64,000 nucleotides of DNA, taken from assembly GCA_964594155.1 (NCBI GenBank), contig CAZQLH010000001.1:1448-65447 (forward strand), given 5' to 3'. This DNA is from an uncultured Candidatus Saccharibacteria bacterium (lineage in GTDB: Bacteria; Patescibacteriota; Minisyncoccia; Portnoybacterales; UBA2143). The translations under genes and the position numbers were made by a program. The notes under the pieces are model-generated. The model had not been told where the DNA came from. It searched no databases and worked only from the letters and a program-made list of their open reading frames with translations. Shown here piece by piece: positions 1 to 64,000 of the stretch (positions within the stretch are counted from its first letter, which is position 1; every line of letters begins with the position of its first letter).

Positions 1-1009
1 TACAACCGTTATTGCAAGATTTTTGCCATTCACAAGAGAAACATTCAGACGGTAAATTGTTTATTCTTTCTACATAACTTAATCTTTCAGCGCTGTTTAA
101 AACTTCAAGGAGTGGTTGTTTAGAAATATCACCTAGTAATAAATCAGGATAACCAGATGACCTATCGCAAGGATAGATTTTGCCATCGTACTCAAGACAA
201 AAATATCCAGCGCAAGATCCATTAAAAGCGCAACTTGAAGGTTTTTTATTAAACATAGCAGAAATGAAATTTTCAATCTCGCGGATTTTAAGCTTGGAGT
301 CATTTTGGGCAAGCCAAAGGTTGATTTGATCTATTAGGAATGTTGTAAGTTGTTTATTTGTAAGACTTTGGCCTGGCATCATCCGATTTTCATTGTTTTT
401 ATCAAGATAGATGTTTGTGCTCCACCCTCTAGCGCCAACAATATTTGTAAAGAAATTGAAATTTTCTTTAGTTTGAGATAAGTTGTCGCTTGTGAGGGTC
501 TGGATAATACCTGGTTTGATGTTGTGGTTACGAAGAATTTTTATTCCTCGCATTATTTGATTAAAACTTCCTTTTCCGTTGTAATTTTTTCGAAATCGAT
601 TATTGCTTTTTTCGTTGCCGTCTAAACTTACACCTACTTTGAAATTATATTCTTTAAAGAACTTAGCCCATTCTTCATTAATTAACGTGGCATTGGTCTG
701 GATGAAATTCTGGATTACTTGATTATTTCTAGTGATTTGTGATTGAATTTCAACTATTCTACGAAAGAAAGACAATCCTGCAAGTAACGGTTCTCCGCCA
801 TGCCAAATGAACATGAAGCGATCTGTAAAAAGTTGCATATACTCTACTAAAAACTTTCTAAGTAATTCATAATTCATGCGACAATTAGTAGATTGGTCTG
901 TTGTACTATAGAAACAATAACCGCAACGAAGATTACAGGAATTGCCGACTATTTTAATAATCGGAATCATTGTTTTAAACGGCGAAGCTAAGATGATAGG
1001 TTTTTTCAT
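1..1009 (-). CDS. radical SAM/SPASM-domain maturase (N-terminal ~336 aa in window; 3' end runs off window start)
   Basis: Minus-strand ORF with ATG at 1009..1007 and a GGAGGTG RBS 8 nt upstream. N-terminal CNLRCGYC (CX3CX2C) radical-SAM cluster motif; C-terminal region is Cys-rich and SPASM-like (CDRSSG..CLSCEWQKSC). Missing from the ORF track because it is edge-truncated. Confidence 0.8.
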   Translation of the reverse strand, partial: MKKPIILASPFKTMIPIIKIVGNSCNLRCGYCFYSTTDQSTNCRMNYELLRKFLVEYMQLFTDRFMFIWHGGEPLLAGLSFFRRIVEIQSQITRNNQVIQNFIQTNATLINEEWAKFFKEYNFKVGVSLDGNEKSNNRFRKNYNGKGSFNQIMRGIKILRNHNIKPGIIQTLTSDNLSQTKENFNFFTNIVGARGWSTNIYLDKNNENRMMPGQSLTNKQLTTFLIDQINLWLAQNDSKLKIREIENFISAMFNKKPSSCAFNGSCAGYFCLEYDGKIYPCDRSSGYPDLLLGDISKQPLLEVLNSAERLSYVERINNLPSECFSCEWQKSCNNGC

Positions 1010-1037
1010 ATTACACCTCCTTTATGTTTGTATTTAA

Positions 1038-1049
1038 ATTTTAATGTGC
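1038..1049. promoter_or_regulatory. perfect 12-nt palindrome TGCAAAATTGCA in divergent promoter region (candidate operator)
   Basis: Seen directly in the intergenic region between the divergent rSAM (-) and ABC exporter (+) genes. Confidence 0.3.
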
Positions 1050-1273
1050 AAAATTGCATCCATTAGCTGCCAAAATTATCTTTTAGAATTCTATCTATAG
1101 TATGGTAAATCATGTTATAAATGTCAATGTTTGTACAGTTTTTTGACTATATTCAAACAATAGAAGATTTTTATCGCTGTACATGACGAGATATAGGCAA
1201 TACACATGATGAGATACATAGGTAACACCTCTAAAATCAAGAAATATGTTAAAAAATATGGTAAGATATTAAT

Positions 1274-3013
1274 ATGGAAATATTTAAAGATTCAAAAATT
1301 ATTTGGCGGTATTTGAGAAAGTATAAAAGAAAAGTTTATTTCATAGCTCTAATTGCTTTAATGGGCTCTTTTGTTAGCGCTGTTATTCCATATATTTATG
1401 GTCGTTTAGTTGATATTGCTGTTGAAGAATCTTCAAGTTTCCAATTAATTGGAGGAATTCTTTTAGGTTGGTTAATTTTGTCTTTATTAGGCAATTGGCT
1501 TGGCCGTATAGCTAGAAATAGAGGAAATCGTGTTTCTATTGACGTTGAAATGGATTTTCGTTTGAAAATAACTAATCATCTTTTGTTTTTGCCTTTAAGC
1601 TTTCATAAGAATGAGAAAATGGGAGAAATTATTCAAAGAGCTAATCGCGGGGCTGGTTTTTTAGATACAATTATTAGCCAAGTTGTTTTTCATCTTGGAC
1701 CAGATTTTTTAACAATTATTGGTTCTTTAATTATTATGGGCTTGGTTGAATGGAGATTAATGATATTTTTATTATTTATTTTATTTTTTTATTTTTTAGC
1801 TACTATTTGGAAAGTAAAACCAATTGTTAAAGCGCAAAAAGAATTAAATAAAATTTATGAAAAATCTTTTGGCGATCTTTATGATTCCATTCTTAATATT
1901 CAAACAGTTAAATCATTTACCAATGAAGAGTTAGAAAGAAAAAAAACAAATAAGAATTTTAGAGATAAAGCTGGTCAAAAGTTTAAGTCTTTTATGGATC
2001 TTTGGCGTATTCTTAATGCTTGGCAGCAAACAATTTTTAGCATAGGATTTGTATTTATTTTTGGCGGAGCTATTTTGTTTTTAAGAAAAGATATTATTAC
2101 TGCTGGCCAATTAGTTATGTTTGTTGGTTATATTAATTTAACATATCGTCCTTTTGCTTCTTTAGCTTATAATTATCGCCAAGTAAGAACTGGGCTAACT
2201 GCCATTCAAAGAGCAGAAAAGCTTCTTAAAGTTAAACCTGAACTTTATCAGAAAGATAAAAAAGAATTAAAGGATATTAAAAGCGAGGTGGAATTTATTA
2301 ATATTAGCTTTAATTACAAAAAAGGCAATCGGGTATTAAAGAATGTTAGCTTTAAAGCTAAATCTGGAGAAATGATTGCTTTGATTGGCGAAAGCGGGGT
2401 TGGTAAAACAACTTTTATTGATTTGATTTCCCGTTACTATATTCCCAAACAAGGGAAAATTTTAATAGATGGACAAGATATTGCTGAAATTAATTTAGAA
2501 TCATTAAGAGAAAATATTGCTGTTGTTCCTCAAGAAGTAACTTTATTTAATGACACAATTAAGAATAATATTAGATATGGGAGGCCTAAAGCTAGTGAAA
2601 AAGAAGTTATTGAAGCGTCTAAAGCGGCTCATGTTCATAATTTTGTTCAAAAGTTTGATAAGAAATATGAGCAATTAGTAGGTGAGCGAGGAATTAAGCT
2701 TTCTACTGGACAAAAACAAAGAGTGGCTATTGCCAGGGCTATCTTGAGAAATCCTAAGATTCTTATTCTTGACGAAGCTACTTCAAGCTTAGATTCGGCT
2801 ACGGAAAAATTAGTTCAAGATGCTTTGAGTTATTTAATTAAAGGAAGAACTACTTTTGTAATTGCTCATCGCTTAAGCACTATTCAAAAAGCTGATCAAA
2901 TTCTTGTTTTAGAAAAAGGCTGTATTGTTGAACAAGGAGATCATCAAGAATTAATTAATAAAGGCGGAGTTTATAAGAAGCTTTCTAAGTTACAATCAAC
3001 TATAATAAGATAA
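1274..3013 (+). CDS. ABC transporter, fused permease/ATP-binding (type I exporter)
   Basis: N-terminal 6-TM region. Walker A GESGVGKTT, ABC signature LSTGQKQRV, Walker B ILILDEATSSLD. Confidence 0.9.
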   Translation: MEIFKDSKIIWRYLRKYKRKVYFIALIALMGSFVSAVIPYIYGRLVDIAVEESSSFQLIGGILLGWLILSLLGNWLGRIARNRGNRVSIDVEMDFRLKITNHLLFLPLSFHKNEKMGEIIQRANRGAGFLDTIISQVVFHLGPDFLTIIGSLIIMGLVEWRLMIFLLFILFFYFLATIWKVKPIVKAQKELNKIYEKSFGDLYDSILNIQTVKSFTNEELERKKTNKNFRDKAGQKFKSFMDLWRILNAWQQTIFSIGFVFIFGGAILFLRKDIITAGQLVMFVGYINLTYRPFASLAYNYRQVRTGLTAIQRAEKLLKVKPELYQKDKKELKDIKSEVEFINISFNYKKGNRVLKNVSFKAKSGEMIALIGESGVGKTTFIDLISRYYIPKQGKILIDGQDIAEINLESLRENIAVVPQEVTLFNDTIKNNIRYGRPKASEKEVIEASKAAHVHNFVQKFDKKYEQLVGERGIKLSTGQKQRVAIARAILRNPKILILDEATSSLDSATEKLVQDALSYLIKGRTTFVIAHRLSTIQKADQILVLEKGCIVEQGDHQELINKGGVYKKLSKLQSTIIR

Positions 3014-3032
3014 GATTTTAAGGAAACAAAAA

Positions 3033-3060
3033 ACCATTGAGTATGGTTTTTTTGTTTTGA
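3033..3060. terminator. bidirectional intrinsic terminator between convergent genes
   Basis: aaaaaaccat-tgagt-atggttttttt hairpin flanked by A/T runs. Confidence 0.6.
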
Positions 3061-3076
3061 CGATAAGCTATATTTT

Positions 3077-3748
3077 TCAAATATATTGGAAGAAAGATTT
3101 AATTAGATTGATGATAGTTTTGTTATTGATAAGTATGCCAGATGATTTGTTTGGAAGAATAATGACTTTATCGTAAATAATAGCAATTCCCTGAAAGGAG
3201 ATAGGAAGTTTTTTTTCTGTGATTTGTATTTTACCCAGGCGTTTTTTAATTTTTTTGTAAATAATCTTTCTTTCTTTTCCGGGCCAGATTTTTTCATTAT
3301 TGATTAAAACATAGATTTTTCTGCTTTTGGTTGTTAATAAATCATCAAACAGAATTTTTATCCCCTTTTTATCTTTATAACTTTTAATTTCTCTTTGATC
3401 GTCTAAAGAATATTTGCTTCGCAAAGTGGCAATAATTCTAATAAATTCCCGTTCTTTTTCTTCTATTTCTTTTTTTTGCCTGCGCAGAATTCCTAAAAGG
3501 TTGTCTGGCGATTCAGCAATAAAGTATCTTTTTCGCTTGTCTTTTGATTCAGAAATAAGGCCTTTTTCTTTTAAGGATTTGATAATCTTATAAGTGGTTG
3601 GCCTGCTTATTTTAGCTTGTTGGGCAATTTTTTGAACAGAAGTATAGCCCAGCTCTAAAGCGGTTAAATAGACTTTGGCTTCTTTTTCACTTAATCCTAA
3701 TTTTCTTAATTCTAACGGCAAAGTTTCCATATGATTATCATATAGCAA
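3077..3748 (-). CDS. TrmB-family HTH transcriptional regulator
   Basis: N-terminal TrmB-type wHTH (LGLSEKEAKVYLTALELGYTSVQKIAQQAKISRPTTYKIIKSL). Confidence 0.7.
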   Translation of the reverse strand: MLYDNHMETLPLELRKLGLSEKEAKVYLTALELGYTSVQKIAQQAKISRPTTYKIIKSLKEKGLISESKDKRKRYFIAESPDNLLGILRRQKKEIEEKEREFIRIIATLRSKYSLDDQREIKSYKDKKGIKILFDDLLTTKSRKIYVLINNEKIWPGKERKIIYKKIKKRLGKIQITEKKLPISFQGIAIIYDKVIILPNKSSGILINNKTIINLIKSFFQYI

Positions 3749-3868
3749 AAAAAAGACATTGACAAGGTTTATTTATATAAGGTATTATAATAAAAGTAAA
3801 TTTGAAGGAAATTTACTATAATTTTTTGTTTTTTAAAAACTAGACAATGAAAGGAGGTGAGAAGAATT

Positions 3869-4030
3869 ATGGTTATCAAAGATGAGGCGCTTCGAGTTTT
3901 GGCCCGTTATGCTTATTGGAGAAAACATTTAGGGTTGCCTCAGAAAAGTGAACAGGTTTTAAATTCTCTTAGTCTTAGTTGTGACGGAGAATGTAAGGCT
4001 TGTTTAGGGCCGTGCTCAGGTGATGATTAA
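3869..4030 (+). CDS. candidate RiPP precursor peptide (53 aa, Cys-rich C-terminus; sacti/ranthipeptide-like)
   Basis: ATG 3869 preceded by AAAGGAGGTG RBS. Translates to MVIKDEALRVLARYAYWRKHLGLPQKSEQVLNSLSLSCDGECKACLGPCSGDD. Ends 60 nt upstream of the radical SAM/SPASM gene at 4091. Not in the ORF track (<60 aa). Confidence 0.55.
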   Translation: MVIKDEALRVLARYAYWRKHLGLPQKSEQVLNSLSLSCDGECKACLGPCSGDD

Positions 4031-4090
4031 AATTAAACTTTGGGAACGTTTCAATAGAGAGGCGTTCCTATTCTTTTAGGAGAGATTGAA

Positions 4091-5185
4091 ATGAAAGATA
4101 GAGATAATAATAACCCTTTTTTTTCTTTGCAATGGCATATAACTTCTAAATGTGATCAACAATGTAAACACTGTTATATGTTTCAGTCTACTGAACTTGC
4201 CAAAAATGAAAAAGATTTGAGTTTTGAAGAGATTATTGAAGTGGTAAAAGATTTTTTAGATACCTGTGAAAAATTGAATGCTAACGCATTCATTGCTTTT
4301 ACTGGAGGTGATCCTCTTTTGAGAGAAGATTTTTTTTCGATTTTGGATTTTATACGCAAAGAAATACATAAACGTGGCATGAAATTTCCTATTATTGATA
4401 TTATGGGAAATCCATTTCATTTAGATTTAGAAACTGCTAAAAACCTAAAGGAAAAAGGAGTAAGACGGTATCAAATAAGTATAGATGGAGTGAGAGAAAA
4501 ACATGATGTACTTAGAAAGAAAGGCAGTTTTCAGGATTCTTTAGAAGCTATTGAAGTACTAAAAAAGACAGGAATAACAACAATTGTGATGTTCACGCTA
4601 AGTAAGTTTAATGCAGTAGATTTTTTTTCTTTAGTTGAACTTTTAGTGAGAGACTGCGAAATAGATATTTTTGCTTTTGCTCGTTTAGTCAGGCCAGAAT
4701 TGATGCCAATTAAAGATTATAGAAAAGTTAGCTTTTCTCCTTTTGAATATAGAGATTTTCTTATAAAAGTAGATTCTTTATACAACACCCTGCACAATGC
4801 CGGTTACAAGACTAAATTTTCCTTAAAAGATCATTTATGGAAGCTGTTTTTATATGAACGAGGTGAATTTACCTTTAATAGTGTAAATGATGGGATTGTT
4901 TATGGTGGATGTGGAATAGGAGTGGCTAATCTTTCTGTTTTATGTGATGGGAAAGTATACGCCTGCAGACGATTTCCAAGCTTGATAGGGAATGTGCCAA
5001 AAGATAAACTAATAGATATATTTTTACAGTCGGAGAAGCTAAATTGTTATCGTGAATTGTCTAATTTCATTAAATGTAAAAAATGTGAATTATTGCAATA
5101 TTGCCGTGGGTGTGGTGCGGTAGCGTATGGTGTTTTTGGTTCATTTTTTGCACCTGATCCTCAATGTTGGAAGAAACTTGATTAA
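4091..5185 (+). CDS. radical SAM/SPASM-domain peptide-modifying enzyme
   Basis: CDQQCKHC (CX3CX2C) motif near the N-terminus. C-terminal SPASM-like CKKCELLQYCRGC and GGCGIG..CDGKVYAC. Confidence 0.85.
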   Translation: MKDRDNNNPFFSLQWHITSKCDQQCKHCYMFQSTELAKNEKDLSFEEIIEVVKDFLDTCEKLNANAFIAFTGGDPLLREDFFSILDFIRKEIHKRGMKFPIIDIMGNPFHLDLETAKNLKEKGVRRYQISIDGVREKHDVLRKKGSFQDSLEAIEVLKKTGITTIVMFTLSKFNAVDFFSLVELLVRDCEIDIFAFARLVRPELMPIKDYRKVSFSPFEYRDFLIKVDSLYNTLHNAGYKTKFSLKDHLWKLFLYERGEFTFNSVNDGIVYGGCGIGVANLSVLCDGKVYACRRFPSLIGNVPKDKLIDIFLQSEKLNCYRELSNFIKCKKCELLQYCRGCGAVAYGVFGSFFAPDPQCWKKLD

Positions 5186-5207
5186 GTCTGTGTTTGTGTT
5201 TTATAAT

Positions 5208-5241
5208 AGAGAGTAGAGATATTTCTACTCTCTTTATTTTT
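5208..5241 (+). terminator. intrinsic terminator-like hairpin after rSAM gene
   Basis: agagagtagag-atatttc-tactctct followed by a T-run. Confidence 0.45.
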
Positions 5242-5847
5242 ATGTTTAAGTTTGCTAAAAAAATAAATAATAAGGTCAAACAATTGGCCTCAAGAATTCC
5301 TAAAAATGGAAAGGTTTTAGATTTAGGTTCAGGTATGGGTGCTAATAGTATTTTTTTATCAGATCAAGGTTTTAAAGTTACTTGCGTGGATAAAGATAAA
5401 GAGGTGATTAATGAAATAAAAAAAAAGTGTCAAGAAATTAATGTTGTATCAGGAAATATTTTAGATTTTGGTTTTCCTGAAAATGAGTATGATTTAATTT
5501 TAATATTGAATGTTTTGCATTTTTTTAGATTTACAGAGGTAAAAATAATAATAGACAAAACAATTAAATCTTTAAGAAAAGGAGGATTAGTTTATCTTGA
5601 GGTTTTCTCTACTAAAGATCCTTCGTATGTTAATTTTATAAAAGTTGCTCAGAAAATTAAAGGAGAAGGTTCGTTTTATAGTAAAAAAATGAAAAGTTTT
5701 GTACATTATTTTACAAAAGAGGAAATTATAAAGCTTTTTTCTGGGAACAAAATTTTAGAAATAGAAGAAAAGATAACAAGAGATAATCATCCGCCCATTG
5801 GCATACACAAACATAGTATTTTTTTTGTAGTGGTCGAAAAAGTTTGA
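5242..5847 (+). CDS. class I SAM-dependent methyltransferase
   Basis: Motif I VLDLGSGMGANSIFL with acidic motif II. Start chosen at ATG 5242; the ORF track's 5194 start lies inside the terminator. Confidence 0.65.
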   Translation: MFKFAKKINNKVKQLASRIPKNGKVLDLGSGMGANSIFLSDQGFKVTCVDKDKEVINEIKKKCQEINVVSGNILDFGFPENEYDLILILNVLHFFRFTEVKIIIDKTIKSLRKGGLVYLEVFSTKDPSYVNFIKVAQKIKGEGSFYSKKMKSFVHYFTKEEIIKLFSGNKILEIEEKITRDNHPPIGIHKHSIFFVVVEKV

Positions 5848-5987
5848 AGGAATGAAAAGTTATTAAAGTAAAATTATCAATATTTTATTGTCAATCATTA
5901 CTTTACAAATAATCATTTAAAACATCGCTTTAATCAAGCGATTTTTGTTTATTTTCGTTCCTGTGGATAATTTTTGTCGGGAAAAAC

Positions 5988-6017
5988 TTGACAAAGGTTT
6001 ATAAAATAGCATATAAT
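5988..6017 (+). promoter_or_regulatory. near-consensus sigma-70 promoter (TTGACA-18-TATAAT)
   Basis: ttgacaaaggtttataaaatagcatataat read directly from sequence. Confidence 0.5.
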
Positions 6018-6061
6018 CATAATATAAAGTTGTCTTTGAAATCATAATTAAGTTTAAAAAT

Positions 6062-6160
6062 ATGGACAACAAAATTATTTTAGCCATTATCATAATAGCA
6101 GTGCCAGTATCATTAACTTTGATAATCTGGTTAATTGGCAAGTATTACAGTAAAGAATAA
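6062..6160 (+). CDS. small hydrophobic peptide (32 aa, single TM) downstream of consensus promoter
   Basis: MDNKIILAIIIIAVPVSLTLIIWLIGKYYSKE. No clear SD; speculative. Confidence 0.3.
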   Translation: MDNKIILAIIIIAVPVSLTLIIWLIGKYYSKE

Positions 6161-6288
6161 AAAGTTATTGAAAGCTAACAAATCAAATCAAAAAGATTAA
6201 GATTTAATCTCCTTGATTCGGTTTGTTAAATAGAGAACCGAGTGGTTCTTTGAAAATATAATACTTGGAGAAAAAAGGGGGTGATGAT

Positions 6289-7320
6289 ATGTTACTGCAT
6301 CCTGGAACTGGGATGGAAAGCCTGAATGATTATAAAGTTCGGGTTGGCAATGGCGGAGTTATAATTACAACTCTTGGAGCAAAGGAATTTAACGGAGAAT
6401 ATAATAAAAGGAATTGGTTGTATGTGCTATTTATGCGACTGGTCAGTATCTGGGCAGCATTGACAAACTTCACTCAAGCTCTTTTTATTAAGGTGTTCAA
6501 AAAAAGGAAAAGTTCTCTTGGGAAAATTCTCTGGGAGATGGGAAGAGACCCAGAACACATTTCTAGTTTTTTTGGCGATCGATTTAGCAGGATTAACCAC
6601 CAGGCTGTAGTTGGAGCTGCAAGTTGGAAATCTCTTGATATTGTTTACAATTATCATGAGAAGATTAAGCCACAGCTTAATGGCGGTGTTGAAGGTTGGT
6701 TAACAAATCATTGGATCGGAAAACTTGAAAACCGTCAGGCTATTGCTAATCGATTGAAAATTATTATTAATCTTTTAACAAAGGCCTTTGCAGAATTTGC
6801 TAATGAGCCGGAAATTAGAATAATTTCACTGGCTTCTGGTTCAGCCCAGGCAGTTATAGAGGCAATGTTAAAGCGTCCTCATTTTAATATTAAAGCAGTT
6901 TTAATTGATATTGACAGAACTGCTTTAGCAGCTGCAAAAGCTTACGCTGAAAAAAATGGGTTAGGAGATAGATTTACCTTTATCAAGGGCACAACTAGAG
7001 TTTTGGAAAAAGTTTGTCAGGAATTTCAACCTCATATTATTGAGATGGTTGGATTTCTTGATTACAGGCCTGATGATAAGGCAATTAAATTAATCAATAA
7101 GATTAAAGACTGCCTGTCTGATAAAGGAATTTTTCTAACCTGCAACATTAACTACAATCGGGAGAAAATCTTTCTTGATTGGGTTATGTTATGGCCCATG
7201 ATTTATAGAAGCGAGGAACAGTTTACAAAATTGCTTCTCAATGGAGGTTTTTTTCCTCAAAATGTTGACATATTTTATGAACCGTTTCAGATTCATGGAA
7301 TTGGAGTATGTCAAAAATAA
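6289..7320 (+). CDS. SAM-dependent methyltransferase-like protein
   Basis: Rossmann-like IISLASGSAQAVIEA..LIDIDRTALAAAKAYAEKNGLGDRFTFIKG. ATG 6289 has a GGGGGTGATGAT RBS, which is preferred over the TTG at 6265. Confidence 0.5.
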   Translation: MLLHPGTGMESLNDYKVRVGNGGVIITTLGAKEFNGEYNKRNWLYVLFMRLVSIWAALTNFTQALFIKVFKKRKSSLGKILWEMGRDPEHISSFFGDRFSRINHQAVVGAASWKSLDIVYNYHEKIKPQLNGGVEGWLTNHWIGKLENRQAIANRLKIIINLLTKAFAEFANEPEIRIISLASGSAQAVIEAMLKRPHFNIKAVLIDIDRTALAAAKAYAEKNGLGDRFTFIKGTTRVLEKVCQEFQPHIIEMVGFLDYRPDDKAIKLINKIKDCLSDKGIFLTCNINYNREKIFLDWVMLWPMIYRSEEQFTKLLLNGGFFPQNVDIFYEPFQIHGIGVCQK

Positions 7321-7383
7321 AAACTTGATAGGCCCTTGAGAAAAATGGTAAAATAAAGCCAGATATTCTCAGGGGTCTTTCTT

Positions 7384-9510
7384 ATGAGTTTTTATGCTAT
7401 CACCGCATTAATAAATGCTATTACTAGTACTATTCTTGGGCTTTTTGTTTATTTTAAAAACAAAAAAGCAAAGATTAATCAAGCTTTTGCTTTGTTTTGT
7501 TTAAGCGCGGCTGTTTGGAGTTACGCTTATTATTTTTGGCAGATAGCTGATAATGCCAATAGCGCTCTTTTCTGGGTTCGGGGATTAATGATAGGAGCTA
7601 TTTTTGGTCCTATTTGTTATTTTTATTTTATTCTTAGACTGCTTAATAAGATTAAAGAAAAGAAAAAATCGCTTATTTTTGGATATTTAGTTTTTTTCTT
7701 TTTCTTTTTAGCTAATTTTACTTCTTTGTTTGTAAAAGGAGTAGGGCCAAAATTAGAGTTTGCTTTTTGGCCAGAGCCAGGCATTCTTTATCATCCGTTT
7801 CTTTTAGCTTGGCTTTTTTATGCGCTTTATGCGGTTTATTTATTATTCAATAAATATTTTTCTTCTTCAGGAATAACACATGCTAAGATTAAATATATTT
7901 TTATAGGAACAATTGTTGGATATTTAGGCGTGGCAACTAATTATTTATTATGGTATGATATTCCTATTCCGCCAATAGGTAATTGGACAGCTACATTTTA
8001 TTTAGCTGCTGTTGCCTACGCCATTCTCAAATACCGTTTGATGGATATCAGGGTGGCGATTAAGAGAAGCACTATTTTTTCCGGAGTTGTTATTATCATC
8101 ACAGCTGTCTATGTTATGGCGGCTTTTTTGTTAGGATTGATATTCTTTGGCGGCGTTTATACCCTTAGAACACAAGTTATTACTGGTTTAATCGTAGCTA
8201 TTCTAACTGCTGTTGGATTTAGGCCGCTGTATGAATGGTTAAAAAGAACAACTGACGCATTTTTATTTAAAGGCGAGTATAAGCCAGAGGAATTAATGTC
8301 TGATGTTTCTGATGTTTTATCCCGGACTTTAGATTTAGATAAGGTTATTAATACTTTAGAAGAACAAATTACTCAAGCCTTGAGATTGGAAAATATAGAA
8401 GTAGTTGTTTTTGGAAAAGAAGGCAGGGAATTGGATAAATTAGCTAATTGTTTTAAAAAACAAAGAGATGTATTGGTCTTAGAAGAATTAAAGAGAAAAC
8501 ATTCAGAAGGAATTTTATCTGGTGAAAATTTTCTCTATATTAAAGAAATGGAAAAACTAAAGGCAGCTTTAGTTGTTCCTTTAACGCTTAAAGAAAGATT
8601 ACTCGGACTTTTTCTTTTAAAAGCTAAGAAGTCCGGGGATATGTTTACTAATGAAGATATTAAAACATTGGAAACAATTGCCGCTCAAGCAGCTATTGCA
8701 ATTGAAAACGCCCGGCTTTATGAAGAGATGAGGGATTTTTCCAAGACGCTTCAAAAAGAAGTTAGATTTCAAACAAAAGAGCTTAGAGGCGCCAATATTA
8801 GATTACAGCAATTAGACAAAGCTAAATCAGAATTTATTTCATTGGCTTCTCATCAGCTAAGAACTCCTTTAAGCATTGTTAAGGGATATATTTCAATGAT
8901 ATTAGAAGGTTCTTGGGGTAAGATTAACAAAGAACAGAAAGGTCAATTAGAAAGGGTTTATTTAAGCAATGAGCGGTTAATTAGATTAGTTGACGACTTA
9001 TTAGCTGTTTCCAGGATTGAGTCAGGCCGTTTAGAGCTTGATTTTAAATCAGTTTCTTTAGAAAAGATGACTAAGAGCGTGATTGAAGAATTTAAGAAAG
9101 TTGCTGATGACAAAGGCCTTTATTTAAAATATATTGAGCCAAAAAAGCCAATTCCTTTAATTAAAATTGATGCTTTGAAAATTAGGCAAGTTGTTCAGAA
9201 TTTAGTTGATAATGCTCTTTTTTATACTAATAAAGGAGGAGCAGTTATTCGGCTTAAAACAGATAAAGACAAAATCATTTTTAGCATTAAAGATACTGGC
9301 ATTGGCGTTTCTGCCAAAGAGCAAGTAACTTTGTTTGAAAAGTTTTCCCGCGGACATGCAGGAGCTAAAATTCATACTGAAGGAACCGGCTTAGGATTGT
9401 ATTTAGCTGCTAAGTTAGTTTCAGCTCATCAAGGCAGAATTTGGGTTAAATCCAAAGGCAAAGACAAAGGCAGCGCCTTCTATTTTGAACTGCCGATAAA
9501 AAGAAAATAA
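7384..9510 (+). CDS. sensor histidine kinase (multi-TM sensor + GAF + HisKA + HATPase)
   Basis: HisKA H-box SHQLRTPL; N/G boxes (DNALFYT, DTGIGV, GTGLGL); GAF-like middle region; N-terminal ~7 TM. Confidence 0.9.
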   Translation: MSFYAITALINAITSTILGLFVYFKNKKAKINQAFALFCLSAAVWSYAYYFWQIADNANSALFWVRGLMIGAIFGPICYFYFILRLLNKIKEKKKSLIFGYLVFFFFFLANFTSLFVKGVGPKLEFAFWPEPGILYHPFLLAWLFYALYAVYLLFNKYFSSSGITHAKIKYIFIGTIVGYLGVATNYLLWYDIPIPPIGNWTATFYLAAVAYAILKYRLMDIRVAIKRSTIFSGVVIIITAVYVMAAFLLGLIFFGGVYTLRTQVITGLIVAILTAVGFRPLYEWLKRTTDAFLFKGEYKPEELMSDVSDVLSRTLDLDKVINTLEEQITQALRLENIEVVVFGKEGRELDKLANCFKKQRDVLVLEELKRKHSEGILSGENFLYIKEMEKLKAALVVPLTLKERLLGLFLLKAKKSGDMFTNEDIKTLETIAAQAAIAIENARLYEEMRDFSKTLQKEVRFQTKELRGANIRLQQLDKAKSEFISLASHQLRTPLSIVKGYISMILEGSWGKINKEQKGQLERVYLSNERLIRLVDDLLAVSRIESGRLELDFKSVSLEKMTKSVIEEFKKVADDKGLYLKYIEPKKPIPLIKIDALKIRQVVQNLVDNALFYTNKGGAVIRLKTDKDKIIFSIKDTGIGVSAKEQVTLFEKFSRGHAGAKIHTEGTGLGLYLAAKLVSAHQGRIWVKSKGKDKGSAFYFELPIKRK

Positions 9511-9569
9511 TTAATTAAAGACCCGTCTATGTCTTAAAAGACTACGGTGTGGCAAAGAAGGAGAAAAAT

Positions 9570-10529
9570 ATGTCAAAGGTATTTATTACTCGTCAGATTC
9601 CTGAAAAAGGGATTAAAATGTTAAAAGATAAGGGCTGGAATGTTTTAATTGGCCCAGAAGGGAAAATATCTCAAGAAGAGCTATTAAAAGGCGTTAAAGG
9701 AGTTGACGCTATTCTTTCTGTTTTAACAGAAAAGATTAATGGAGAAGTAATGGAGGCAGCTGGCAAGCAATTAAAAATTATTGCTAATTACGCGGTTGGG
9801 TATAATAATATTGATGTTAAAGAGGCAAAAAAGAGAAATATTATAGTGACTAATACCCCTGGCGTTTTAACTGACGCAGTAGCTGATCATGCTGTTGGAT
9901 TGCTTTTTACTATAGCTCAAAGAGTTGTTGAAGCGGATAAATATACCAGGGCAGGCAAGTACAAAGCTTGGGGTCCTAAGCTTTTTTTAGGCGCTGACAT
10001 TACTGGAAAAGTTTTAGGGATTGTTGGTTTTGGCCGAATTGGTTTTGCTGTAGCCCAAAGAATGAAACAGGGTTTTAATATGAAAATTATTTATTATGAT
10101 ATTAATCGCAATGAGGAATTAGAAGAAAAAATAGGGGCAGAATATAAAGAGTTGGATGACTTATTAAAAGAGTCGGATTTTGTCAGTTTGCATACTGCTT
10201 TAACAAAAGAAACCACGCATTTAATTAATTCAGAAAGATTGGCAATAATGAAGCCAACTGCTTGTTTGATCAATACTTCTCGCGGGCCAGTAATTGACGA
10301 AACAGCTTTAATAGAAACCTTAAAAGCTAAAAGGATTGCTGGCGCAGCCTTGGATGTTTTTGAAAAAGAGCCGGAATTAATGCCTGGATTAGCTGATTTG
10401 GAAAATGTTGTTTTAACGCCTCATATTGCTTCAGCTACCAAGGAAACACGCGATAAAATGGCTGAAATGGCAGCTAATAATGTGATTGCTGCCTTAGAAG
10501 GACAAACACCTAATAACGTCATCCGATGA
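9570..10529 (+). CDS. D-isomer-specific 2-hydroxyacid dehydrogenase (glyoxylate/hydroxypyruvate reductase-like)
   Basis: NAD-binding GIVGFGRIGFAVAQR and catalytic-domain conservation. ATG 9570 follows AAGGAG. Confidence 0.85.
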   Translation: MSKVFITRQIPEKGIKMLKDKGWNVLIGPEGKISQEELLKGVKGVDAILSVLTEKINGEVMEAAGKQLKIIANYAVGYNNIDVKEAKKRNIIVTNTPGVLTDAVADHAVGLLFTIAQRVVEADKYTRAGKYKAWGPKLFLGADITGKVLGIVGFGRIGFAVAQRMKQGFNMKIIYYDINRNEELEEKIGAEYKELDDLLKESDFVSLHTALTKETTHLINSERLAIMKPTACLINTSRGPVIDETALIETLKAKRIAGAALDVFEKEPELMPGLADLENVVLTPHIASATKETRDKMAEMAANNVIAALEGQTPNNVIR

Positions 10530-10581
10530 CGTTAATCCAATTAAATTTGCTTTTTAATTAGAAAAGAGTATAATAAATCAT

Positions 10582-11235
10582 ATGAATAAGAAAACATATA
10601 TTTTAGGAGTTATTGCTATAATATTCTTAATAGGAATTGTTTGGTACGCTGATCAAAATAAACAGCCAACAGATAATCAAACAGCTTCAGTTTTAGAAGC
10701 ATCTGATCAAGAACAATCTACAGAATCAATTAAATTGGAATTATCAGAAGAGCTTTTTATAGGCAATCCAGAAGCTCCAGTAACAATAATAGAGTATGCC
10801 AGTCATTTTTGCGGATTCTGCGTTGATTTTCATTTAGATACGCTTCCTTTGCTTGTTGATAGGTACGTTAAAACAAGCAAGGTAAAAGTGGTTTTTCGTT
10901 TGCTTTCTCCTCCAGAATTAAGCATAGCTGTTTTGTGCGCTAATGAACAAGGAGATTTTCAAGAATTCAACACCTTTCTTTACGAAAATATCCAGGATAT
11001 TAAATCACTTGACGATTTGAAAAAAACAGCTAATATTTTAGAGTTAAACCAAGATGATTTTGATCAATGTATTGATTCAGGAAAGTACCAAGAAAAAGCA
11101 GTTAATTGGTTTGATCAGGCAACCAGCGCTGGAGTTGAAGGCACGCCAACCTTTTTTATAAACAATCAAGAAGTTGTTGGCAATCAGCCAGTAGCTATAT
11201 TTGAAGAGATTATTGAGCAAGAGCTTGCTAAATAG
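10582..11235 (+). CDS. DsbA-family thiol:disulfide oxidoreductase (membrane-anchored)
   Basis: N-terminal TM; CGFC (CxxC) active site in a thioredoxin fold. Confidence 0.75.
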   Translation: MNKKTYILGVIAIIFLIGIVWYADQNKQPTDNQTASVLEASDQEQSTESIKLELSEELFIGNPEAPVTIIEYASHFCGFCVDFHLDTLPLLVDRYVKTSKVKVVFRLLSPPELSIAVLCANEQGDFQEFNTFLYENIQDIKSLDDLKKTANILELNQDDFDQCIDSGKYQEKAVNWFDQATSAGVEGTPTFFINNQEVVGNQPVAIFEEIIEQELAK

Positions 11236-11321
11236 TTTTTTTGTTTGATCCCAGTTCTTAAAAAAGTTTATTTTGAAGGACTGGGATTTTTCTATTCTTA
11301 ATTTTATGTTAATATATATCT

Positions 11322-12245
11322 ATGGCTTTGATTATTGAAAAGAAACAAATAAAAGAGTGGTTAATAGAATTAAAGAAAGATTTTAAAGTTGTTAATGTTA
11401 AGAATTCTATTCTGCCGCCCAAGAAATATTTTTTTCCTCCTCAGGAAGATATTTTTGTTTTTGATAAAAAAACAAAAAATCTTGATACTGTAGATTACAA
11501 GAAACAGTTAGTGATTTTTGGCTTAAGCTTGAATAAATTAGAAGGCATTAAGCAATTAGATGAAATAATGAGCAAGCCCCAGCCAGATTTTTTTTACTGG
11601 CAAAGAAGAGAACAGTCAGTTTTAATTGGCTTAACTGATAATTCAGTTGAAGTAACTCCAGCTGGCGACCTTATTTTAGAAAAAATTAATCAAAAGCAAT
11701 ATCAAGCATTGGTTTTAACTGATAAGGGGAAGAAATTAGCTCAAAACAAGTTTTTTAAAGAAAATAAAAATCCAGAGATTAAAAAATATCCTCAAGAAGA
11801 AAATCCAGCTAAAAAAATGCTTTTAGATTCAGAATTATTAGCTGAAGCAGTAGAATGGTCTTGGCAAGTAAATCATAAGATTTGGGATGAGTTGGCTGAA
11901 AAATGCTTAGGTTGCGGTATTTGCACATATGTTTGTCCTCTTTGCCATTGTTTTTCCATAAAAGACAGGGTTAGCTTAGATGATAAGAAGTGCGTTCGCT
12001 GCCGGCAATGGGATGCTTGCACTTTGCCAAGCTTTGCTAAAATTGCTGGCGGGCATAATTTTCATAAAACCATTAAAGAGCGATATTATAATTGGTTTTA
12101 TCATAAATTTGTGCGTGCATATAAGGAATATGGCAAGCCGCAATGCATAGCTTGCGGCAATTGCAAAGAATATTGCCCAGCTAAGATTAAAATAGGAGAA
12201 GTTTTAAAAGAAATAGTTAAGGATTATAAAAAGAAAAAAGAATAA
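11322..12245 (+). CDS. hydB: [NiFe]-hydrogenase group 3b-like beta subunit (4Fe-4S ferredoxin-domain protein)
   Basis: Two ferredoxin-type Cys clusters (CLGCGICTYVCP, CIACGNCKEYCP). First gene of a four-gene hydrogenase operon. Confidence 0.65.
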   Translation: MALIIEKKQIKEWLIELKKDFKVVNVKNSILPPKKYFFPPQEDIFVFDKKTKNLDTVDYKKQLVIFGLSLNKLEGIKQLDEIMSKPQPDFFYWQRREQSVLIGLTDNSVEVTPAGDLILEKINQKQYQALVLTDKGKKLAQNKFFKENKNPEIKKYPQEENPAKKMLLDSELLAEAVEWSWQVNHKIWDELAEKCLGCGICTYVCPLCHCFSIKDRVSLDDKKCVRCRQWDACTLPSFAKIAGGHNFHKTIKERYYNWFYHKFVRAYKEYGKPQCIACGNCKEYCPAKIKIGEVLKEIVKDYKKKKE

Positions 12246-12260
12246 ATTTATTAAACTTAT

Positions 12261-12323
12261 ATTCTAAAATTTATGAGCGCTTTACCCTAAAGGGCTTTGA
12301 CGCGTCTCAGAAATTTCAGAACA
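12261..12323. repeat. structured intergenic repeat, copy 1 (A/T inverted arms flanking GC-rich hairpin core)
   Basis: ATTCTAAAATTT..GCGCTTTACCCTAAAGGGCTTTGACGCG..AAATTTCAGAAC. Near-identical copy 3 below. Confidence 0.7.
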
Positions 12324-12357
12324 CTCGTTTTTATTAATATAAATTTTATTATTAGTT

Positions 12358-13185
12358 ATGAAAAATTTATACAAACCATTTAAAGTTAAAATTGATAAAA
12401 TAGAAAAGCATTCTTCTAATGTTAATCTTTTTAGATTAAAAAAAGAAAAAGGCGATTTTTTAAAAAACGACCAGGGATTATTATTTAATCCAGGCCAGTT
12501 TGTTTTGCCTGGCATTTTTGGCTATGGAGAAGCTCCTTTTGGCCCTGCTTCATCGCCTTATCAAGATTCATATATTGACATCTTAGTTAGAAGAGTTGGA
12601 GTTTTAACTGAGGCCTTGCATAAATTAAAGAAAGGGGATGAAATATTTATGCGCGGTCCTTATGGAAATGGCTTTCCTTTGGATTTTATAAAAGGCCATG
12701 ATATTGTTATGGTGACTGGCGGCTGTGGAATTCCTCCGATCGCTTCTTTAATTGAATATGTTATTAAAAACAAAGATGACTTTGGCCGGGTTTATTTAAT
12801 CTATGGAGCTCGGACTCCGGGTGATTTGTTAATTAAAGACAGAATAAAAATATGGGAAAAAGAAATAAAAGTATTATTAACTGTTGATCAGCCAAGTAAG
12901 GATTGGAAGGGTTCAGTAGGCATGGTTTCAGAATTAATTAATGATATTAAGATTGATCCTAAAAATGCTGTTTCAGCTATGTGCGGGCCAGGGCCAATGA
13001 TGGATGCTTTGGAAAAAATCTTAAGACCCTTGGGGGTTTCTGACAGAAGGATTTTTGTTAATATGGAAAGAAAAATGCAGTGCGGGATAGGCAAGTGCCA
13101 GCATTGCACAACTGGAGATAAATATGTATGCCAAGACGGTCCAGTATTTAATTTTGATGAAATTGATAAAAACTGGGATAAATAG
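12358..13185 (+). CDS. hydG: hydrogenase gamma subunit, FAD/NAD(P)-binding oxidoreductase with C-terminal 2Fe-2S
   Basis: Ferredoxin-NADP reductase-like fold (GGCGIPP); C-terminal CGIGKCQHC..C cluster. Confidence 0.7.
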   Translation: MKNLYKPFKVKIDKIEKHSSNVNLFRLKKEKGDFLKNDQGLLFNPGQFVLPGIFGYGEAPFGPASSPYQDSYIDILVRRVGVLTEALHKLKKGDEIFMRGPYGNGFPLDFIKGHDIVMVTGGCGIPPIASLIEYVIKNKDDFGRVYLIYGARTPGDLLIKDRIKIWEKEIKVLLTVDQPSKDWKGSVGMVSELINDIKIDPKNAVSAMCGPGPMMDALEKILRPLGVSDRRIFVNMERKMQCGIGKCQHCTTGDKYVCQDGPVFNFDEIDKNWDK

Positions 13186-13228
13186 GAAATATTCCGGAAA
13201 TCAAATTTTTAAAATCATTTGTTTTTTT

Positions 13229-13296
13229 TCGCGCATTGAAATTTCTTCGCGCTTTACCTTAAAGGGCTCCGACGCGTCTCAGAAATTTCAAAGCAC
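13229..13296. repeat. structured intergenic repeat, copy 2
   Basis: CATTGAAATTTC..GCGCTTTACCTTAAAGGGCTCCGACGCG..GAAATTTCAAAG; arms form an inverted repeat. Confidence 0.7.
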
Positions 13297-13314
13297 TCAA
13301 TAAAAATAAGTACT

Positions 13315-14064
13315 ATGATTAAACCAAAAGTTGCTATCTATGACTTTACTGATTGTGAAGGATGTGAAGTAGAGATTATTTCTCTTAGAGAAAAGCTTTT
13401 AATATTGGAAAGCAGATTAGATATTGTTGATTGGCGATTAGGCCAGGATAGAAAAGAATCTGGCCCTTTTGATATCACTATTATTGAAGGAACTCCAATA
13501 ACTCAGCATGAAATTGATTTACTTAAGAAATTAAGAAAAGAATCAGAAGTTTTAATTGCTTTGGGCGCTTGCGCTGCTTTGGGCGGTATTCCAGCGATTG
13601 TGGATAAAAAAGAGCGGGCTAAATGGTATAAGAAGATTTATCCTTCGACAAGCTCAGGACAAGCGTATAAGCCAAGGGGAATTGACGCTTTGCCTTTATC
13701 TGCTTATGTTCAAGTTGATTTTTTAATTCATGGCTGTCCAGTCAATGGCAAAGAAGTAGTTAGAATTATTGAAGACTTGTTAGCTGGCAAAGTTCCAAAG
13801 TATCAAGGCTATTCAGTTTGTTTTGAATGCAAACAGGAAAATAATCCTTGTCGGCTATCGGATAGCCGACCTTGCTTGGGTCCGATTACTCAAGGCGGGT
13901 GCCAAGCTATTTGTGTTTCTGGCGGTTCTGCTTGTTATGGCTGTTTTGGCTTGCGCGAAGAACCAGAAATTAAAAATTTATTAAAGATTCTTAATAAGAT
14001 TACAGATAAAAAAGAAATTGAAAGATATTTTACAATGTTTTTGAGTAGAGTAAACAAGAAATAA
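13315..14064 (+). CDS. hydD: [NiFe]-hydrogenase small (delta) subunit
   Basis: NuoB/hydrogenase small-subunit-like Cys pattern (DCEGCE, GACA, HGCP; C-terminal CxxC..C). Confidence 0.75.
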   Translation: MIKPKVAIYDFTDCEGCEVEIISLREKLLILESRLDIVDWRLGQDRKESGPFDITIIEGTPITQHEIDLLKKLRKESEVLIALGACAALGGIPAIVDKKERAKWYKKIYPSTSSGQAYKPRGIDALPLSAYVQVDFLIHGCPVNGKEVVRIIEDLLAGKVPKYQGYSVCFECKQENNPCRLSDSRPCLGPITQGGCQAICVSGGSACYGCFGLREEPEIKNLLKILNKITDKKEIERYFTMFLSRVNKK

Positions 14065-14082
14065 AACAAATAAAAATTTCAT

Positions 14083-14146
14083 ATTCTAAATTTTCTTCGC
14101 GCTTTACCCTAAAGGGCTTTGACGCGTCTCAGAAATTTCAGAATAT
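14083..14146. repeat. structured intergenic repeat, copy 3
   Basis: ATTCTAAATTTT..GCGCTTTACCCTAAAGGGCTTTGACGCG..AAATTTCAGAATA. The core is identical to copy 1. Confidence 0.7.
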
Positions 14147-14161
14147 TCATTTTTTTATACA

Positions 14162-15385
14162 ATGAACAATTTTATTACTAAAATAGAAGGGCATGGGAGT
14201 TTAACTATTGATTGGAAGAAAAATTCCATTGAATTGAATATTCATGAAGGCGAGCGGCTTTTTGAGGGGATGCTGGTTAATCGGACAGCTGAAGAAATGC
14301 ATTGGATTACGCCTCGTATTTGCGGGGTTTGTCCCACAGCACATAATTTAGCTTCTTTAACTGCTTTAGAAGATTCTTTGGATATTAAACCTAATCAAAC
14401 AACTGTTTTATTGCGTGATTTAATGCAGAGCGGGCAAATGATTCAAAGCCATGCTTTGCATCTTTTCTTTTTATCTTTGCCTGATTATTTAGGAATTGAC
14501 CGGGGAACAGAATTAGCTCAAAAGAACCCAGAAGCGTTTAAGAATGCTTTAGCTCTTAAAGAAGTTTCTGATTTGATTGTTCAGGTTGTTGGGGGCCGGA
14601 TTGTTCATCCAACCAAAACAACTATTGGCGGTTTTCATAAAATCCCAAGTATTTTAGCTTTAAAGAAATTGCTTAAGAAATTAGAAAAATCAGAATTGGC
14701 TGCTAAGAATACAATTGAATTGGCAGCTAATATTGAATTTCCAGAATTAAGTGTTGATTTGCAATTAGTTGCTTTGGATAATGATTCAGTAATAGCTGTT
14801 TCTTCAAAGAATATTAAAGGAAGAAAAGAATCATTAATTAAGAATTACAAGCAGGATATTGAAGAAGAAATCAGGGATTATTCAACAGCTAAGTTTGGCA
14901 AGTATAAGGGGGAAGAAATGATGGTGGGTTCTTTGGCTCGTTTAGCTGTTTATGGAAATTATGATAAGAAATATCAAGTAGATTTTGCCAATCCTTTTCA
15001 TAATAATTTGGCCCAGGCAATTGAAATAGGGATTTACCATCAGAAAGCGCAGGAAATTATTAAAAAATTATTAAATATAGAAATAGATAAAAAAGTAATT
15101 CAACCAAGCAAAAACCATTCTTTAAGAGGTGTTGGCGCTATTGAAGCTCCAAGAGGCGGGCTTTATCATGAAGTTCATTTAGCCCCTTCGACAAGCTCAG
15201 GGTTTAATAATCTTATTACTGAAGCTAATATTATTACTCCTACAGTTCAGAATTTAACTTCTATTGAAAAAAGCAGTCAAGCTTTGCTAGAACAAACAAA
15301 AAACCGTTCTAAAGAAGAAATAGAACGATTATTGGTGATGTTAGTTCGGGCTTATGATCCTTGTATTACTTGCTCGGTTCACTAG
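14162..15385 (+). CDS. hydA: [NiFe]-hydrogenase large (alpha) subunit
   Basis: N-terminal RICGVCP (RxCGxC) and C-terminal DPCITCSVH (DPCxxCxxH) Ni-Fe ligand motifs. The protein ends at the His, with no C-terminal extension. Confidence 0.9.
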   Translation: MNNFITKIEGHGSLTIDWKKNSIELNIHEGERLFEGMLVNRTAEEMHWITPRICGVCPTAHNLASLTALEDSLDIKPNQTTVLLRDLMQSGQMIQSHALHLFFLSLPDYLGIDRGTELAQKNPEAFKNALALKEVSDLIVQVVGGRIVHPTKTTIGGFHKIPSILALKKLLKKLEKSELAAKNTIELAANIEFPELSVDLQLVALDNDSVIAVSSKNIKGRKESLIKNYKQDIEEEIRDYSTAKFGKYKGEEMMVGSLARLAVYGNYDKKYQVDFANPFHNNLAQAIEIGIYHQKAQEIIKKLLNIEIDKKVIQPSKNHSLRGVGAIEAPRGGLYHEVHLAPSTSSGFNNLITEANIITPTVQNLTSIEKSSQALLEQTKNRSKEEIERLLVMLVRAYDPCITCSVH

Positions 15386-15596
15386 ATTGATGATGATTAT
15401 TAATCATTTTTAAAATCTTTTTAGCTTCAGCTTTAGGAACTTTATTAATAGCTAATTCATCGTGAATTAGCAAATAGTCGCCAATTTTAACATTTTTAAG
15501 CAAGTTTAAGCTAACCCGGTGTTGGTGATCGCCAGATTCTACCGTAGCCCAATCTTTTTCAATTTTAATTACTTTGCTGGGAATTACTAAACACAT
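15366..15596 (-). CDS. hypC: hydrogenase maturation factor HypC/HupF
   Basis: Starts MCLVIP (the HypC MC[LI][AGV][IV]P signature) and is 76 aa. Its 3' end overlaps hydA convergently by 20 bp. Confidence 0.8.
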   Translation of the reverse strand: MCLVIPSKVIKIEKDWATVESGDHQHRVSLNLLKNVKIGDYLLIHDELAINKVPKAEAKKILKMINNHHQSSEPSK

Positions 15597-15616
15597 AAGT
15601 TAATTGTATTACAATT

Positions 15617-16510
15617 ATGAATAAAAACAAAGGATTATTATTAGTTTTATCAACCGCTGTTATTTCCGGCATATCTGTTTTTATTAACAAGTTCGGAGTT
15701 ATTGTTGTTAACCCATATATTTTTACTGGTTTGAAAAATATTATTGTTGCTCTATTAATAGTAACTTGGCTTTTAATGATGAAGGATTGGAAGATTTTGA
15801 AAAAGCTTCAGAAAAATCAATGGTTAATGCTTTTAGGAATCGGATTGATTGGCGGCTCTGTCCCATTTTTACTTTTTTTTAAAGGACTTTCTATAACTAG
15901 CGGAGTTCAGGCGGCTTTTATTCATAAAACAATGTTTATCTATATCATTGTTTTAGCAGCTGTTTTTTTGAAAGAAAAGATCAGCAGGAATTTTTTAATA
16001 GCTGGCCTTGGTTTGTTTTTAGCTAATATTCTTTTATTAAAATCAGTTCAAAGTAATTTTACATGGGGCGATCTTCTTATTTTATCAGCTACTCTTTTTT
16101 GGGCTTTGGAAAATGTTTTAAGCAAATATTTGCTTAGAGATTTATCTGCTCGGATAGTTATTTGGGGGAGAATGTTTTTTGGCTCTTTTTTTATTATTCT
16201 ATTTTGGCTGATTACTGGCCAAGCGCATTTAATTAATTCATTGAATTTAGAGCAGATAGGATGGGTAATGATTACATCTGTTTTCCTTTTTGGCTATGTA
16301 GCTGCTTGGTATCATGGATTGAAATATATTAAGGTTTCTGAAGCAGCTGTTGTTTTGTTATTAGCCAGTCCAATAACAACGTTTTTATCTTTAATATTCT
16401 TAAATCAAGCTTTGTTAATTAATCAGTTTTTTGGTATAATATTAGCTCTATTGTCAATCCTAATTATTTATTCTTCTTATGCTCAAAACAAATCAATTAG
16501 CGCAGTTTGA
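15617..16510 (+). CDS. EamA/DMT-family transporter
   Basis: 10 predicted TM helices in two EamA-like halves. Confidence 0.7.
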   Translation: MNKNKGLLLVLSTAVISGISVFINKFGVIVVNPYIFTGLKNIIVALLIVTWLLMMKDWKILKKLQKNQWLMLLGIGLIGGSVPFLLFFKGLSITSGVQAAFIHKTMFIYIIVLAAVFLKEKISRNFLIAGLGLFLANILLLKSVQSNFTWGDLLILSATLFWALENVLSKYLLRDLSARIVIWGRMFFGSFFIILFWLITGQAHLINSLNLEQIGWVMITSVFLFGYVAAWYHGLKYIKVSEAAVVLLLASPITTFLSLIFLNQALLINQFFGIILALLSILIIYSSYAQNKSISAV

Positions 16511-17240
16511 TTCCAAAGGAATCATTAGATGCGCGCGATATGGCTTTATGCCTAATCATTTGAGTTTTTGCGGGCCAGATAAGAATAAAGACCTTTTTCA
16601 TTATTGCCATAGCCAGAAAACAGATCAGGGATTAAAACAGATTTTAGAAGATTTTCAAACGCTTTATCCTTATTTAAAATTCATTGCTCAATATAATAGG
16701 ATTAAGGATCCTTTTAGAGAAGAAGTGGTAGAGGCCTATTGGATTGGCAATTCTCTTTTAGAAAATATTACTAAATCGCAGCTATATAGCCATTTAGTAG
16801 ATAATTTTCAAGTTAAAAGGAAATTAAGCAAGCCATTGGTAAGAAGATTGAATAAAAAGATTGTTTTAGGAGCTAAAGCTCATCATAATTTTCATGTTTT
16901 GAGCGTTTGGAAGCAAGCTGATAAAATTGATTCATTGCAAATTTTATCCAGTATGGATCTTTGCCGAATTAGCTGGGGCAAGGTTAAGAAAGTTAATCAG
17001 GCAGATTTAAAAGTGGAATATCAGCCATTGGTTTTAAAGAACAATAAATTGAGTTTAGGCAAGCCAATTTTAGAGAAAATAAATTACAGGATTGAAGATA
17101 AGGGATTTATTAAAAAACCAAAAAAAGGAAATTGGATTTCAATGCATTGGGGATTTGCCTGTGAAGTGTTAAATGACTGGCAAGTTGCTAATTTGAAAAA
17201 ATATACTTTGGAAAATATTGATTTAGCTAATTTGAGTTAA
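16479..17240 (+). CDS. hypothetical protein
   Basis: ORF only, no recognised motif. Start uncertain (alternative ATG ~16548). Confidence 0.4.
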   Translation: MLKTNQLAQFDSKGIIRCARYGFMPNHLSFCGPDKNKDLFHYCHSQKTDQGLKQILEDFQTLYPYLKFIAQYNRIKDPFREEVVEAYWIGNSLLENITKSQLYSHLVDNFQVKRKLSKPLVRRLNKKIVLGAKAHHNFHVLSVWKQADKIDSLQILSSMDLCRISWGKVKKVNQADLKVEYQPLVLKNNKLSLGKPILEKINYRIEDKGFIKKPKKGNWISMHWGFACEVLNDWQVANLKKYTLENIDLANLS

Positions 17241-17246
17241 AAAAAT

Positions 17247-18161
17247 ATGTATGATTTAATAATTATTGGAGGAGGGCCAGCTGCAGTTAGCGCTGGCATT
17301 TACGCAGCTAGGAAAAAACTTAAAACTATTTTAATTACTAAAGATTGGGGCGGCCAAGTGGCTTTAGCGCCTGAAATAGAGAATTACCCTGGATTTAATT
17401 CAATTACTGGAGCAGAATTGGTCAAGAAATTTGTTGAACATTTAAAAAAGAATGAATTAGAGATAAAAGAAGGAGTTGAAATCAAAGATATTAAAGTAAA
17501 TAATAATTTAGTTGAAGTAAAAGCTAATAGTGATTCTTATCAAGCTAAGGCCGCTGTTGTAACAACAGGGCGAAATCCTCGCAAGTTAGGATTGCCTAAT
17601 GAAGCAAAATTTCTTGGCAAGGGAATTAGTTATTGTTCAACTTGCGACGCGCCTCTTTTTAAAGATAAAGAAGTAGCTGTTATTGGCGGAGGAAATATGG
17701 GATTAGGCACAGCTTTAGATCTTGTTACTTATGCTTCTAAGATATATATTTTAGAATATGATTCTAAAATAAGGGCTGATCAATATTTTCAAGAAAAAGT
17801 TAAAAAAAATGATAAAATAGAAGTTATTACTAGCGCTAGAATTGCTGAAATTAAAGGAGATCAATTTGTCAGCAGCTTATCTTATAGTAATGGAACCGGA
17901 GGCAAGAATAAGGAATTGTTAGTTCAAGGCATTTTTGTAGCTATTGGTTCAGATGCTAGTTCATTTTTAGTTAAAAATGTGGTAGAATTAAATAAAGAGG
18001 GTGAAATAAAGATTGACTCTAGAAACAGAACTTCTCAGCCAAATATTTTTGCCGCTGGAGATGTAACTGATATTTCTCATAAGCAAATTGTTATTGCCGC
18101 TGGAGAGGGAGCTAAAGCAGCTTTAAATGCTTATGATTATTTGCAAAGTTTAAATCAATAA
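17247..18161 (+). CDS. trxB: thioredoxin-disulfide reductase
   Basis: FAD motif GGGPAA; redox-active CSTCD (cf. CATCD); NADPH motif GGGNMG. Confidence 0.85.
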   Translation: MYDLIIIGGGPAAVSAGIYAARKKLKTILITKDWGGQVALAPEIENYPGFNSITGAELVKKFVEHLKKNELEIKEGVEIKDIKVNNNLVEVKANSDSYQAKAAVVTTGRNPRKLGLPNEAKFLGKGISYCSTCDAPLFKDKEVAVIGGGNMGLGTALDLVTYASKIYILEYDSKIRADQYFQEKVKKNDKIEVITSARIAEIKGDQFVSSLSYSNGTGGKNKELLVQGIFVAIGSDASSFLVKNVVELNKEGEIKIDSRNRTSQPNIFAAGDVTDISHKQIVIAAGEGAKAALNAYDYLQSLNQ

Positions 18162-18192
18162 AGATATCAAGGTACGGCCTATAACTAATAAT

Positions 18193-18262
18193 ATTCTAAA
18201 ATTTTTAAGCGCTTTATCCCGCTGAAGCGGGAGCCCTACACGCATTAAAAATTTCAGAATAT
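18193..18262. repeat. structured intergenic repeat, copy 4 (variant core)
   Basis: ATTCTAAAATTT..GCGCTTTATCCCGCTGAAGCGGGAGCC..AAATTTCAGAATATT. Same arms as copies 1-3 with a different GC hairpin (CCCGC-TGAA-GCGGG). Confidence 0.65.
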
Positions 18263-18295
18263 TATTAATAGGCGCGGTCTTAGATAACAAATATT

Positions 18296-18550
18296 ATGAC
18301 AGATAAAAAACAGCCAAGTATCCGTGTTTATAGCACGTTAACTTGTCCATATTGCGTTACTCTTAAAGCTTTTTTAGATGAAAAAGGCTTTAAGTACGAA
18401 GATATTAATGTGGGTGAAGATCAAAAAGCAGCTGATGAAATGATAAAAAAATCAGGCCAAATGGGGGTTCCAGTAGTGGATATAGACGACCAAATTATTA
18501 TTGGATTTGACAAAGAAAAAATTAGCCAATTACTTAATATTAAGGAATAA
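18296..18550 (+). CDS. glutaredoxin-like protein (NrdH/Grx family)
   Basis: 84 aa with a CPYC active site. Confidence 0.8.
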   Translation: MTDKKQPSIRVYSTLTCPYCVTLKAFLDEKGFKYEDINVGEDQKAADEMIKKSGQMGVPVVDIDDQIIIGFDKEKISQLLNIKE

Positions 18551-18555
18551 AATAT

Positions 18556-19524
18556 ATGATTAAAATAGCTATTAATGGATTTGGCCGGATCGGAAGGTCT
18601 GCTTTTCGGCGGATTTTAGAAAGTCATCCTGAATTAGAAGTGGCGGCTATTAATGATTTGGCTGATAAAGAAACTTTAGCTCATCTTTTAAAATATGATT
18701 CTGTTTATGGAATATATGATCAGCCAATCAAAGCTAAAATTTTAGCTGAAAAAGATCCAGCCCAGCTTCCTTGGAAAGAATTAGAAGTAGATATTGTTTT
18801 AGAATGTACTGGTATTTTTGCTAATCTTGAAGGAGCAGGAAGGCATTTATCAGCTAGGGCAAAAAAAGTTATTATCTCAGCTCCTTGCAAGGGATCTGAT
18901 GTTTCAACCTATGTTTTGGGCGGCAATGAAGATAAATATGATTCTAATAAGGATGATATTGTTTCTATGGGTTCTTGCACAACTAATTGTTATGCGCCAA
19001 TAACCAAAATCCTTCACGAAAATTTTGAAGTGGAAAGAGGATTTATGGTGACTGCCCATGCAGCAACTAATAATCAGAAGATTTTAGATTCTCCGCATAA
19101 GGATTTAAGGCGAGCTAGGTCTGTTTTTAATAATATTATTCCTACAACAAGCGGGTCTGACAAAGCAACTACTGAAGTAATCCCTGAATTAAAAGGGAAA
19201 TTGCATACTATGGCTATGCGAATACCAATACAAGTTGGTTCAGTGATTTATGCAATTTACAACCTTAAGAAAAAGCCATCATCAAAAGAAGTTAATAATG
19301 TAATAAAAGAAGCATCGCAAAGAGAATACAAAAACATTCTTAAATACGAGACCAATCAAATAGTTTCTTCTGATATTGTTGGTTCTAAATATTCAGCAAT
19401 CTTTGACTCATTATTAACCGAAAACAGCGATGATTTGGTAAAAATAGTTGCTTGGTATGATAATGAATATGGATATGCTTGCAGATTAGCAGAATTTGCA
19501 GAATTTATCGGCAAAAAATTATGA
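18556..19524 (+). CDS. gap: glyceraldehyde-3-phosphate dehydrogenase
   Basis: NGFGRIGR NAD motif; SCTTNC active-site Cys. Confidence 0.9.
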   Translation: MIKIAINGFGRIGRSAFRRILESHPELEVAAINDLADKETLAHLLKYDSVYGIYDQPIKAKILAEKDPAQLPWKELEVDIVLECTGIFANLEGAGRHLSARAKKVIISAPCKGSDVSTYVLGGNEDKYDSNKDDIVSMGSCTTNCYAPITKILHENFEVERGFMVTAHAATNNQKILDSPHKDLRRARSVFNNIIPTTSGSDKATTEVIPELKGKLHTMAMRIPIQVGSVIYAIYNLKKKPSSKEVNNVIKEASQREYKNILKYETNQIVSSDIVGSKYSAIFDSLLTENSDDLVKIVAWYDNEYGYACRLAEFAEFIGKKL

Positions 19525-19970
19525 TTTACTTAGGCGCTGATCATGCTGGATTTCATTTAAAGGAAGAAATCAAGAAATATCTTGAAGAATTAGGATATAA
19601 ATATGAGGATTTAGGCAACCAAGAAATGGATCCTCAAGACGACTATCCTGATTTTGCTTTGAAAGTGGCAAATAAAGCGGTTGAAACAAAAGAAAAAGGA
19701 ATTTTAGTTTGTTCAACTGGATTAGGAATGTGTTTAGCGGCTAATAAGGTGAAAGGAGCTCGAGGGGTTGTTGTTTGGGATGAGTTTACAGCTATTCAGT
19801 CAAGAGAGCATAATAATGCTAATATTCTTTGTTTGGCTGGCAAGGTATTGGATTTAGAAACAGCTAAGAAAATTGTTCGCGTTTGGATGGAAACAGAGTT
19901 TAGCGAAGAAGAAAGGCACGTGCGAAGGTTAGAGAAGATTAAAGCTATAGAGATCAAGGAACGTCCTTAA
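19521..19970 (+). CDS. rpiB: ribose-5-phosphate isomerase B
   Basis: MIYLGADHAGF N-terminus typical of RpiB/LacAB. The ATG overlaps the gap stop codon (ATGA). Confidence 0.85.
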   Translation: MIYLGADHAGFHLKEEIKKYLEELGYKYEDLGNQEMDPQDDYPDFALKVANKAVETKEKGILVCSTGLGMCLAANKVKGARGVVVWDEFTAIQSREHNNANILCLAGKVLDLETAKKIVRVWMETEFSEEERHVRRLEKIKAIEIKERP

Positions 19971-19981
19971 GGACGTTCCTT

Positions 19982-20623
19982 ATGATAAATATGATCCAAA
20001 TTATCCCAGCTATTATTTCTCAAGATTTTGAGGAATTGCAGAAGAAAATTAAAAAGGTAGAATCCTATGTTGATTTGGTTCAATTAGATGTAATGGATGG
20101 AAAGTTTGTTGATAACCTAACTTGGAACCAGCCAACTGATTTAAGGAATTTAAAGACCAGTTTAAAATTAGAAGTCCATTTAATGGTTCAAAATCCAGAG
20201 AATATTATTGATGATTGGATTAAATCAGGCATTCAAAGAATTATTTTCCATTATGAATCAACTAAAAATCCAGAAGGGATTATTAAAAGAATAAAGCAAG
20301 CTGGTTTGCAGGTTGGCTTGGCAATTAATCCAGAAACTTCAGTAAAGTCAATAGATGCTTTTATTAATCAACTTGATTTAGTTTTAATTATGACAGTTCA
20401 TCCAGGAAAAGGAGGTCAAGAGTTTTTAGAGGAAACCTTGTGGAAAATTAAGGAATTGCGAGAGGAATATAAAGATGTTAATATAGGGGTAGATGGAGGA
20501 ATAAATTTAGAAACTGCGCCAAAAGTTATTCAAGTTGGCGCCAATATCTTATTCATTGGTTCAGCTATATTCAAAAGCGAAAATATTGAAGAAGCAATTA
20601 AAAAGTTAAAAAATGGATATTAA
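19982..20623 (+). CDS. rpe: ribulose-phosphate 3-epimerase
   Basis: DVMDGKFV and HxMV motifs of Rpe. Confidence 0.85.
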   Translation: MINMIQIIPAIISQDFEELQKKIKKVESYVDLVQLDVMDGKFVDNLTWNQPTDLRNLKTSLKLEVHLMVQNPENIIDDWIKSGIQRIIFHYESTKNPEGIIKRIKQAGLQVGLAINPETSVKSIDAFINQLDLVLIMTVHPGKGGQEFLEETLWKIKELREEYKDVNIGVDGGINLETAPKVIQVGANILFIGSAIFKSENIEEAIKKLKNGY

Positions 20624-21461
20624 AGAATTAGAAAAAAAAGCTAATACAATCAGAAAAGACATTATTGAAATGTTAATGGAAGCTAAGTCCGGCCACTCAG
20701 CCGGTCCTTTAGGTATGGCTGATGTTTTTACTGCTTTGTATTTTGGCAATGTTGTTAAATATGACTATAAGAAACCTGATTGGGAAGGAAGAGATTATGT
20801 AATTCTTTCTAATGCCCATATTTGTCCGGTTTTGTATGCAACAATGGCTCATGCTGAATATTTCCCAGTTGATGAATTGAAAACTTTGCGCAAATTAGGC
20901 AGTCGCTTACAAGGCCATCCACACCGTTTAGAATTGCCAGGAATTGAAACATCAGGCGGTTCTTTAGGACAGGGTTTGTCAATTGCTTGCGGCATGGCTT
21001 ATTCTTTTCATAAATTAGACAAAAAAGATAATTGGGTTTGGGCTTTGACCAGCGATGGCGAACATGATGAAGGCCAGATGTGGGAGGCAGCTATGTTTGC
21101 CGGCAAAAACAAGCTTTTTAATCTTACTCAGATTATGGATAGGAATAATATCCAAATTGACGGCTATACAGAAGATGTTATGCCCTTAGAGCCGTTAAAA
21201 GAAAAATATGAAGCGTTTAACTGGCATGTTTTGGAAGTAGATGGGCATAATATTGAAGAAATTATTAATGCTTGCCATAAATCTAAGAAAATTTTTGAAA
21301 AGCCAGTTTTAATTATTGCTCATACTATTCCAGGCAAGGGCGTTGATTTTATGGAATGGAAATATTCTTGGCATGGAAAGGCGCCTTGTAAAGAAGAAGC
21401 TGATAAAGCTCTTAATTGCTTAAGAACATTAGATGGAAAGATTAAAGGCGAGCATGAGTAA
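20613..21461 (+). CDS. transketolase, N-terminal (TPP-binding) subunit of split enzyme
   Basis: GHSAGPLGMAD..GSLGQGLS TPP-binding region; 282 aa. Confidence 0.85.
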   Translation: MDIKELEKKANTIRKDIIEMLMEAKSGHSAGPLGMADVFTALYFGNVVKYDYKKPDWEGRDYVILSNAHICPVLYATMAHAEYFPVDELKTLRKLGSRLQGHPHRLELPGIETSGGSLGQGLSIACGMAYSFHKLDKKDNWVWALTSDGEHDEGQMWEAAMFAGKNKLFNLTQIMDRNNIQIDGYTEDVMPLEPLKEKYEAFNWHVLEVDGHNIEEIINACHKSKKIFEKPVLIIAHTIPGKGVDFMEWKYSWHGKAPCKEEADKALNCLRTLDGKIKGEHE

Positions 21462-21473
21462 TAAAACGAAAAT

Positions 21474-22448
21474 ATGAATTTAGTTAATAATTTATACAAA
21501 AAAGAAAAATTAGAACAAAAGCCCACTCGTGATGGATATGGCCAGGGCTTGGTTGAATTAGGCAGGAAAAACCCCAATATTGTTGCTTTGGGCGCTGATT
21601 TAACTGGTTCTACTCGCTGTAATTGGTTTAAAGATGAGTTTCCAGACAGGTTTATTCAAGTGGGCATTGCTGAACAAAATATGGTTGGCATTGCCGTTGG
21701 CTTGGCTTTGATTGGCAAAGTTCCTTTTGCTTCTACTTATTCTGTTTTTTGTCCTGGACGCAATTGGGATCAAATTCGCATTAGCATTGCCTATAATAAA
21801 GCTAATGTTAAACTTACTGGGGCTCATGCTGGAATTTCAGTGGGGCCAGACGGCGCTACTCATCAGGGCTTGGAAGATATTGCCATTACTCGATGTTTGC
21901 CTAATATGACTGTTTTAGCGCCTTGCGATATGATTGAAACAGAAAAGGCAACCATGGCGGCTGGCGCAATGATTGGGCCGGTTTATTTAAGATTTGCCCG
22001 TGAGTCAACTCCTGTTTTTACTACTGAAAGAACGTCTTTTAGAATTGGCCAAGCTGAGGTTTTTCGCAAAGGCAAAGACGCGTCTATAATTGCCTGCGGC
22101 CCCATTGTTTATGAGGCCTTATTAGCAGCTGAAGAATTATCTAAACAAGGAATTGATGTTCGGGTGATTAATAATCATACTATTAAGCCAATTGATGAAG
22201 AGGAAATTATTAAAGCAGCTGAGCAGACAGGAGCGATTGTTACTGGCGAAGACCATCAGGTAATGGGCGGCTTAGGCTCTGCTGTGGCAGAGGTTTTAGC
22301 TAAGAACCATCCTGTGCCTATAGAAATGATTGGAGTCCAGAATCGTTTTGGGGAATCCGGCCAGCCAGAGGAATTAATGAAAGAATTTGACTTAAAAGCG
22401 AAAAATATTAAAGAAGCAGTTAAGAAAGTTATTAAGAGGAAAATATAA
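21474..22448 (+). CDS. transketolase, C-terminal (pyrimidine-binding) subunit
   Basis: Homology pattern of the Tkt C-terminal half; adjacent to the N-terminal subunit gene. Confidence 0.85.
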   Translation: MNLVNNLYKKEKLEQKPTRDGYGQGLVELGRKNPNIVALGADLTGSTRCNWFKDEFPDRFIQVGIAEQNMVGIAVGLALIGKVPFASTYSVFCPGRNWDQIRISIAYNKANVKLTGAHAGISVGPDGATHQGLEDIAITRCLPNMTVLAPCDMIETEKATMAAGAMIGPVYLRFARESTPVFTTERTSFRIGQAEVFRKGKDASIIACGPIVYEALLAAEELSKQGIDVRVINNHTIKPIDEEEIIKAAEQTGAIVTGEDHQVMGGLGSAVAEVLAKNHPVPIEMIGVQNRFGESGQPEELMKEFDLKAKNIKEAVKKVIKRKI

Positions 22449-22466
22449 TAGTTTGTAAAACTTTGT

Positions 22467-22599
22467 ATTCTGAATAATCAGAAAACAAAATTTTTTAAAT
22501 CGCTTATTCCTGCCCTCGCTTTGCTCGGGCGCGCGCCCACACCTGCGACTTAAAAAATTTGTTTTCTTTATATAAAAATTAGAAATTTCAGAATACTCG
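22467..22599. repeat. structured intergenic repeat, copy 5 (extended/diverged)
   Basis: GTATTCTGAA..palindromic GC core CGGGCGCGCGCCC..AGAAATTTCAGAATACTCG. The terminal 10-nt arms are perfect inverted repeats. Confidence 0.55.
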
Positions 22600-22618
22600 T
22601 TTTAAAATTTTATATAAT

Positions 22619-23605
22619 ATGTACGATGTTATAGTTCTTGGCTCAGCTACTCAGGATGTATTTATGAGCAGTCCTGATTTTAAAGTAGTTGAAGATGAGA
22701 AATTAATTACAAAAAAAGGATTATGCGTTCCTTTGGGTTCTAAATTAGGAATGGAAAACGTTACTTTTGCTATGGGCGGCTGCGGCACAAACGCAGCTGT
22801 TACTTTTGCAAATCAAGGCTTAAAAACCGCTTATTTAGGATTAGTTGGCAAGGATTGCGCTGGGGATATGGTTAAAAGCGAATTAAAGAAAAACAATGTT
22901 TCAACTGATTTAATAATTGATTCAGATAAAGACCAAACAGCTTTTTCAGTTATTCTTTCTGTTCCAAATACTGGGCGAAGCATTTTAAAAAAATTAGGAG
23001 CTTGCCATAATATGACTGATTCTGATTTTAATTATGATAAAATTAAAGCAAAATGGATTTACGCTGGTTCATTGTCAGGCAAAGCATATAAAGTTCTTGA
23101 TAAATTATTTGATTTTGCAGTTGAAAACAAAATTAAAATAGCAGTTAGCCCTGTTGGCCAAAGCCAATTAGGCGAGGGATTGGAAAGAACTAAGGCGTTG
23201 CTTCATAAAGTTGATATTTTAATTGTGAATCAGGAAGAAGCAGCTCTTTTAACAGGGGTTGATTATAGCGATGAAGAAGAGATTTTTAATAAATTAGAAA
23301 AGTTAGCTCCAAGAATTAAAGTTATGACCAAAGGGCCAAAAGGCGTAAGAGTGACTGACCGGGAATATAGATATTCAGCTGGCATTCCAGAATCTGGATT
23401 AGTTGACAGAACTGGAGCTGGCGATGCTTTTGCCTCGGCATTTTTATCTGGATATATTGAAAAACAAGATATTTCTTACGCTATTCAGCTTGCTACGGCA
23501 AATTCAACATCAGTATTGCAGAAAATGGGAGCTATAAACGGTCTTTTGAAAAAAGGCGAATGGGGTAAATGGGAAAAAGTAGAAGTTTTAAAGGAAAAGG
23601 CATGA
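22619..23605 (+). CDS. PfkB-family carbohydrate/nucleoside kinase (ribokinase-like)
   Basis: N-terminal GGxGxN and C-terminal TGAGDAF motifs. Confidence 0.8.
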   Translation: MYDVIVLGSATQDVFMSSPDFKVVEDEKLITKKGLCVPLGSKLGMENVTFAMGGCGTNAAVTFANQGLKTAYLGLVGKDCAGDMVKSELKKNNVSTDLIIDSDKDQTAFSVILSVPNTGRSILKKLGACHNMTDSDFNYDKIKAKWIYAGSLSGKAYKVLDKLFDFAVENKIKIAVSPVGQSQLGEGLERTKALLHKVDILIVNQEEAALLTGVDYSDEEEIFNKLEKLAPRIKVMTKGPKGVRVTDREYRYSAGIPESGLVDRTGAGDAFASAFLSGYIEKQDISYAIQLATANSTSVLQKMGAINGLLKKGEWGKWEKVEVLKEKA

Positions 23606-24855
23606 GGCCAGAAATTAGCAAGATTGCTAAATTATTAAGAACATCAGAAAAAGTAGTTTTGGATTTGGAAAAGAAAATGGAAAAGATAAGCGGAAAGAAA
23701 GGAGTTATTCAAAAGATTGTTCAAGAAAATGATGAGAAAGTGAAGGAAAAATTAAAAGAAATGAACTTAAAGCCAGATCCAGCAGCTGAAGAAGTTTTTA
23801 AAGCTTTGATTAATAAGGTAAAAGAAACAGATAAAGTTCTTTTAAGTAAATTCTATAAACCGGATTTTTCAGCTGAATCCGGCTGTAGAAGTTTAATTAA
23901 TTCAGTTAAAGAGTTAGTTGGCGATTTAGCAGGTTTTTATCTTAAAGAAGAGAAAGCTAAAGAATTATTTAAATTAAACCCGCCTAAGCAGATTATGAAT
24001 AGTTTGGGTTATGGCAATGATGTTGAAAAAATGCTGGAAAAAGAAGATATTTTTGAATTATTTGCCGCTTTAAGATTTGTTGAAGACAGTCGCTGGATGA
24101 ACGAAGTTTTTTTTAAATCTTATAAGAATTTAACAAAAGACGATTTTGAGAAAAGAAACCTTAAAGTTCTTGTTTTGCCTGAAAAGTGGTCAGGTATTGG
24201 CAAAAAATTCCTTGGCAAAAAGCTTCATCATATGAGTCATTTAAAAGAATTAGGTTTGGTTTTTATTATCCCAATAACTGAACAATTTCCTGGAGAAATT
24301 GTTTATCTTTTTTTCATGACTCTACATTATATTCACGAAACTGATTGGTATTCTAATCTTTTTGAGAAATATAGCCAAAAGCATGATTTTGCTAAAAGAA
24401 TGATAGAAGTTTTAAGAGTAGAAGCCAGCAGTATGCCATTGCCTGATGGTATAAAAGCTAGCTGGCGAATTATTCCTTCATATTTAGCTAAAAAAGACAA
24501 AAAAGATCTTAGATTAGCTGAGCCGCATATTAATCCTGAAGCTTTGTTTTTTACTAAAACAGCTCAAGTTATTCAAAAATTTGCTCAAAGATTTCCAGAA
24601 ACTGGATTAGATTTTTGGGAAAGTTTAGATGTAGTTGGAGATTATTTTTCATCTAATGATTCAGAAACTTTGATTAGTTTTGATTTATTTGATAATGGAA
24701 TTGCCCTACAGCAGAAGCGAGTTGATTTTGAATTAAAATATTTATATCATCAACAAGAGGCGCTTTGGAACAAGGTTTTTATGGAATATATGGGAGAAGA
24801 GATGATGGATAAATTAATGATGGATAATTTAGATAAGGGAATGGTAGTGTTATAA
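23602..24855 (+). CDS. hypothetical protein (417 aa)
   Basis: ORF between the pfkB-like and fba genes, no recognised motif. ATG 23602 overlaps the upstream stop. Confidence 0.5.
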   Translation: MRPEISKIAKLLRTSEKVVLDLEKKMEKISGKKGVIQKIVQENDEKVKEKLKEMNLKPDPAAEEVFKALINKVKETDKVLLSKFYKPDFSAESGCRSLINSVKELVGDLAGFYLKEEKAKELFKLNPPKQIMNSLGYGNDVEKMLEKEDIFELFAALRFVEDSRWMNEVFFKSYKNLTKDDFEKRNLKVLVLPEKWSGIGKKFLGKKLHHMSHLKELGLVFIIPITEQFPGEIVYLFFMTLHYIHETDWYSNLFEKYSQKHDFAKRMIEVLRVEASSMPLPDGIKASWRIIPSYLAKKDKKDLRLAEPHINPEALFFTKTAQVIQKFAQRFPETGLDFWESLDVVGDYFSSNDSETLISFDLFDNGIALQQKRVDFELKYLYHQQEALWNKVFMEYMGEEMMDKLMMDNLDKGMVVL

Positions 24856-24859
24856 AAAC

Positions 24860-25711
24860 ATGTTAGAAATTTTTCAAAAAGCAAAAGAGAATAAATATGC
24901 CATAGGCGCTTTTAATGCGTCTAATTTAGAGCAATTAAAAGCCGTAATTCAGGCTGCTCAGAATTTAAAAAGCCCGGTTATTATATCCACTTCCCAGGGT
25001 GAAAGCAGATTTATTGGCAAAAAACAGATTAGGGCGTTAATTGATGTTTACAAAAAAGAAACTAATTTGCCAATATTTCTTCATTTAGACCATGGCAAGT
25101 CATTTGAAGTTGTTCAAGAAGCAATTGAAGCTGGCTATGATTCAGTTCATTTTGACGGTTCAGAATTAAGTTTTGAAGAAAATGTGGAAATAACTAAAAA
25201 AGCGGTTGATTTAGCCAGAGAAAAAGGAATTAAAAATATTGAAGGGGAATTAGGTTATTTAAGGGGAGGTTCAAATATTCATGAAGCAATAGAAATTAAA
25301 CCAGAAGATTTAACTGATCCTAAACAAGCTTTAGAGTTTGTTGAAAAAACAGGTGTTAATAGTTTAGCTATTGCTATTGGCAATATTCACGGCGTTTTTA
25401 AATCGCTTCAAAATCCTTCTTTATTCTTAGATAGATTAGAAGAGATAAATAAAACAATAGGCAGCAAAGCAGGTTTGACGCTTCATGGCGGTTCAGGCAC
25501 TTCAGAACAAGACATTAAAAAAGCGATTGAATTAGGCATTGTTAAAGTTAATGTTAATACAGAATTAAGAATAGCTTATACAGAAGCTCTTAGAAAATCT
25601 CTTCAGGATAACCCAGATCAAACCACGCCTTATAAAATAATGCCATCAGTGGTTGAAGCGGTTCAAAAAGTAGTTGAGGAAAAAATTAAATTGCTTGGGA
25701 GTAATACATGA
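24860..25711 (+). CDS. fba: class II fructose-bisphosphate aldolase
   Basis: AIGAFN start and HLDHG zinc-ligand region typical of class II FBA/TBP aldolases. Confidence 0.85.
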   Translation: MLEIFQKAKENKYAIGAFNASNLEQLKAVIQAAQNLKSPVIISTSQGESRFIGKKQIRALIDVYKKETNLPIFLHLDHGKSFEVVQEAIEAGYDSVHFDGSELSFEENVEITKKAVDLAREKGIKNIEGELGYLRGGSNIHEAIEIKPEDLTDPKQALEFVEKTGVNSLAIAIGNIHGVFKSLQNPSLFLDRLEEINKTIGSKAGLTLHGGSGTSEQDIKKAIELGIVKVNVNTELRIAYTEALRKSLQDNPDQTTPYKIMPSVVEAVQKVVEEKIKLLGSNT

Positions 25712-25905
25712 AAATAATTATTGATCAGGAAAAATGCATTAGTTGTGGTTCTTGCGTAGCTGTTTGTTCTAATGTTTTTCATATAAATGAAGAAAATAAG
25801 GCAGTTATTAAAGACACTGGGGATAATCAGGGAGAAGCTGATGAAGAATGCATTAAAGAGGCAATTGATATTTGCCCGGTTCAAGCGATTGAAAAACTTT
25901 CTTGA
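25708..25905 (+). CDS. ferredoxin (single 4Fe-4S-type cluster)
   Basis: CISCGSCVAVC plus a distal CP. Confidence 0.7.
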   Translation: MKIIIDQEKCISCGSCVAVCSNVFHINEENKAVIKDTGDNQGEADEECIKEAIDICPVQAIEKLS

Positions 25906-25939
25906 CCAAGAAGGTTTTTTTAGTTAATATAGGTGTATC

Positions 25940-26635
25940 ATGTTAGAATTATTAGTTAAATTGCGCAAGGAGATTGGCGCTAAGAATAAACAAGTCCGGG
26001 AACAAGGTTTTATTCCGGCTGTTTTATATGGCCAAAAGATTAAGAATTTAAATCTTTCAGTAAAGTATCAGGATTTTGAAAGGATATATAAAGAGGCTGG
26101 TGAAAGCACTTTGATTAAGTTGAAAATAGCAAAAGATAAAGAGAAAGAAAGAACTGTTTTAATTCATGATATTGCTAAAGATCCAGTTAGCGGAAAATTT
26201 ATTCATATTGATTTTAATCAGGTTAGGATGGACCAAACAACCACTGTGGAAGTTCCCTTGGTTTTTATTGGAAAATCAGAGGCAATTGAAAGAGATGGCG
26301 GCGTGCTGATTAAAAGCATTCAAGCGGTTGAAGCAGAGGCCTTGCCTCAGAATCTTCCTAATGAAATTGAAGTAGATATTTCTGTCTTGAAAACCTTTGA
26401 TGATAATATTTATATTAAAAATCTAAAAGTTTCAGATAAAGTTAAATTAACAGCTGATTCAGAGGATCTAATTGCTTCGGTTATACCCCCAAGAACCAAA
26501 GAAGAATTAGAAGAATTAGAAGAAGCGCCAGAAGAAAAAATAGATGAAGTTGAAGTTGAAGAAAAAGGCAAGGAAAAAGAAGAAGAAAAAGCTGAAACAG
26601 ATAAAAAAGAAGAGCAAAAAGAAAAGGAGGAATGA
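25940..26635 (+). CDS. rplY: 50S ribosomal protein L25 (Ctc-form with acidic tail)
   Basis: L25/Ctc N-terminal domain; Glu/Lys-rich C-terminal tail. Confidence 0.8.
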   Translation: MLELLVKLRKEIGAKNKQVREQGFIPAVLYGQKIKNLNLSVKYQDFERIYKEAGESTLIKLKIAKDKEKERTVLIHDIAKDPVSGKFIHIDFNQVRMDQTTTVEVPLVFIGKSEAIERDGGVLIKSIQAVEAEALPQNLPNEIEVDISVLKTFDDNIYIKNLKVSDKVKLTADSEDLIASVIPPRTKEELEELEEAPEEKIDEVEVEEKGKEKEEEKAETDKKEEQKEKEE

Positions 26636-27948
26636 GTAAAGCATTTAAAACAAATTTTAGTTTTTACGGGATAGTTATTTTTCTGTTTTTTTTAATTATC
26701 CCGTTTTTTATTTGGGCAGCTGGCATTGATGACCTGCGGCAGGATTTAGAAAATCAAATTAAACAAAAACAGCAAGAAATTAATCAACACCAGCAAAACA
26801 TTAAAGAAACGCAGCAAAAAAGCAAAACACTTAATAATGAAATCCAGATTTTAGAAAGCCAAATTAATAAAATTAGATTAGAAGTAAGGCAAATTGATTT
26901 AACTATTCAAAAAAGCAGTTTAAATATTCAGGAAATAGACGATCAAATAAAAGAGTTAGAAGAAAGAGTTGATGAAAAAAAAGATCTTTTAGCTGAATAT
27001 ATCCGAGCAGTGGCCTATTATGACCAAGAAACCATTTTAGAGATTATTTTAAAAAATGATAAGTTTTCTGATTTTTTTAGTCAAATTAGCGCTTTAGAAA
27101 GCGTTCAGGAAGAAATTCAAAGTATTTTAGAGGTTATTCATGGATTGAAAGATAAATTAACAGAAGAAAAAAATGAATTAGAAGATGAACAAGAAGAGCA
27201 GAATAGATTAAGGTCTCTTCAATTAGTTCAGCAAAGATCTGTTGAAAATGTTCAATGGCAAAAAGAGGATTTATTAGATAGAACCAAAGGAAAAGAACAA
27301 AGTTATCAGCAAATGATTCAGGGAGCTGAAAAAGATATTGCCTATATCAAAGAACAGCTTTCTTTATTAGAGAAATATAATTTGACCTTGGAAGAAGCTG
27401 TACAGCATGCTATTTTTGCCGCTTCTAAAACCGGTATTAGACCAGCTTATTTATTAGGGGTTTTAGAAGCTGAATCTAGATTAGGCCTTAATGTTGGCAC
27501 AGGAAATTGGAAAAAAGATATGTACGACTGTTATAGGAGTTTGGGATATATTACAAGAGCAACAAAAGAAAAAAACGCTTTTATCCAAATTTGTCAGGAA
27601 TTAGGATTAAATCCAGACCTTCAGCCGGTTTCAGCTGAGCCATGGTATGGCTGCGGCGGAGCTATGGGCGTAGCTCAGTTTATGCCCACTACTTGGATGG
27701 CTTATAAAGACCAAGTATCTGCTTTAACTGGCAATAATCCGCCTAATCCCTGGACTCACCGCGATGCTTTTATGGCAGCTTCTATTAAATTGTCAAATGG
27801 AGGCGCTAACCAGAGAAGCGAGATAGGGGAACGAACCGCTTATGCTAAATATTTGGGCGGCAGTCGTTACAGCCGCTGGATTTATCATAAAGTAACTGAT
27901 TACGTGATTAGTTTGGCTAATAAATTCCAACAGCAGTATTTTGAATGA
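26632..27948 (+). CDS. membrane-anchored coiled-coil protein with C-terminal lytic transglycosylase (SLT)-like domain
   Basis: N-terminal TM, ~230-aa coiled coil, C-terminal LEAESRLG..GVAQFMPTTW. Confidence 0.6.
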   Translation: MSKAFKTNFSFYGIVIFLFFLIIPFFIWAAGIDDLRQDLENQIKQKQQEINQHQQNIKETQQKSKTLNNEIQILESQINKIRLEVRQIDLTIQKSSLNIQEIDDQIKELEERVDEKKDLLAEYIRAVAYYDQETILEIILKNDKFSDFFSQISALESVQEEIQSILEVIHGLKDKLTEEKNELEDEQEEQNRLRSLQLVQQRSVENVQWQKEDLLDRTKGKEQSYQQMIQGAEKDIAYIKEQLSLLEKYNLTLEEAVQHAIFAASKTGIRPAYLLGVLEAESRLGLNVGTGNWKKDMYDCYRSLGYITRATKEKNAFIQICQELGLNPDLQPVSAEPWYGCGGAMGVAQFMPTTWMAYKDQVSALTGNNPPNPWTHRDAFMAASIKLSNGGANQRSEIGERTAYAKYLGGSRYSRWIYHKVTDYVISLANKFQQQYFE

Positions 27949-27955
27949 CTAGCTA

Positions 27956-27984
27956 TTGACAAGGATTTTGGTTTATGATATTAT
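27956..27984 (+). promoter_or_regulatory. near-consensus sigma-70 promoter P1 (TTGACA-17-TATTAT)
   Basis: Read directly; no CDS downstream on + strand. Confidence 0.5.
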
Positions 27985-27990
27985 AACGGT

Positions 27991-28108
27991 AATGGCAGAT
28001 GGGTTTCTTCATCTTCCACCTCCTTTCTATATAGCGGTGCTGAATCGGGTCAGCGCCGCGACACAAAAAAACGAGCCGCGGATAAAAAAATCCCCGGCTC
28101 TTTTTATT
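27991..28108 (+). ncRNA. candidate small structured RNA A (unknown class)
   Basis: Downstream of P1. Hairpin gcggugcuga-aucggg-ucagcgccgc; 3' hairpin gagccg..cggcuc followed by a U-run. Confidence 0.3.
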
Positions 28109-28115
28109 AAAACCC

Positions 28116-28144
28116 TTGACAAATTATAATGTGTATGATATAAT
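28116..28144 (+). promoter_or_regulatory. perfect-consensus sigma-70 promoter P2 (TTGACA-17-TATAAT with TG extended -10)
   Basis: ttgacaaattataatgtgtatgatataat. Confidence 0.55.
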
Positions 28145-28150
28145 ACAGGC

Positions 28151-28386
28151 AGTTAATTAATAAGCGGGAGCGTGAGAATTCTGACCCTTTGGGGTTCCAA
28201 TGCCCTCCTATTGGAACGGGTTTTATGCCTAAAGGATTCTCACTCTTCTGCTTGTTAGTTGTATTAACAGCAGAGGCATTTCTTTCTATCTTTAATTGGG
28301 TCTAACTCAATTAGTAGTTTTAAGAAATGTTGATTATTAAAATTATAATATACATAAAAGCCCCTTTTGGGGCTTTTATGTTTTTA
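28151..28386 (+). ncRNA. candidate structured RNA B (~235 nt, unknown class; 6S-like possibility)
   Basis: Multiple nested stems (gugagaau/auucucac; uuccaau/auuggaa; cugcuuguua/uaacagcag). Ends at the intrinsic terminator. Confidence 0.3.
28357..28386. terminator. bidirectional intrinsic terminator
   Basis: aaaagcccc-tttt-ggggctttt with flanking T/A runs. Lies downstream of the minus-strand gene at 28416..29045. Confidence 0.7.
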
Positions 28387-28415
28387 ATAATATAATTAAT
28401 AAATAAAGAACTATG

Positions 28416-29045
28416 TTACCAGGCAACTAATGCGCTGTATTGTTCAAGATTCTTTAGTTGGCTTGGCGTTAATTGCAGAGAAGCGTCTATAGCTTCTTTA
28501 ATTAAATCTTCTGAAAAGGAAACCTCTTCGTTAACTTCTAAAGGCCTTGAGCCGATTTTATCTTTAAGATAGTCCTCAATGTAGATTTTATGTTCATTAG
28601 TTAATTCTTGAGGATTATCTTTAAGATGGTTTTTAAGAGCCCGTCGAGCCAAATGAGTTACTCCTTCTCCTAAGTTTGCTTTTTCTATAATTGCGCCGCC
28701 TTCTTTTCTGGATTCTGGTATGATTTCCTGAATAGTAATTTCTTTACTGTCATCTTGTTGGCTGTCTTCAGTTAATCCAGTTAAGCCTTCAATATCAGCA
28801 ATTTGTTCTTCTTGGTTTAAATCTTCATCTAGAATAAGCGTTGCTTCTTTTCCTTTTTGATTAGCGTATAGATAAATGCCGCCAGCTAGAATTAGAAGAG
28901 CAATAATTGGAAGAATGACAGAACTGCCGTATTTATTGATCCATCCTTTGATTTTTGCGCTCCAATTCTTTTTATTGTCTAATCCGAATTGCGGACCAGA
29001 AATTGGTTGAGAAGGTTTTGGGTTTCCTGGATTTTGATTATTCAT
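28416..29045 (-). CDS. hypothetical membrane-anchored protein
   Basis: ORF with one N-terminal TM and an acidic C-terminal region. Confidence 0.5.
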   Translation of the reverse strand: MNNQNPGNPKPSQPISGPQFGLDNKKNWSAKIKGWINKYGSSVILPIIALLILAGGIYLYANQKGKEATLILDEDLNQEEQIADIEGLTGLTEDSQQDDSKEITIQEIIPESRKEGGAIIEKANLGEGVTHLARRALKNHLKDNPQELTNEHKIYIEDYLKDKIGSRPLEVNEEVSFSEDLIKEAIDASLQLTPSQLKNLEQYSALVAW

Positions 29046-29116
29046 GATTATTTCTTTTAATCTGATCTTTTTATTTGGTTTCGACCTTTTCCTCCACCCT
29101 AATATTCAATTTTTAA

Positions 29117-30811
29117 TTAAACTTTAATTATGACTGATAAAACCATTGGCCGTCTTTGTGTTTTAGTATAAAGGAATTGTCCGATTTTGTCACGTATATT
29201 ATCCTTAGTGTGATTCCAATTTGTTGTGTATTCAGATGAAGATGCTTGAGAGATGATTTTTTTGACTTTTTCTCTGGTTTGGTTAAGTAGTTCTTTTGAT
29301 TCTCGCAAATAAACAAAACCGCGGGAAATAATATCTGGCTCGCCTCTGACCTTGCCTGTTTTACTGTCAACTAAGGCAATAATAACAAACATGCCATCTT
29401 TGGCCATTTCTTGTCTATCTCTTAGCACAACTTGGCCAACATCGCCAACGCCTAATCCATCTACCATAACATAGCTTGCTGGAACTGTTTCCTTGCTTAA
29501 TCTGATTGAGTTTTGATTAAGCAAAATTACATTTCCATTGCCAGCTACCATGATATTTTTTAAGGGAATACCAACGCTTTCAGCAATTTCTCCGTGTAAT
29601 TTCAGCATATAGTAACTGCCGTGGATAGGAATAAAGAATTTGGGGCGGATTAGGTTAATCATTAATTTAAGGTCTTCTTCTTGAGCGTGTCCGCCAGCAT
29701 GAATATCCATCATTTGGTAGTGATAGACGCGCGCGCCTTGCCTCCAGAGATTATCTTTTAAGCCCTGGACAGATCTTTCATTGCCTGGAACAACTGAAGA
29801 TGAAAAAGCAATCGCATCGCCTTTTTGTATTTTAATATGGCGGTGTTCTTGATTGGCAACTTTCATTAGAACAGCGTTTCCTTCGCCTTGAGCGCCAGTA
29901 CAAAGCACTACTGTCTTATTTGGCGGATAATTATCTATTTGATTTATTTTAATCAAAGTTCCTTTTTGTACTTTAAGGTAATTTAGTTTTTTAGTGATTT
30001 CAACGTTCATTTTCATGCTATATCCTTCAATAGCTACTTTGCGATTGTATTTTTCAGCTAAATTGATTACTTCCTGAATACGGCTGATTAAAGAGGCAAA
30101 GGTAGCTACAATAATACGTCCAGGCACTTCTCTGAAAATAATTTCTAAATTATCTTGAATGTCTTTTTCAGAAACAGAATGGCCGGGTTTTTCCGCGCTA
30201 GTGCTGTCAGACATTAAAGCCAGAACATTGCCATTGGCTATTTCAGAAATACGGGAAATATCTGCTGGTTCGTCGCCAATAGGGCTGTGGTCGAATTTAA
30301 AGTCGCCTGTATGGACAATTCTGCCCACAGGCGTGTCAATCGCTAAGCCAACTCCATCAGGGATATTATGGTTAACATGGAAGAATTCAATCTTAAAACA
30401 GCCTAATTTAATCTTGTCGGTCTTTTTTATTTCATGAATATTTAGTTTAGGCGCTTTGGGAAAGTCATCCTGTCTTCTCATGATAATTCCTCGAGTCAGT
30501 GGAGTTGTGTAAATAGGCGGATTGCCTAATCGTCTCATTGAATGAGGAATAGCTCCAATATGGTCATAATGGCCATGGGTGATAATAACACCTTTGATTT
30601 TTTCTTTTTTGTCTTTAAGATAGGCAGTATTAGGGATAATATAGTCAATTCCAGGCATATCTTCTTCAGGGAATTGCAGGCCCATATCAATGATAATAAT
30701 ATCCCCGCCTGCCGGCGAGGCAGGATTATCATATTCAAAAATCATCATATTGCGGCCGATTTCACCTAAGCCGCCTAAAGGAATAATTTTTAAGTTTTGC
30801 GTTTTTTTCAT
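29117..30811 (-). CDS. rnj: ribonuclease J
   Basis: Metallo-beta-lactamase HGHYDH motif plus beta-CASP and C-terminal domain; 564 aa. Confidence 0.9.
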   Translation of the reverse strand: MKKTQNLKIIPLGGLGEIGRNMMIFEYDNPASPAGGDIIIIDMGLQFPEEDMPGIDYIIPNTAYLKDKKEKIKGVIITHGHYDHIGAIPHSMRRLGNPPIYTTPLTRGIIMRRQDDFPKAPKLNIHEIKKTDKIKLGCFKIEFFHVNHNIPDGVGLAIDTPVGRIVHTGDFKFDHSPIGDEPADISRISEIANGNVLALMSDSTSAEKPGHSVSEKDIQDNLEIIFREVPGRIIVATFASLISRIQEVINLAEKYNRKVAIEGYSMKMNVEITKKLNYLKVQKGTLIKINQIDNYPPNKTVVLCTGAQGEGNAVLMKVANQEHRHIKIQKGDAIAFSSSVVPGNERSVQGLKDNLWRQGARVYHYQMMDIHAGGHAQEEDLKLMINLIRPKFFIPIHGSYYMLKLHGEIAESVGIPLKNIMVAGNGNVILLNQNSIRLSKETVPASYVMVDGLGVGDVGQVVLRDRQEMAKDGMFVIIALVDSKTGKVRGEPDIISRGFVYLRESKELLNQTREKVKKIISQASSSEYTTNWNHTKDNIRDKIGQFLYTKTQRRPMVLSVIIKV

Positions 30812-30814
30812 AAG

Positions 30815-31528
30815 TTATTTCCAGTCATATTTTCCTGGATTTTTCAAAAAGTCCAGTTTTTTTAAATCATTAACCAGATGATACATTTCTTTATTTTTGT
30901 CTATATTAAATTTATCCAGCCAGAGATTTGGCTCTTTGAATCTTAAATCAGGAACTAAATCATAATTTTTATTCTTAACCCAGTTTATTTCCCCGGTATT
31001 GCTTTTTAAGGCATAGTAGCAAAAGCCGCGCTTTTGCCTGAATGGCTTGTAAATATTAGATTCAAAATTATTGCAAATCCAATTAGCTGTTTGCAGTTCT
31101 TTTCCAGAAGCATTTATTATTAGATGTTCGTAATTAGGCGGAACAATTATTTTGTCTCCTTTTTTAGCTTTAATTGCGTAAACGTCTTTTATGTTATCTC
31201 TTTTTGAATCTTGGAGCAGGAAAATAGCTTGGCCGTGTAAAACTTGGTAAATCTCTGGATAGGTTAAATTGCTATTAGGCGCAATAGGATGATCATGGCC
31301 AGCTGTTTTATTGAATTCCTGGCCTAAGATAATAAAGGGGATAATAGTGATATCATACCTAAGGCCGTGTTTGTGAATTAAATCCTTTTCCTCTTTATTA
31401 TCAGCTAAATCGCGATACATGTAGTAAAGTTTTAAATCAGGCGCGGTTTTAACCCATTTTTGGTCAAAAAGCGCTTCTTTTATTTCAGCTAAATAACGAA
31501 TTTTCGGCTTAAGTTTTTTTATTTGCAT
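30815..31528 (-). CDS. cupin-type (archaeal-type) glucose-6-phosphate isomerase
   Basis: cPGI-like TAGHDHP..PEIYQVLHG..PPNYEH metal-binding signatures. Confidence 0.55.
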   Translation of the reverse strand: MQIKKLKPKIRYLAEIKEALFDQKWVKTAPDLKLYYMYRDLADNKEEKDLIHKHGLRYDITIIPFIILGQEFNKTAGHDHPIAPNSNLTYPEIYQVLHGQAIFLLQDSKRDNIKDVYAIKAKKGDKIIVPPNYEHLIINASGKELQTANWICNNFESNIYKPFRQKRGFCYYALKSNTGEINWVKNKNYDLVPDLRFKEPNLWLDKFNIDKNKEMYHLVNDLKKLDFLKNPGKYDWK

Positions 31529-31538
31529 TTTAATAAAA

Positions 31539-33290
31539 TTACTGCTTCCAGATCCTATTGATTTTTATAAACCAGTTTTCTACTTGGGAAAATCTTTGGG
31601 ATGGCTGAGCTAATTTTTCTATGGAAATCCCCCTGATATTCTTTTTAACCGGATAAAGATAAGAAGGACTGTGCAGGAAAATAGCTGGAATGTCTTCAAT
31701 TAATAATTTTTGAAATTCAATGTATTTCTGTATTCTTTTTTCTTGATCCATTGTTTGCCTAGCTTCTTCTAAAAGCTTATCCACTTTCTTATTTTGATAA
31801 AGAGACAGGTTTAAGCCAGGGTCTTTTTTTTGTGAAGAGTGCCAGAAAGCAAAAGGATCAGGATCAGCATTAAGCACTTCTCCAAAAAGCAATGCTTGAT
31901 ATTGCCTGGGCCTGATGTATTCTTGTTGAATAGCTGTTGCGTCAACTATCTTTAAATCAACTTTAAGGCCGATTTTTTGCCATTGTTCTTGAAGCAATCT
32001 GGCAGTTTGTTCTAATTCAGGCCAATCAGTGGTTAAAAGGGTGATTTCTAATTTTACTTCTTGATCATTAATTGTTTTTTCTCTGATTCCATCACTGTCT
32101 GAATCTTTCCATCCAGCTGCTTCTAAGATATTCTGGGCGTGTTCTAAGGCAAAATCATAAATCTTTGTTTCAGGATCATAACCCAGCCAATCAGGCAAAA
32201 GAGGGGAGTTAACTGGAATGCCTTGGTTTTGCAAGACCCGGCTAATAATTTCTTCTTTGTTGGTTGCGTGAGCCAGAGCAGTACGGACAACTTTATCAGA
32301 CAGGGCTTTGCTTTCTGTTTGGTTAAAAAAGACAGCATAATAGACAGGCAGATTAATTTTATGAATATTAAGATTGCTTTTTAACTTAGATTGATTAGCA
32401 GCTGAAAAAAAGCTTAATCCGTCAATTTTTCTTTTTTGATAGGCGCTAATTAAATCTGACTGGGTATTATAGAATTTAAGGATTATTTTCTCAATATATG
32501 GGCCTGGCAAATAAAAGTTTTCATTGCGAATTAGCTCCATTGATTCAATTTTTCCATTGTCATTTTTGCTGAATTCCTTGAATTTATAAGGGCCAGAGCC
32601 AATTGGCATAAGATTATACTGAGCCAAAGCAAAATTTGAAGCTGAAATGCCAAACCAGAGATGTCTTGGCAGGATGCCAACTGTTAGATTATGCAGAAAA
32701 GGAGCGTAAGCATTGTTTAGTTTAAAGCGAACAGTAAATTCATCAATCTTTTCTATTTCTACGCCTTGCCAATTATCTTTTAAAGGGCTCTTGTACTCGT
32801 AATCTTGAATGGTTTTAATGGTGAATATAACATCATTAACTGTTAATGGCTCTTTATCATGCCAATAAATATTTCTTTTCAAGGAAATATCATAATTCAG
32901 GCCATCTTCGCTAATAAAGTATTTTTCAGCTAAATCAGGAATAAGATTGCTTTGTTCATCGTATTTAAACAAACTAGAATAGATTAATTGGACTAAGTCC
33001 CTGTCTGCGTCATTGATTTGGGATAAAATAGGGTTGATAAAGCGCGGCTGGCCTAAAATACCTTCTTTGTACTGTCCTCCTAATTGAGGAATAATTTCTG
33101 TTTTATTGGAATAAGCGCCAAAAACAAGAATTGAAACAGAGATAATAATAATTAGAAACAAGCTGCGAACCAGCCAGCGTTCGCGGGAAGGCAGAATTTT
33201 AAAAAATTGTTTCCATTGCTGCCAAGTGGGTTTTTTACCTCCAGGGATAGGCAGTTTAGGAAACTTAATCCGTTTAAAACGCGATATCAA
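31539..33290 (-). CDS. ABC transporter substrate-binding protein, family 5 (oligopeptide/nickel type), orphan
   Basis: N-terminal signal anchor; SBP_bac_5-like architecture. Confidence 0.75.
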   Translation of the reverse strand: MISRFKRIKFPKLPIPGGKKPTWQQWKQFFKILPSRERWLVRSLFLIIIISVSILVFGAYSNKTEIIPQLGGQYKEGILGQPRFINPILSQINDADRDLVQLIYSSLFKYDEQSNLIPDLAEKYFISEDGLNYDISLKRNIYWHDKEPLTVNDVIFTIKTIQDYEYKSPLKDNWQGVEIEKIDEFTVRFKLNNAYAPFLHNLTVGILPRHLWFGISASNFALAQYNLMPIGSGPYKFKEFSKNDNGKIESMELIRNENFYLPGPYIEKIILKFYNTQSDLISAYQKRKIDGLSFFSAANQSKLKSNLNIHKINLPVYYAVFFNQTESKALSDKVVRTALAHATNKEEIISRVLQNQGIPVNSPLLPDWLGYDPETKIYDFALEHAQNILEAAGWKDSDSDGIREKTINDQEVKLEITLLTTDWPELEQTARLLQEQWQKIGLKVDLKIVDATAIQQEYIRPRQYQALLFGEVLNADPDPFAFWHSSQKKDPGLNLSLYQNKKVDKLLEEARQTMDQEKRIQKYIEFQKLLIEDIPAIFLHSPSYLYPVKKNIRGISIEKLAQPSQRFSQVENWFIKINRIWKQ

Positions 33291-33313
33291 GTTTTTTATT
33301 TTAGTAAAAATGT

Positions 33314-33535
33314 TTAGATAATAAGACTAAGAAATGCAGTGATGATAAATAGGACGGCTAAGACAATACTGCTGATAAAAAGGACTTTTTCAAATCCTCT
33401 TTTAGTGTAATAGCTTGCTCCGCTGCTGCCGCCGCCAAAAAGACCAGAAGAACCAGCTCCTCTTTGCTGGAGGAGAATAGTAATAATTAAACCTATAGAT
33501 ATAATGATTTGAGAAATAGTTAAAGCAGATTCCAT
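33314..33535 (-). CDS. secG: preprotein translocase subunit SecG
   Basis: MESALTISQIIISIGLIITILLQQ..GLFGGGSSG pattern. Start set at ATG 33535 to avoid overlap with the upstream gene. Confidence 0.7.
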   Translation of the reverse strand: MESALTISQIIISIGLIITILLQQRGAGSSGLFGGGSSGASYYTKRGFEKVLFISSIVLAVLFIITAFLSLII

Positions 33536-33539
33536 TGTT

Positions 33540-33887
33540 TTAATCCTTTTTTTTCTTTCCTGTTCCAAAAAACATATTAACTGCGCTGATAATCAATACT
33601 CCCCAGAAATATGCCCAAAAGCCAACAATAGTCAGTTCTGGCACAAAGTATTCTAATAACCACAAAAGAATTATATTAATGATTATTAAAAATAGTCCCA
33701 GAGTTACAACAATTAAAGGAGTGGAAATTAACCGCAAAACAGGCCTGATAAAAAAGTTAATCAGTCCTAATAATAGTCCAGTGATAAATAATGTCAAGAT
33801 ATCGCCTTCAAAAATAAAGCCTGGCACTAAATAATCAGCTAAAAAAATAGCCAAGGCATTGGTTAAAATTTGAGCAACAAACTTCAT
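33540..33887 (-). CDS. small 3-4 TM membrane protein (phage-holin-4_2/DUF-like)
   Basis: 115 aa, hydrophobic with Lys-rich C-terminus. Confidence 0.5.
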   Translation of the reverse strand: MKFVAQILTNALAIFLADYLVPGFIFEGDILTLFITGLLLGLINFFIRPVLRLISTPLIVVTLGLFLIIINIILLWLLEYFVPELTIVGFWAYFWGVLIISAVNMFFGTGKKKKD

Positions 33888-33942
33888 ATGTGATTATATA
33901 TTAACATGCAAAAAACACCCAGGTCAAGTTTTTTTATTCAAG

Positions 33943-34000
33943 AGGACAGTCATAGAAAATGATGTTCTTGGAACAAGGGCGTCATTTTTAGGACTGTCCT
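33943..34000 (-). repeat. island-boundary structured repeat, left copy (inverted relative to right copy)
   Basis: aggacagtc..gactgtcct terminal inverted arms with ~40-nt conserved interior. About 88% identical to the reverse complement of 43027..43084. Confidence 0.75.
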
Positions 34001-34003
34001 CTG

Positions 34004-34144
34004 TTATTTATCTTTTCTCTTCATTATTTTCTGCAGCTTAAAAACGCTCTTGCCTGAGACCTTCATTTTAGGCTTTCTTTTCTTTGCGCGCGTTTTTGCC
34101 TTTTTCTTAGCTTTTTCTTCAATTTGTTCTAAATCATTTTTCAT
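34004..34144 (-). CDS. small Lys-rich basic protein (46 aa)
   Basis: Minus-strand ATG at 34144..34142 preceded by TTGTTA-17-TATAAT (tgatataat). MKNDLEQIEEKAKKKAKTRAKKRKPKMKVSGKSVFKLQKIMKRKDK. Not in the ORF track. Confidence 0.4.
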   Translation of the reverse strand: MKNDLEQIEEKAKKKAKTRAKKRKPKMKVSGKSVFKLQKIMKRKDK

Positions 34145-34309
34145 AAGAAATATTATATCATATAAAAATATCTCTAACAATATCCTTGATATAGCATAAA
34201 TATTATGATATAGTAGTGGAAATAGAATAAATAAAAAATTGACTAAACTGATTAATAAAGGTATGCTTATTTTAGTTCTTTAATGAATTTAACTAAAAGG
34301 AGGGATAAT

Positions 34310-34594
34310 ATGAATCGAGAAATTGAAGCAGATATTCAGGAAGTGGATTTGACTGAATCAGTAAAATATCTTTATAGGATAACTACTCAATTACTGGATG
34401 CGGACAACTTAACTGTTTTACAAAAAGCTAATGTTGAATCAATTAAAACAATCTTTGGGCTTGTTTTAAACACAGTAGTATACCATGCCGCTCTGGAAGA
34501 GATTTGCCGTAAGATATTTGCAGACGCAAAAACAGACGAAGAACGTTTGCGCGCAATAGACAAGTTCTTTGCTGATTTAAAAGACCAAATATAG
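34310..34594 (+). CDS. hypothetical protein (94 aa)
   Basis: AAAGGAGGG RBS then ATG 34310. Confidence 0.55.
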   Translation: MNREIEADIQEVDLTESVKYLYRITTQLLDADNLTVLQKANVESIKTIFGLVLNTVVYHAALEEICRKIFADAKTDEERLRAIDKFFADLKDQI

Positions 34595-34618
34595 TATTTT
34601 CTGCAAAATCTTGAATAC

Positions 34619-34646
34619 AAACCACTGGAAAAACCAGTGGTTTTTA
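34619..34646 (+). terminator. intrinsic terminator
   Basis: aaaccactgg-aaaaa-ccagtggttttt perfect 10-bp stem plus T-run. Confidence 0.8.
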
Positions 34647-34648
34647 AA

Positions 34649-34677
34649 TTGACCAAAGATGGTTATAAGGGTATGAT
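34649..34677 (+). promoter_or_regulatory. promoter TTGACC-17-TATGAT immediately after terminator
   Basis: Part of the recurring tttttaaattgaccaaa junction module. Confidence 0.45.
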
Positions 34678-34688
34678 TAGAAGAGAAT

Positions 34689-34922
34689 ATGATAAAAACT
34701 TGTTTTGAAAAATTTAATAAAAAATTAGACTCTAGAAATAATGTTATTTACGTTTTTATTGATGCGTCTAACTTATGGGAAGCGCAAAAGGCAAAGGGAA
34801 GATTTTTAGATTATGAAAAGACCTTAGAATTAAGGACTGGCGGGGATGGATATTCTGATATATTAAAAATAGATGAGATTTGGGGGAAGGAACTAAGATA
34901 TAGGAAGGAAAAAAATAAATAA
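34689..34922 (+). CDS. hypothetical protein (77 aa)
   Basis: ORF only. Confidence 0.4.
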   Translation: MIKTCFEKFNKKLDSRNNVIYVFIDASNLWEAQKAKGRFLDYEKTLELRTGGDGYSDILKIDEIWGKELRYRKEKNK

Positions 34923-35067
34923 AAACCACCCTCCGCAAGGAAGGTGGCTCTTGGATGTAATACCCTAACGGTTCTATGCCAGAACCGATAGACATTCTAA
35001 GTATATATAATTCGGAAACCATTGTCAAGATTTGTTTTTTATCCACAAGCAAAAAGGTATTAAATCA

Positions 35068-35412
35068 ATGAAAAAATATATATTGCCAATTAGACAAACA
35101 GACCGCGCTACTTATAATCTAATAAAAAGCGGGGAAAAAAGAGTTGAAACACGAGCGGCTAGTCCCAGATATAAAGATATTAAAGATGGAGATATTGTTG
35201 TTTTTAAGTGCGGAAATGATAGTTTTGAGCGTATTGTGAAAAAAGCGCGGAAATTTAATAATGTAGATAAAATACTTGATCATTATGATGTTAAAGATAT
35301 AAATCCAGGCGTTAATACTGTAGAAGAACTTAAATTAATGTATAATTCTTATCCTAATTATGCTGAAAAACTTAAAAAATACGGGATTATAGCATTTGAG
35401 CTTTTAGAGTAG
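35068..35412 (+). CDS. ASCH (PUA-like) domain protein
   Basis: ~115 aa; GEKRVETR..GDIVVF pattern typical of ASCH. Confidence 0.55.
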   Translation: MKKYILPIRQTDRATYNLIKSGEKRVETRAASPRYKDIKDGDIVVFKCGNDSFERIVKKARKFNNVDKILDHYDVKDINPGVNTVEELKLMYNSYPNYAEKLKKYGIIAFELLE

Positions 35413-35430
35413 GTTTGGATTTTCCCGCGA

Positions 35431-36561
35431 ATGCGAGAAAGATTCGCAAAATCAATGAAAACCAAAAAAAACATCAAAACCCCGGAATTAAAAGCCCCAG
35501 CTGGCAATCTTGAAATGGTTAAAAAAGTCATTAAAGCTGGCGCAGACTCTATTTTTATTGGATTAGAGGACTGCAGCAGAAGAAGATATAATGAATTAAC
35601 CTTATTAGAAGCAATTTACGCGACTAAATGGGTTAAGCAAAAAAACAAGAAAATATATATTGCCTTAAACGCAGACATTTCAGATGATGAAATTCAAGGA
35701 GTTCTTGATTTAAGGGTTAAAGAATTAGTTAATAAAGGCGTAGACGGCTTTATTTTAAGGACGCCTAAATTAATGGAAAGAATAAGCAAAGAATACAGAA
35801 GAAAAGGCTATCCAAATTTAGAAGTTGTTGCAAGCGTTGGATGTAATATTCAAACATCAGAACAAATTAAAAAATATGCTGATTATGGAATTTCAACATT
35901 GGTTTTAAGCACAGAACTGTCAAAACGGCCTTATGATGACAAGAAGAAAAATCAATTGATAGAATTAAGGAAAACCGCTGATAAATACAATATTAAACTA
36001 GAGATTCTCAGCGCTTTAACAGCTTGTATTAAAGGTGTTGGAGGCGGCGACGCTAAAGGATGTGATTTATATAAATATGCGGAAAATCTTACTCGTAAAA
36101 TTACTCATGAACATACAGACGGATTTAAGCGTTCATATTTTGATTTTTTTCCGCATAAAGGAGGCGGTTGCTTAAGGTGGTGTAATATTATATTTGATCC
36201 AGAAATTCAGCAGCATATTCTGAATAATGGCGGAAATCAAGATGATATTGATGTATTAGTAAAACACAGAGAAAACAAAACTGGAAATATCAGCATAATA
36301 CATGATTATGAAATTCTTGATTTAATAAAAATTGGAATGGATGTTATAAAAATACAGGGCAGGGAAAATACTCCTCAATGGGCCGCAAAAATAACAAAGA
36401 CAATGAGAAGTATTATTGATAATCCATTGGAATCAGAAGTTGAAAAGCACAAAAAAAGCCTTAAAACACTCAAAAATGATTGGGATAAAAGAAGATTTCA
36501 AGGAGATACAAAACTATTGGCAGAATTTTACAAAAGAACAGGAAAACCCTCCAAGACCTAA
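35431..36561 (+). CDS. peptidase U32 family protein
   Basis: N-terminal ELKAPAGNLE (the U32 E-L-L-A-P-A-G signature). Confidence 0.75.
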   Translation: MRERFAKSMKTKKNIKTPELKAPAGNLEMVKKVIKAGADSIFIGLEDCSRRRYNELTLLEAIYATKWVKQKNKKIYIALNADISDDEIQGVLDLRVKELVNKGVDGFILRTPKLMERISKEYRRKGYPNLEVVASVGCNIQTSEQIKKYADYGISTLVLSTELSKRPYDDKKKNQLIELRKTADKYNIKLEILSALTACIKGVGGGDAKGCDLYKYAENLTRKITHEHTDGFKRSYFDFFPHKGGGCLRWCNIIFDPEIQQHILNNGGNQDDIDVLVKHRENKTGNISIIHDYEILDLIKIGMDVIKIQGRENTPQWAAKITKTMRSIIDNPLESEVEKHKKSLKTLKNDWDKRRFQGDTKLLAEFYKRTGKPSKT

Positions 36562-36598
36562 CATTGAAATTTAAATAATCATTTGTTATAATTACCAT

Positions 36599-36793
36599 AT
36601 GACCAAAGAAGAGTTTTTAAAAATTTACGCCAATATCCCAATTAATCTTCGCAAAGAGATTCTTCTTGTCTTAAAGGATAAAGAACCAATTACTTGGAAT
36701 GTTGCTTATCTTGAAATAAATCAAGATACTCAATTAGGGAAAGAAATTTTAAAAAAATTAGATTTAATATGGGGAAAAAGAAAAAGAAAATAA
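36599..36793 (+). CDS. hypothetical protein (64 aa)
   Basis: ORF only. Confidence 0.4.
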   Translation: MTKEEFLKIYANIPINLRKEILLVLKDKEPITWNVAYLEINQDTQLGKEILKKLDLIWGKRKRK

Positions 36794-37026
36794 AAAAAGA
36801 AATTAAGGATTTAGTTATAGCGCGGCTGGGGGTTTTACCACCAGATAAAAAGATTTCTATCGGCTCATCAGGTGAGTTTACTAAAGATGAGCTAATTGAG
36901 CATGTAGAGAAAGAGGATGTTATTGGAGAGAAGATAACCGAGATTGAATTGGCCTATCTCAAAGCAATAAAAGAAGGTATTTTTTATGAACAAGATTTTT
37001 CTAATTACCAGACCGAAGCACGATGA
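36769..37026 (+). CDS. hypothetical protein (85 aa)
   Basis: ORF only; overlaps its neighbours. Confidence 0.4.
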   Translation: MGKKKKKIKKEIKDLVIARLGVLPPDKKISIGSSGEFTKDELIEHVEKEDVIGEKITEIELAYLKAIKEGIFYEQDFSNYQTEAR

Positions 37027-37630
37027 GACCACTTATTATCTTTTTCATTGGAGTAGAAAGGTGATAGAATTAGCAAAAAGAAAAGGAATTCAGGTTTTAG
37101 ATTTACAAAAAGAAAGGGCTAATAGAAAAGAGCTGACCAGTATTATAAAAAAGAAACAACCCTTTTTTATTTTTCTGAATGGCCATGGCGGGGCTAATTT
37201 TGTTGCCGGAGACGAGGATGAAGTTTTGATAAAAGCCGGCGATAATGAGGGGTTATTGAAATCTAAATTAGTTTATGCTTTATCTTGCCAATCAGCAAAA
37301 GGATTAGGACCAAAAAGCGTTAAAAAAGGAGCTATTAGTTATATTGGTTATGATGATGATTTTGTCTTCGTTTTTGACCAGGCAAAAATTTATAGACCAT
37401 TAGAAGATCTCACAGCAAAATTATTTTTTGATCCCTCAAATCAAATAGTCATTAGTTTATTAAAAGGACATGAAACCGGGGATGCCTATAAAAGATCTCA
37501 AGGGGTGTTTATGAAAAATATCCAGAGCTTATTGACTAGCGAATCATCGGTTGATTCAGTTTATCTTAGATATTTATTGTGGGATATGCAGCATCAAGTT
37601 TGTTTAGGGGATAAAGAGGCTGTTTTCTAA
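36986..37630 (+). CDS. hypothetical protein with caspase-like His..Cys arrangement
   Basis: FLNGHGG followed ~35 aa later by YALSCQSAKG, the His-then-Cys order of clan CD peptidases. Inference only. Confidence 0.45.
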   Translation: MNKIFLITRPKHDETTYYLFHWSRKVIELAKRKGIQVLDLQKERANRKELTSIIKKKQPFFIFLNGHGGANFVAGDEDEVLIKAGDNEGLLKSKLVYALSCQSAKGLGPKSVKKGAISYIGYDDDFVFVFDQAKIYRPLEDLTAKLFFDPSNQIVISLLKGHETGDAYKRSQGVFMKNIQSLLTSESSVDSVYLRYLLWDMQHQVCLGDKEAVF

Positions 37631-37654
37631 TAAAAAAAGTATAGATAAAGCTTC

Positions 37655-37680
37655 AAAATCGTCTTTTTAAGACGGTTTTT
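37655..37680 (+). terminator. intrinsic terminator
   Basis: aaaatcgtc-tttttaa-gacggttttt. Confidence 0.6.
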
Positions 37681-37684
37681 AAAA

Positions 37685-37713
37685 TTGACCAAACACAAGC
37701 AAAAAGGTATTAT
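37685..37713 (+). promoter_or_regulatory. promoter TTGACC-17-TATTAT after terminator
   Basis: Same junction module as at 34641. Contains the 19-mer cacaagcaaaaaggtatta, also found at 35044..35062. Confidence 0.45.
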
Positions 37714-37747
37714 TAAAGTAGAAACTTATGAAATAAGGAGGATTTAA

Positions 37748-38431
37748 ATGAATAAAAAGTTAAAAATTAAAGATTTGCCGCCAATTGATCGCCCAAGAGA
37801 GAAAATGAAAGCTAAAGGCCCGCAAAACCTCAAAGACGCAGAGCTTTTAGCTATTCTTTTAGGAACTGGCTATCAAGGCAAGAATGTTCTTGAATTAGCT
37901 AAATCTATTTTATCTAAATATAGGGGCAAAAAACTGATTTCTTTGAATTACGATGAATTAGTGAAAATAAAGGGGATTAGCCAGGCTAAAGCAGCTATAA
38001 TCCTATCAGCCGTAGAATTAACTAAAAGAGCTTTAAAACATAAAGATGATGATACTTTGCCAATAATCAAGTCAGTTAAAGATGTTGTTGCTCAATCTGT
38101 CTATATGAGGGATAAAAAGAGAGAACATTTCCAAGTCATATACCTTAACGCTAGAAATGAGATGATTGATAAAAAACCAATGTTTGTCGGCACTCTTAAT
38201 GTTAATTTAGTTCATCCAAGAGAAATCTTTGCCAGAGCTGTAGAAAACAATTCTGCATCCATTATTTTAGTTCATAATCATTTATCTAGCGACCCAGAGC
38301 CATCACAGGATGATATTGAAGTTACCAAGCGCATTGTTGAAGCTGGCAAGATAATGGGGATTGAGGTCTTAGATCATGTAATTATAGCTAAAAACAAGTT
38401 TTTCAGCTTTTCGGAGAAAAAATTACTCTAA
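37748..38431 (+). CDS. radC: RadC-like JAB/MPN-domain protein (UPF0758)
   Basis: JAMM-like HNHLSSDPEPSQDD; N-terminal HhH region. Confidence 0.8.
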   Translation: MNKKLKIKDLPPIDRPREKMKAKGPQNLKDAELLAILLGTGYQGKNVLELAKSILSKYRGKKLISLNYDELVKIKGISQAKAAIILSAVELTKRALKHKDDDTLPIIKSVKDVVAQSVYMRDKKREHFQVIYLNARNEMIDKKPMFVGTLNVNLVHPREIFARAVENNSASIILVHNHLSSDPEPSQDDIEVTKRIVEAGKIMGIEVLDHVIIAKNKFFSFSEKKLL

Positions 38432-38568
38432 TTTTTTCGTAGATCCGCCTCTGGAGGAAAAGAAAAGAAATTGATTTAATTTGTAATGTATTTGCGTGAA
38501 TTTGTGTCACTTTTACTAAAAATTCACGGTATATTGACATTTTATCGTGAATTTACTACAATAGTAGT

Positions 38569-39471
38569 ATGACTATATCAAAAGACATTAAAGAAAAAAT
38601 TAATACATTAAAACAAGAATATGATTCTTTAAAGAAAGACAAAGAATCGCTTTTGGATATTGTGTTTGAATCAGAGTTGCCAGAATCTGTCTATAACTCA
38701 AACGCTATTGAAAATTCAACTCTTACTATTTCTGAAACAGAAAAGATTCTTTTAGATATGGAAGTTTCCCGCAATGTATCAGTGCGTGAAGTTTTTGAAG
38801 CAAAAAATTTGGCGCGAGTATTTGAATATATAAGAGGCAAGATAAGCGCGAAAAATGTTGATAAGGAATTTATCTTGCTATTGCATAAGATGTTAATTTC
38901 AAATATAGACGAGGGAATTGCCGGCAGATTTCGGAAACAACATGAATATGTCAGAGTTGGGACGCATATTGCGCCTGCTTCAAAGCATATCAATAATATG
39001 ATTAATGCCATGCTTTTAGAATATTCAAGCCGCCACACAGAATACTTTCTTGAAAAAATTGCCAAATTCCATCTTGAATTTGAACACATTCATCCATTTT
39101 GCGATGGTAATGGAAGAATTGGGCGCGTGTTGATCAACTATCAATTAATACAGCTTGGATTTCCGCCAATTATTATTCGTGATAAGGAAAAAGCCGTTTA
39201 TTACAAATCCTTTGGAGAGTATAGAGATAGTAATAAGAAAAAAACAGCAATTATGAATAAAGTTTTGTTTTTAGCGCTTTTAGAATCTTTTCATAAAAGA
39301 ATCGCTTATTTAAAAGGAGAGAAAATTGTACGACTTTCAGAATACGCTGAAAAGAAAAATGAATCTGCGTCTATTTTTCTCAATAAAGCCAAGCGGCAAA
39401 CCATTCCCGCTTTCCGTGAAAAAGGAATATGGAAAATCGGAAATACTAAAAAAGACAAGAACAGTTCTTAA
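38569..39471 (+). CDS. Fic-family protein (class II, N-terminal autoinhibitory motif)
   Basis: Fic motif HPFCDGNGRIGR. N-terminal SNAIEN matches the [ST]xxxE[GN] inhibitory motif. Confidence 0.85.
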   Translation: MTISKDIKEKINTLKQEYDSLKKDKESLLDIVFESELPESVYNSNAIENSTLTISETEKILLDMEVSRNVSVREVFEAKNLARVFEYIRGKISAKNVDKEFILLLHKMLISNIDEGIAGRFRKQHEYVRVGTHIAPASKHINNMINAMLLEYSSRHTEYFLEKIAKFHLEFEHIHPFCDGNGRIGRVLINYQLIQLGFPPIIIRDKEKAVYYKSFGEYRDSNKKKTAIMNKVLFLALLESFHKRIAYLKGEKIVRLSEYAEKKNESASIFLNKAKRQTIPAFREKGIWKIGNTKKDKNSS

Positions 39472-39485
39472 AAGGACGTCTTAAG

Positions 39486-39553
39486 AGGCCGTGCGTTGAG
39501 AGCTACATCCCTTGCGCTAGTAGGCGAAAGGGTGTACTCGTCAAGGCACGGCC
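39486..39553 (+). other. structured element: 8-bp GC stem (ggccgtgc/gcacggcc) enclosing ~50 nt with inner hairpin
   Basis: Read directly. Lies between the fic stop and the next start; no U-run. Confidence 0.35.
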
Positions 39554-39617
39554 TATGACTCTTAGTTTAAAACCAACCAAACTTCAAACACAGATTAAAA
39601 GGGGATATAATAAGAGC

Positions 39618-39926
39618 ATGATAAAAAACCAAAACAAAATTCACGGATCTATAAATAGCTCTGGCAAAAAAAGCGGTAAATTGCGATACAATAGACTGAG
39701 AATATTAAAAAAACATAAAGGTAAGTTTAAAAAGATTGACAAGATAACTGTTAAGTATCGTGGGGATTCTTTTATAGCACAAATAAACAACAGATTGTTT
39801 AGTGTTTATGGAGAGATTGACGATGATAAAATAGAAGAATGGTTTGGAAATAAATATATAAAAATTAATATTGATATAACTCATTTGTATAATTTAAATA
39901 ATATAGAATTAAAGGAAAAGAAATAA
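39618..39926 (+). CDS. hypothetical protein (102 aa)
   Basis: AAAAGGGGA RBS then ATG 39618. The stop sits at the point where homology to the second YbjQ copy begins. Confidence 0.45.
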   Translation: MIKNQNKIHGSINSSGKKSGKLRYNRLRILKKHKGKFKKIDKITVKYRGDSFIAQINNRLFSVYGEIDDDKIEEWFGNKYIKINIDITHLYNLNNIELKEKK

Positions 39927-39934
39927 AACAAACT

Positions 39935-40201
39935 TTGGGTTTGGTTAGAGGAAATACTATTAGAGCCAAGCATATTGGCAAGGATATTTTAGCTGGCTTA
40001 AGAAGCATTGTTGGCGGAGAGATTAAGGAATACACAGAAGCGTTGTCTAAAGCAAGAGAAGTGGCAATTAAAAGAATGATTGAGCAGGCAAATGAATTAG
40101 GAGCAGATGCGATTATTGGCGTTAGATTTACTACTTCTCAAGTTATGGCTGGCGCAGCTGAATTATTAGTTTATGGAACAGCCGTAAAACTAACTGAATA
40201 A
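39935..40201 (+). CDS. YbjQ/UPF0145-family protein, 5'-truncated duplicate copy (TTG start or pseudogene)
   Basis: 100% nucleotide identity with 42103..42369. Lacks the N-terminal 17 codons and the ATG of the full copy. Confidence 0.5.
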   Translation: MGLVRGNTIRAKHIGKDILAGLRSIVGGEIKEYTEALSKAREVAIKRMIEQANELGADAIIGVRFTTSQVMAGAAELLVYGTAVKLTE

Positions 40202-40292
40202 GGCGGTTTTTATTAAAATAAATAAAGGATTTGGAGGGGTGAGGAGTTCTTAGAAAGAAAAAATCGCCAAGTCGGCGGTTTTTTGATATAAT

Positions 40293-40610
40293 ATGAATAT
40301 GGATAAGGAACAACTATTTTTGAATAAATTACAGAGATGGATGGGCAGGCCTATTTATTATAATAAATATTTTTATTTGGATAAATGGAGTTTTGTTCAT
40401 TTTGTTTTTGGGTTAATCTTGGGATTTATTTTTTCCCGTTATTTTCCTGTTAACTACGCTTGGTTGATTGTCTTGAGTATATTAATAGTTTATGAGCTTT
40501 TTGAAACGGCGATTTCTGGATATCTTTACAGAAAGGAATTGATACTTAATAAAGTTTGGGACATATTGATTGGCATGGCTGGTTTTTTGATTATTTGGCT
40601 CTGGTTTTAA
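40293..40610 (+). CDS. small 3-TM membrane protein (cassette copy 1)
   Basis: ~85% aa identity to the product of 42428..42739. A TATAAT sits immediately upstream of the ATG. Confidence 0.55.
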   Translation: MNMDKEQLFLNKLQRWMGRPIYYNKYFYLDKWSFVHFVFGLILGFIFSRYFPVNYAWLIVLSILIVYELFETAISGYLYRKELILNKVWDILIGMAGFLIIWLWF

Positions 40611-40632
40611 AATATAATCTAAAAATCTAAAT

Positions 40633-41268
40633 ATGAGGAATTTTTCAAGGATTGGTAAAATCTTAATAATTTCTGTTTTGGTTGTTGCTGGCGTATTTGT
40701 TTTTGTTCGTTTTAAAGATAACAATGAATATATTGTTAAAGTAATTAAGGTTATTGACGGAGATACAATTGTTATTGAAGGAGGGGAAATAGTAAGATAT
40801 ATTGGAATTAATGCGCCGGAAACAAGCCAGGATAAGGATGATTGCTTTGCCCAGGAAGCATTTAACGCAAATAAGGAATTAATTGAAGGAAAAGAGGTTA
40901 AATTAAAAAAAGATGTTTCAGAAAAGGATAAATATGGAAGATTGTTAAGATATGTCTGGATTGACGATATTTTTGTTAATGAATATTTAGTTAGGCAGGG
41001 ATATGCTTTATCAGCTGAATATCCTCCTGATACAAAGTATGCAGAGCAGTTTGATAATTTAGAAAAACAAGCTAAAGAAGAAAATTTAGGATTATGGTCT
41101 GCGTGCCAAATTAACGGAATTATCTGTTCTATAAATGCGTATGATTGCTCTGATTTTGAAACACAAAAGGAAGCCCAGGGGATTTATGAGCATTGCGGAG
41201 GCGCAAATAATGATATTCATAAGTTAGATAGTGATAATGATAAAATAGCTTGCGAGAGTTTGTTTTAA
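40633..41268 (+). CDS. secreted thermonuclease (SNase/micrococcal nuclease-like) with C-terminal Excalibur Ca-binding domain
   Basis: N-terminal signal anchor; SNase core (GRLLRYVW..); C-terminal DSDNDKIACE Excalibur motif. Confidence 0.75.
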   Translation: MRNFSRIGKILIISVLVVAGVFVFVRFKDNNEYIVKVIKVIDGDTIVIEGGEIVRYIGINAPETSQDKDDCFAQEAFNANKELIEGKEVKLKKDVSEKDKYGRLLRYVWIDDIFVNEYLVRQGYALSAEYPPDTKYAEQFDNLEKQAKEENLGLWSACQINGIICSINAYDCSDFETQKEAQGIYEHCGGANNDIHKLDSDNDKIACESLF

Positions 41269-41295
41269 AAAATTTAATTAAAAAAGGATAAATTT

Positions 41296-41838
41296 ATGTC
41301 AAAAGAAAACAAACAAGAAGAAAAAGAAATATTAAATCTTTTAGAGGATTATTCCAAAGCATTATCGCTTTTAGAAAAGTATGATAAGGGCAAGTTAAAA
41401 ATTGAAAAAGGAATAAAAGATAAGTTTGTTTTAGAATACAAGAATTCTCAGAATGTTATTTCTGAATTAAAAAAGAATTTAATTGCTAAAAAAGAAGCTA
41501 AAGATGTTTTTGGCAATGAAGCTGGAAGAAGATTTGAAGGCGTAGTTAAAAATATTTACCAAACATTTGACCAGAAAGAGCTATATGAATCAGTTGGAAA
41601 TAAGGCGGCTAATCTTTTGTATTTAACTATAAAGGATCATTATTTTACTGATGGCAATAAACGCATTGGTTCTTTCTTGTTTGTCTATTTTTTAGATAAA
41701 AATGATTATTTGTATCGTGAAAATGGAGAAAAAAGAATAAGCAATAATACTTTAGCTGTTTTAGCCTTGCTTATTGCTGAAAGCAATCCAGAAGAAAAAG
41801 ATCAGATGATAGCGCTTGTTACTCAATTATTGAAATAA
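41296..41838 (+). CDS. Doc-like Fic-family protein (death-on-curing type)
   Basis: HYFTDGNKRIGS matches the Doc/Fic HxFx[DN]GNKR motif. 180 aa with an N-terminal extension. Confidence 0.7.
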   Translation: MSKENKQEEKEILNLLEDYSKALSLLEKYDKGKLKIEKGIKDKFVLEYKNSQNVISELKKNLIAKKEAKDVFGNEAGRRFEGVVKNIYQTFDQKELYESVGNKAANLLYLTIKDHYFTDGNKRIGSFLFVYFLDKNDYLYRENGEKRISNNTLAVLALLIAESNPEEKDQMIALVTQLLK

Positions 41839-41857
41839 AGTATGATATAATAAAAAA

Positions 41858-42055
41858 ATGAAGCCATTGAATATTTTAGGATTAATATTTTTTGCTGTTG
41901 GGGCTTTTGCCCTAATGGGATTTGGTTTTTATGAATTTTTTAGAGATTCAACTATTCCTGCTGTAGTCAGGTGGGGAATTATCGCTATAATATCAGGAAC
42001 AATTATTATTTTAATTTCTCTTATTAAAGAGAGATTAAAGGAAAAAGATTTATGA
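41858..42055 (+). CDS. small 2-TM membrane protein
   Basis: 65 aa, hydrophobic. Confidence 0.4.
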   Translation: MKPLNILGLIFFAVGAFALMGFGFYEFFRDSTIPAVVRWGIIAIISGTIIILISLIKERLKEKDL

Positions 42056-42369
42056 TTCTTACAACTTCATATAGAATCAAAGGAAAAAAAATAGAACAAA
42101 CTTTGGGTTTGGTTAGAGGAAATACTATTAGAGCCAAGCATATTGGCAAGGATATTTTAGCTGGCTTAAGAAGCATTGTTGGCGGAGAGATTAAGGAATA
42201 CACAGAAGCGTTGTCTAAAGCAAGAGAAGTGGCAATTAAAAGAATGATTGAGCAGGCAAATGAATTAGGAGCAGATGCGATTATTGGCGTTAGATTTACT
42301 ACTTCTCAAGTTATGGCTGGCGCAGCTGAATTATTAGTTTATGGAACAGCCGTAAAACTAACTGAATAA
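42052..42369 (+). CDS. YbjQ/UPF0145-family protein (full-length copy)
   Basis: Alignable to the YbjQ family (..GNTIRAKHIGKDILAGLRSIVGGEI..AREVA..ELGADAIIGVRF..GTAVK). Confidence 0.7.
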   Translation: MILTTSYRIKGKKIEQTLGLVRGNTIRAKHIGKDILAGLRSIVGGEIKEYTEALSKAREVAIKRMIEQANELGADAIIGVRFTTSQVMAGAAELLVYGTAVKLTE

Positions 42370-42427
42370 GGATTTTAAAGAAAACAAAAAAATCGCCAAA
42401 GAGGTGGTTTTTTGGTATAATAAAGAT

Positions 42428-42739
42428 ATGCATAAAGAACTAATGTTTTTCAATAAATTACAGAGATGGATGGGCAGGCCTATTTATAATAAGAAATATT
42501 TTTATTTAGATAAATGGAGTTTTGTTCATTTTGTTTTTGGGTTAATCTTTGGATTTATTTTTTCCCGCTATTTTCCTATTGATTATGCCTGGTTGATTGT
42601 ACTGGGTATATTAATAGTTTATGAATTTTTTGAAGTGGCAATTTCTAAATATCTTTATGGAAAAGAATTAATACTTAATAAAATTTGGGATATATTAATT
42701 GGCATGGCTGGTTTCTTGATTATTTGGTTTTGGTTTTAA
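42428..42739 (+). CDS. small 3-TM membrane protein (cassette copy 2)
   Basis: Paralogue of 40293..40610. A TATAAT sits immediately upstream. Confidence 0.55.
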   Translation: MHKELMFFNKLQRWMGRPIYNKKYFYLDKWSFVHFVFGLIFGFIFSRYFPIDYAWLIVLGILIVYEFFEVAISKYLYGKELILNKIWDILIGMAGFLIIWFWF

Positions 42740-42797
42740 AATATAATCTAAATATACATCATTAAATTATTAGATAAACTTTTTTCAAATGTAATTT

Positions 42798-42995
42798 ATG
42801 GAGTGTCAACAAGAAAAAAATCTAAAAGATTGTCCATGTACTTATTCTGATTGTGATAAAAAGGGAATTTGCTGTGAATGCATTAAGTATCATTGGCAGC
42901 GCAATGAATTGCCAGCTTGTTTCTTTTCTAAGGAAGCAGAAAAGACCTATGACAGGTCAATTAAGAAGTTTATTGAAGATCAGGAAAATAGATAA
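42798..42995 (+). CDS. small Cys-rich protein (65 aa, 9 Cys)
   Basis: [22 protein letters not shown]. The last gene before the right island repeat. Confidence 0.45.
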
Positions 42996-43026
42996 GAGAT
43001 TTGAAAGAAAAGCTCTTAATAACCTA

Positions 43027-43084
43027 AGGACAGTCCTTAAAATGACGTCCTTGTTCCAAGAACATCATTTTGAAAGACTGTCCT
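43027..43084 (+). repeat. island-boundary structured repeat, right copy
   Basis: aggacagtcc..agactgtcct. See the left copy at 33943..34000. Confidence 0.75.
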
Positions 43085-43150
43085 TTAGAATAAAAAAGAG
43101 GTTAATTGTTTTACAATTAGCCTCTTTATTTTGTGTTTGCGAGATGAGAT

Positions 43151-43492
43151 TTAATCAGTACTGAATGGAATGGAGAAATTCCGGAGTTGCGTCCACGGCT
43201 TGTTTTCCTTGATTTGCCCTTTTTCTGCCTCTTGAGAAGCTTCTTCTAAAATTTCTTCTAAGGCAGATCCGATAAATTGGGCAATATGGCGGCAAGGAAG
43301 CTTTTTTTCAAGAACGTTGTTTTCTGTGATTTGCACTGGAATAACCTGCCCGTTGATTTTTTGGTTGCAGACCATTTCAGCTTTTATCCGGATATGGTAT
43401 CTTGCGTCTCTAAAAGTCACGAATCCGTGAAAGCTATCATAGCTTTCATTGTTTTTTCCAGTAAATTTATGCCATTTTCTTATTTCTGCCAT
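43151..43492 (-). CDS. hypothetical protein (113 aa)
   Basis: ORF with upstream GGAGG. Confidence 0.5.
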   Translation of the reverse strand: MAEIRKWHKFTGKNNESYDSFHGFVTFRDARYHIRIKAEMVCNQKINGQVIPVQITENNVLEKKLPCRHIAQFIGSALEEILEEASQEAEKGQIKENKPWTQLRNFSIPFSTD

Positions 43493-43654
43493 TTTTTAAC
43501 CTCCTTATTTTAATATTTGATTGTTAATATTTTAATTATACCATACCATAGTATAATTTGTCAATTATTAATGGTAATGCGCATATACATTTAAAAGTTT
43601 TTTTGATATAATTAAATAAAGGTCGCAGGAATAAAATAAATAAAATATAAAAAT

Positions 43655-44482
43655 ATGGATAAGATTATTGAAATAAATGAGAAAATAAATAAGAAAATAA
43701 ATAAGATGAGAAGCGGCAAGGTTTTTTCTCGGATAGTTATTGGATTAATTGTCTTGATACTTGTCTTGGGCGCTTTTGGAACTGTTGGAGCAGGCGAGCG
43801 AGGAGTATTGCTTCAGTTCGGAGCAGTTAAGAATAAAGTTTTTGATGAGGGTCTTTATATCAAAATACCTTTTATTCAGCAAGTCGTTATAATGGATGTA
43901 AAAATCCAAAAAGATGAAGTGCCAGCCACAGCTTCTTCCAAGGATTTGCAGATAGTTACTTCAAGAATTGCTTTGAATTATCATTTACTGCCAGAATCAG
44001 TTAATAAGATTTGGCAGGAAGTAGGCAAGAACTATAATACTAGAATTATTGCTCCAGCTATTCAGGAGTCAGTTAAGGCGGAAACAGCCAAGTTCACGGC
44101 TGAAGAATTGATTACTAAAAGAGAAACAGTAAAGGATCAAATTAAAACAAATCTGGCAAAAAGATTACTGGAAAATTTTATCATAGTTGATGAATTCAAT
44201 ATTATTGACTTTGATTTTTCAGCTGCTTTTAATGAAGCTATTGAAGCTAAAGTTAAAGCAGAACAGTTAAAGCTTAAAGCAGATAGGGATTTAGAAAGGA
44301 TTAAAATTGAAGCAGAGCAGAGAGTAGCTGACGCGCAGGGAAAAGCAAAGGCAATCCAGATAGAAGCGCAGGCATTGCGCGCTAATGCTCAAGTGGTTGA
44401 ATTGCGCTGGATAGAAAAATGGGATGGCAAGGTTCCAACTTATTGGGGACAAGCCAGTCCTTTTATTGGGATTAATAGATAA
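43655..44482 (+). CDS. SPFH/band-7 (prohibitin-like) membrane protein
   Basis: N-terminal TM, SPFH core and an Ala/Glu-rich coiled-coil C-terminus. Confidence 0.8.
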   Translation: MDKIIEINEKINKKINKMRSGKVFSRIVIGLIVLILVLGAFGTVGAGERGVLLQFGAVKNKVFDEGLYIKIPFIQQVVIMDVKIQKDEVPATASSKDLQIVTSRIALNYHLLPESVNKIWQEVGKNYNTRIIAPAIQESVKAETAKFTAEELITKRETVKDQIKTNLAKRLLENFIIVDEFNIIDFDFSAAFNEAIEAKVKAEQLKLKADRDLERIKIEAEQRVADAQGKAKAIQIEAQALRANAQVVELRWIEKWDGKVPTYWGQASPFIGINR

Positions 44483-44487
44483 AAAAC

Positions 44488-44814
44488 ATGAGGCCAGAAA
44501 AATGGGAAAACTTAATAGGAGATATTAAGGATAAGTTTGAAGTTGAAGAACATGATAAAGAACATCTTGATGAACAAGGCGGCACAGATATTGAATATAT
44601 TATCTTTAAAGGCCCTTTGGGTCGGATGAAATTGGAGTTTATTACCAAACCAGTTATTTTAGATAAAAAGACCAGTTATTCTAGGCGAATTGGCTCTCAA
44701 GTAGATATTGAATATATTTACAGCGAGGATGAGAAAACCCATAGATTAACAGCTTATAAATGGGATACAGCGCAGAATGAATGGATTGAGATTAATGCTG
44801 ATAGTTTTGAATAA
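44488..44814 (+). CDS. hypothetical protein (108 aa)
   Basis: ORF downstream of the SPFH gene. Confidence 0.45.
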   Translation: MRPEKWENLIGDIKDKFEVEEHDKEHLDEQGGTDIEYIIFKGPLGRMKLEFITKPVILDKKTSYSRRIGSQVDIEYIYSEDEKTHRLTAYKWDTAQNEWIEINADSFE

Positions 44815-44833
44815 TTATAGAAAGAATAATTTT

Positions 44834-45406
44834 ATGAAAATTAAAACAGCTGAATTTGTTAAGGGGATTATTGGGACTAATAAGATTTTAGAGGATCAAA
44901 AACCGCAGATTGCCTTTATAGGCAGGTCTAATGTTGGCAAGTCAAGCGTGATTAATTCATTAGTTGATAGAAAAAACTTGGTTAAATCCGGATCCAGACC
45001 TGGTAAAACCCAGCAGATTAATTTTTTTTTGATTAATAAAAAAATATATTTTGTTGATTTGCCTGGCTATGGTTTTATTAAGGTCTCTCTAAAGCAAAAG
45101 GAAAAAATCAGAAGGATGATTCTTTGGTATTTATTTCGCTCAGGAGTAGAATTTAAAAAAGTGGTTTTAATTATTGACGCTAAAATTGGATTAAGCGAGT
45201 TTGATAAAGAAATGCTGAATTTATTGAATAAAAATGATTTTCCAGTTGTTATTGCGGCTAATAAAATAGATAAATTAAAAAAGAATGAAATAATTAAGCA
45301 AATAAAGGCAATTCAGGATATAGTTGGAGATAATAAAGTTATTCCTTATTCAGCTAAAACCCAAAAAGGCCAAAAAGAGCTTTTAAATGAAATATTTGAG
45401 TTATAA
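44834..45406 (+). CDS. engB: ribosome-biogenesis GTPase EngB/YihA
   Basis: G1 GRSNVGKSS, G3 DLPGYG, G4 NKID. Confidence 0.85.
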   Translation: MKIKTAEFVKGIIGTNKILEDQKPQIAFIGRSNVGKSSVINSLVDRKNLVKSGSRPGKTQQINFFLINKKIYFVDLPGYGFIKVSLKQKEKIRRMILWYLFRSGVEFKKVVLIIDAKIGLSEFDKEMLNLLNKNDFPVVIAANKIDKLKKNEIIKQIKAIQDIVGDNKVIPYSAKTQKGQKELLNEIFEL

Positions 45407-45435
45407 AAAGGATTGGCCTGTTGCGGTCAATCCTT

Positions 45436-46302
45436 TTATAAATACTCGTCAAGCGGGAACTTTTTTGTTCCAGTAACAAAGATTTGGCGAAGTTCTTTTA
45501 GAGCTGCTTTTTCAGATAACCTAATTGCTTCTCTAGTGATTTTGAATTCTTCTCCTATTTCTCTTAATGTATGATTTTCTTCAATTCCGATTCCAAAGCG
45601 CATTCTTAAGATTCTTTCTCTTCTTGCAGAGACATAACACAGCATTTGGCGAATTTTTAGCTTAAGCTGTTTTGTGTAAAGAATATTTTCAGGATCATGT
45701 TTGCTGTCTTTTGTTAAAAATCTTTTTACAGTGAATTTATCAGAATTATTTCGGTTTTTTCTTCCAGATATAGGCGTATTTTCAGAAATGCATCGCGTTT
45801 CTTGGATTTTTGCCATTATTTTTTTTGCTTTTTCAATAGGTTTTCCAGTTTTAACTGCTGTTTCTTCAAAAAAAGGCAGTTCATTGTTTTTTTGAATCAT
45901 TTGATTCTTTGTTTTATTGTAATTGCTAATCCAATTGATTATATTGATTGGCAATTCAATAATCAGGTTTTGCTTATATTGCGTTCTAATAATTTCTGCT
46001 TTAATCCAATATTGAGCGTAAAAGGAAAATTTTTTTCTTTTTTTAGGATCAAACTTATCAATTGCTTTTATAAGCCCTATATTTCCTTCTTGGATTAAAT
46101 CCCATAAATCCAGAATGCCAAAATAATATTTTTTAGCTATTTTAATCACTGATTTTAGATTTGAATTGATTAGCTTGGTTTTGGCTTTCTCGTCTCCATT
46201 TTCTTTTATTTTTTTAATCAGTTCAATTTCTTCTTTTTTGCTTAAATAAGGAAAAGAATGAACTTTGCTAATGTATTTTCTTAATTCTTCTCTATGCTCC
46301 AT
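45436..46302 (-). CDS. sigma-70 family RNA polymerase sigma factor (short; regions 2 and 4)
   Basis: Region 2 [31 protein letters not shown]; region 4 TLREIGEEFKITREAIRLSEKAALKELR. Confidence 0.8.
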   Translation of the reverse strand: MEHREELRKYISKVHSFPYLSKKEEIELIKKIKENGDEKAKTKLINSNLKSVIKIAKKYYFGILDLWDLIQEGNIGLIKAIDKFDPKKRKKFSFYAQYWIKAEIIRTQYKQNLIIELPINIINWISNYNKTKNQMIQKNNELPFFEETAVKTGKPIEKAKKIMAKIQETRCISENTPISGRKNRNNSDKFTVKRFLTKDSKHDPENILYTKQLKLKIRQMLCYVSARRERILRMRFGIGIEENHTLREIGEEFKITREAIRLSEKAALKELRQIFVTGTKKFPLDEYL

Positions 46303-46564
46303 TTTTGTTCACCTCCTTTTTTATTTATTTGATTGTTAAATAACTTATTCTTATTTAATTAAAGTATAATATTTTTTGAATGTTTTTACAATAAAACAAG
46401 GAGCTTGATTTGAAATAAAGTTTAGATTAATTTTATTTTCTGGATAATTATAATCCAGGAGTATGTTTTTAAAATATTGACTTATTTTTTTTAATATAAT
46501 ATAGTATTATAAAATAAATTTACGCAGTGTTTTTTAACATTTTTTAACTATAAAGGAGGAAAAG

Positions 46565-46792
46565 ATGGCGGAAAAATGTGTGGCTTGCGGGTTTAGACTT
46601 GATGGATTGGTTACCTTGGGAGGGACCTTAAGGCTTTATTATGGAAACAAAGGGTCTTCAAAAAAAGAGGTTGTTACCGTTGATTTTTCAGATATGGCAT
46701 GCAGCAGCCAATGTGTTTTAGAAAGAATCAGAGAAGCTCTAAATAATACTGATTTGCCAAAAGAATCGCCGGTTTTTGCAAAACAGTTATAA
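46565..46792 (+). CDS. small zinc-ribbon-like protein (75 aa)
   Basis: CVAC .. CSSQC; good RBS AAAGGAGGA. Confidence 0.5.
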   Translation: MAEKCVACGFRLDGLVTLGGTLRLYYGNKGSSKKEVVTVDFSDMACSSQCVLERIREALNNTDLPKESPVFAKQL

Positions 46793-46810
46793 TACAAATT
46801 AACAAGAGAG

Positions 46811-46846
46811 AAGAGGAGAAAATATTTCCTCTTCTTTTTTTTAAAA
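46811..46846 (+). terminator. intrinsic terminator
   Basis: agaagaggagaaaatatttcctcttc plus a T-run. Confidence 0.7.
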
Positions 46847-46881
46847 AAATTTGGTAGAATTAGATTATTAAGATAAAGATT

Positions 46882-47634
46882 ATGTCTGATTATTATAAGG
46901 CGAAAAGAACATACGGGCTTTTTAATCCTAATACAGGAAGATATTTTAAATTGAGCAGATCTAAAATAGATCTTTTTATAAGCTGTCCTCGGTGTTTTTA
47001 TATAGACCGCAAATTAGGGGTTAATCGGCCGCCTATGTTTCCATATACTCTTAATTCAGCAGTAGATGCTTTGCTTAAGAAAGAATTTGATGTTCATCGT
47101 GCTGAAAACAAAGCTCATCCGATGATGGAGCATTATAATATAAATGCTGTTCCTTTTCAGCATGAAAAAATGAATGATTGGCGCAATACGTTTGTTGGCG
47201 TTCAATATCTGCACCAGCCAACTAATTTTTTGGTTTTTGGCGCTATTGATGATATTTGGATTAATCCCCAAAAAGAATTAATGATTGTTGACTATAAGTC
47301 CACAGCTAAAGCAGGGGAGATAAATTTAGATGCTGATTGGCAGATTGGATATAAGAGGCAGATGGAGATTTATCAATGGCTTTTTAGAAAAAATGACTTT
47401 AATGTTTCTAATACAGGCTATTTTGTCTATGCTAACGGCAAAAGAGACAAAGAAGCTTTTGACAAAAAACTAGAATTTGACGTATATGTTCTGCCATATG
47501 ATGGCAATGATGATTGGGTGGAAAAAGCAATTACCGACGCTTATAAGTGTTTAATGGGCAATAAGATACCTGAAGCAGATAAAGATTGTGATTATTGTAA
47601 TTATCGCGAAGCAGTTAAAGATGTGGAAAAATAA
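46882..47634 (+). CDS. PD-(D/E)XK nuclease, Cas4/RecB-like with Cys cluster (DUF83-type)
   Basis: IDDIW..IVDYKS (D..[DE]xK); QxxxY (QMEIYQWLF); Cys at the N-terminus (CPRC) and C-terminus (C..CDYC). Confidence 0.65.
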   Translation: MSDYYKAKRTYGLFNPNTGRYFKLSRSKIDLFISCPRCFYIDRKLGVNRPPMFPYTLNSAVDALLKKEFDVHRAENKAHPMMEHYNINAVPFQHEKMNDWRNTFVGVQYLHQPTNFLVFGAIDDIWINPQKELMIVDYKSTAKAGEINLDADWQIGYKRQMEIYQWLFRKNDFNVSNTGYFVYANGKRDKEAFDKKLEFDVYVLPYDGNDDWVEKAITDAYKCLMGNKIPEADKDCDYCNYREAVKDVEK

Positions 47635-47864
47635 TGTTGATTAAAGTAAAAGTTTTTCCAGATGCTGGAAAACAAGAAATAATTAAAAAAAACCAAGATA
47701 GTTTTGAAATTTGGGTTAAAGAAAAACCTATTCAAGGCCAAGCTAATCAAGCTGTAATCAGCGCATTAGCTGGTTATTTAAGAATTCCTCGCGCAAACAT
47801 CAGATTAATTAAAGGATTTAAGCAAAGGAATAAGATTTTTGAAATAAATGAATCTAATAATTGA
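47634..47864 (+). CDS. DUF167/YggU-family protein
   Basis: KVKVFPDAGKQEI..GQANQAVISALAGYL pattern. Confidence 0.6.
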   Translation: MLIKVKVFPDAGKQEIIKKNQDSFEIWVKEKPIQGQANQAVISALAGYLRIPRANIRLIKGFKQRNKIFEINESNN

Positions 47865-48099
47865 TCTATCAAAAAAAGAACCTTGTTTGGTTTTAAAGCA
47901 GGGAAATAAGGAAATTGTCAGACATTGCTGGGCTGGCCTTTATCAATTAAGCGAGACATTGATTTTAGAAATTGACAAGTTTTTAAAAAAAAGTAAGATT
48001 AAATTAGATGATATTAAAAAGATTAAAGTTATTCCTAGCAAGGAATCAATAGTTAGCAATAGGATTGCTAAAGCTATAGCTTTAGGATTGAAAGTTTAG
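47848..48099 (+). CDS. hypothetical protein (83 aa)
   Basis: ORF only. Confidence 0.4.
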   Translation: MNLIIDLSKKEPCLVLKQGNKEIVRHCWAGLYQLSETLILEIDKFLKKSKIKLDDIKKIKVIPSKESIVSNRIAKAIALGLKV

Positions 48100-48172
48100 C
48101 AAAAAAGGAGGGCCAAGCCATAAGGGTTTGGTCTTATTAGTTTTTTGACAATATATAAAAAAGGAAATGATT

Positions 48173-48895
48173 ATGAAACCGAATGACAGGATTATTACAG
48201 ATCAAAAAAGCGTAATTGTGTCGGCTGATGTTTCAGAGCTTGGCGGATTAGAATATTTAATCCAAAATATTAAAGGAGTTCTGGGAATCAAAGGAATTAA
48301 GATTGGATTTAGAATGGCGTTTCAGGGTATTAAAAAGGCAGTCCATATAATTAATAAATACAATTTTAATATGCCTGTTATTTACGACCATCAAAAAGCT
48401 GGAAATGACATTCCGGCAATGGGCAAGGGTTTTGCCGAAGATCTAAAAGGTGCTGGCGTAACCGCGGCAATTCTTTTTCCTTTTGCCGGGCCAGATACCC
48501 AGGAAATGTGGACAAGGGCATGTTTTGACGCCGGGCTTCAAGTTTTAACCGGCGGGATAATGACTCATCCCAAGTTTTTATCCAGCGAAGGCGGCTATAT
48601 TGCCGATGACGTTCCTGAAAGAATATTTCGTTTTGCTTGTCAGCTTGGTGTTAAGCATTTTGTAGTTCCGGGAAATAAGCTGCATTGGGTAAAGTATTTA
48701 CGGAGTATTCTTGTCCGGGAGCTTGGCGAAGATAATTTTGTTCTTTACGCGCCTGGCTTTATCGATCAAGGCGGCAACATTAACGAATGCGCGGCAATTG
48801 CCGGCAAAGAATGGCATGCTATTGTGGGCTCAGCGATTTATAAGGCGAAAAATATCCGGCAAGCCGCTATTACAGTAACTCAACAGATTATCTGA
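48173..48895 (+). CDS. orotidine-5'-phosphate decarboxylase-like protein
   Basis: DHQKAGNDIP resembles the OMPDC K..DIP active-site motif. Adjacent to a PRTase gene. Confidence 0.45.
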   Translation: MKPNDRIITDQKSVIVSADVSELGGLEYLIQNIKGVLGIKGIKIGFRMAFQGIKKAVHIINKYNFNMPVIYDHQKAGNDIPAMGKGFAEDLKGAGVTAAILFPFAGPDTQEMWTRACFDAGLQVLTGGIMTHPKFLSSEGGYIADDVPERIFRFACQLGVKHFVVPGNKLHWVKYLRSILVRELGEDNFVLYAPGFIDQGGNINECAAIAGKEWHAIVGSAIYKAKNIRQAAITVTQQII

Positions 48896-48913
48896 TTTTA
48901 AGGAGGTGAGATT

Positions 48914-49627
48914 GTGAGTAAAAAGGATAAATTCATAAAAGAATCAGGCGCTATTGCTGAAGGTCATTTTGTATATAAGGCGGGCTGGGCTCATGGAAAC
49001 CTTTATATTAATAAGGAAAAATTTCCAAAAATGGGATCAATAAAATTATCAAATCTTATTCGGCAAGCAGGATATAATGCCTTGGTTTTGGGTCTGGAGT
49101 TTGGAGAAGCAAAAGAAATAGGGATTATTGGTCCGGCTTATGGAGCTATTCCATTCAGCTTAACATTAGCTGCGTACTTTGAAGAACAAAGGCCTGATAT
49201 TTTATTTTATCCTGCCCGTACCGAGCTTGTTAAAAATGAAAAAGGCAGGAATGTCCATATTATTCCAGATAAGTTGTTAGAAGATTATCAAAACAGCGCT
49301 TTTATCGTATTTGAGGATATTGTTAATAACGGCACCACAATCAGGGAAGTAGCCGAGCTTTTCAGAAAAAAAGCCGATTCAAGAATTATAGCCGCGATTT
49401 GTTTTGTGGATAGAACCGGCCACACGCCTAAATCATTGGGAATAGAACAACATCATCCTTATTTTGTGAAAAAGATGGAACAATATGATATTCGGCAAAA
49501 ACCATGCCCGCAATGCCAGGCAGGAATTCCTATTACTACTGATATTGGCAAAGGCAAAGAATGGGTAGCGATGTTTGGACATCCGCCTTATTCTGATGAT
49601 GTTGATTTCTCAGCATTCTGGGCATAA
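48914..49627 (+). CDS. phosphoribosyltransferase (orotate PRTase-like)
   Basis: PRPP-binding IVFEDIVNNGTTI. GTG start after AAGGAGGTG. Confidence 0.6.
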   Translation: MSKKDKFIKESGAIAEGHFVYKAGWAHGNLYINKEKFPKMGSIKLSNLIRQAGYNALVLGLEFGEAKEIGIIGPAYGAIPFSLTLAAYFEEQRPDILFYPARTELVKNEKGRNVHIIPDKLLEDYQNSAFIVFEDIVNNGTTIREVAELFRKKADSRIIAAICFVDRTGHTPKSLGIEQHHPYFVKKMEQYDIRQKPCPQCQAGIPITTDIGKGKEWVAMFGHPPYSDDVDFSAFWA

Positions 49628-49722
49628 AAACGGAGGAAATTATTAATAAAAAGGCATTTGATTCTGGATTAACCGGGATTAAACGCCTTTTTTATTTGTT
49701 AGAGATAAGGTATGATAAAATC

Positions 49723-50700
49723 ATGGCTTTGCTAAGCTTAGAAAAATCTATTTTATCTACTTTAGTGTATTATGATGTATTGGATCGGCCTTTGACTGGC
49801 TGGGAGGTTTTTAAGTATTTAATTAAAGGAAAATCTAATATTAAAGAAATTAAATTAAATAATGTTTTAGAAGCTTTAGAAAATAATCAAGAATTAGCCA
49901 AGTTTATTAATCAAAAAAACGGGTTGTATTTTTTAAAAAACAGGGGAAGTATTACTAAAAAGAGAATTGAACGCCAGAAAATATCTGATCAGAAAAGAAA
50001 GAAGGTTAAACAAATAGTTAAATTTATTCAAGTAATTCCTTTTGTTCGTTCAATAATGGTAAGCGGTTCCTTAGCCATGAATAACACTAAGGAAGAATCA
50101 GATATTGATTTATTGATTGTTGCTAAAGCAGGCAGAATTTGGACTTGCAGGGGATTAATAACTTTATTCATCCATCTTATTGGCCAGCGTCGCCATAGCA
50201 ATTTAACAAAAGACAGATTTTGCCTTAATCACTATATTGCTGATAAATCTTTAAAAATTCCTTTTCAAAGCTTATACAATGCCCAGACCTATGTTCATTT
50301 AATTCCTTTTTGGCAAGCTGAATCAGGTTTAGATAATAAGTTTCAAAAATCAAACCAATGGATTAAAGATTATCTATTTTTTTATTCGGACAATAAAGGA
50401 GGGTATTTAAAAACAGTAAAAGATAATCAATTTTTTAATTCTGTAAGAAAATTCAAGGAATCTATTCTTGACAGAAGAATAGGTAATATTATAGAATTTC
50501 TTTTTAAAAGATTTCAAGAAAAAAGAATTAAAAAAGATCCTTTGACATATCAAGCAGGCGGCAGAGTTATTTTTAATGATCAGCAATTAGAATTTCATCC
50601 TGATTCGCCGGAAAAATGGATTTTAGAGAAATATAATGATAAGATGAAAAAATTGGGCTTTCCTGAATTAGGACAAGAAGCAGATTCAGGATTGATTTAA
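49723..50700 (+). CDS. nucleotidyltransferase-domain protein
   Basis: Pol-beta-like GS..DIDLLIV motif. Confidence 0.55.
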   Translation: MALLSLEKSILSTLVYYDVLDRPLTGWEVFKYLIKGKSNIKEIKLNNVLEALENNQELAKFINQKNGLYFLKNRGSITKKRIERQKISDQKRKKVKQIVKFIQVIPFVRSIMVSGSLAMNNTKEESDIDLLIVAKAGRIWTCRGLITLFIHLIGQRRHSNLTKDRFCLNHYIADKSLKIPFQSLYNAQTYVHLIPFWQAESGLDNKFQKSNQWIKDYLFFYSDNKGGYLKTVKDNQFFNSVRKFKESILDRRIGNIIEFLFKRFQEKRIKKDPLTYQAGGRVIFNDQQLEFHPDSPEKWILEKYNDKMKKLGFPELGQEADSGLI

Positions 50701-50814
50701 GTGTTGACAGTTTTAATATATTTAGTTAAGATATAAAAAAGAAGCAAAAGTATTAAATAATGAACAATATTTTTTTATTGTTTTTTGTTTACTGCTTTCT
50801 GTTTATTAAATATT

Positions 50815-51093
50815 ATGAATATTAAACCATTAGCAGACAGGGTTCTAATTGAACCAATTTCAGTTGAAGAAAAAACAAAATCAGGCATTATTATACCTGA
50901 TACAGTAGATAAAGAGAAATCAGAGCAAGGTAAAATAGTTGCAGTTGGCCCAGGCAAGCCTGATAAGCAAATGACCGTAAAAAAGGGCGATATTGTCTTG
51001 TTTACTAAATACGGACCAAATGAAATTAAAATTGATAATAAAGAATATTTAATTGCCAGAGAAGAAGATATTCTGGCTATTTTGGAAAAATAA
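50815..51093 (+). CDS. groES: co-chaperonin GroES
   Basis: MNIKPLADRVLIEP start. Confidence 0.9.
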   Translation: MNIKPLADRVLIEPISVEEKTKSGIIIPDTVDKEKSEQGKIVAVGPGKPDKQMTVKKGDIVLFTKYGPNEIKIDNKEYLIAREEDILAILEK

Positions 51094-52752
<1,659 letters not shown>

Positions 52753-52770
52753 GAATTGATTATTTAATTA

Positions 52771-52800
52771 AAACAGCCCTGATATTGCGTTAGGGCTGTT
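52771..52800 (+). terminator. intrinsic terminator after groEL
   Basis: cagccct-gatattgcgtt-agggctg plus a T-run. Confidence 0.75.
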
Positions 52801-52838
52801 TTTTGTTTATAATTAAAAGTGAAAGGAGAAATAATAAT

Positions 52839-53390
52839 ATGATATTTTTATGGATTTTTATAGGTATAGTTGTTGTTATAGCTTTATGGCTAATAGCAGT
52901 TTATAATATCCTAATTAAGTTAAAAAACAGGACTGATGAGGCCTGGTCAGATATAGACGTCCAATTAAAAAGGCGCTATGATTTAATTCCTAATTTAATC
53001 AGCGCGGTTAAAGGCTATGCCCAGCACGAAAAAGAGCTTTTTGAGAAAGTAACCCAAGCTCGTACTGCAGCTATGGGAGCTCAAGGTCCAGCAGATAAAT
53101 CTCAAGCAGAAAACATGCTGGCTGGCGCTTTAAAATCCTTATTTGCCGTGGCAGAAAATTATCCTGATCTTAAAGCTAATGAAAACTTCTTAGAGCTGCA
53201 AAAAGAATTAAGCGATACAGAGAATAAGATTCAAGCATCTCGAAGATTCTATAATGGCAATGTGCGTGATTTCAACATTAAGATTGAGATATTTCCTAAT
53301 AATTTAGTTGCTGGAATGCTTAATTTTGCTAAAAGAGATTTCTTTGAAATTGAAGAAGGAGAGAAAGAGCTGGTTAAAGCAAAATTTTAA
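52839..53390 (+). CDS. LemA-family protein
   Basis: N-terminal TM and LemA core; GAAAGGAGA RBS. Confidence 0.8.
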   Translation: MIFLWIFIGIVVVIALWLIAVYNILIKLKNRTDEAWSDIDVQLKRRYDLIPNLISAVKGYAQHEKELFEKVTQARTAAMGAQGPADKSQAENMLAGALKSLFAVAENYPDLKANENFLELQKELSDTENKIQASRRFYNGNVRDFNIKIEIFPNNLVAGMLNFAKRDFFEIEEGEKELVKAKF

Positions 53391-53398
53391 ATTAAATA

Positions 53399-54289
53399 AT
53401 GGCCACCTTATATACTCAAAAAGATAAAAATATCCGCAGGACTTGGATGTTAATTACTTTTTTTCTGATATTCATTATTGCTTTAGGCTGGGTTTTTTCT
53501 TATCAATTTAACAGTCCAATCATCTTAATTATTGCGGTGGTTTTTAGCACAGTAACAAGCTTTGCTTCTTATTGGTATTCAGATAAGATTGTTTTAGCAA
53601 TGAGCCATGCAAAAGAAGTTAAGCATGATCAAAATCCAGATCTTTATCATTTAGTAGAAAATCTTTGTATTACTGCTGGCTTGCCATTGCCTAAAATATA
53701 TATTATTAATGAAAGCGCGCCTAATGCTTTTGCTACTGGCCGTGATCCAGAACATGCAGTTATAGCAATAACTAGGGGATTATTAGAAAAGTTAGATCGT
53801 TCTGAATTAGAAGGCGTTTTAGCTCATGAATTAAGCCATATTGGCAACAGAGATATTCTTTTGCAAACAGTAGTAGTTATTTTAGTTGGCTTAGTGGCTT
53901 TGCTTTCTGATTGGTTTTTACGTTGGAGTTTCTTTGGACGAAAAAGCAATGATAAAGATACTGGCCAATTAGGAACAATAATGGCTGTAATTGGAATTAT
54001 TTTAGCAATTTTATCGCCATTGATTGCTGTTTTAATTCAAATGTCTGTTTCTAGAAAAAGAGAGTTTTTAGCTGATGCTAGCGGCGCCTTATTAACCCGT
54101 TATCCAGAAGGATTAGCCAAAGCTTTAGAAAAGATTTCTCAAGACCAGACACCATTAAAGGTGGCTAATAAGGCTACGGCGCATATGTATATTACTAATC
54201 CTTTTAGAGGCAAGAAAATTAGTAAAATGTTTATGACTCATCCTCCAACTGAAGAACGAATAAAATCTTTACGCGGGATGGATGTATAA
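53399..54289 (+). CDS. htpX: M48-family zinc protease HtpX
   Basis: HELSHI (HExxH) and 4 TM segments. Confidence 0.85.
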   Translation: MATLYTQKDKNIRRTWMLITFFLIFIIALGWVFSYQFNSPIILIIAVVFSTVTSFASYWYSDKIVLAMSHAKEVKHDQNPDLYHLVENLCITAGLPLPKIYIINESAPNAFATGRDPEHAVIAITRGLLEKLDRSELEGVLAHELSHIGNRDILLQTVVVILVGLVALLSDWFLRWSFFGRKSNDKDTGQLGTIMAVIGIILAILSPLIAVLIQMSVSRKREFLADASGALLTRYPEGLAKALEKISQDQTPLKVANKATAHMYITNPFRGKKISKMFMTHPPTEERIKSLRGMDV

Positions 54290-54300
54290 ATTATAAGTTT

Positions 54301-54633
54301 ATGGAAAAGGGTAATTTTGAAAAAGAACCAAAAATTGAAAAACAGGATTTAGAAAATTTTCATCAGGAAATCAGAGAATTAGAAAACAAGGAAATAAGAG
54401 AAAAAGCCGAAAAAGCCGATCCTTATTTTACCAATATGGAAATTAATAAATTAACTGAAGAAGATATGAATATTTGGCATAATTATAAAAAGATGACAAT
54501 AAAAAATATTACTGATGAGGATATTCAGAAATTTGAAAAATACAGAGAAAAGATTGCGAAGAATGACTTAAGCCGCCAATTATTTGCCGGTTTTTTAGCC
54601 AATAAATTGACTAGTCTGTACGACAGAAAATAG
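54301..54633 (+). CDS. hypothetical protein (110 aa)
   Basis: ORF only. Confidence 0.4.
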   Translation: MEKGNFEKEPKIEKQDLENFHQEIRELENKEIREKAEKADPYFTNMEINKLTEEDMNIWHNYKKMTIKNITDEDIQKFEKYREKIAKNDLSRQLFAGFLANKLTSLYDRK

Positions 54634-54682
54634 TTTGTTGAAATAAAGAAAAATCCTAAGTAGCGTTTAATTAGGTTTTCAA

Positions 54683-54769
54683 GGAAGGATGGCTGAGTGG
54701 CCGAAGGCGCTTGCTTGGAGAGCAAGTGTGTCAGCAATGGCACCGTGGGTTCGAATCCCACTCCTTCCG
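54683..54769 (+). tRNA. tRNA-Ser (anticodon GGA), long variable arm, CCA not encoded
   Basis: Acceptor GGAAGGA/TCCTTCC; anticodon stem CTTGC/GCAAG with loop TTGGAGA; T-arm GTGGGTTCGAATCCCAC. 87 nt. Confidence 0.85.
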
Positions 54770-54789
54770 CCGTCAGGGTGGGGTAGATA

Positions 54790-54818
54790 TTGACACTGTT
54801 ATCGCGATACGTTAATAT
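54790..54818 (+). promoter_or_regulatory. promoter TTGACA-17-TAATAT abutting higB start
   Basis: Read directly. The -10 ends 4 nt before the ATG, so a leaderless transcript is possible. Confidence 0.4.
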
Positions 54819-54822
54819 TACT

Positions 54823-55104
54823 ATGATTAAAAGTTTTCAATGTAAAGAAACACAAAAATTATTTAAAAGGGAGTATTCTCATAAAATTTCTCATTCAATA
54901 CAAAAAGTGGCTATGCGCAAACTTTGGATGATAGATGCCGCGACAACGCTTAATGATCTTAGAATACCTCCATCAAATCATCTTGAAAAATTACACGGAA
55001 AGAGAAAAAAACAACATAGTATTCGTATTAATAAACAATGGCGAATATGTTTTATATGGCGTCAAGGCGACGCATATAATGTAGAAATAACTGATTATCA
55101 TTAA
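54823..55104 (+). CDS. higB: HigB-type (RelE/ParE superfamily) toxin
   Basis: MIKSFQCKETQKLF..LHGKRKKQHSIRINKQWRICF..GDAYNVEITDYH matches HigB killer proteins. Confidence 0.75.
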   Translation: MIKSFQCKETQKLFKREYSHKISHSIQKVAMRKLWMIDAATTLNDLRIPPSNHLEKLHGKRKKQHSIRINKQWRICFIWRQGDAYNVEITDYH

Positions 55105-55119
55105 TTAAATATAATTAAT

Positions 55120-55425
55120 ATGGCTAATAAAAAAATACAACCAATTTATCCAGGAGAAATCCTTAAAGAAGAATTTCTAAAGCCGTTTAATATTACGCAA
55201 TATCGTTTAGCAAAAGACATTAGCGTGTCGCCTCGGCGAATAAATGAAATTGTTCATGGAACACGGGCTATTACTGCTGATACCGCGCTTCGTTTAGGCA
55301 GATATTTTGGCGTTTCTCCGCAGTTTTGGCTCAATCTGCAATCGCGCTACGAATTAGAAACACAAGCAGAAAAATTATCCAGCAAACTTCAGAATGAAGT
55401 AAAAATTTTACAGCCCGCAGTTTAG
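55120..55425 (+). CDS. higA: HigA-type HTH (XRE) antitoxin
   Basis: IYPGEILKEEFL..ITQYRLAKDISVSPRRINEIVHG..A.TADTALRLGRYFG. Confidence 0.8.
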   Translation: MANKKIQPIYPGEILKEEFLKPFNITQYRLAKDISVSPRRINEIVHGTRAITADTALRLGRYFGVSPQFWLNLQSRYELETQAEKLSSKLQNEVKILQPAV

Positions 55426-55444
55426 AAAGGCAAATTAAACTAAA

Positions 55445-56179
55445 ATGCTTAGAAAAAGCTTAATAATCCTTATTTCTTTAACTATTCTATTAGGGGTTTT
55501 TGGCTTTGTTCAAGCTGATTCAGATAAAATCTATTTTTACCAGTTAATTAATGTAGATATTGCTGTTAATCCAGACAGCACTTTTGATGTGATTGAGAAG
55601 CAGACATATAATTTATTAGGCAGCTTTGGATATTTTTCGCATAATATTAAATTAAAAGGATTAGACCATATTTCTGATATTGAAGTTTTTAACAGCCAGG
55701 GCAGGAAATTAAACAAAGACGAGTACAAACTTTCGCGTAAGATCGGCCAATGGCATGTTCAATGGAATTTTCCCAGGAAGAATTTTGGACATGAAATTAT
55801 GTCATGGACTATTAAGTACAAGGTTCATGGAGGATTAGGTTTTTTTGATGATTATGACGAGCTTTGCTGGAATGCTATTTTTGCTGACAGAACTGTTCCA
55901 GTGGTTGAAGCTAATGTAATGGTTCATTTGCCAGATGGAGCAAAAATCATTAATCAAAGCGGTAATTTTGATGTTATTGATGATAAAACAATCCGTTTTT
56001 GGGGATACAATATTGAGCCGGGAGAGTTTTTAACTATTATGACTGCTTGGCCTAAAGGAATAGTTGAAAAGCCGTTTCTTTATCGCAATCAGATAATTAA
56101 TTTAATCTTTTTATTAATCGTTTTAATTTTGTCAGTATTTATTATTAAAGCTTATAAAACATGGCTAATTCACCAGTAG
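55445..56179 (+). CDS. hypothetical secreted/membrane-anchored protein
   Basis: N-terminal signal and C-terminal TM. Confidence 0.5.
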   Translation: MLRKSLIILISLTILLGVFGFVQADSDKIYFYQLINVDIAVNPDSTFDVIEKQTYNLLGSFGYFSHNIKLKGLDHISDIEVFNSQGRKLNKDEYKLSRKIGQWHVQWNFPRKNFGHEIMSWTIKYKVHGGLGFFDDYDELCWNAIFADRTVPVVEANVMVHLPDGAKIINQSGNFDVIDDKTIRFWGYNIEPGEFLTIMTAWPKGIVEKPFLYRNQIINLIFLLIVLILSVFIIKAYKTWLIHQ

Positions 56180-57942
56180 ATGAGATTAAAAATAAGTTAG
56201 ATATAGTGGATCTAATTGGAGGATATATCAAACTCCAGAAAGCAGGGCGTAATTACAAGGCGTCTTGTCCTTTCCACTCAGAAAAAACGCCTTCTTTTAT
56301 GGTTTCGCCAGAGAAGCAGCTTTGGCGTTGTTTTGGATGTAATCGAGGAGGAAGTATTTTTGATTTTATTATGGAAATGGAAGGAGTAGAATTTGGCGAT
56401 GCTTTGAAAACCTTGGCTCAACGAACAGGCGTAGAATTAAAAAAAATAGATCCTAAATTAGCAGCTAAATGGCAAACTGAAAGAACCCAGCTTTATGAAA
56501 TCTGTGATTTGGCTAACCGTTTTTTTGTTAAGCAATTAGAAGCAGGCAAAACAGGCAAAGATATTCAGAAGTATTTAGCTAATCGCGGATTAAAATCAAA
56601 AATAATTAAAGATTGGCATATTGGCTATGCCCCTAACCATTGGCAAGGACTTTTGGATTTTTTAAATAACCAGGGATATTCTGACAATCAGATTCTAAAA
56701 ACCGGATTAATAGTTAAAAGCGAGACAGGAAAATCTAAAAGGGGATACTATGACAGATTCAGAGACCGCATTATTTTCCCAGTCAGAAATATTAATGGAG
56801 TGATAGTTGGTTTTTCTGGTCGGGAAAATCCTGATAACCCAAACACCAAAATGGGAAAATACATTAATACTCCCAATACTTTAATTTACGATAAAAGCCA
56901 GATCCTATATGGCTTAGACAAAGCCAAATTAGATATTAGGAAAAAGAACCTCTGTATTTTAGTGGAAGGACAAACTGATGTCATTATGTCGCATCAGGCA
57001 GAATTTAATAATGTTGTGGCTAGTTCAGGCACTGCTTTGACAGAACAGCAATTAAAAATTATTAAACGATATACTCAAAATTTAGCCATGGCTTTTGATA
57101 TGGATTCAGCTGGTGAAATAGCAACCAAAAGAGGTATTGATTTGGCTATTCAATCCGGCCTTAATATTAAAGTAATTAATTTGCCTGATAATCAAGATCC
57201 AGCAGATTGTTTGCAAAACAATGCTTTAGTTTGGTCCCAAGCAGTTGATAAGGCCAAAGGATTTATTGAATTTTATCTAGAAAGCGCGCTTGCTAAAAAT
57301 GATTCTTCTGCAGCTGAGGGAAAAAAAAGAATAAGCCAAGAATTCTTGCCAGTAATAAGGAAGATTCCTAATAAAGTTGAGCAAGCTCATTGGCTGCAAG
57401 AATTAGCCCAGCGTTTAAAAGTGTCAGAAAATGTTTTAATGGAAGAAATGAAGAAACTTAAGGGCTCTTTTGTTAGTAAAACACCAGATTATTTAGAAAA
57501 TAAAGATTATGACAGAATATCAGAAACTAAAACCCCGCTTGAGGAATATACCATAGGGCTTGTTTTGTCTTATCCAAAGATTTTTAGAAAACATAAAAAG
57601 AAATCATGTGATTTTTTTACTAATTCAGATTTAGAAAAAATATATAAAGCCTTAGAAGAGAATAGGGATATAAAAGACGCTAAAAAAGCTTTATCTCCTC
57701 AATTGGCTAAACAAATAGACCATCTTATTTTTAAAACTGAAACCCAAAAAAGTTTAGTTGATGATTTTAAGCCAAAAAAAGAAATAGAATTCTGTTTTGC
57801 TCAATTAGAAAAATGTTGTCTTCAAAGAAAATTAAACAAATTAAACACAGACATTAAAGAAGCTGAGGATAAAAAAGACAAAGTTTCCCTTAAAAAGCTT
57901 TCTCAAGATTTTAATAAACTATCAAAACAAGTAACTTTTTAA
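56161..57942 (+). CDS. dnaG: DNA primase
   Basis: Zn-finger [15 protein letters not shown]; TOPRIM EGQTDV. Confidence 0.9.
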
Positions 57943-57946
57943 TTAT

Positions 57947-59068
57947 ATGCCTAAAAAAACTACAAAAAAAACTAGCCAGCCGCCTAAAAAAAGAACCCGA
58001 CGCCGCAAAAAATTAATTACTCCGGAAAAAATCCAGGAATTAATCATTCGGGGCAGGGAACGCGGATTTATTACAGAATCAGAAATACTTAAATTAATTC
58101 CAAAAATAGAAGAAGATATAACAGGATTAGAGAACGCTTTTGAAGAATTAAGAAAGAATAATATAGAAATAATTGAAACAATTGAATTTTTAGGGAAAAA
58201 GAAAGAAGCAGTCAAAAGCAAAGCATCTCTTAAATTAGAAGCGTCTGATAATGTTCAAATGTATCTGCGTGAAATTGGCCGGGTTCCTTTATTAACCGCT
58301 CAGGAAGAAGTTAAATTAGCTAAACGCATTGAACAAGACGATGAAGAGGCTAGGCAAAAACTAACTCAAGCTAATTTAAGATTGGTGGTTAGCATTGCCA
58401 AAAGATATGCTGGACGGAGTCGCAATTTAAGCTTGCTTGATTTAATTCAAGAAGGAAATATCGGGCTTTTTAAGGCAGTTGAGAAATTTGATTACCATAG
58501 AGGGTATAAGTTTTCTACTTATGCTACTTGGTGGATTCGACAAGCCATTACCAGGGCCTTAGCTGATCAGTCAAGAACTATTCGGATTCCTGTTCATATG
58601 GTTGAAACAATTAGCAAGTATACCCAAATCAAACGCCAGCTTTTACAGGACTTAGGAAGGGAGCCGCTGCCTGAAGAAGTGGCTGTAGAAATGAATGAAC
58701 CCATTGAAAAAATTAGACAGATAATGAAGATTTCACAAGAAACGATTTCTTTGGAAACGCCAATAGGAGATGAAGAAGAAGAAAGCAGTTTAGGAGAATT
58801 TATTAAAGACGAAAAAAGCATTTCTCCTGATCAAATAGCAGCCAGGAAATTACTCCGAAGCCGGCTTAAAGATATTTTAGTTGATTTATCTCCAAGAGAA
58901 CAAAAGATTTTAGAAATGCGTTTTGGCCTAAAAGACGGCATTACCCATACTTTAGAAGAAGTAGGACAGGAATTTGGCGTAACCAGAGAAAGAATCAGGC
59001 AAATTGAAGCTAAGGCATTGGAAAGAATTCGTGAACATGACAGCTCAAAGAAATTAAAAGGATACTAG
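57947..59068 (+). CDS. rpoD: primary RNA polymerase sigma factor RpoD
   Basis: Regions 1.2-4: [29 protein letters not shown], and region 4 HTH. Confidence 0.9.
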
Positions 59069-59075
59069 TCTCTAA

Positions 59076-60569
59076 ATGAACGACGCAAAAAAGAAAAACT
59101 TAATTATTCTTTTAACCGAGATAACGGTTATTTTTTTGATGATTTTTAATGTTTTTCCGCGAGAAGCAGGGCTGTTTATAACTGGCTTGATGATTTTTTA
59201 TTTTATTTTCAGTCCTATAGAAGATTCTCTTTGGGTTTTTATTGCTTCTATTCCTTTGTTTGTAGCTTTGCCAATTGCGCAAAATTTTGACACTATGGCT
59301 AATTGGCGGATTTTATTAATTGTTTTATTCCTGGTTTTGTTTTTCAGACAAGGCATTTCAATTAAAAATTTAAAACATTATCAATGGGAATATTTAATAG
59401 GCATATTTTTATTAATTGCTGGTCTTTCTCTTTTTTCAGCTGTTAATGTCTGGATAGGCATAAAAAAGATTCTCTTTTTAATTAATATCTTTCTTCTCTA
59501 TGTTGTTATTAGAAATCTATCTGCTAAGAATAAAAAAGTTGTTCCTAAGATTATTAACGCAGTCAAAGTGGCTATTGGATTGGTTTTGGGCATTGGTTTT
59601 ATTCAATTTTTTTCTGTTTTTTTTGTTACGCTTTTTAATTTCTGGCTATTTTGGGCTAAAAATATTATTAGTGTTTTTTATGGTCAGTCCTTAAGCAATC
59701 TTTTATCATATAGCAATACTTGGTTTTCTTATTATGCTTCTCTGCCAGCTACTTTAAGAATGTTTTCTGTTTTTCCTGATTCTCATTCTTTTGCCTTTTT
59801 TTGCATTCTTTCTCTTCCTTTCTTTTTAACAATAATTTTCCTGCGTTCAGATAAAAACAAAATCAAGACAGTTATTTTTTACGCTCTTTTGATATCCTGC
59901 TTATTAGCTATTATTTTTTCTGGTTCCAGAGGAGCATGGGTAAGCGCTTTAGGTTCGTTATTAATATTTTTATCTATTTGTTCTTGGAACTGGAAAAAGC
60001 AAATGAGCCTTATAATAGGATGTCTGGTTATTTTCTTTCTTTTATTCCCAATTGCTTCAAGAATTCTTTTGTTTTCTCAGCAAATTCAACTTGACAGACC
60101 GCTTGATTTAGAAAATATTTCATTATTTGAAAGAGCAAGAAGCATTATTGATTTTGATGAAATTTCAGTTAAAAGCAGATTGGAGATTTGGAGAAGAACT
60201 GTTGATTCAATAATAATTCATCCTGTATTAGGAGTAGGAATAGGGAATTACCCAATAGTTCTTAATGAAAAAATGTCTTTAGCTAAAAAAGGATCTTCAG
60301 CTCATAGCTTATATTTAGATATTGCGGCAGAAATGGGTGTTTTTGCTTTAATTGTATTGTTAGTTGTTTTCTGGCAGATATTAAAAAGAAGCTGGCTTGT
60401 TTTTAAAGACAAAAATGATGTAAATAATAGGTTTTTGCAAGTTTGGTCTAGTTTTTTTATACTTGCTTTGGTCTGGATTTTAGGTTATAGTTTATTTGAT
60501 GTGGTCCTTTTTAATGATAAGGTGCTTTTATTTTTTATAATCAATCTTGGTTTATTATATACTGATTAA
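59076..60569 (+). CDS. O-antigen ligase/polymerase-like (Wzy_C) membrane protein
   Basis: ~12 TM with a periplasmic loop; GSRGAW motif. Confidence 0.65.
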   Translation: MNDAKKKNLIILLTEITVIFLMIFNVFPREAGLFITGLMIFYFIFSPIEDSLWVFIASIPLFVALPIAQNFDTMANWRILLIVLFLVLFFRQGISIKNLKHYQWEYLIGIFLLIAGLSLFSAVNVWIGIKKILFLINIFLLYVVIRNLSAKNKKVVPKIINAVKVAIGLVLGIGFIQFFSVFFVTLFNFWLFWAKNIISVFYGQSLSNLLSYSNTWFSYYASLPATLRMFSVFPDSHSFAFFCILSLPFFLTIIFLRSDKNKIKTVIFYALLISCLLAIIFSGSRGAWVSALGSLLIFLSICSWNWKKQMSLIIGCLVIFFLLFPIASRILLFSQQIQLDRPLDLENISLFERARSIIDFDEISVKSRLEIWRRTVDSIIIHPVLGVGIGNYPIVLNEKMSLAKKGSSAHSLYLDIAAEMGVFALIVLLVVFWQILKRSWLVFKDKNDVNNRFLQVWSSFFILALVWILGYSLFDVVLFNDKVLLFFIINLGLLYTD

Positions 60570-60570
60570 T

Positions 60571-61608
60571 ATGCCTAAAAATCATTCTTTAATTTCTATA
60601 AATCTTCTTACTTATAATGCTGAAAAATACATTGAAGATTGTTTAGGTTCAGTTTTTAACCAGACATATCCATATTTTAATATTTTAATTATTGACAACG
60701 CTTCAACAGACAAAACAGTGGATTACTTGAAAAGATTTAAGAATAAGTCAAATCTAAAAATAATTTATAACAAGAAGAATCTTGGATTTGCAGCTGGGCA
60801 TAACCAGGGAATAAGGGAAACCCAAGGAGAGTTTATTTTTTGCCTTAATCAAGACGTGGTTTTAGATAAAGATTTTATTAGAAAAGCAGTTAAAGTGTTA
60901 AAAAAAGACAGTCAAGTAGGAGCTGTCCAGGGAAAATTGCTGCGCTGGAACATAGGGGGGGCGGTTCTCAGCAAATCAATTAATTATGATATTTCTCATA
61001 TTATAGATACAACCGGCTTAGTTATTTTTAAAAACAGAAGGATTATTAACAGAGGACAAGGTGAAATTAATGAAAATCATTATAAAAAAATAGGTCAGGT
61101 TTTTGGGGCTGATGGAGCAGCTCCAATTTATCGGCGAAAAGCTTTGGAAGATGTTAAGATTCAAGATGAGTATTTTGATGAGGATTTTTTTTGTTACAAA
61201 GAAGATGTTGATTTAGCTTGGCGATTGCGGCTTAATAAATGGAAAACAATATACCAGCCAAAGTCAATTGCTTGGCATGATCGAACATCTGGAGAAAGCG
61301 CCGCCACAAATTATATTAACATTATAAAAGAAAGACAAAAGATTAGTCGATTTGGAAAATATTATGCTTTTAAAAACCAGAGGTTAATGCAAATCAAGAA
61401 TGAACAGATTTGGATTTTACTAAAGCATTTTCCTTGGTTTTTGCCCAAAGAAATAGTTTCTTGGCTTTATATCTTAATTTTTGAGAAATATACCTGGAGA
61501 GCTATCAAAGATTTATTCAAGCAAATGCCTAATGCTTGGGAAAAAAGAAAAATAATTATGAGTAATAAAAAAGCAAGAATTAGAGAAATGAATAAATGGT
61601 TTAAGTAA
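60571..61608 (+). CDS. family 2 glycosyltransferase
   Basis: ISINLLTYNAEKYI..DNASTD, DxD-type. Confidence 0.8.
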   Translation: MPKNHSLISINLLTYNAEKYIEDCLGSVFNQTYPYFNILIIDNASTDKTVDYLKRFKNKSNLKIIYNKKNLGFAAGHNQGIRETQGEFIFCLNQDVVLDKDFIRKAVKVLKKDSQVGAVQGKLLRWNIGGAVLSKSINYDISHIIDTTGLVIFKNRRIINRGQGEINENHYKKIGQVFGADGAAPIYRRKALEDVKIQDEYFDEDFFCYKEDVDLAWRLRLNKWKTIYQPKSIAWHDRTSGESAATNYINIIKERQKISRFGKYYAFKNQRLMQIKNEQIWILLKHFPWFLPKEIVSWLYILIFEKYTWRAIKDLFKQMPNAWEKRKIIMSNKKARIREMNKWFK

Positions 61609-61613
61609 AATAA

Positions 61614-62615
61614 ATGGGAAAAGGAACAAAAATTTGGCTTACTTTTTTCATCCTGCTATTGTTAGGATTATTTTCTCTTTTGTTTTTCAAAACCAGTTTT
61701 ACTATCAGCCAGGTAATTAGCTGGGCAAACACAATTCAAGTTTTACCTTTTAATTTGCCTGATTTACCAGAAAAAGATCCTAACAGAATTGACATTCTTT
61801 TGTTAGGGGGAAGGGGATTAGAAGAGTCAGGCGACGGCAAGTTGCTTTCTGACGCCATAATTCTAGCCAGTATTGATAAAAACACCGGCCAAACAGCCCT
61901 AATTTCATTGCCTCGTGATCTTTATACTCAAATCTGGTGTTCAAAAGAAAAGAAAAAGATTAATTTTGCTTATGCTTATGGCGGACTGGACTGCGCTAAA
62001 AAAACCGTTTCCTATATCACCAACCAATACATTGACTATGCTGTTAGTGTTAATTTTGAAGCTTTAAAGGAAATAATTGACGCCTTAGAAGGAATTACTG
62101 TTTATTTAGACCAGCCATTTGAAGAAGATTTTCAATGGGCAAAGGAAGGCTGGGAAGAAAACAAAAATTGGTTTATTAAAGATTTTGACGGGGAAGAAAG
62201 ATGGGTTTTTTATGTGCCAGAAGGGGAAAATCATTTAGACGGGCAAACAGCCCTTTATTATGTCCGTTCTCGCTATTCAACTGATGATTTTAACCGAATG
62301 GCCCGCCAACAGCAAGTTTTAATGGCAATTAAAGAAAAAGTTTTTTCTTTAGGCGTTTTAGTTAATCCAATTAAAATTTACAATCTTTTAGATGTACTGG
62401 GCAAGAATATTAGAACAGATATGAGTTTGGCTGATATTAAAGATATGATTAATCTAACTTCAAATTTAGACACAGAAAACATTAAAGCAAAAATATTTGA
62501 TATTTCTCCGGAAGGATTGCTTTATCATACTTTTATTAATGAAGAATATGTTCTTTTGCCAGTTGGGGATAATTTTGAACAAATTCAGGAGGCTTGTAAA
62601 AATATTTTTAATTAA
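61614..62615 (+). CDS. LytR-CpsA-Psr (LCP) family protein
   Basis: N-terminal TM; LCP core DAIILASIDKNTGQTALISLPRD. Confidence 0.85.
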   Translation: MGKGTKIWLTFFILLLLGLFSLLFFKTSFTISQVISWANTIQVLPFNLPDLPEKDPNRIDILLLGGRGLEESGDGKLLSDAIILASIDKNTGQTALISLPRDLYTQIWCSKEKKKINFAYAYGGLDCAKKTVSYITNQYIDYAVSVNFEALKEIIDALEGITVYLDQPFEEDFQWAKEGWEENKNWFIKDFDGEERWVFYVPEGENHLDGQTALYYVRSRYSTDDFNRMARQQQVLMAIKEKVFSLGVLVNPIKIYNLLDVLGKNIRTDMSLADIKDMINLTSNLDTENIKAKIFDISPEGLLYHTFINEEYVLLPVGDNFEQIQEACKNIFN

Positions 62616-62622
62616 AACACAT

Positions 62623-63408
62623 ATGCTTTCTATTATTATTACTCATCATAGAACTCCAATTTTATTAAAACTTTGCCTTAAATCAATTGAAGATAATATT
62701 AAGAATATTAAACATGAAATATTTGTGGTTGACAGCCAGCCAGAAATAGAAGTTCAAAATTCAATTAAAAATGATTTCCCTCAAGTAAATTTTATCTCTT
62801 TTTCAAAAAACGCTGGTTATGCTAAAATTGTTAATAAGGGCATAAGAAAATCTAAAGGAGAATATATCTTAATTCTTAATGCTGACATTCTTATTCTAAA
62901 AGATTCAATTCAGCGAATGATTAAATTTATAAAAAATAATCCGCAAGTTGGCGTTGTTGGACCGCAATTATTAACTTTTAGCAATCAAGCGCAAAGTTCT
63001 TGTTTTAAATTTCCAACATTAGGAGCGTTTTTAGCCCGAAGAACATTTTTAGGAAAATTAAAATGGGGTAAGAAAAAAATAGATGATTTTTTAATGCAAG
63101 GAAAAGATTTTTCTTCTCCTAAAGAAGTTGACTGGGTGCAAGGATCAGCTATGCTGGTGCGAAAAAAAGCAATTGATGAAATAGGGTTAATGGATGAAAG
63201 ATTTTTTATGTATTTAGAAGATACTGACTGGTGCCGCCGCTTTTGGAAAAACAATTACAAGGTAATTTATTTGCCATTTGCTCAAATGTCGCATTATTAT
63301 TATCGGCATAGTAAAAAATGGGGCGGTTTTTTAGATATTTTGTTTAATAAGTACACTCGAATTCATTTAATGAGCGCTCTTAAATACTCTTGGAAATGGC
63401 GCAATTAA
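62623..63408 (+). CDS. family 2 glycosyltransferase
   Basis: LSIIITHHRTP..VDSQ..ILNADIL. ATG 62623 chosen over the overlapping upstream start. Confidence 0.75.
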   Translation: MLSIIITHHRTPILLKLCLKSIEDNIKNIKHEIFVVDSQPEIEVQNSIKNDFPQVNFISFSKNAGYAKIVNKGIRKSKGEYILILNADILILKDSIQRMIKFIKNNPQVGVVGPQLLTFSNQAQSSCFKFPTLGAFLARRTFLGKLKWGKKKIDDFLMQGKDFSSPKEVDWVQGSAMLVRKKAIDEIGLMDERFFMYLEDTDWCRRFWKNNYKVIYLPFAQMSHYYYRHSKKWGGFLDILFNKYTRIHLMSALKYSWKWRN

Positions 63409-63410
63409 AA

Positions 63411-64000
63411 ATGAAAAAGAAAACAAGAAAATATATTCTTATTCCAATCTGGATTATTTTATTAGCTGCTATTTTTGGCTTTGGCTTTTTTGTCGGGCAA
63501 ACCAGCCAACCGTCTATTGAAAAGGTTGAAGGATTGGCCAATAAAGAGCTTGGCCAGCCAAATAATACTGATTTTAGCTTGTTTTGGGACGCTTGGCATT
63601 TAATAGAGAAAAAGTATGTTAATCGAAACGATTTAAATCGCCAAAAAATGGTCTATGGAGCTGTTTCTGGATTGCTTAAATCATTAGATGATCCTTATTC
63701 TGTCTTTATGGAACCAGAAGAAAGTAAGAAATTTATTGATGATATTAGCGGAAGCTTTGAAGGAATTGGGGCAGAAATAGGTATTCGTAAAGGAGTTTTA
63801 ACCATTATTTCTCCTTTAGAAGGCAATCCAGCCCAAAAAGCAGGGTTAAAGCCAGGCGATAAAATACTTAAAGTAGGCGATATTTTAACAGCTGATTTAT
63901 CTCTTGATGAAGCAGTTAATTTAATCAGAGGAGAAAAAGGAACTGAAGTAATCCTGCTTGTTTTTAGAGATGAATGGGAAGAAGCTAAGGAAATAAGCGT
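63411..64000 (+). CDS. S41 C-terminal processing protease (N-terminal part with PDZ; runs off window end)
   Basis: Signal anchor; GIGAEIG..PAQKAGLKPGDKIL PDZ region. Confidence 0.75.
   Translation, partial: MKKKTRKYILIPIWIILLAAIFGFGFFVGQTSQPSIEKVEGLANKELGQPNNTDFSLFWDAWHLIEKKYVNRNDLNRQKMVYGAVSGLLKSLDDPYSVFMEPEESKKFIDDISGSFEGIGAEIGIRKGVLTIISPLEGNPAQKAGLKPGDKILKVGDILTADLSLDEAVNLIRGEKGTEVILLVFRDEWEEAKEIS

What the first reader, a model, noticed from the sequence alone, without database searches (positions are those of the whole stretch)
1..7320. Compact RiPP-type biosynthetic locus: two radical-SAM/SPASM enzymes, ABC exporter, TrmB regulator and two methyltransferases
Two SPASM-domain radical-SAM proteins carry CX3CX2C plus auxiliary Cys clusters. 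They flank a type-I ABC exporter (1274..3013) and a divergently oriented TrmB-family regulator (3077..3748). Two SAM-dependent methyltransferases follow at 5242..5847 and 6289..7320. This is the canonical architecture of sactipeptide/ranthipeptide-type RiPP clusters (maturase, exporter, tailoring enzymes, regulator). Such loci are rarely described in tiny CPR-like genomes, so this one may encode an undescribed modified peptide. The exporter lacks a C39 peptidase domain, which suggests leader removal by another protease.
Basis: partly seen in the sequence, partly recalled or inferred. Interest (0 to 1): 0.8.

Follow-up and report, generated by a model that had tools for sequence, protein, structure and literature searches.

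The report
Two separate peptide-maturation cassettes
The region holds two independent small gene sets, each pairing a radical-SAM enzyme with its own conserved precursor peptide (one cysteine-rich, one tryptophan/aspartate-rich), in a Patescibacteria-like genome; the transporter, regulator and second methyltransferase are neighbours, not conserved parts.

Summary
The single "compact RiPP cluster" reading does not hold: there are two independent RiPP-type cassettes.

Cassette B (window 3869-5847) is a 53-aa Cys-rich precursor, rSAM2 and a TehB-like methyltransferase (MT1). rSAM2 is a divergent branch of the uncharacterised "ACGX system" family (TIGR04340, 373 bits, cutoff 400). Its nearest characterised relative is the thio-oxazole-forming SbtM. 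The trio recurs in the closest relatives, and 61 of 79 family loci carry a Cys-rich upstream ORF (11% at control positions).

Cassette A (window 1-1009, continuing about 1.2 kb beyond the left edge) is rSAM1, a 52-aa precursor with W-x-[D/N/Q] triplets, and a 295-aa HExxH zincin-fold protein with no Pfam family. The trio recurs in 10 further loci (partner-less variants in L095 and L173). rSAM1 falls below the sulfatase-maturase cutoff. The precursor fits the triceptide rule (aromatic-X-X). The cassette is a 2.56-kb strain-variable indel flanked by a 76-bp direct repeat.

ABC, TrmB and MT2 are not conserved with either cassette. The chemistry is inferred, not shown. Both families are common in Patescibacteria.

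The parts
1..1009 (-). rSAM1: the first 336 of 379 codons of an anSME-like radical SAM/SPASM enzyme (Cassette A). Its 52-aa Trp-rich precursor (L001 5614-5772, minus strand) and its 295-aa HExxH partner (L001 4677-5564, plus strand) lie beyond the left edge of the window.
   Evidence: CNLRCGYC, PF04055 + PF13186. Best NCBIfam hit is TIGR03942 at 286.8 bits (cutoff 349.45), then DynA at 220. The trio is conserved in other loci.
1249..1324 (.). Right copy of a 76-bp imperfect direct repeat (93% identity) that bounds the 2.56-kb Cassette A indel. It overlaps the 5' end of the ABC gene. The left copy is at L001 4603-4678, outside the window.
   Evidence: blastn of the L001 flanks. L002 and L003 lack L001 ~4679-7152, and there TGT abuts the ABC gene.
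1274..3013 (+). MsbA-type ABC exporter (TMD + NBD, no C39 domain). A neighbour and possibly a co-opted exporter, but not a conserved part of either cassette.
   Evidence: Retained in the cassette-less siblings. Found in 7/80 rSAM2-type loci, never adjacent. Homologs of 42-49% identity lie within about 3 kb of the rSAM1 cassette in L087 and L177, separated from it by housekeeping genes.
3077..3730 (-). TrmB-family winged-helix regulator, divergent from the precursor gene. A possible local regulator, not conserved with the cassette.
   Evidence: PF01978, 59 bits. Only 1/80 related loci (L013) has a homolog, also divergent and upstream.
3759..3788 (+). Sigma-70-like promoter match (TTGACA-18-TATTAT, 11/12) ahead of the precursor gene.
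   Evidence: A consensus match only.
3869..4030 (+). Cassette B precursor peptide, 53 aa: MVIKDEALRVLARYAYWRKHLGLPQKSEQVLNSLSLSCDGECKACLGPCSGDD. The leader motif is RYAYW and the core is Cys-rich.
   Evidence: Strong SD (GGAGGTG) 8 nt upstream. Gene called in six assemblies. Homologous precursors in L170 and L167 share VL.(K/R)Y.YWR and E.C..C[LI]G[PY].
4041..4070 (+). 12-bp stem hairpin followed by a T-run, between the precursor and rSAM2. Likely a partial terminator or attenuator.
   Evidence: -18 kcal/mol, z = -3.64.
4091..5185 (+). rSAM2: a 364-aa radical SAM/SPASM maturase in a divergent branch of the ACGX-system family, with no N-terminal RRE-type extension.
   Evidence: TIGR04340 at 373.1 bits (cutoff 400), SbtM TIGR04082 at 203.6; invariant CX3CX2C and seven SPASM Cys; calibration of the family cutoffs.
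5242..5847 (+). MT1: a TehB-like class I SAM methyltransferase and the conserved tailoring partner of rSAM2 in the CPR-rich sub-clade.
   Evidence: A homolog lies immediately downstream in L007, L167-L172 and several of the 15/80 loci that carry one.
5924..5942 (.). Bidirectional hairpin after MT1, the likely end of the Cassette B transcription unit.
6265..7320 (+). MT2: a weakly recognisable class I methyltransferase (Methyltransf_20/31) with its own promoter-like site at 5988-6017. Not part of the cassette.
   Evidence: 0/80 related loci have a homolog. (12/12 promoter match).

Best explanation
The region contains two independent, self-contained RiPP-type cassettes that sit side by side in a Patescibacteria-like genome.

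Cassette B (window 3869-5847): a 53-aa precursor is transcribed from a promoter at about 3759. A hairpin after its stop codon probably lets precursor transcripts outnumber enzyme transcripts. rSAM2, a SPASM enzyme with two auxiliary Fe-S clusters and no RRE domain, recognises the conserved leader (…RY.YW…) and oxidatively modifies Cys residues in the C-terminal core. By homology to its nearest characterised relative, SbtM, the most likely reaction is the four-electron conversion of Cys to a thio-oxazole. Thioether cross-linking is the main alternative. MT1 then methylates the product; given its TehB-like ancestry, a sulfur atom is a plausible target.

Cassette A (window 1-1009 plus about 1.2 kb to the left): rSAM1, an anSME-like SPASM enzyme, most likely forms three-residue cyclophanes (aromatic ring to C-beta of the +2 residue) on the W-D-Q, W-N-N, W-D-D and W-G-D triplets of its 52-aa precursor. 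The convergent HExxH…E zincin-fold protein most likely removes the leader.

Shown: the gene content, the conservation of both trios and both precursor families, their independence from each other, and the non-conservation of ABC, TrmB and MT2.

Inferred: every chemical step, the export route, the regulation, and the CPR host assignment.
For: Independence of the two cassettes:
- Sibling contigs L002 and L003 (99.9% identical) lack the 2.56-kb rSAM1 segment, which is bounded by a 76-bp direct repeat.
- No rSAM2-type locus carries an rSAM1 or HExxH homolog.

Cassette B:
- TIGR04340 is the top hit at 373 bits. True ACGX loci score 434-549, while the window's clade scores 348-373.
- 61/79 family loci have a same-strand Cys-rich ORF ending less than 200 nt upstream, against 34/321 control positions.
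- 44/61 of those ORFs share the [NAESD][FYSD]W leader motif, against 3% of control ORFs.
- The nearest relatives (58-59% identity) keep the precursor-rSAM-MT1 order with entirely different flanks, and L007 (61%) keeps a 5'-truncated rSAM plus MT1 but no precursor.
- Promoter, hairpin and SD signals fit one operon.
- SbtM converts Cys or Sec to a thio(seleno)oxazole with loss of 4 H (review PMC11002830).

Cassette A:
- The trio of rSAM, small ORF and ~300-aa partner recurs in L087, L088, L174-L180, L091 and L092; L095 keeps the rSAM and the small ORF but has no partner hit.
- 64/82 aromatic residues in 12 precursors have D/N/Q at +2; 0/2000 shuffles reach that count.
- The leader AI.GA[FL].R is conserved.
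- Eight family members score 263-302 bits on TIGR03942 (cutoff 349), while genuine anSMEs from the same scan score 395-490.
- After anSME, the next solved relative is the triceptide synthase ChlB.
- The triceptide definition, Omega1-X2-X3, comes from PMC11499958.
Against: - No product chemistry has been tested.
- rSAM2 and its precursor fall below both curated ACGX cutoffs, and the precursor has no ACGX repeats.
- SbtM is only a 204-bit relative, and it has an N-terminal extension and a Sec-containing substrate that this system lacks.
- 18/79 family loci show no Cys-rich upstream ORF.
- rSAM1's single best hit, by both HMM and PDB, is still the sulfatase maturase.
- An ABC homolog lies near the rSAM1 cassette in 3 of about 12 loci, so a loose functional link with export cannot be ruled out.
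Confidence: 0.72

Rival explanations
1. One reading: one integrated sactipeptide/ranthipeptide-type cluster in which both rSAM enzymes, the ABC exporter, TrmB and both methyltransferases act on one product.
For: The genes are physically adjacent in the window. The ABC exporter lies between the two enzymes. TrmB is divergent from the precursor gene, and one other locus (L013) shows the same TrmB arrangement.
Against: - Sibling contigs lack rSAM1 but keep everything else.
- Each rSAM has its own conserved precursor and partner.
- ABC (7/80), TrmB (1/80) and MT2 (0/80) are not conserved.
- MT2 has its own promoter-like site.
- The sacti/ranthi maturase models score 61-144 bits against cutoffs of 340-625.
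Confidence: 0.07
2. rSAM2 installs thioether cross-links (sacti- or ranthipeptide-like, Cys S to a C-alpha/beta/gamma of an acceptor such as Asp or Glu) rather than thio-oxazoles.
For: - The window core has C-x-x-E and C-x-x-D spacings. L170 and L167 keep C-N-M-E.
- ACGX-repeat cores contain C-G-A-x-D units that recall the Cys-to-Asp thioethers of freyrasin-type ranthipeptides (my own knowledge; ranthipeptides are summarised in PMC11002830).
- The nearest solved structures by sequence are CteB and SkfB, both thioether formers, though only at 37-38 bits.
Against: - By HMM the enzyme is far closer to SbtM (204 bits) than to PapB (70), StsB (61) or the SCIFF maturase (not in the top 25).
- It lacks the N-terminal RRE typical of those maturases.
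- Very Cys-dense, acceptor-poor cores elsewhere in the family (e.g. CSCNCSSGCSACSSSCGSC) fit per-Cys heterocyclisation better.
Confidence: 0.3
3. rSAM1 is an ordinary anaerobic sulfatase-maturating enzyme (or another non-RiPP SPASM enzyme), and the adjacent small ORF is incidental.
For: TIGR03942 is the best NCBIfam hit (286.8 bits). The anSME of C. perfringens is the best PDB hit (163 bits).
Against: - The score is below the curated cutoff for all 8 family members tested, whereas genuine anSMEs pass.
- No sulfatase is called in any flank.
- A small ORF with a conserved leader and Omega-X-[D/N] repeats is kept downstream in 12 loci, down to 33% enzyme identity.
- The precursors lack a (C/S)-x-(P/A)-x-R motif.
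Confidence: 0.04
4. The HExxH partner of rSAM1 is an alpha-ketoglutarate/Fe(II)-dependent HExxH oxygenase (ChlH-like) that beta-hydroxylates Asp/Asn, or oxidatively cleaves the peptide, after cyclophane formation. On this view it is not a hydrolytic leader peptidase.
For: - Such enzymes are known partners of triceptide synthases. They act on Asp and His after cyclophane formation, and some cleave the backbone (PMC12636437).
- The cores here are Asp/Asn-rich.
Against: - There is no sequence match to the curated alpha-KG-HExxH family or to any NCBIfam model.
- An invariant Glu sits 28 residues after HExxH in an N-E-A context like thermolysin's third zinc ligand (the thermolysin motif is from my own knowledge).
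- 25/40 members give faint SprT-like protease matches.
- The host contig encodes hydrogenase and ferredoxin genes that suggest an anaerobic lifestyle, which disfavours O2-dependent chemistry (inference).
Confidence: 0.25

Closest known systems
ACGX system (NCBIfam TIGR04340 radical SAM/SPASM protein + TIGR04341 ACGX-repeat peptide). Defined bioinformatically; the product is uncharacterised.
   Same: It is the top HMM hit for rSAM2 (373 bits). Gene order is the same (small precursor immediately upstream). The leader motifs are shared ([N/A][F/Y]W and S-x-Q-x-F-L). The core is C-terminal and Cys-rich, and the enzyme has a full SPASM domain and no RRE extension.
   Different: rSAM2 is below the curated cutoff of 400, as are its nearest relatives (348-350). 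The precursor has no A-C-G-X repeats and does not match TIGR04341. This sub-clade adds a conserved TehB-like methyltransferase.
SbtM, the thio(seleno)oxazole-forming radical SAM maturase (TIGR04082; Lewis et al. 2021, as summarised in PMC11002830).
   Same: It is the nearest experimentally characterised relative of rSAM2 (203.6 bits over the whole catalytic + SPASM region). It acts on Cys in a ribosomal peptide.
   Different: rSAM2 is below the cutoff of 350. SbtM has an N-terminal extension of about 195 aa that rSAM2 lacks (the alignment starts at profile position 195). SbtM's precursors carry a UGA-encoded selenocysteine; the window precursor has no in-frame TGA.
[quoted passage not shown]
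   Same: rSAM1 is an anSME-like rSAM/SPASM enzyme without an RRE. Its precursor carries several Omega1-X2-X3 motifs in the C-terminal core (W-D-Q, W-N-N, W-D-D, W-G-D). An HExxH-motif protein is encoded alongside, as in the ChlB systems. ChlB is the second-best solved relative (PMC11499958).
   Different: No curated 3-CyFE model is met (109-159 bits against cutoffs of 310-450). X3 is almost always Asp or Asn. The precursor gene lies downstream of the enzyme. The HExxH partner is a separate protein of a family with no Pfam or NCBIfam model. The distribution is essentially Patescibacteria.
Dynobactin (DynA) and darobactin (DarE/DarW) maturases.
   Same: They are the next-best HMM hits after anSME (DynA 220 bits, DarW 169, DarE 164). 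The CX3CX2C context is the same (CNLRC.YC, PMC9055067). Their substrates are Trp-rich, and dynobactin has a Trp-to-Asn C-beta link (my own knowledge).
   Different: All scores are far below the cutoffs (450-650). The aromatics are spaced three apart rather than in the Omega1-X2-Omega3 pattern of daropeptides (PMC12912966). There is no DarBCD-type transporter set.
Anaerobic sulfatase-maturating enzyme (anSME, TIGR03942).
   Same: It is the best single HMM and PDB hit for rSAM1, with the same length and the same eight auxiliary-cluster Cys.
   Different: rSAM1 is below the cutoff (286.8 vs 349.45), as are all its family members. There is no sulfatase nearby and no (C/S)-x-P-x-R motif in the adjacent peptide.
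Sactipeptide / ranthipeptide clusters (CteB-SCIFF, PapB-freyrasin, SkfB, StsB).
   Same: They share the general logic of a Cys-rich precursor plus a SPASM/twitch rSAM enzyme. CteB and SkfB are the nearest solved structures to rSAM2 by sequence.
   Different: The scores are very weak (37-78 bits). rSAM2 has no N-terminal RRE. No C39 exporter or dedicated protease belongs to Cassette B.

Membership tests
ACGX system (TIGR04340/TIGR04341) | The maturase scores at or above the curated TIGR04340 cutoff (400 bits). | tested here: not met
   373.1 bits. Nearest relatives score 348-350. Loci with true ACGX or other Cys-rich cores score 434-549. It is still the top hit by a wide margin.
ACGX system (TIGR04340/TIGR04341) | The precursor matches the TIGR04341 ACGX-repeat peptide model (cutoff 28 bits). 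| tested here: not met
   No hit even at E <= 10. The positive controls from L052 and L028 score 63-66 bits.
ACGX system (TIGR04340/TIGR04341) | A small Cys-rich precursor is encoded immediately upstream on the same strand and shares the family leader. | tested here: met
   Window 3869-4030 ends 60 nt before rSAM2. 61/79 family loci show the same arrangement, against 11% of controls. The AYW leader motif is shared with 44/61 precursors.
SbtM thio(seleno)oxazole system (TIGR04082) | The maturase scores at or above the cutoff (350 bits) and has the N-terminal extension. | tested here: not met
   203.6 bits. The alignment covers profile positions 195-503 only, and rSAM2 starts about 15 residues before its CX3CX2C.
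SbtM thio(seleno)oxazole system (TIGR04082) | The precursor carries an in-frame UGA (Sec) and a SECIS element. | tested here: not met
   The precursor ORF has no in-frame TGA and ends in TAA. A SECIS element was not searched for.
SbtM thio(seleno)oxazole system (TIGR04082) | Cys is converted to a thio-oxazole (-4 Da). | not testable with these tools
   Needs HR-MS/NMR of the co-expressed product.
Triceptides (3-CyFE rSAM RiPPs) | The precursor core carries Omega1-X2-X3 motifs (Omega = W/F/Y/H). | tested here: met
   The window contig's precursor has four (WDQ, WNN, WDD, WGD). Across 12 loci, 64/82 aromatics have D/N/Q at +2, with 0/2000 shuffles reaching that count. Definition from PMC11499958.
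Triceptides (3-CyFE rSAM RiPPs) | The maturase is an rSAM/SPASM enzyme of the anSME-like cyclophane-synthase clade. | tested here: inconclusive
   It has rSAM + SPASM domains, and ChlB is the second-best PDB relative (88.6 bits). But every curated 3-CyFE model is far below its cutoff (AmcB 159/425, YhhB 148/445, GrrM-OscB 144/310, XyeB 109/450, FxsB 109/370). No SSN or phylogeny against the published 5,369-member set could be run.
Triceptides (3-CyFE rSAM RiPPs) | An aromatic-C to C-beta cross-link forms (-2 Da per motif). | not testable with these tools
   Requires co-expression with MS/MS and NMR.
Daropeptides (DarE-type) | An Omega1-X2-Omega3 motif and a DarE-level HMM score. | tested here: not met
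   Aromatics are spaced i, i+3, i+6. DarE scores 164 against a cutoff of 650. Motif criterion from PMC12912966.
Anaerobic sulfatase maturase (TIGR03942) | Score at or above 349.45 bits. | tested here: not met
   rSAM1 scores 286.8. Seven relatives score 263-302. Genuine anSMEs L117 and L098 score 490 and 395.
Anaerobic sulfatase maturase (TIGR03942) | A sulfatase substrate gene is nearby or present in the genome. | tested here: not met
   No PF00884 sulfatase appears among the called genes in any of the flanks examined. Whole genomes were not examined.
Sactipeptide / ranthipeptide maturases | A match to a curated maturase model (PapB, SCIFF/CteB, StsB, SkfB), with an N-terminal RRE. | tested here: not met
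   rSAM2: PapB 70/340, StsB 61/625. rSAM1: PapB 144/340, SCIFF 74/425. Neither protein has sequence N-terminal to the rSAM domain.
Peptidase-containing bacteriocin ABC exporters (C39) | An N-terminal C39 peptidase domain. | tested here: not met
   The protein is 579 aa. Alignments to TIGR01193 and TIGR03796 start at profile positions 151 and 143. Pfam finds only ABC_membrane and ABC_tran.
Gluzincin metallopeptidases (role proposed for the HExxH partner) | HExxH plus a downstream Glu ligand on a zincin fold. | tested here: met
alpha-KG-dependent HExxH oxygenases (IPR026337, ChlH/PflC type) | Sequence membership in the family. | tested here: not met

The most novel reading that the evidence does not exclude
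Cassette A represents a Patescibacteria-wide, previously undescribed branch of cyclophane (triceptide-like) RiPPs. It is defined by Omega-X-Asp/Asn repeat precursors and a dedicated zincin-fold partner family that has no Pfam or NCBIfam model. It is carried on a small strain-variable, probably mobile unit. Together with the methylated Cys-modified peptide of Cassette B, this would mean that ultra-small episymbiotic bacteria with minimal genomes routinely invest in modified peptides, possibly for host interaction or competition.
Probability: 0.4. Interest if true: 0.7.

Novelty: new variant of a known kind. Interest (0 to 1): 0.55.

Why it matters
CPR/Patescibacteria have tiny genomes and are usually described as poor in secondary metabolism. 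Here, two compact and widely conserved peptide-maturation cassettes are found in such genomes. One varies between near-identical strains.

If the predicted chemistry holds, Cassette A would extend the triceptide/darobactin-type cyclophane chemistry to a new phylum-level lineage, with a new accessory enzyme family. Cassette B would give a tractable three-gene entry point (precursor, enzyme, methyltransferase) into the still uncharacterised ACGX-system family, whose product chemistry is unknown.

Both cassettes are small enough for direct heterologous co-expression.

Tried and rejected
- phmmer of the window precursor against 1.8 billion representative proteins found only itself plus repeat-protein noise. 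The family link therefore rests on leader motifs and gene context, not on sequence search.
- Full-text searches for ACGX, TIGR04340 and TIGR04341 found nothing relevant. Searches for SbtM terms were swamped by unrelated acronyms. The primary SbtM paper (PMC8935624) is not held, so SbtM chemistry is cited from a review.
- The metagenome scan with the rSAM1 alignment returned mostly genuine anSMEs at about 30% identity.
- A search for papers linking cyclophane RiPPs to Patescibacteria found none with both terms.
- A profile search of the HExxH partner against PDB sequences found nothing. The afdb50 fold library was unavailable.
- Cluster-member look-up gave no organism names. The CPR assignment is therefore inferred from the names of homologs.
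- I considered the ABC exporter as part of Cassette A, because homologs lie nearby in L087 and L177. I rejected it as a core part because it is retained in the cassette-less siblings and is separated from the cassette by housekeeping genes elsewhere.
- I considered the 32-aa ORF at 6062-6160 as a second precursor. I rejected it because it is hydrophobic, has no Cys, and lies behind a separate promoter.

Full report
**1. What is in the sequence**

- An rSAM gene lies on the minus strand at 1-1009 and runs off the left edge.
- An ABC exporter lies at 1274-3013.
- A divergent TrmB-type regulator lies at 3077-3730/3748.
- A 53-aa ORF lies at 3869-4030.
- A second rSAM gene lies at 4091-5185.
- Two methyltransferases lie at 5242-5847 and 6265-7320.

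Pfam finds Radical_SAM plus SPASM in both rSAM proteins, ABC_membrane plus ABC_tran in the exporter, TrmB in the regulator, and methyltransferase domains in MT1 (strong) and MT2 (weak but above threshold). The exporter has no C39 domain: alignments to the peptidase-containing exporter models begin near profile position 150.

**2. Extending the contig**

An exact-protein look-up of rSAM2 returned six assemblies that are 99.9-100% identical to the window. L001 is the window's own contig (L001 position = window position + 5910) and continues leftward. There rSAM1 is 379 aa in full. It is followed on the same strand by a 52-aa ORF, MEKGINALQGAFERAKERPDINLSAQESSDWDQWNNWDDLGGDDPGWGDISD. A convergent 295-aa ORF containing HEVIH follows that.

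In L002 and L003 these three genes are missing, and the tRNA-guanine transglycosylase gene sits 28 bp from the ABC gene. The 2.56-kb difference is bounded in L001 by a 76-bp imperfect direct repeat (93% identity). The right copy is window 1249-1324 and includes the first 17 codons of the ABC gene. rSAM1 therefore belongs to a separable, strain-variable unit.

**3. Cassette B (precursor, rSAM2, MT1)**

*Family placement.* rSAM2's top NCBIfam hit is TIGR04340, "radical SAM/SPASM domain protein, ACGX system", at 373.1 bits against a cutoff of 400. Next is the thio(seleno)oxazole maturase SbtM at 203.6 bits. The sactipeptide and ranthipeptide maturases score 61-70 bits.

*Precursor conservation.* A genome-collection scan gave 80 related loci.
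- In 61 of the 79 with enough upstream DNA, a same-strand small ORF with at least 3 Cys in its last 35 residues ends less than 200 nt upstream. At control positions the figure is 34 of 321.
- 44 of those 61 share a leader motif, [NAESD][FYSD]W, against 3% of other small ORFs. 41 of 61 share [ST]-x-Q-x-[FVIL]-[LMTI], against 0.7%.
- The window peptide carries the first motif (AYW) and a near-match to the second (SEQVLN).

*Calibration.* Loci with real A-C-G-X repeat peptides pass both curated models: peptides score 63-66 bits against a cutoff of 28, and the enzyme scores 549. Other Cys-rich types pass the enzyme model only (434-464). The window's clade scores 348-373, and its peptides match no model. 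This is a divergent sub-branch of a family that NCBI still labels by system name only, so I take it to be uncharacterised. No paper in the searchable library mentions it.

*Nearest relatives.* Relatives of 58-59% identity keep precursor, rSAM and a TehB-like methyltransferase in the same order, with completely different flanks. Their precursors are MSNRENQLDKEKIQVLKKYNYWRSSLGMPEEKKKVPKHFSSMDCSCNMEPCQTCIGY (L170) and …KVLAKYNYWRGSMGLKKGTVRTMQSADCSCNMEACSTCIGPSLKPR (L167). These share VL.(K/R)Y.YWR..[LM]G and E.C..C[LI]G[PY] with the window peptide.

*Other neighbours.* Among the 80 loci, an MT1 homolog is present in 15, often directly downstream and mostly in Patescibacteria and Saccharibacteria. 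ABC is present in 7 and never adjacent, TrmB in 1, and MT2 in 0.

*Transcription signals.* The window shows an operon-like layout:
- a promoter-like site at 3759-3788;
- a strong SD before the precursor ATG;
- a hairpin at 4041-4070 (-18 kcal/mol, z = -3.64) with a T-run between precursor and enzyme;
- a hairpin after MT1 at 5924-5942;
- a separate perfect -35/-10 match at 5988-6017 ahead of MT2.

**4. Cassette A (rSAM1, Trp-rich precursor, HExxH partner)**

*Not a sulfatase maturase.* Full-length rSAM1 scores 286.8 bits on the anaerobic sulfatase maturase model (cutoff 349.45). It scores 220 on DynA, 164-169 on DarE/DarW, and 109-159 on the curated cyclophane synthases, all below cutoff. Seven further family members score 263-302 on the sulfatase model. 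Genuine anSMEs recovered in the same metagenome scan score 395 and 490. No sulfatase is called in any flank.

*The trio recurs.* Look-ups of homologs (51-74% identity) and the scan loci show the same order: rSAM, a 36-68-aa ORF, then a ~300-aa protein with no Pfam hit. It is found in L087, L088, L174-L180 and, down to 33-35% enzyme identity, L091 and L092; L095 keeps the enzyme and the small ORF but gave no partner hit.

*The precursors.* They share a leader, AI.GA[FL].R, and a core of aromatic-X-[D/N/Q] triplets. Examples are GWDNWPDWDN…FPNWEDI, HWDNYDDHWDNYDDH, GYSDAGYNDSHSD…WGDQWNDGSEHSDSWSD and SYPD…YSDTPYVDCPYDDYQDN. Across the 12 precursors, 64 of 82 aromatic residues have D/N/Q at +2, and none of 2000 shuffles reaches that count.

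*Fit to known classes.* This is the Omega1-X2-X3 pattern that defines triceptides, which rSAM/SPASM 3-CyFEs cross-link from the aromatic ring to C-beta of residue 3 (PMC11499958). It is not the Omega1-X2-Omega3 pattern of daropeptides (PMC12912966). After anSME, the next solved relative of rSAM1 is the triceptide synthase ChlB.

*The partner protein.*
- The family has 144 clusters at 90% identity. All are annotated hypothetical, and the named ones come from Parcubacteria, Paceibacterota, Wolfebacteria, Azambacteria and related groups, apart from one Nanoarchaeota-labelled and one unclassified record.
- H199, E200, H203 and E231 are invariant.
- The AlphaFold model is confident (pLDDT 95.3).
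- Sequence profiles find no PDB relative. They give only faint SprT-like protease matches, in 25 of 40 members.
- I favour a hydrolytic leader peptidase. A hydroxylase or oxidative-cleavage role of the kind described in PMC12636437 stays a live alternative.

**5. The remaining genes**

The ABC exporter is retained in the cassette-less siblings. Homologs of 42-49% identity do lie within about 3 kb of the rSAM1 cassette in L087 and L177. They are separated from it by a PheRS-like gene, an acyltransferase and a toxin-antitoxin pair in L087, and by a NUDIX gene in L177. I read this as shared local synteny or an insertion hotspot. The exporter may be co-opted, but it is not a defining part. TrmB may regulate Cassette B locally, since the two have overlapping divergent promoter-like sites. 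That is inference only.

**6. Mechanism and likelihoods**

The architecture (two independent RiPP cassettes with the stated membership) has a likelihood of about 0.7-0.75.

Within Cassette A:
- cyclophane formation on Omega-X-[D/N] triplets, about 0.55;
- partner is a peptidase about 0.5, an oxygenase about 0.25.

Within Cassette B:
- Cys to thio-oxazole, about 0.35 (SbtM converts Cys with loss of 4 H, per review PMC11002830);
- thioether, about 0.3;
- other Cys chemistry makes up the rest;
- methylation by MT1 is probable, on an unknown atom.

None of the chemistry is shown.

**7. Host and novelty**

Low GC (about 32%) and the homolog names point to Patescibacteria/CPR.

*Novelty.* Both cassettes are variants of known kinds of system. 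Cassette B is a divergent, methyltransferase-bearing branch of the bioinformatically defined ACGX system. Cassette A is a triceptide-like family that matches no curated maturase, precursor or partner model. I rate the finding as a new variant of a known kind, with moderate interest.

Noticed in passing
L001 4603-4678 and L001 7159-7234 (the latter = window 1249-1324): A 76-bp imperfect direct repeat (5 mismatches) duplicates the ABC gene's start and flanks the 2.56-kb rSAM1 cassette. Near-identical contigs L002 and L003 carry a single copy and no cassette, so this is either an excision/insertion or a recombination-mediated deletion.
   Followed up: yes
L173 1-5954: A 74%-identical rSAM1 homolog lies beside a Rep3_N/RPA-like replication gene and a NACHT NTPase. 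Its downstream small ORF keeps the leader (MEKGANAIQGAFERAK) but has lost the Trp-rich core. This looks like a decaying copy, perhaps on a plasmid-like element.
   Followed up: partly
L178 5479-6765 (-) and L180 5748-7001 (+): In two Patescibacteria loci, a second and unrelated radical-SAM gene (428 and 417 aa; the L180 one has SPASM-like Cys motifs) lies just beyond the HExxH partner. This hints at small RiPP 'islands'.
   Followed up: no
L007 5965-7653: The closest genome-collection relative of rSAM2 (Paceibacterota, 61% identity) lacks the N-terminal CX3CX2C region and has no upstream precursor, yet it retains the MT1 homolog. It appears to be a degraded cassette.
   Followed up: partly
window 12227-12336 and 14051-14157: An imperfect direct repeat of about 110 bp (84% identity) lies in intergenic DNA within the ferredoxin / NiFe-hydrogenase gene block (about 11.3-15.4 kb).
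   Followed up: no
window 5988-6160: A perfect TTGACA-18-TATAAT promoter match is followed by a 32-aa strongly hydrophobic ORF (MDNKIILAIIIIAVPVSLTLIIWLIGKYYSKE) upstream of MT2.
   Followed up: no
window 7384-9510: A HisKA_7TM-GAF histidine kinase. Homologs also lie within a few kb of rSAM2-type loci (L034, L083, L086, L167) and of the rSAM1-type locus L177. This may simply be a common Patescibacteria gene.
   Followed up: partly
window 28416-33290: A block of four minus-strand genes sits in an otherwise plus-strand window, with locally inverted GC and AT skew.
   Followed up: no
window 5208-5233: A second hairpin with a T-run lies between the rSAM2 stop codon and the MT1 start codon, so MT1 expression may be partly uncoupled from rSAM2.
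   Followed up: no

Follow-up and report, generated by a model that had tools for sequence, protein, structure and literature searches.

A candidate RiPP precursor gene beside a radical SAM/SPASM enzyme and a methyltransferase: a sister lineage of the ACGX system in ultra-small uncultured microbes

The ACGX system, defined bioinformatically by the models TIGR04340 and TIGR04341 and hosted by gut Firmicutes and Bacteroidota, couples a small Cys-rich peptide gene to an RRE-less radical SAM/SPASM gene lying directly downstream on the same strand. We found no experimental paper on this system and no paper joining "ACGX" with "radical SAM", and neither model name appeared in the literature searched. 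Better characterised is SbtM/SbtA (TIGR04082), another radical SAM/SPASM system, whose enzyme converts Cys (or Sec) residues of a small peptide to thio(seleno)oxazole (PMC11002830), while PapB (NF047865) cross-links Cys to Asp or Glu in C-Xn-D/E motifs with n=0-6 (PMC9413430). CteB, SuiB and the sactisynthases have an N-terminal RRE. ChlB, in contrast, binds its leader without one, as represented by the enzyme-leader complexes PDB 9GM3 and 9GMC (Ruel et al. 2025, as cited in PMC12912966), and shares a compact RRE-less architecture with anSME, an enzyme that attacks the Cys beta-carbon.

An arrangement of the ACGX kind occurs in the 64,000-nucleotide stretch of DNA analysed here (the window), where direct reading gives a 53-aa ORF from an ATG at 3869 to a TAA at 4028-4030. 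An earlier note had put this ORF forward as an unannotated precursor gene with a strong Shine-Dalgarno sequence, ending 60 nt before the start of a radical SAM gene. We conclude, with a probability of about 0.8, that it is a genuine gene encoding the precursor of a three-gene RiPP cassette, the other two members being the radical SAM/SPASM gene at 4091-5185 and a methyltransferase gene at 5242-5847. The peptide gene and its parts, as delimited from the reading frame, alignment, HMM, AlphaFold2 model and codon comparison, are the following:

3850..3859, forward strand: Shine-Dalgarno sequence of the peptide gene, AAAGGAGGTG
3869..4030, forward strand: putative precursor peptide gene, 53 aa plus stop
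Residues ~1-34 of the peptide, forward strand: predicted leader, with invariant L11, Y14, Y16 and W17 (nt 3899-3919)
Residues ~35-53 of the peptide, forward strand: predicted core, LSLSCDGECKACLGPCSGDD

The translation is MVIKDEALRVLARYAYWRKHLGLPQKSEQVLNSLSLSCDGECKACLGPCSGDD (53 aa), so that position, sequence and length agree with the earlier description, as do the strong ribosome-binding site and the exact 60 nt (4031-4090) separating the ORF from the radical SAM start at 4091 on the same strand. The GGAGG of the Shine-Dalgarno sequence lies 11 nt before the ATG; an in-frame GTG at 3857 offers an alternative start giving 57 aa, but it overlaps the Shine-Dalgarno sequence itself, making the ATG the likelier start. 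The description "unannotated" is true of the NCBI record of the source organism, where the peptide is missing and the neighbouring genes are present on a 152,823-bp contig, but not of the JGI, ENA and Logan pipelines, which call the exact peptide as a gene on at least 18 contigs; the contig occurs in the JGI samples 3300009329, 3300009106, 3300009431, 3300009326, 3300009375 and 3300008625. The window contains no second copy of the peptide.

At 53 aa the ORF is short enough, and the window at 33% GC AT-rich enough, for a chance open frame in intergenic DNA to be considered. This reading fares badly against a profile built from 38 homologues with the window sequence left out to avoid circularity: of the 1,672 stop-to-stop segments that the six frames of the window yield, the ORF scored 37.8 bits (E=1.2e-10) and the next best 10.7 bits. 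The ORF is moreover kept even where the enzymes of the loci share no more than 47-63% identity; synonymous codons differ at its invariant residues (for instance five codons for Leu, and both TGC and TGT for Cys); and the strong ribosome-binding site is conserved, with GGAGG or GGAGGTG 7-13 nt ahead of the start codon in 12/12 homologous loci. Judged by alignment, HMM test and codon variation, the chance reading is effectively refuted, and we assign it a negligible probability.

Homologues of the small ORF lie directly upstream of the orthologous radical SAM/SPASM genes (47-63% identity) in every intact locus examined that has upstream sequence (L001, L002/L003, L004/L005, L090, L091, L092, L103, L108, L109 and L116), and their leaders align, which bears out the proposal of a precursor candidate conserved beside this enzyme. 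They share an invariant leader motif, L-x-x-Y-x-Y-W, followed by a Cys-rich tail. In the alignment A3 the invariant positions are L11, Y14, Y16, W17, C42, P48 and C49. Among the core columns C42 is invariant and C38 nearly so, a MAFFT alignment likewise has the Pro-Cys pair invariant, and other core positions vary; the cores differ strongly between lineages, and Cys is the sole residue type present in every one of them. The window peptide does carry the C-x3-C-x2-C-x3-C pattern read in it earlier, with Cys codons at 3980 (C38), 3992 (C42), 4001 (C45) and 4013 (C49), but the expectation that homologous loci would repeat this spacing failed, since the exact spacing is not kept. The helical, aromatic character ascribed to the leader was borne out by an AlphaFold2 model computed with the family alignment, in which residues 2-20 form a helix (pLDDT 84-91) and the tail is disordered (pLDDT 43-52). 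A conserved leader before a variable core, and a gene adjacent to and co-conserved with an enzyme, are generic features of RiPP precursors, and on this comparative evidence the radical SAM enzyme and methyltransferase next to it very probably take the peptide as their substrate.

The peptide family is rare and easily overlooked. A 5.8-billion-protein collection holds 40 called homologues, and 18 cluster representatives were found among 1.84 billion. A single-sequence word-index search with the peptide retrieved only the peptide itself, and its relatives surfaced only with an alignment built from neighbouring-gene context. Against Pfam and NCBIfam, the SCIFF model included, it gave no match even at E<=10. 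The searchable literature held nothing on the family, and a search for RiPPs of CPR or Patescibacteria returned nothing specific. Homologue names point to Patescibacteria, and the cassette's hosts belong to the CPR, DPANN and Asgard-type metagenome lineages; as far as sequence can tell the peptide defines an unnamed natural-product family, mainly of ultra-small uncultured microbes.

The enzyme encoded downstream was identified by family models, Cys alignment and a structure model:

4091..5185, forward strand: radical SAM/SPASM enzyme, putative maturase, 364 aa

It scores 78.8 bits against Pfam Radical_SAM and 27.6 bits against SPASM. Its CX3CX2C motif occupies residues 21-28 (C21, C25, C28), and seven SPASM cysteines (C274, C292, C329, C332, C338, C341, C359) are invariant in 20 homologues; no Cys beyond these 3+7 is conserved, and in alignment each of the seven pairs with one of CteB. 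An AlphaFold model (pLDDT 88) has anSME and ChlB as its best fold matches, both at TM 0.75 over the full length, although sequence identity to these two is only 17-22%. Neither Pfam nor fold comparison revealed an N-terminal RRE or any extra N-terminal domain, and since the CX3CX2C motif begins at residue 21 there is no room for one. This sets the enzyme apart from CteB, SuiB and the sactisynthases, and with no PqqD-like gene in the conserved cassette either, RRE-mediated leader recognition was rejected. Relatives of the enzyme number 3,451 at E<=1e-20, many of them in gut bacteria.

TIGR04340 is the closest family to the enzyme, at 373.1 bits and with 40-46% identity to canonical members, but this score falls below the 400-bit cutoff. 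Scores against this model run from 317-373 bits in the clade to which the window enzyme belongs (the YW clade) through 470-478 in intermediate classes to 564-606 in canonical partners. The leaders form a comparable graded series, from YxYW in the window family through [YF]W...RSAQSFL in the intermediate classes to KRSAQSYL in the Bacteroidota ACGX peptides, and the two peptide families align by hhalign with E=1.5e-4 over 18 columns. ACGX-type peptides are found upstream of homologous enzymes in most of 80 genome loci. The peptide model TIGR04341 (cutoff 28 bits), which scored positive controls at 57.7 and 36.0 bits, gave no match at E<=10 to the window peptide, P0142 or P0123, and the window core lacks the ACGX repeats, having a single "ACLG" only. 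The hosts also differ, the gut bacteria of the canonical system being replaced by the CPR, DPANN and Asgard-type lineages named above. By these sequence comparisons the cassette is a sister lineage of the ACGX system that fails both curated ACGX models.

Setting the enzyme against characterised systems bears on its chemistry. The earlier note saw in the locus a layout typical of ranthipeptide/SCIFF-like or sactipeptide precursors. No family test supports the SCIFF or the sactipeptide assignment: the SCIFF maturase model TIGR03974 (cutoff 425 bits) is not among the 25 best NCBIfam matches of the enzyme, the lowest of which has 55 bits; CteB in the PDB matches at 38-58 bits, in alignments that begin at CteB residue 93; the sactisynthase model StsB, with its cutoff of 625 bits, scores 61 bits here; and similarity to the sactisynthase SkfB in the PDB is confined to the radical SAM core. 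Sactipeptides carry thioethers from Cys sulfur to an alpha-carbon, installed by a radical SAM enzyme that has an N-terminal RRE and a SPASM or twitch domain; of these domains the window enzyme has the SPASM and lacks the RRE. A ranthipeptide-like thioether between Cys and Asp/Glu is a reasonable guess. Given that the peptide is a RiPP, such cross-linking is our leading guess by analogy with PapB and CteB, held tentatively and at somewhat less than even odds. The anSME auxiliary cluster I is reportedly completed by an eighth Cys, which is absent in the window enzyme; as the conserved SPASM Cys number only seven, in the same arrangement as in CteB, one auxiliary-cluster iron would be left free for a substrate Cys. 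The precursor is Cys-rich, as in the ranthipeptide systems PapB/freyrasin and SCIFF/CteB, and its recurrent C-x-x-[D/E] is comparable to the C-X3-D/E of PapB, whose type of link joins Cys sulfur to Asp C-beta or Glu C-gamma. Across the family cores, 95 of 166 Cys have D or E at +3 or +4, as opposed to 46 +/- 5 in shuffles, an enrichment that was computed on related sequences and so stems from a handful of conserved motifs, not from numerous independent events. The window peptide has two such motifs, C38-DG-E41 and C49-SG-D52, and neither its C42 nor its C45 is followed by D or E at +3 or +4. Speaking against thioethers, seven-Cys SPASM domains occur also in enzymes that do not make them, and the nearest characterised family by sequence is SbtM (204 bits), PapB reaching only 70 bits (70.2 against a 340-bit cutoff). 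A ChlB-like cyclophane was considered and rejected, as that chemistry requires aromatic residues in the core and that of the window peptide is without any.

The third gene of the cassette is another point of difference from the ranthipeptide systems of PapB and SCIFF/CteB, to which it adds an obligatory methyltransferase:

5242..5847, forward strand: TehB-like class I SAM-dependent methyltransferase, 201 aa, conserved third cassette member

Although its longest ORF opens at TTG 5194, the ATG at 5242 is favoured both by gene callers and by the lengths of homologues; a hairpin at 5208-5233 lies ahead of the gene. A TehB-like methyltransferase adjoins in 12/12 loci whose radical SAM enzyme is at least 47% identical and whose flank could be used, and is adjacent in 0/56 loci classed by script as canonical ACGX. 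The best matches of the window protein are TehB and a selenoprotein methyltransferase.

These matches feed the main rival to thioether formation, namely that the same cassette performs SbtM-like chemistry, each Cys and its preceding carbonyl being converted to a 5-thiooxazole (-4 Da each) whose exocyclic sulfur is then S-methylated by the TehB-like enzyme. TehB relatives methylate chalcogens, and 5-thiooxazoles alkylate readily in chemistry (bioRxiv 10.1101/2025.11.18.689057). SbtM is the second-best enzyme family overall (203.6 bits, with the YW clade at 183-229 bits) and the best among characterised ones, and the many short, linker-separated ACGx units of the canonical ACGX relatives suggest a local modification of each Cys. 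The score, however, is well under the 350-bit SbtM cutoff; the ~195-residue N-terminal region of SbtM is missing, the alignment covering positions 195-503 of 516; the substrate peptides are unrelated, and the window locus has no selenocysteine signal. At such a sequence distance radical SAM/SPASM enzymes often carry out different chemistry, S-methylation by TehB-like class I methyltransferases is a guess, and the conserved acidic residues at +3 would be left unexplained. We regard the thiooxazole as rather unlikely and as less probable than the thioether. Its product could be a metal-binding or masked-thiol peptide.

The sequence around the peptide gene suggests how the cassette may be expressed:

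3759..3788, forward strand: promoter-like site, TTGACA-18 nt-TATTAT, 11/12 consensus matches, 80 nt upstream of the peptide start
4041..4078, forward strand: terminator/attenuator-like hairpin, 12 bp stem and 6 nt loop, followed by TTCTTTT
3077..3730, reverse strand: TrmB-family HTH regulator (family models), divergent from the peptide promoter region

The promoter-like site faces a divergent one of the regulator gene; its consensus match is suggestive of a promoter, although shuffling this AT-rich region yields promoter-like matches at least as often. The hairpin (MFE -18.4 kcal/mol, z=-3.1) stands just ahead of the Shine-Dalgarno sequence (AGGAGAG) of the radical SAM gene, and a GC-rich hairpin with a T-run separates the peptide and enzyme genes in 10/10 homologous loci, the hairpin sequences being unrelated to one another. 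Rfam finds one tRNA in the window and no match at the peptide locus. In an architecture of this kind the peptide gene would be transcribed from its own promoter and translated strongly from its Shine-Dalgarno sequence, and a leaky hairpin terminator would cut transcription of the enzyme genes, leaving the substrate in excess of the enzyme. The N-terminal amphipathic helix with its L-x-x-Y-x-Y-W motif would then serve as the leader, docking directly on the RRE-less enzyme as in the ChlB precedent; the enzyme would modify the disordered Cys-rich core, on the favoured thioether reading by forming short ranthionine-type rings from Cys to the beta or gamma carbon of Asp/Glu in C-x-x-[D/E]; and the methyltransferase may subsequently methylate the product on a carboxylate or sulfur.

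The small protein, here taken as the probable substrate, might instead be an accessory subunit, or a Cys-rich protein with a metal-binding or regulatory task, while the enzyme acts on something else: its four Cys could form a metal site, and anSME, the nearest fold, acts on large proteins. We consider this very unlikely, because gene order, attenuator hairpin and a conserved leader joined to a hypervariable, disordered Cys-rich tail together form a RiPP precursor signature, the ACGX peptides occupy the parallel position upstream of homologous enzymes, and no alternative substrate gene is conserved.

Several further genes lie near the cassette:

1274..3013, forward strand: MsbA-like ABC exporter, 579 aa, without a peptidase domain (family models)
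6265..7320, forward strand: second methyltransferase (Methyltransf_20/31-like), 351 aa

The ABC transporter possibly exports the peptide, but neither it nor the TrmB-family regulator stands beside the cassette in any other locus, and both were rejected as cassette members. The second methyltransferase is possibly an accessory tailoring enzyme of uncertain cassette membership; outside the window, a homologue of it (55% identity) accompanies the cassette in a single locus, L091, where it occupies 1572-2588, immediately ahead of the peptide gene. Extra radical SAM genes (in L116, in L109 and at window positions 1-1009) were likewise set aside as components, having generic 22-32% similarity and not being mutually orthologous. 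The window also has a NiFe-hydrogenase-type gene. In the compared loci the cassette is not consistently accompanied by a protease, an exporter or an immunity gene, which is unusual for a secreted bacteriocin.

Rather than a secreted antimicrobial, the modified peptide could accordingly be an intracellular molecule that the producer itself uses, for instance to bind metals or, as with mycofactocin or PQQ, as the precursor of a redox cofactor. Apart from the want of a conserved exporter, leader peptidase and immunity gene, this would suit hosts that appear to be small-genome anaerobes (judging by the Patescibacteria among the homologue names and the hydrogenase-type gene), and cores rich in Cys, His and Asp, which could bind metals. 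The cores of the closest sub-family end in C-I-G-Y, recalling MftA, whose C-terminal motif is G-V-Y. The window peptide, however, ends in SGDD rather than GY, the cores diverge strongly between lineages, in a way that fits antagonistic or signalling peptides better than cofactors, an ABC exporter lies 0.86 kb upstream, and no dehydrogenase partner is conserved. We judge an intracellular role improbable.

A bolder possibility, which we hold to be doubtful but worth stating, is that the triad installs a modification new to radical SAM RiPPs, such as S-methylated 5-thiooxazoles or methylated ranthionine rings, with the leader recognised without an RRE. The cassette would in that event represent a new RiPP class that ultra-small symbiotic or anaerobic lineages (Patescibacteria, DPANN and Asgard archaea) share by horizontal transfer, and its product could act as a metal-binding or host-interaction molecule.

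The natural-product genes of CPR/Patescibacteria and related ultra-small organisms have received little attention, and short precursor genes routinely escape notice, as exemplified by the absence of ORF 3869-4030 from the NCBI record of its own organism. The cassette described here is compact and portable (three genes, ~2 kb), and its clear leader motif, small RRE-less enzyme and dedicated methyltransferase make it an easy target for heterologous expression. Solving its chemistry would put to the test the way in which leaders are recognised by SPASM enzymes that have no RRE. As the nearest handle on the large ACGX family, for which we found no published chemistry, it also has a wider reach: solving the chemistry of the cassette would probably illuminate that of the ACGX family too.

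A small open reading frame lying immediately 5' of a radical SAM/SPASM (rSAM/SPASM) gene had been singled out in an earlier note, made from the sequence alone, as a candidate precursor peptide. The window sequence and ORF list bear out its description of the ORF, its Shine-Dalgarno (SD) element, the 60-nt spacing between the ORF stop and the enzyme start at 4091, and four cysteines (C38, C42, C45 and C49) arranged as C-x3-C-x2-C-x3-C. The features of the locus are:

1274-3013, + strand: ABC exporter
3077-3730, - strand: TrmB regulator
3759-3788, + strand: promoter-like site TTGACA-18-TATTAT (motif match)
3850-3859, + strand: SD AAAGGAGGTG, 5' of the peptide ATG
3869 (ATG) to 4028-4030 (stop), + strand: peptide ORF, 53 aa, product MVIKDEALRVLARYAYWRKHLGLPQKSEQVLNSLSLSCDGECKACLGPCSGDD
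4041-4070, between peptide and enzyme genes: 12-bp hairpin, then TTCTTTT (z=-3.1)
4091 (start), + strand: radical SAM/SPASM protein, 364 aa (Pfam Radical_SAM and SPASM)
5178-5207: promoter-like site near the TehB-like methyltransferase start
5208-5233: 11-bp hairpin and T-run, just after the rSAM stop
5242 (probable ATG start), downstream of the enzyme gene: TehB-like class I methyltransferase, 201 aa
6265-7320, downstream of the cassette: second methyltransferase, Methyltransf_20/31-like, 351 aa
11322-15385: Fer4_22 protein, NAD-binding/DHODB Fe-S protein and NiFe-hydrogenase large-subunit-like protein

The peptide ORF is a genuine and conserved gene. With the window sequence left out of the profile, the ORF still scored 37.8 bits (E=1.2e-10) among all 1,672 six-frame window segments, the second-best of which reached 10.7 bits. 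Several synonymous codons are used for its invariant residues, and about half of the identical residues in any two homologues differ in codon, which indicates that selection acts on the peptide as a protein. In all 12 loci compared, a GGAGG-type SD lies ahead of the start codon. The description of the ORF as unannotated holds for the NCBI source, where the product was not found and the neighbouring proteins are present, but not for the JGI, ENA and Logan pipelines, which had already called the identical 53-aa product on at least 18 metagenome contigs.

Conservation beside related rSAM genes was likewise evident: among the closest enzyme homologues (56-63% identity), every locus with upstream sequence carries a small ORF directly upstream of the enzyme gene, as in the homologous loci L001 (...RLGKYNYWRGHLGLPTKKKGFPRHFSSVTCSCNMEPCKTCIGY), L004 (...VLKKYNYWRSSLGMPEEKKKVPKHFSSMDCSCNMEPCQTCIGY) and L002 (...VLAKYNYWRGSMGLKKGTVRTMQSADCSCNMEACSTCIGPSLKPR). 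Remoter loci (47-49% enzyme identity) encode peptides with ...RYNYWRKSLGL...CQVACHSDPCQADPTCDFD or ...RYAYWNFLFG...NCQAACAPGDPCSAPQ. An alignment-based search recovered 40 called peptide homologues, all the named ones being 'hypothetical protein', including KKR85574.1 of Candidatus Azambacteria (on 64 contigs) and one from an Asgardarchaeia MAG. In a 39-sequence alignment L11, Y14, Y16, W17, C42, P48 and C49 are invariant and C38 nearly so; we refer to these peptides, with their leader motif L-x-x-Y-x-Y-W, and their enzymes as the YxYW family. The peptide family is clearly rare: searched exhaustively with the profile, 1.84 billion cluster representatives gave 18 matches at E<=0.001, a lower bound since small ORFs are under-called, and one 50% cluster has the window peptide itself as its representative. 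Three of the 18 are long repetitive proteins; P0161 (1481 aa), P0164 (920 aa) and P0166 (351 aa), in which 5-17 separate stretches match the profile, are presumably Cys-rich repeat proteins resembling the core. Homologue names point to Patescibacteria (Azambacteria, and Staskawiczbacteria for the enzyme) and Asgard archaea, with Micrarchaeota for an intermediate class.

Several loci depart from this arrangement. At L087 (715-1659, - strand), as at L088 and L089, an integrase/transposase-like gene replaces the peptide gene together with the 5' end of the rSAM gene; the L087 ortholog (61% identical) matches the enzyme from residue 29 onwards, so that the cassette is disrupted there. In the protein P0163 (105 aa) a YNYWR leader and first core half (…NCQLACHS) run on in frame into the C-terminal ~55 residues of the enzyme, implying near-total deletion of the enzyme gene in its contig, or mis-assembly. 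At L098 a family peptide gene (1781-1939) lies 3' of the rSAM gene and a minus-strand methyltransferase gene, rather than upstream of the rSAM gene; this contig begins inside the enzyme gene, and the case could reflect a different gene order or another copy of the peptide gene.

Among NCBIfam models the enzyme matches TIGR04340 best ('radical SAM/SPASM domain protein, ACGX system'), though its 373 bits fall short of the 400-bit cutoff; SbtM (thio(seleno)oxazole maturase), heme b synthase AhbD and PapB score 204, 122 and 70 bits. Its CX3CX2C motif falls at residues 21-28, so the enzyme has no N-terminal RRE (leader-binding) domain. Seven other cysteines (C274, C292, C329, C332, C338, C341 and C359) are invariant in 20 homologues and by alignment pair one-to-one with the SPASM cysteines of CteB, which likewise has seven rather than eight. 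The AlphaFold model (pLDDT 88) is nearest in fold to anSME and ChlB (TM 0.75, full length), followed by SuiB, CteB, SkfB and PqqE; in sequence comparison no solved structure exceeded 81 bits. The SCIFF maturase is absent from the best 25 NCBIfam families (the lowest at 55 bits); with the enzyme also RRE-less, the SCIFF or sactipeptide label proposed earlier is unsupported, and ranthipeptide-like chemistry is plausible. In two other assemblies of the same organism (L110 and L112) one C of the AACCC-T8 run at window 4114 is missing, which frameshifts the first ~29 rSAM codons and leaves a called product of 335 aa without CX3CX2C; this is either a homopolymer sequencing or assembly error, or a genuine polymorphism, inactivating or phase-variable.

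We examined 80 GTDB genome loci with enzymes 39-46% identical, from gut Firmicutes, Bacteroidota, Synergistota and Methanomethylophilaceae. Most have a canonical ACGX-repeat peptide immediately 5' (e.g. MALSNVAEFAGNVSACGASDKPSACGAASPEEKPSACGSACGAGDK). Canonical peptides match the ACGX peptide model TIGR04341 at 36-58 bits; neither the window peptide nor the rest of its family matched it, nor did several of the intermediate classes. TIGR04340 scores follow peptide class. Enzymes partnering canonical peptides reach 564-606 bits, those of intermediate classes 470-478, and YxYW-clade enzymes 317-373. Intermediate peptides link the leaders (KTNFW...RRSAQSFLNPQ...CESGCNNSCGTACASGC; HNFWRK...HTVQSVLG...SCGAGSCNCGGGC), and the position of the RSAQSYL element of Bacteroidota ACGX peptides is taken in the window peptide by SEQVLNSL. 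When the YxYW family profile was compared with that of the intermediate/Bacteroidota group, the N-terminal leader motif aligned (E=1.5e-4, probability 52%, 18 columns), which is suggestive of leader homology but falls short of conclusive. As enzyme and peptide both fail the curated ACGX tests, the locus is not filed as ACGX. The enzyme is homologous and the leader probably so, whereas the core differs and the methyltransferase is lineage-specific; we accordingly regard the locus as sister to the ACGX system.

That methyltransferase, TehB-like, accompanies the enzyme in all 12 non-redundant loci that have usable flank and >=47% enzyme identity, and in none of 56 loci classed as canonical ACGX. 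Its longest-ORF start, TTG 5194, is probably wrong, since homologues are 200-202 aa and callers take ATG 5242; the hairpin at 5208-5233 falls within the skipped 5194-5241. With the enzyme and methyltransferase kept and other neighbours not, the conserved unit comprises peptide, rSAM/SPASM enzyme and methyltransferase. Neither the ABC exporter nor the TrmB regulator is retained with the cassette elsewhere, and the additional radical SAM genes close to some cassettes share no orthology with each other. The 6265-7320 product, which may be an optional tailoring enzyme, has a homologue (55% identical) among the fetched loci only at L091 (1572-2588), directly 5' of the peptide gene. In L008, L010 and L051, loci of an intermediate class with FW...H[ST][AV]Q leaders and CGxG-type cores, two methyltransferase genes adjoin the rSAM gene: one product is 30-32% identical to the TehB-like enzyme, and the other (~250 aa, opposite strand) is similar to UbiE, CpaM and daptide methyltransferases. 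The non-canonical branches may accordingly have inherited methylation from their common ancestor.

A GC-rich hairpin and T-run, unrelated in sequence, occupies the position between peptide and enzyme genes in 10 of 10 homologous loci. Such a hairpin between precursor and enzyme genes is a well-known attenuator layout of RiPP operons, and the element at 4041-4070 would by analogy be a precursor/enzyme attenuator. Given the family alignment, AlphaFold2 models residues 2-20 as a confident helix (pLDDT 84-91), in keeping with the helical leader proposed earlier, and the Cys-rich tail as disordered. The peptide, with its conserved leader helix and variable core, is co-conserved with the RRE-less enzyme and the methyltransferase, and this comparative evidence strongly supports the precursor reading.

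By analogy the leader would dock directly on the enzyme, as for ChlB, solved with its leader (PDB 9GM3, 9GMC; primary paper cited in PMC12912966). The cysteines would be the enzyme's target, being the sole residue type common to all cores. If the peptide is a RiPP precursor, we favor thioether rings from Cys to Asp/Glu, with a probability of about 0.4. Auxiliary cluster I of CteB (PDB 5WGG, 5WHY) reportedly binds substrate Cys. D/E stands at +3 or +4 of 95 of 166 family core cysteines, against 46 +/- 5 in composition-preserving shuffles, an excess that, the sequences being related, stems mainly from a conserved internal repeat, C-x-x-D-P. In the window peptide an acidic residue stands at +3 twice, in C38-DG-E41 and C49-SG-D52. 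Within C-Xn-D/E motifs PapB joins Cys to the C-beta of Asp or the C-gamma of Glu, tolerating n=0-6 (PMC9413430). On the same premise, conversion of Cys to 5-thiooxazole in the manner of SbtM (PMC11002830) appears rather unlikely. In its favor, no characterised family lies nearer to the enzyme than SbtM, the numerous autonomous ACGx units of the sister family suggest local modification, and the exocyclic sulfur could be S-methylated by the TehB-like enzyme. 5-Thiooxazoles are readily alkylated (bioRxiv 10.1101/2025.11.18.689057). Some chemistry other than thioether or thiooxazole formation is, given a RiPP precursor, a tenable possibility.

A second candidate RiPP cassette lies at the window edge (1-1009, - strand, extending ~130 nt past the window start; 4418-6990 in the homologous locus L119). 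It sits on a ~2.6-kb strain-variable island between a tRNA-guanine transglycosylase gene and an ABC transporter, present in the window and L119 and absent in L118, with three genes:

gene 1: rSAM/SPASM, 379 aa; anSME 287 bits (cutoff 349), DynA 220, DarW 169, DarE 164
gene 2: 52-aa ORF MEKGINALQGAFERAKERPDINLSAQESSDWDQWNNWDDLGGDDPGWGDISD, directly 3' of gene 1, off the window
gene 3: 295-aa protein; HEVIH motif, weak SprT-like match

The Trp/Asp-rich tail of the 52-aa ORF is reminiscent of darobactin-type W-x-W cores.

The window is ordinary chromosomal DNA (33% GC) encoding DnaG, GroEL, RNase J and a NiFe-hydrogenase-type cluster; the latter (11322-15385) is probably a cytoplasmic bidirectional hydrogenase, which suggests an anaerobic fermentative host. 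Because the loci compared share no protease, exporter or immunity gene alongside the cassette, the modified peptide may act inside the cell, in cofactor or metal binding; the strong variability of the core speaks against this and points to an antagonistic or signalling peptide. The system has no name in Pfam or NCBIfam and was not found in the searchable literature. It would belong to the rSAM/SPASM RiPPs, and its cassette is well suited to laboratory characterisation.

Follow-up and report, generated by a model that had tools for sequence, protein, structure and literature searches.

Palindromic repeats in the hyd operon and at nearby gene junctions of a Patescibacteria genome probably belong to a family of non-autonomous insertion elements

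In REP/BIME and REPIN-RAYT systems, palindromes lie at the gene junctions of operons and the hairpin is recognized on one strand, while mycobacterial interspersed repetitive units (MIRUs) sit in intercistronic operon spacers and are oriented one way relative to transcription. This work describes family A, a repeat family of Patescibacteria that is alike in these respects. REPs, however, measure 20 to 40 nt, lie outside genes, number in the hundreds, and go with a RAYT gene, whereas family-A elements are longer, also intragenic, and few in number, with no RAYT seen in their flanks. MIRUs, in turn, are repeated directly in tandem and carry small overlapping ORFs, as opposed to forming hairpins with a conserved core. 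Like MITEs, family-A elements are small (70 to 90 nt), dispersed (92 unique copies), and without coding capacity of their own; classical MITEs have conserved terminal inverted repeats, target-site duplications, and a cognate IS, whereas the termini of family A vary, the flanks revealed no IS partner, and no duplication was definable at filled and empty sites. Correia/NEMIS and ERIC elements are likewise small, noncoding inverted-repeat elements that are cotranscribed with operons and are in some cases intragenic, and they can form RNase III substrates (PMC10969869). The closest likeness is to Rickettsia palindromic elements (RPEs), repeats of roughly 150 bp (Ogata et al. 2000, as cited in PMC10969869). 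RPEs are short palindromes of a reduced genome that occur between genes as well as in frame within unrelated housekeeping ORFs, to which they add a peptide, and they lack a known transposase (PMC10969869); family A shares each of these features, and its host proteins are otherwise intact. The RPEs belong to another phylum and have no known sequence relationship to family A; the two families are compared here by description. Family A differs in its length (about 70 to 90 nt versus roughly 150 bp; PMC10969869), in the conservation of a 28-nt apical module above a stem that varies and covaries, and in the single orientation and frame that its copies keep within ORFs.

The window analyzed here is the whole 64-kb stretch of DNA in which five such repeats had been noticed. 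A preliminary description made from its letters reported inverted A/T-rich arms around a GC-rich core, in a single orientation just upstream of five start codons, and this layout is present at all five places. The elements start 15 to 52 nt after the preceding stop codons and end 17 to 35 nt upstream of the ATG codons of hydG, hydD, hydA, grx, and pfkB (gene names around the elements are backed by Pfam), and on the sense strand they fold with −17 to −30 kcal/mol (z = −2.6 to −7.3). The grouping of all five into one family holds for copies 1 to 4 but not for copy 5, as gauged with R1, a covariance model trained on family-A copies from other genomes. When R1 was run on the 64-kb window, copies 1 to 4 were retrieved (E = 1e-18 to 1e-7) with no significant match besides them, while copy 5 reached at most 16.5 bits, below significance.

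Three of the retrieved copies, all on the plus strand, occupy junctions of the hyd operon. Copy 1 (12252..12329; 76.2 bits, E = 1.6e-16) lies at the hydB-hydG junction, with arms at 12260-12272 and 12310-12323 and a core at 12277-12304 (GCGCTTTACCCTAAAGGGCTTTGACGCG) that carries a lineage-specific CC>TT change. Copy 2 (13224..13301; 83.7 bits, E = 1.9e-18) fills the hydG-hydD junction, and its core (13249-13276) has a single C>T that leaves a G.U pair in the apical hairpin. Copy 3 (14074..14151; 84.6 bits, E = 1.2e-18), between hydD and hydA, shares with copy 1 the derived CC>TT mutation in its core (14099-14126). A promoter arising from this mutation (TTGACG-17-AATATT) was rejected, as 9-of-12 matches occur at background (57 versus 47.5 ± 7.4). 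Copy 4 (18184..18267, plus strand; 41.5 bits, E = 1.1e-7) stands at the trxB-grx junction and has a class-2 core (18209-18243; GCGCTTTATCCCGCTGAAGCGGGAGCCCTACACGC) with a longer apical hairpin and a GCCCTAC loop variant that also appears in L014_520, L038_5077, and L152. The preliminary description had taken the cores to be variable. For copy 4 this was correct, since its core is one instance of a true and widespread class-2 variant (..GCCCTACACGC); the core of copy 5, on the other hand, belongs to a different palindrome, family B. The pattern search with short arm motifs that had been suggested as a check does not carry the family, as such motifs alone give 13 matches in the window against 10.3 expected, i.e., no enrichment. 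The case for the elements rests on the entire element.

Copy 5 (22464..22599, plus strand), at the tktC-pfkB junction, is a composite with family-A arm remnants and without a family-A core. Its 5′ remnant (22465-22474, plus strand) reads GTATTCTGAA, and its 3′ remnant (22581-22596, plus strand) reads ..TTCAGAATAC plus the flank CTCG. These outer arms match family-A arms, with flank ACTCGTTTT, and together with the 3′ flank they resemble those of copy 1 and of the elements at L041 and L063. Nested between them is a family-B palindromic element (22480..22567, minus strand), inverted relative to the copies in L011 and L040, where family B has more copies in both orientations; alignment to the L011 copy at 19044 scores 130 as the reverse complement and 74 in the forward direction. 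Copy 5 appears to be a decayed family-A copy whose arms enclose an inverted family-B palindrome.

Genomes and metagenomes together yielded the 92 unique family-A copies, in many Patescibacteria. A degenerate core pattern matched 55 stretches in species-representative genomes, ~47 of them in Patescibacteria lineages, with at most 7 per MAG; the exact 28-mer core matched 82 metagenome stretches and had 0 matches in viral contigs. Density is ~1 copy per 100 kb, with 4 copies in the 64-kb window. The preliminary description had offered a REP-like dispersed element as a fallback, which was essentially right in that this is a structured palindromic repeat dispersed over many related genomes. Membership in REP/REPIN-RAYT proper was rejected on the grounds that 26 of the 92 copies are intragenic, that density is low, and that no Y1 transposase appeared among the best 25 Pfam families of the flank census.

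The 28-nt core (GCGCTTTACCCTAAAGGGCTCCGACGCG) forms two short helices with an asymmetric internal loop and sits atop a 16- to 25-bp stem, the sequence of which differs among copies while complementarity is kept. Its apical module consists of a 3- to 4-bp GC helix, the asymmetric internal loop (UUUA / CUCCGA; class 2 has GCCCUA), and a short hairpin that varies. Inverted arms are found in every copy; their sequences differ and group into subfamilies that recur at nonorthologous sites of different genomes. The arms of copy 4, for instance, are nearly identical to those at L017, a site between serS and an ftsQ-like gene. The earlier impression of conserved arms around a variable core is thus reversed across the family, in which the core is conserved and the arms vary, with the qualification that core "invariance" stems partly from the search pattern and that unbiased samples give divergent cores. 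Folding and covariation, also proposed as a check, bore out the stem across copies from many genomes: 95.3% of cells pair on the reverse strand, and two-sided changes number 196 cells versus 55 in shuffles (0/500 shuffles reach 196). Divergent copies show compensatory changes in P2 and P3.

The two strands are not equivalent. In 89 of 92 copies, the more stable fold is that of the strand antisense to the host genes (mean of −36.0 kcal/mol versus −28.6 kcal/mol for the sense strand). On the sense strand, 77 A.C stand against 17 G.U (50 versus 12 with related arms collapsed), and A.C positions of the sense strand correspond to G.U on the reverse strand. A small antisense RNA gene transcribed opposite the host genes would produce such an asymmetry, which fits equally well a single-stranded DNA intermediate or selection that weakens the mRNA hairpin. 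Since the element comes without a conserved promoter or terminator, and since copies in coding regions would require antisense transcription of essential genes, we regard an antisense gene as the least probable of the explanations weighed here.

Intergenic copies lie between codirectional genes, 42 in gene orientation and 6 against, with the core a median of ~40 nt away from the stop codon as well as from the start codon, and their sites include core operons (rplJ-rplL, groES-groEL, and rpoB). This placement, along with strong stem covariation, a conserved internal loop, and the precedent of RNase III-cleaved Correia elements (PMC10969869), speaks for a host-beneficial cis-acting RNA in operon mRNAs, possibly an RNase III site, a 3′ exonuclease barrier, or a site for a conserved CPR RNA-binding protein that tunes the relative expression of neighboring cistrons. 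The preliminary description had likewise suggested a regulatory or processing RNA before start codons. We consider such a role unlikely. The same element is read in frame within unrelated housekeeping proteins, it is the antisense strand that folds better, there is no Rfam match, and no association with gene function was seen in 110 flanking ORFs (housekeeping genes). Close relatives also lack the element at the same junctions.

The gene order hydBGDA-hypC-eamA-DUF6390-trxB-grx-gap-rpiB-rpe-tktNC-pfkB is kept in four relatives (L008-L011), where the junctions are tight or overlapping: hydB and hydG overlap or abut in L008, L009, and L011, and the trxB-grx junction measures 0 to 5 nt or overlaps in all four. 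In the closest relatives, L068 and L069, whose HydD is 87 to 91% identical, the hydG-hydD and hydD-hydA junctions are both empty, the former because TAA-ATT-ATG stands there; hydD and hydA overlap in L067 and L069. Overall, the orthologous junctions in L008-L011 and L067-L069 are tight or overlapping or hold unrelated palindromes instead. Further copies exist in related genomes, but conservation at the same junctions does not. A cis-regulatory leader or riboswitch was rejected because the position upstream of orthologous genes is unconserved in these relatives, and because their junctions are tight or overlapping at the same places, the elements are lineage-specific insertions. What lies at these junctions is DNA that was inserted, not a conserved regulator, and an annotation of the window should not list the hyd-operon hairpins as a riboswitch-like regulator. 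RNase processing of hyd mRNA at the hairpins is possible as a side effect. Comparison of filled and empty sites for copies 2 and 3 reveals remodeled junctions without a clear target-site duplication; the C terminus of the window HydD is also remodeled relative to those of relatives, and a TA dinucleotide is found at the flanks of some copies and is missing from others.

The 26 intragenic copies are all in gene orientation, and copies flanked on both sides by 60 or more open codons all use the frame reading RFTLKGSDA (20/20). The hosts are DprA (×7), RNase HII (×6), Tgt (×3), UvrA (×3), WecG (×2), UvrC, IleRS, and RpoC, in all of which Pfam domains flank the insert on both sides. Alignments define the insert as a hydrophilic segment of 23 to 29 aa (..NSSRFTLKGSDAT..) that is not in homologues. 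For the RNase HII insert, an AlphaFold model places approximately residues 114 to 139 in a low-confidence coil after a helix at 97 to 113; because the model is mediocre (mean pLDDT of 65), it lends weak support to a predicted surface loop. A profile search with the peptide for host proteins retrieved only 4 short ORFs, all DprA N termini, and a search of a representative library gave a single chance match to an adhesin repeat.

Old copies can be followed in RNase HII, where ~100 of 120 homologues have an insert at the same site. One allele that looks "empty" and shares 93% identity with a filled allele retains 20 nt of the 5′ arm and is therefore a secondary deletion. Across six copies from RNase HII, identity is 100% in the core, 81% in the arms, and 62% at third codon positions of the host, a comparison biased by the retrieval of these copies via the core. 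The retained pairing and, often, exact core of such old orthologous copies hint at selection on the element itself.

DNA repair and recombination genes (DprA, RNase HII, UvrA, and UvrC) hold 18 of the 26 coding copies; as many copies are orthologous, this bias rests on ~10 independent sites. A bias to genome maintenance genes is also reported for the Neisseria DUS. Together with a core that is identical across many lineages, the gene bias of family A would suit a DNA-level signal, e.g., for uptake or recombination by the competence and repair machinery, recognized as a hairpin or cruciform. We judge this very improbable, as RNase HII orthologues sampled without bias show widely varying cores and the density is far too low. 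A DNA uptake sequence in the strict sense was rejected on the latter count: the window has 4 copies in its 64 kb and no MAG has more than 7 exact cores, compared with ~1 per kb for DUS/USS.

Other identities were set aside as well. In Rfam searches, only a tRNA exceeded the gathering threshold in the window, with no overlap with the elements at E ≤ 10, and eighteen other loci gave tRNAs only. An integron attC site does not fit, as conservation is apical rather than basal (R″/R′ boxes) and the flanks are syntenic core genes, not cassettes. Among terminator-like sites (GC-rich stem plus T-run) in 11000-23500, none coincides with an element. Copies in long ORF-poor stretches raised the idea of rRNA intervening sequences, which was rejected because no rRNA was found; these copies lie inside real genes. 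The window duplications D1 and D2, considered as ISs, are both duplicated ybjQ-like genes. Few loci were informative on orientation relative to replication (GC skew). Literature searches on the core sequence, the encoded peptide, and palindromic or MITE-type elements of CPR bacteria found no relevant match.

The best reading of family A is an RPE/MITE-like mobile palindrome. We put at roughly four in five (about 0.78) the probability that copies 1 to 4 are non-autonomous palindromic insertion elements of Patescibacteria and that copy 5 is one of them in decayed form, enclosing a nested second palindrome. Elements persist where harm is small, in the stop-start gaps of packed codirectional genes and in frame within housekeeping proteins. 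Their spread would require a trans-acting enzyme that recognizes a folded single strand by its conserved apical module, probably the strand complementary to the host mRNA, which pairs better via G.T/G.U wobbles; the palindromy of copies would then be kept by selection or self-templated correction. The best 25 Pfam families of the 110 flanking ORFs (~8 kb per locus) include no transposase or mobilizing gene. In L140 and L143, which have paired copies, only MscS and Fic genes lie between them.

Some observations count against mobility. Classical MITE architecture is reversed, with a conserved center and variable ends; intergenic orientation is biased and coding copies concentrate in repair and recombination genes; and old orthologous copies retain pairing and often the exact core. 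Because the apical module is conserved, the stem covaries in old orthologues, and wobbles occur only on the antisense strand, the element may be more than junk. It could be a single-stranded nucleic acid structure read by a putative enzyme widespread in CPR bacteria, either a structure-guided mobile element preferring dprA/uvrA/uvrC/rnhB, much as inteins prefer conserved genome maintenance genes, or an element co-opted by the host. We hold this version as tentative, at a fraction of the confidence given to mobile palindromes of the RPE/MITE type.

If the elements are such mobile palindromes, three insertions in the hyd operon would have broken ancestral stop/start overlaps and put stable hairpins into the polycistronic mRNA. 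These hairpins may affect how translation is coupled or provide sites of the RNase III type, but such effects would be incidental and not their purpose. More generally, the elements add 23 to 29 aa to conserved proteins and disrupt operon stop/start overlaps. The repeats may also produce assembly chimeras; at L109, an arm resembling that of the uvrC copy is fused to an RNase HII copy's downstream part. Housekeeping proteins interrupted in frame by palindromic "selfish DNA" have so far counted largely as peculiar to Rickettsia. That Patescibacteria, which also have small, reduced genomes, carry an analogous family suggests that such elements recur where genomes are tightly packed. With thousands of CPR genomes and a recognizable core, profiling of the element against gene content could reveal the mobilizing enzyme.

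All five structured intergenic repeats that the preliminary description had placed upstream of hydG, hydD, hydA, grx, and pfkB, and had proposed to be a regulatory or structural RNA or a REP-like element, were found in the sequence. Their sense strands have fold energies of -17 to -37 kcal/mol (z-scores of -2.6 to -7.3), and an Rfam search returned no family match to the five. They lie within a region (11.3 to 23.6 kb) in which every gene except hypC is on the + strand: the genes of a group-3b-type [NiFe] hydrogenase (hydB, 11322-12245; hydG, 12358-13185; hydD, 13315-14064; and hydA, 14162-15385), followed by genes for an EamA transporter, a DUF6390 protein, thioredoxin reductase (17247-18161), glutaredoxin (18296-18550), GAPDH, RpiB, Rpe, a split transketolase (end, 22448), and a PfkB kinase (start, 22619). 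Homologues carry the names Patescibacteria, Parcubacteria, or Paceibacterota, and identical elements occur on the same contig in at least seven metagenome assemblies.

R1, a covariance model built from copies in other genomes, represents family A, a palindromic repeat with a conserved 28-nt core atop a variable complementary stem. In the window, R1 detects exactly four significant copies (c1, 12252-12329; c2, 13224-13301; c3, 14074-14151; and c4, 18184-18267) and rejects the fifth repeat (c5, 22464-22599), which is not a member with a variable core as had been proposed. Copy c5 is a composite: Its outer arms and 3' flank (..AGAAATTTCAGAATACTCGTTTT) match family-A arms, while its center (22480-22567) belongs to a second palindrome family, family B, nested in a decayed family-A copy. 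Family B, with a core of ..AGGYGTGGGCGYGC..CGAGCRAAGCGAG.. between arms GAAAACAAATTTTT and AAAATTTGTTTTC, also occupies this junction in one related locus, L011, and has copies elsewhere in L011 and in L040 (positions, ~19044 and 20108 [rc] in L011 and ~3450 in L040); it occurs in both orientations, and the window copy is inverted relative to that of L011. The cores of c1 and c3 share a lineage-specific CC>TT change that creates TTGACG; in c3 (14119-14147), this hexamer, 17 nt, and AATATT form a 9-of-12 sigma-70 promoter match 15 nt before the hydA ATG, although matches of this quality occur only at background frequency in the region.

The window elements are inserted DNA. Gene order is the same in four syntenic relatives (L008 to L011), in which the genes at the equivalent sites are tightly spaced or overlap, for example, at hydB/hydG/hydD, trxB/grx, and tktC/pfkB in L008. 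In the closest relatives found (L068 and L069; HydD 87 to 91% identical), the hydG-hydD junction reads TAA-ATT-ATG, compared to a 129-nt spacer in the window, and L069 has overlapping hydD and hydA genes, which a 97-nt spacer separates in the window. Elsewhere among the relatives, the same junctions hold unrelated palindromes, among them repeats of the GAGGTCCGACC and GGACTGTCCC types. Additional short perfect palindromes at gene junctions are GGAACGTCCTTAAGGACGTTCC between the rpiB stop and rpe start in the window (19948-19987), AAGGACTGTCCC..GGGACAGTCC repeats at gene junctions of L067 (7030-7090 and 7910-8000), and GAGGTCCGACCT repeats at those of L010 (8675-8776, 16152-16202, and 19084-19142). 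Given that several unrelated palindromic repeats have gathered at these sites, the operon junctions of these genomes seem to serve as landing sites for palindromic DNA in general. What looks like a second, tiny dispersed insertion lies within the hydrogenase genes themselves: An identical 17-mer, CCTTCGACAAGCTCAGG, encodes PSTSSG in frame in hydD (13642-13658) and hydA (15185-15201). In HydD, this stretch is a net 5-aa insertion missing from all homologues, including 89 to 91% identical relatives, and a 23-nt version, TCCTTCGACAAGCTCAGGACAAG, is present in an unrelated Paceibacterota genome (L032, ~5006, - strand).

Family A is dispersed across genomes, with arm subfamilies common to nonorthologous sites. 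A scan with the degenerate core GCGCTTTAYCYNNNNGGGNNNNGACGCG, using one genome per species, matched 55 stretches. About 47 of these are in Patescibacteria metagenome-assembled genomes (Nomura-, Nealson-, and Vogelbacteria, Paceibacterota, Minisyncoccales, and bins labeled Saccharibacteria), with at most 7 per genome; the remaining 8, from GC-rich genomes of other phyla, lack hairpin arms and differ at unconstrained positions, and look like chance matches. The exact 28-mer core was found in 82 metagenome stretches and in no viral contigs. In an alignment of 47 copies, the core is constant, an invariance partly produced by the search pattern (RNase HII homologues, discussed below, carry varied inserts), and the arms vary between copies yet stay complementary. 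The consensus fold has three helices, namely, P1 (at least 16 bp), P2 (GCGC/GCG), and P3 (CCC-UAAA-GGG), the last two separated by an asymmetric internal loop. Standard pairs make up 95.3% of cells on the reverse strand, changes on both sides account for 196 cells versus 55 ± 6 in shuffles, and pairing falls to 24 to 52% in shifted registers. This covariation shows that pairing is maintained; it is not proof of a functional RNA, as the same signal arises from a DNA palindrome. Applied to other loci, R1 retrieved six more, divergent copies. P3 is longer in two divergent copies (L039 and L055), P2 is altered on both sides but still paired in L023 and L152, and a class-2 loop (GCCCTAC versus CTCCGAC) recurs in c4, L014_520, L038_5077, and L152. 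No description of the family was found in Rfam or the searchable literature.

Between codirectional genes, 42 intergenic copies lie along the gene orientation versus 6 against it, and the core has a median distance of ~40 nt from the upstream stop and likewise from the downstream start. The two strands are also unequal. Sense-strand stems contain 77 A.C and 17 G.U mismatches (50 and 12 once related arms are collapsed). The A.C positions are G.U wobbles on the antisense strand, and the core itself has two positions of this kind. Folding favors the antisense strand in 89 of 92 copies (mean, -36.0 versus -28.6 kcal/mol). Mutation bias is unlikely to explain the asymmetry: The + strand has a positive GC skew, probably the signature of a C>T bias on that strand, and such a bias would predict the opposite pattern. 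Instead, it may be the antisense strand, as RNA or single-stranded DNA, that is folded and recognized, or the mRNA hairpin may be under selection for weaker pairing.

Family-A copies within open reading frames (ORFs) are translated in frame. Among the 92 unique copies, 26 lie within long ORFs, all in gene orientation, and the frame reading ..RFTLKGSDA.. is used by 20 of 20 copies flanked on both sides by 60 or more open codons. There is also a second open forward frame (ALYPKGLRR), the use of which was never seen; we infer that proteins can tolerate only the hydrophilic reading. The hosts are DprA (two sites), RNase HII, Tgt, UvrA (two sites), UvrC, a class I tRNA synthetase, RNA polymerase beta', WecG, and UPF0102. 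Pfam domains flank the insert on both sides, and alignments place 23 to 29 additional residues where homologues have none. In the Tgt of L043 (2053-3459), the family-A insert is closely preceded by another insertion, the 33-aa AEKFAQASWSGSSSSLIRGPENEETSLPLSANKK; this stretch, which the L052 protein (85% identical) lacks, is possibly an inserted element as well. In an ORF of L109 (300-1448), the 5' arm resembles that of the L062 uvrC copy, while the sequence from the 3' arm onward matches the L077 RNase HII copy, reflecting either true recombination between two copies or a metagenome assembly chimera at the repeat.

The RNase HII site was surveyed in 120 homologues that were 63 to 100% identical to the L022 protein and not picked by core. 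Roughly 100 carry an insert at the family-A position, with peptides grading from canonical SRFTLKGSDA through class-2 SRFTPEGPYTD to unrecognizable, and ~14 have none. One "empty" allele (P0132), 93% identical to a filled one, retains 20 nt of the 5' arm, so its empty state arose by secondary deletion. The RNase HII copy is thus old, drifted, and several times lost; family-A copies decay and are deleted. Across six RNase HII copies, identity is 100% in the core, 81% in the arms, and 62% at host third codon positions, which is suggestive, although choosing copies via the core biases the comparison. Two homologues (P0168 and P0201) contain an extra segment (..FTLKGSLPDNASxxQAGDT..) nested within the core peptide, suggesting that the element can itself receive mini-insertions. 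In L009, the RNase HII gene (4759-6687) contains an intein with a faint Intein_splicing match (642 aa versus ~280 aa); a single housekeeping gene therefore hosts differing selfish insertions in different lineages.

Housekeeping genes (including obg, groES/EL, serS, rplJ/L, recA, and rpoB) make up the 110 ORFs beside intergenic copies. Among the 25 most frequent families of these ORFs, none is transposase-like. Genes between paired copies are unrelated to one another. A ~650-nt duplication in the window (39901-40557 and 42069-42686; 99% and 87% identity), adjoining Fic-domain genes and a secreted SNase-like nuclease, is not a transposase: It carries a ybjQ-like gene followed by a small ORF.

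In all, family A fits a non-autonomous mobile palindrome, behaving like Rickettsia palindromic elements and intragenic MITEs (PMC10969869). A functional or co-opted role of any kind appears unlikely; what keeps it alive is that old copies still pair, that orientation is biased, and that genome-maintenance hosts are in excess. As a mobile palindrome, family A would be mobilized in trans, with the apical module recognized on a folded single strand. For the hyd operon, its arrival would have meant the loss of stop/start coupling and the gain of new mRNA hairpins.
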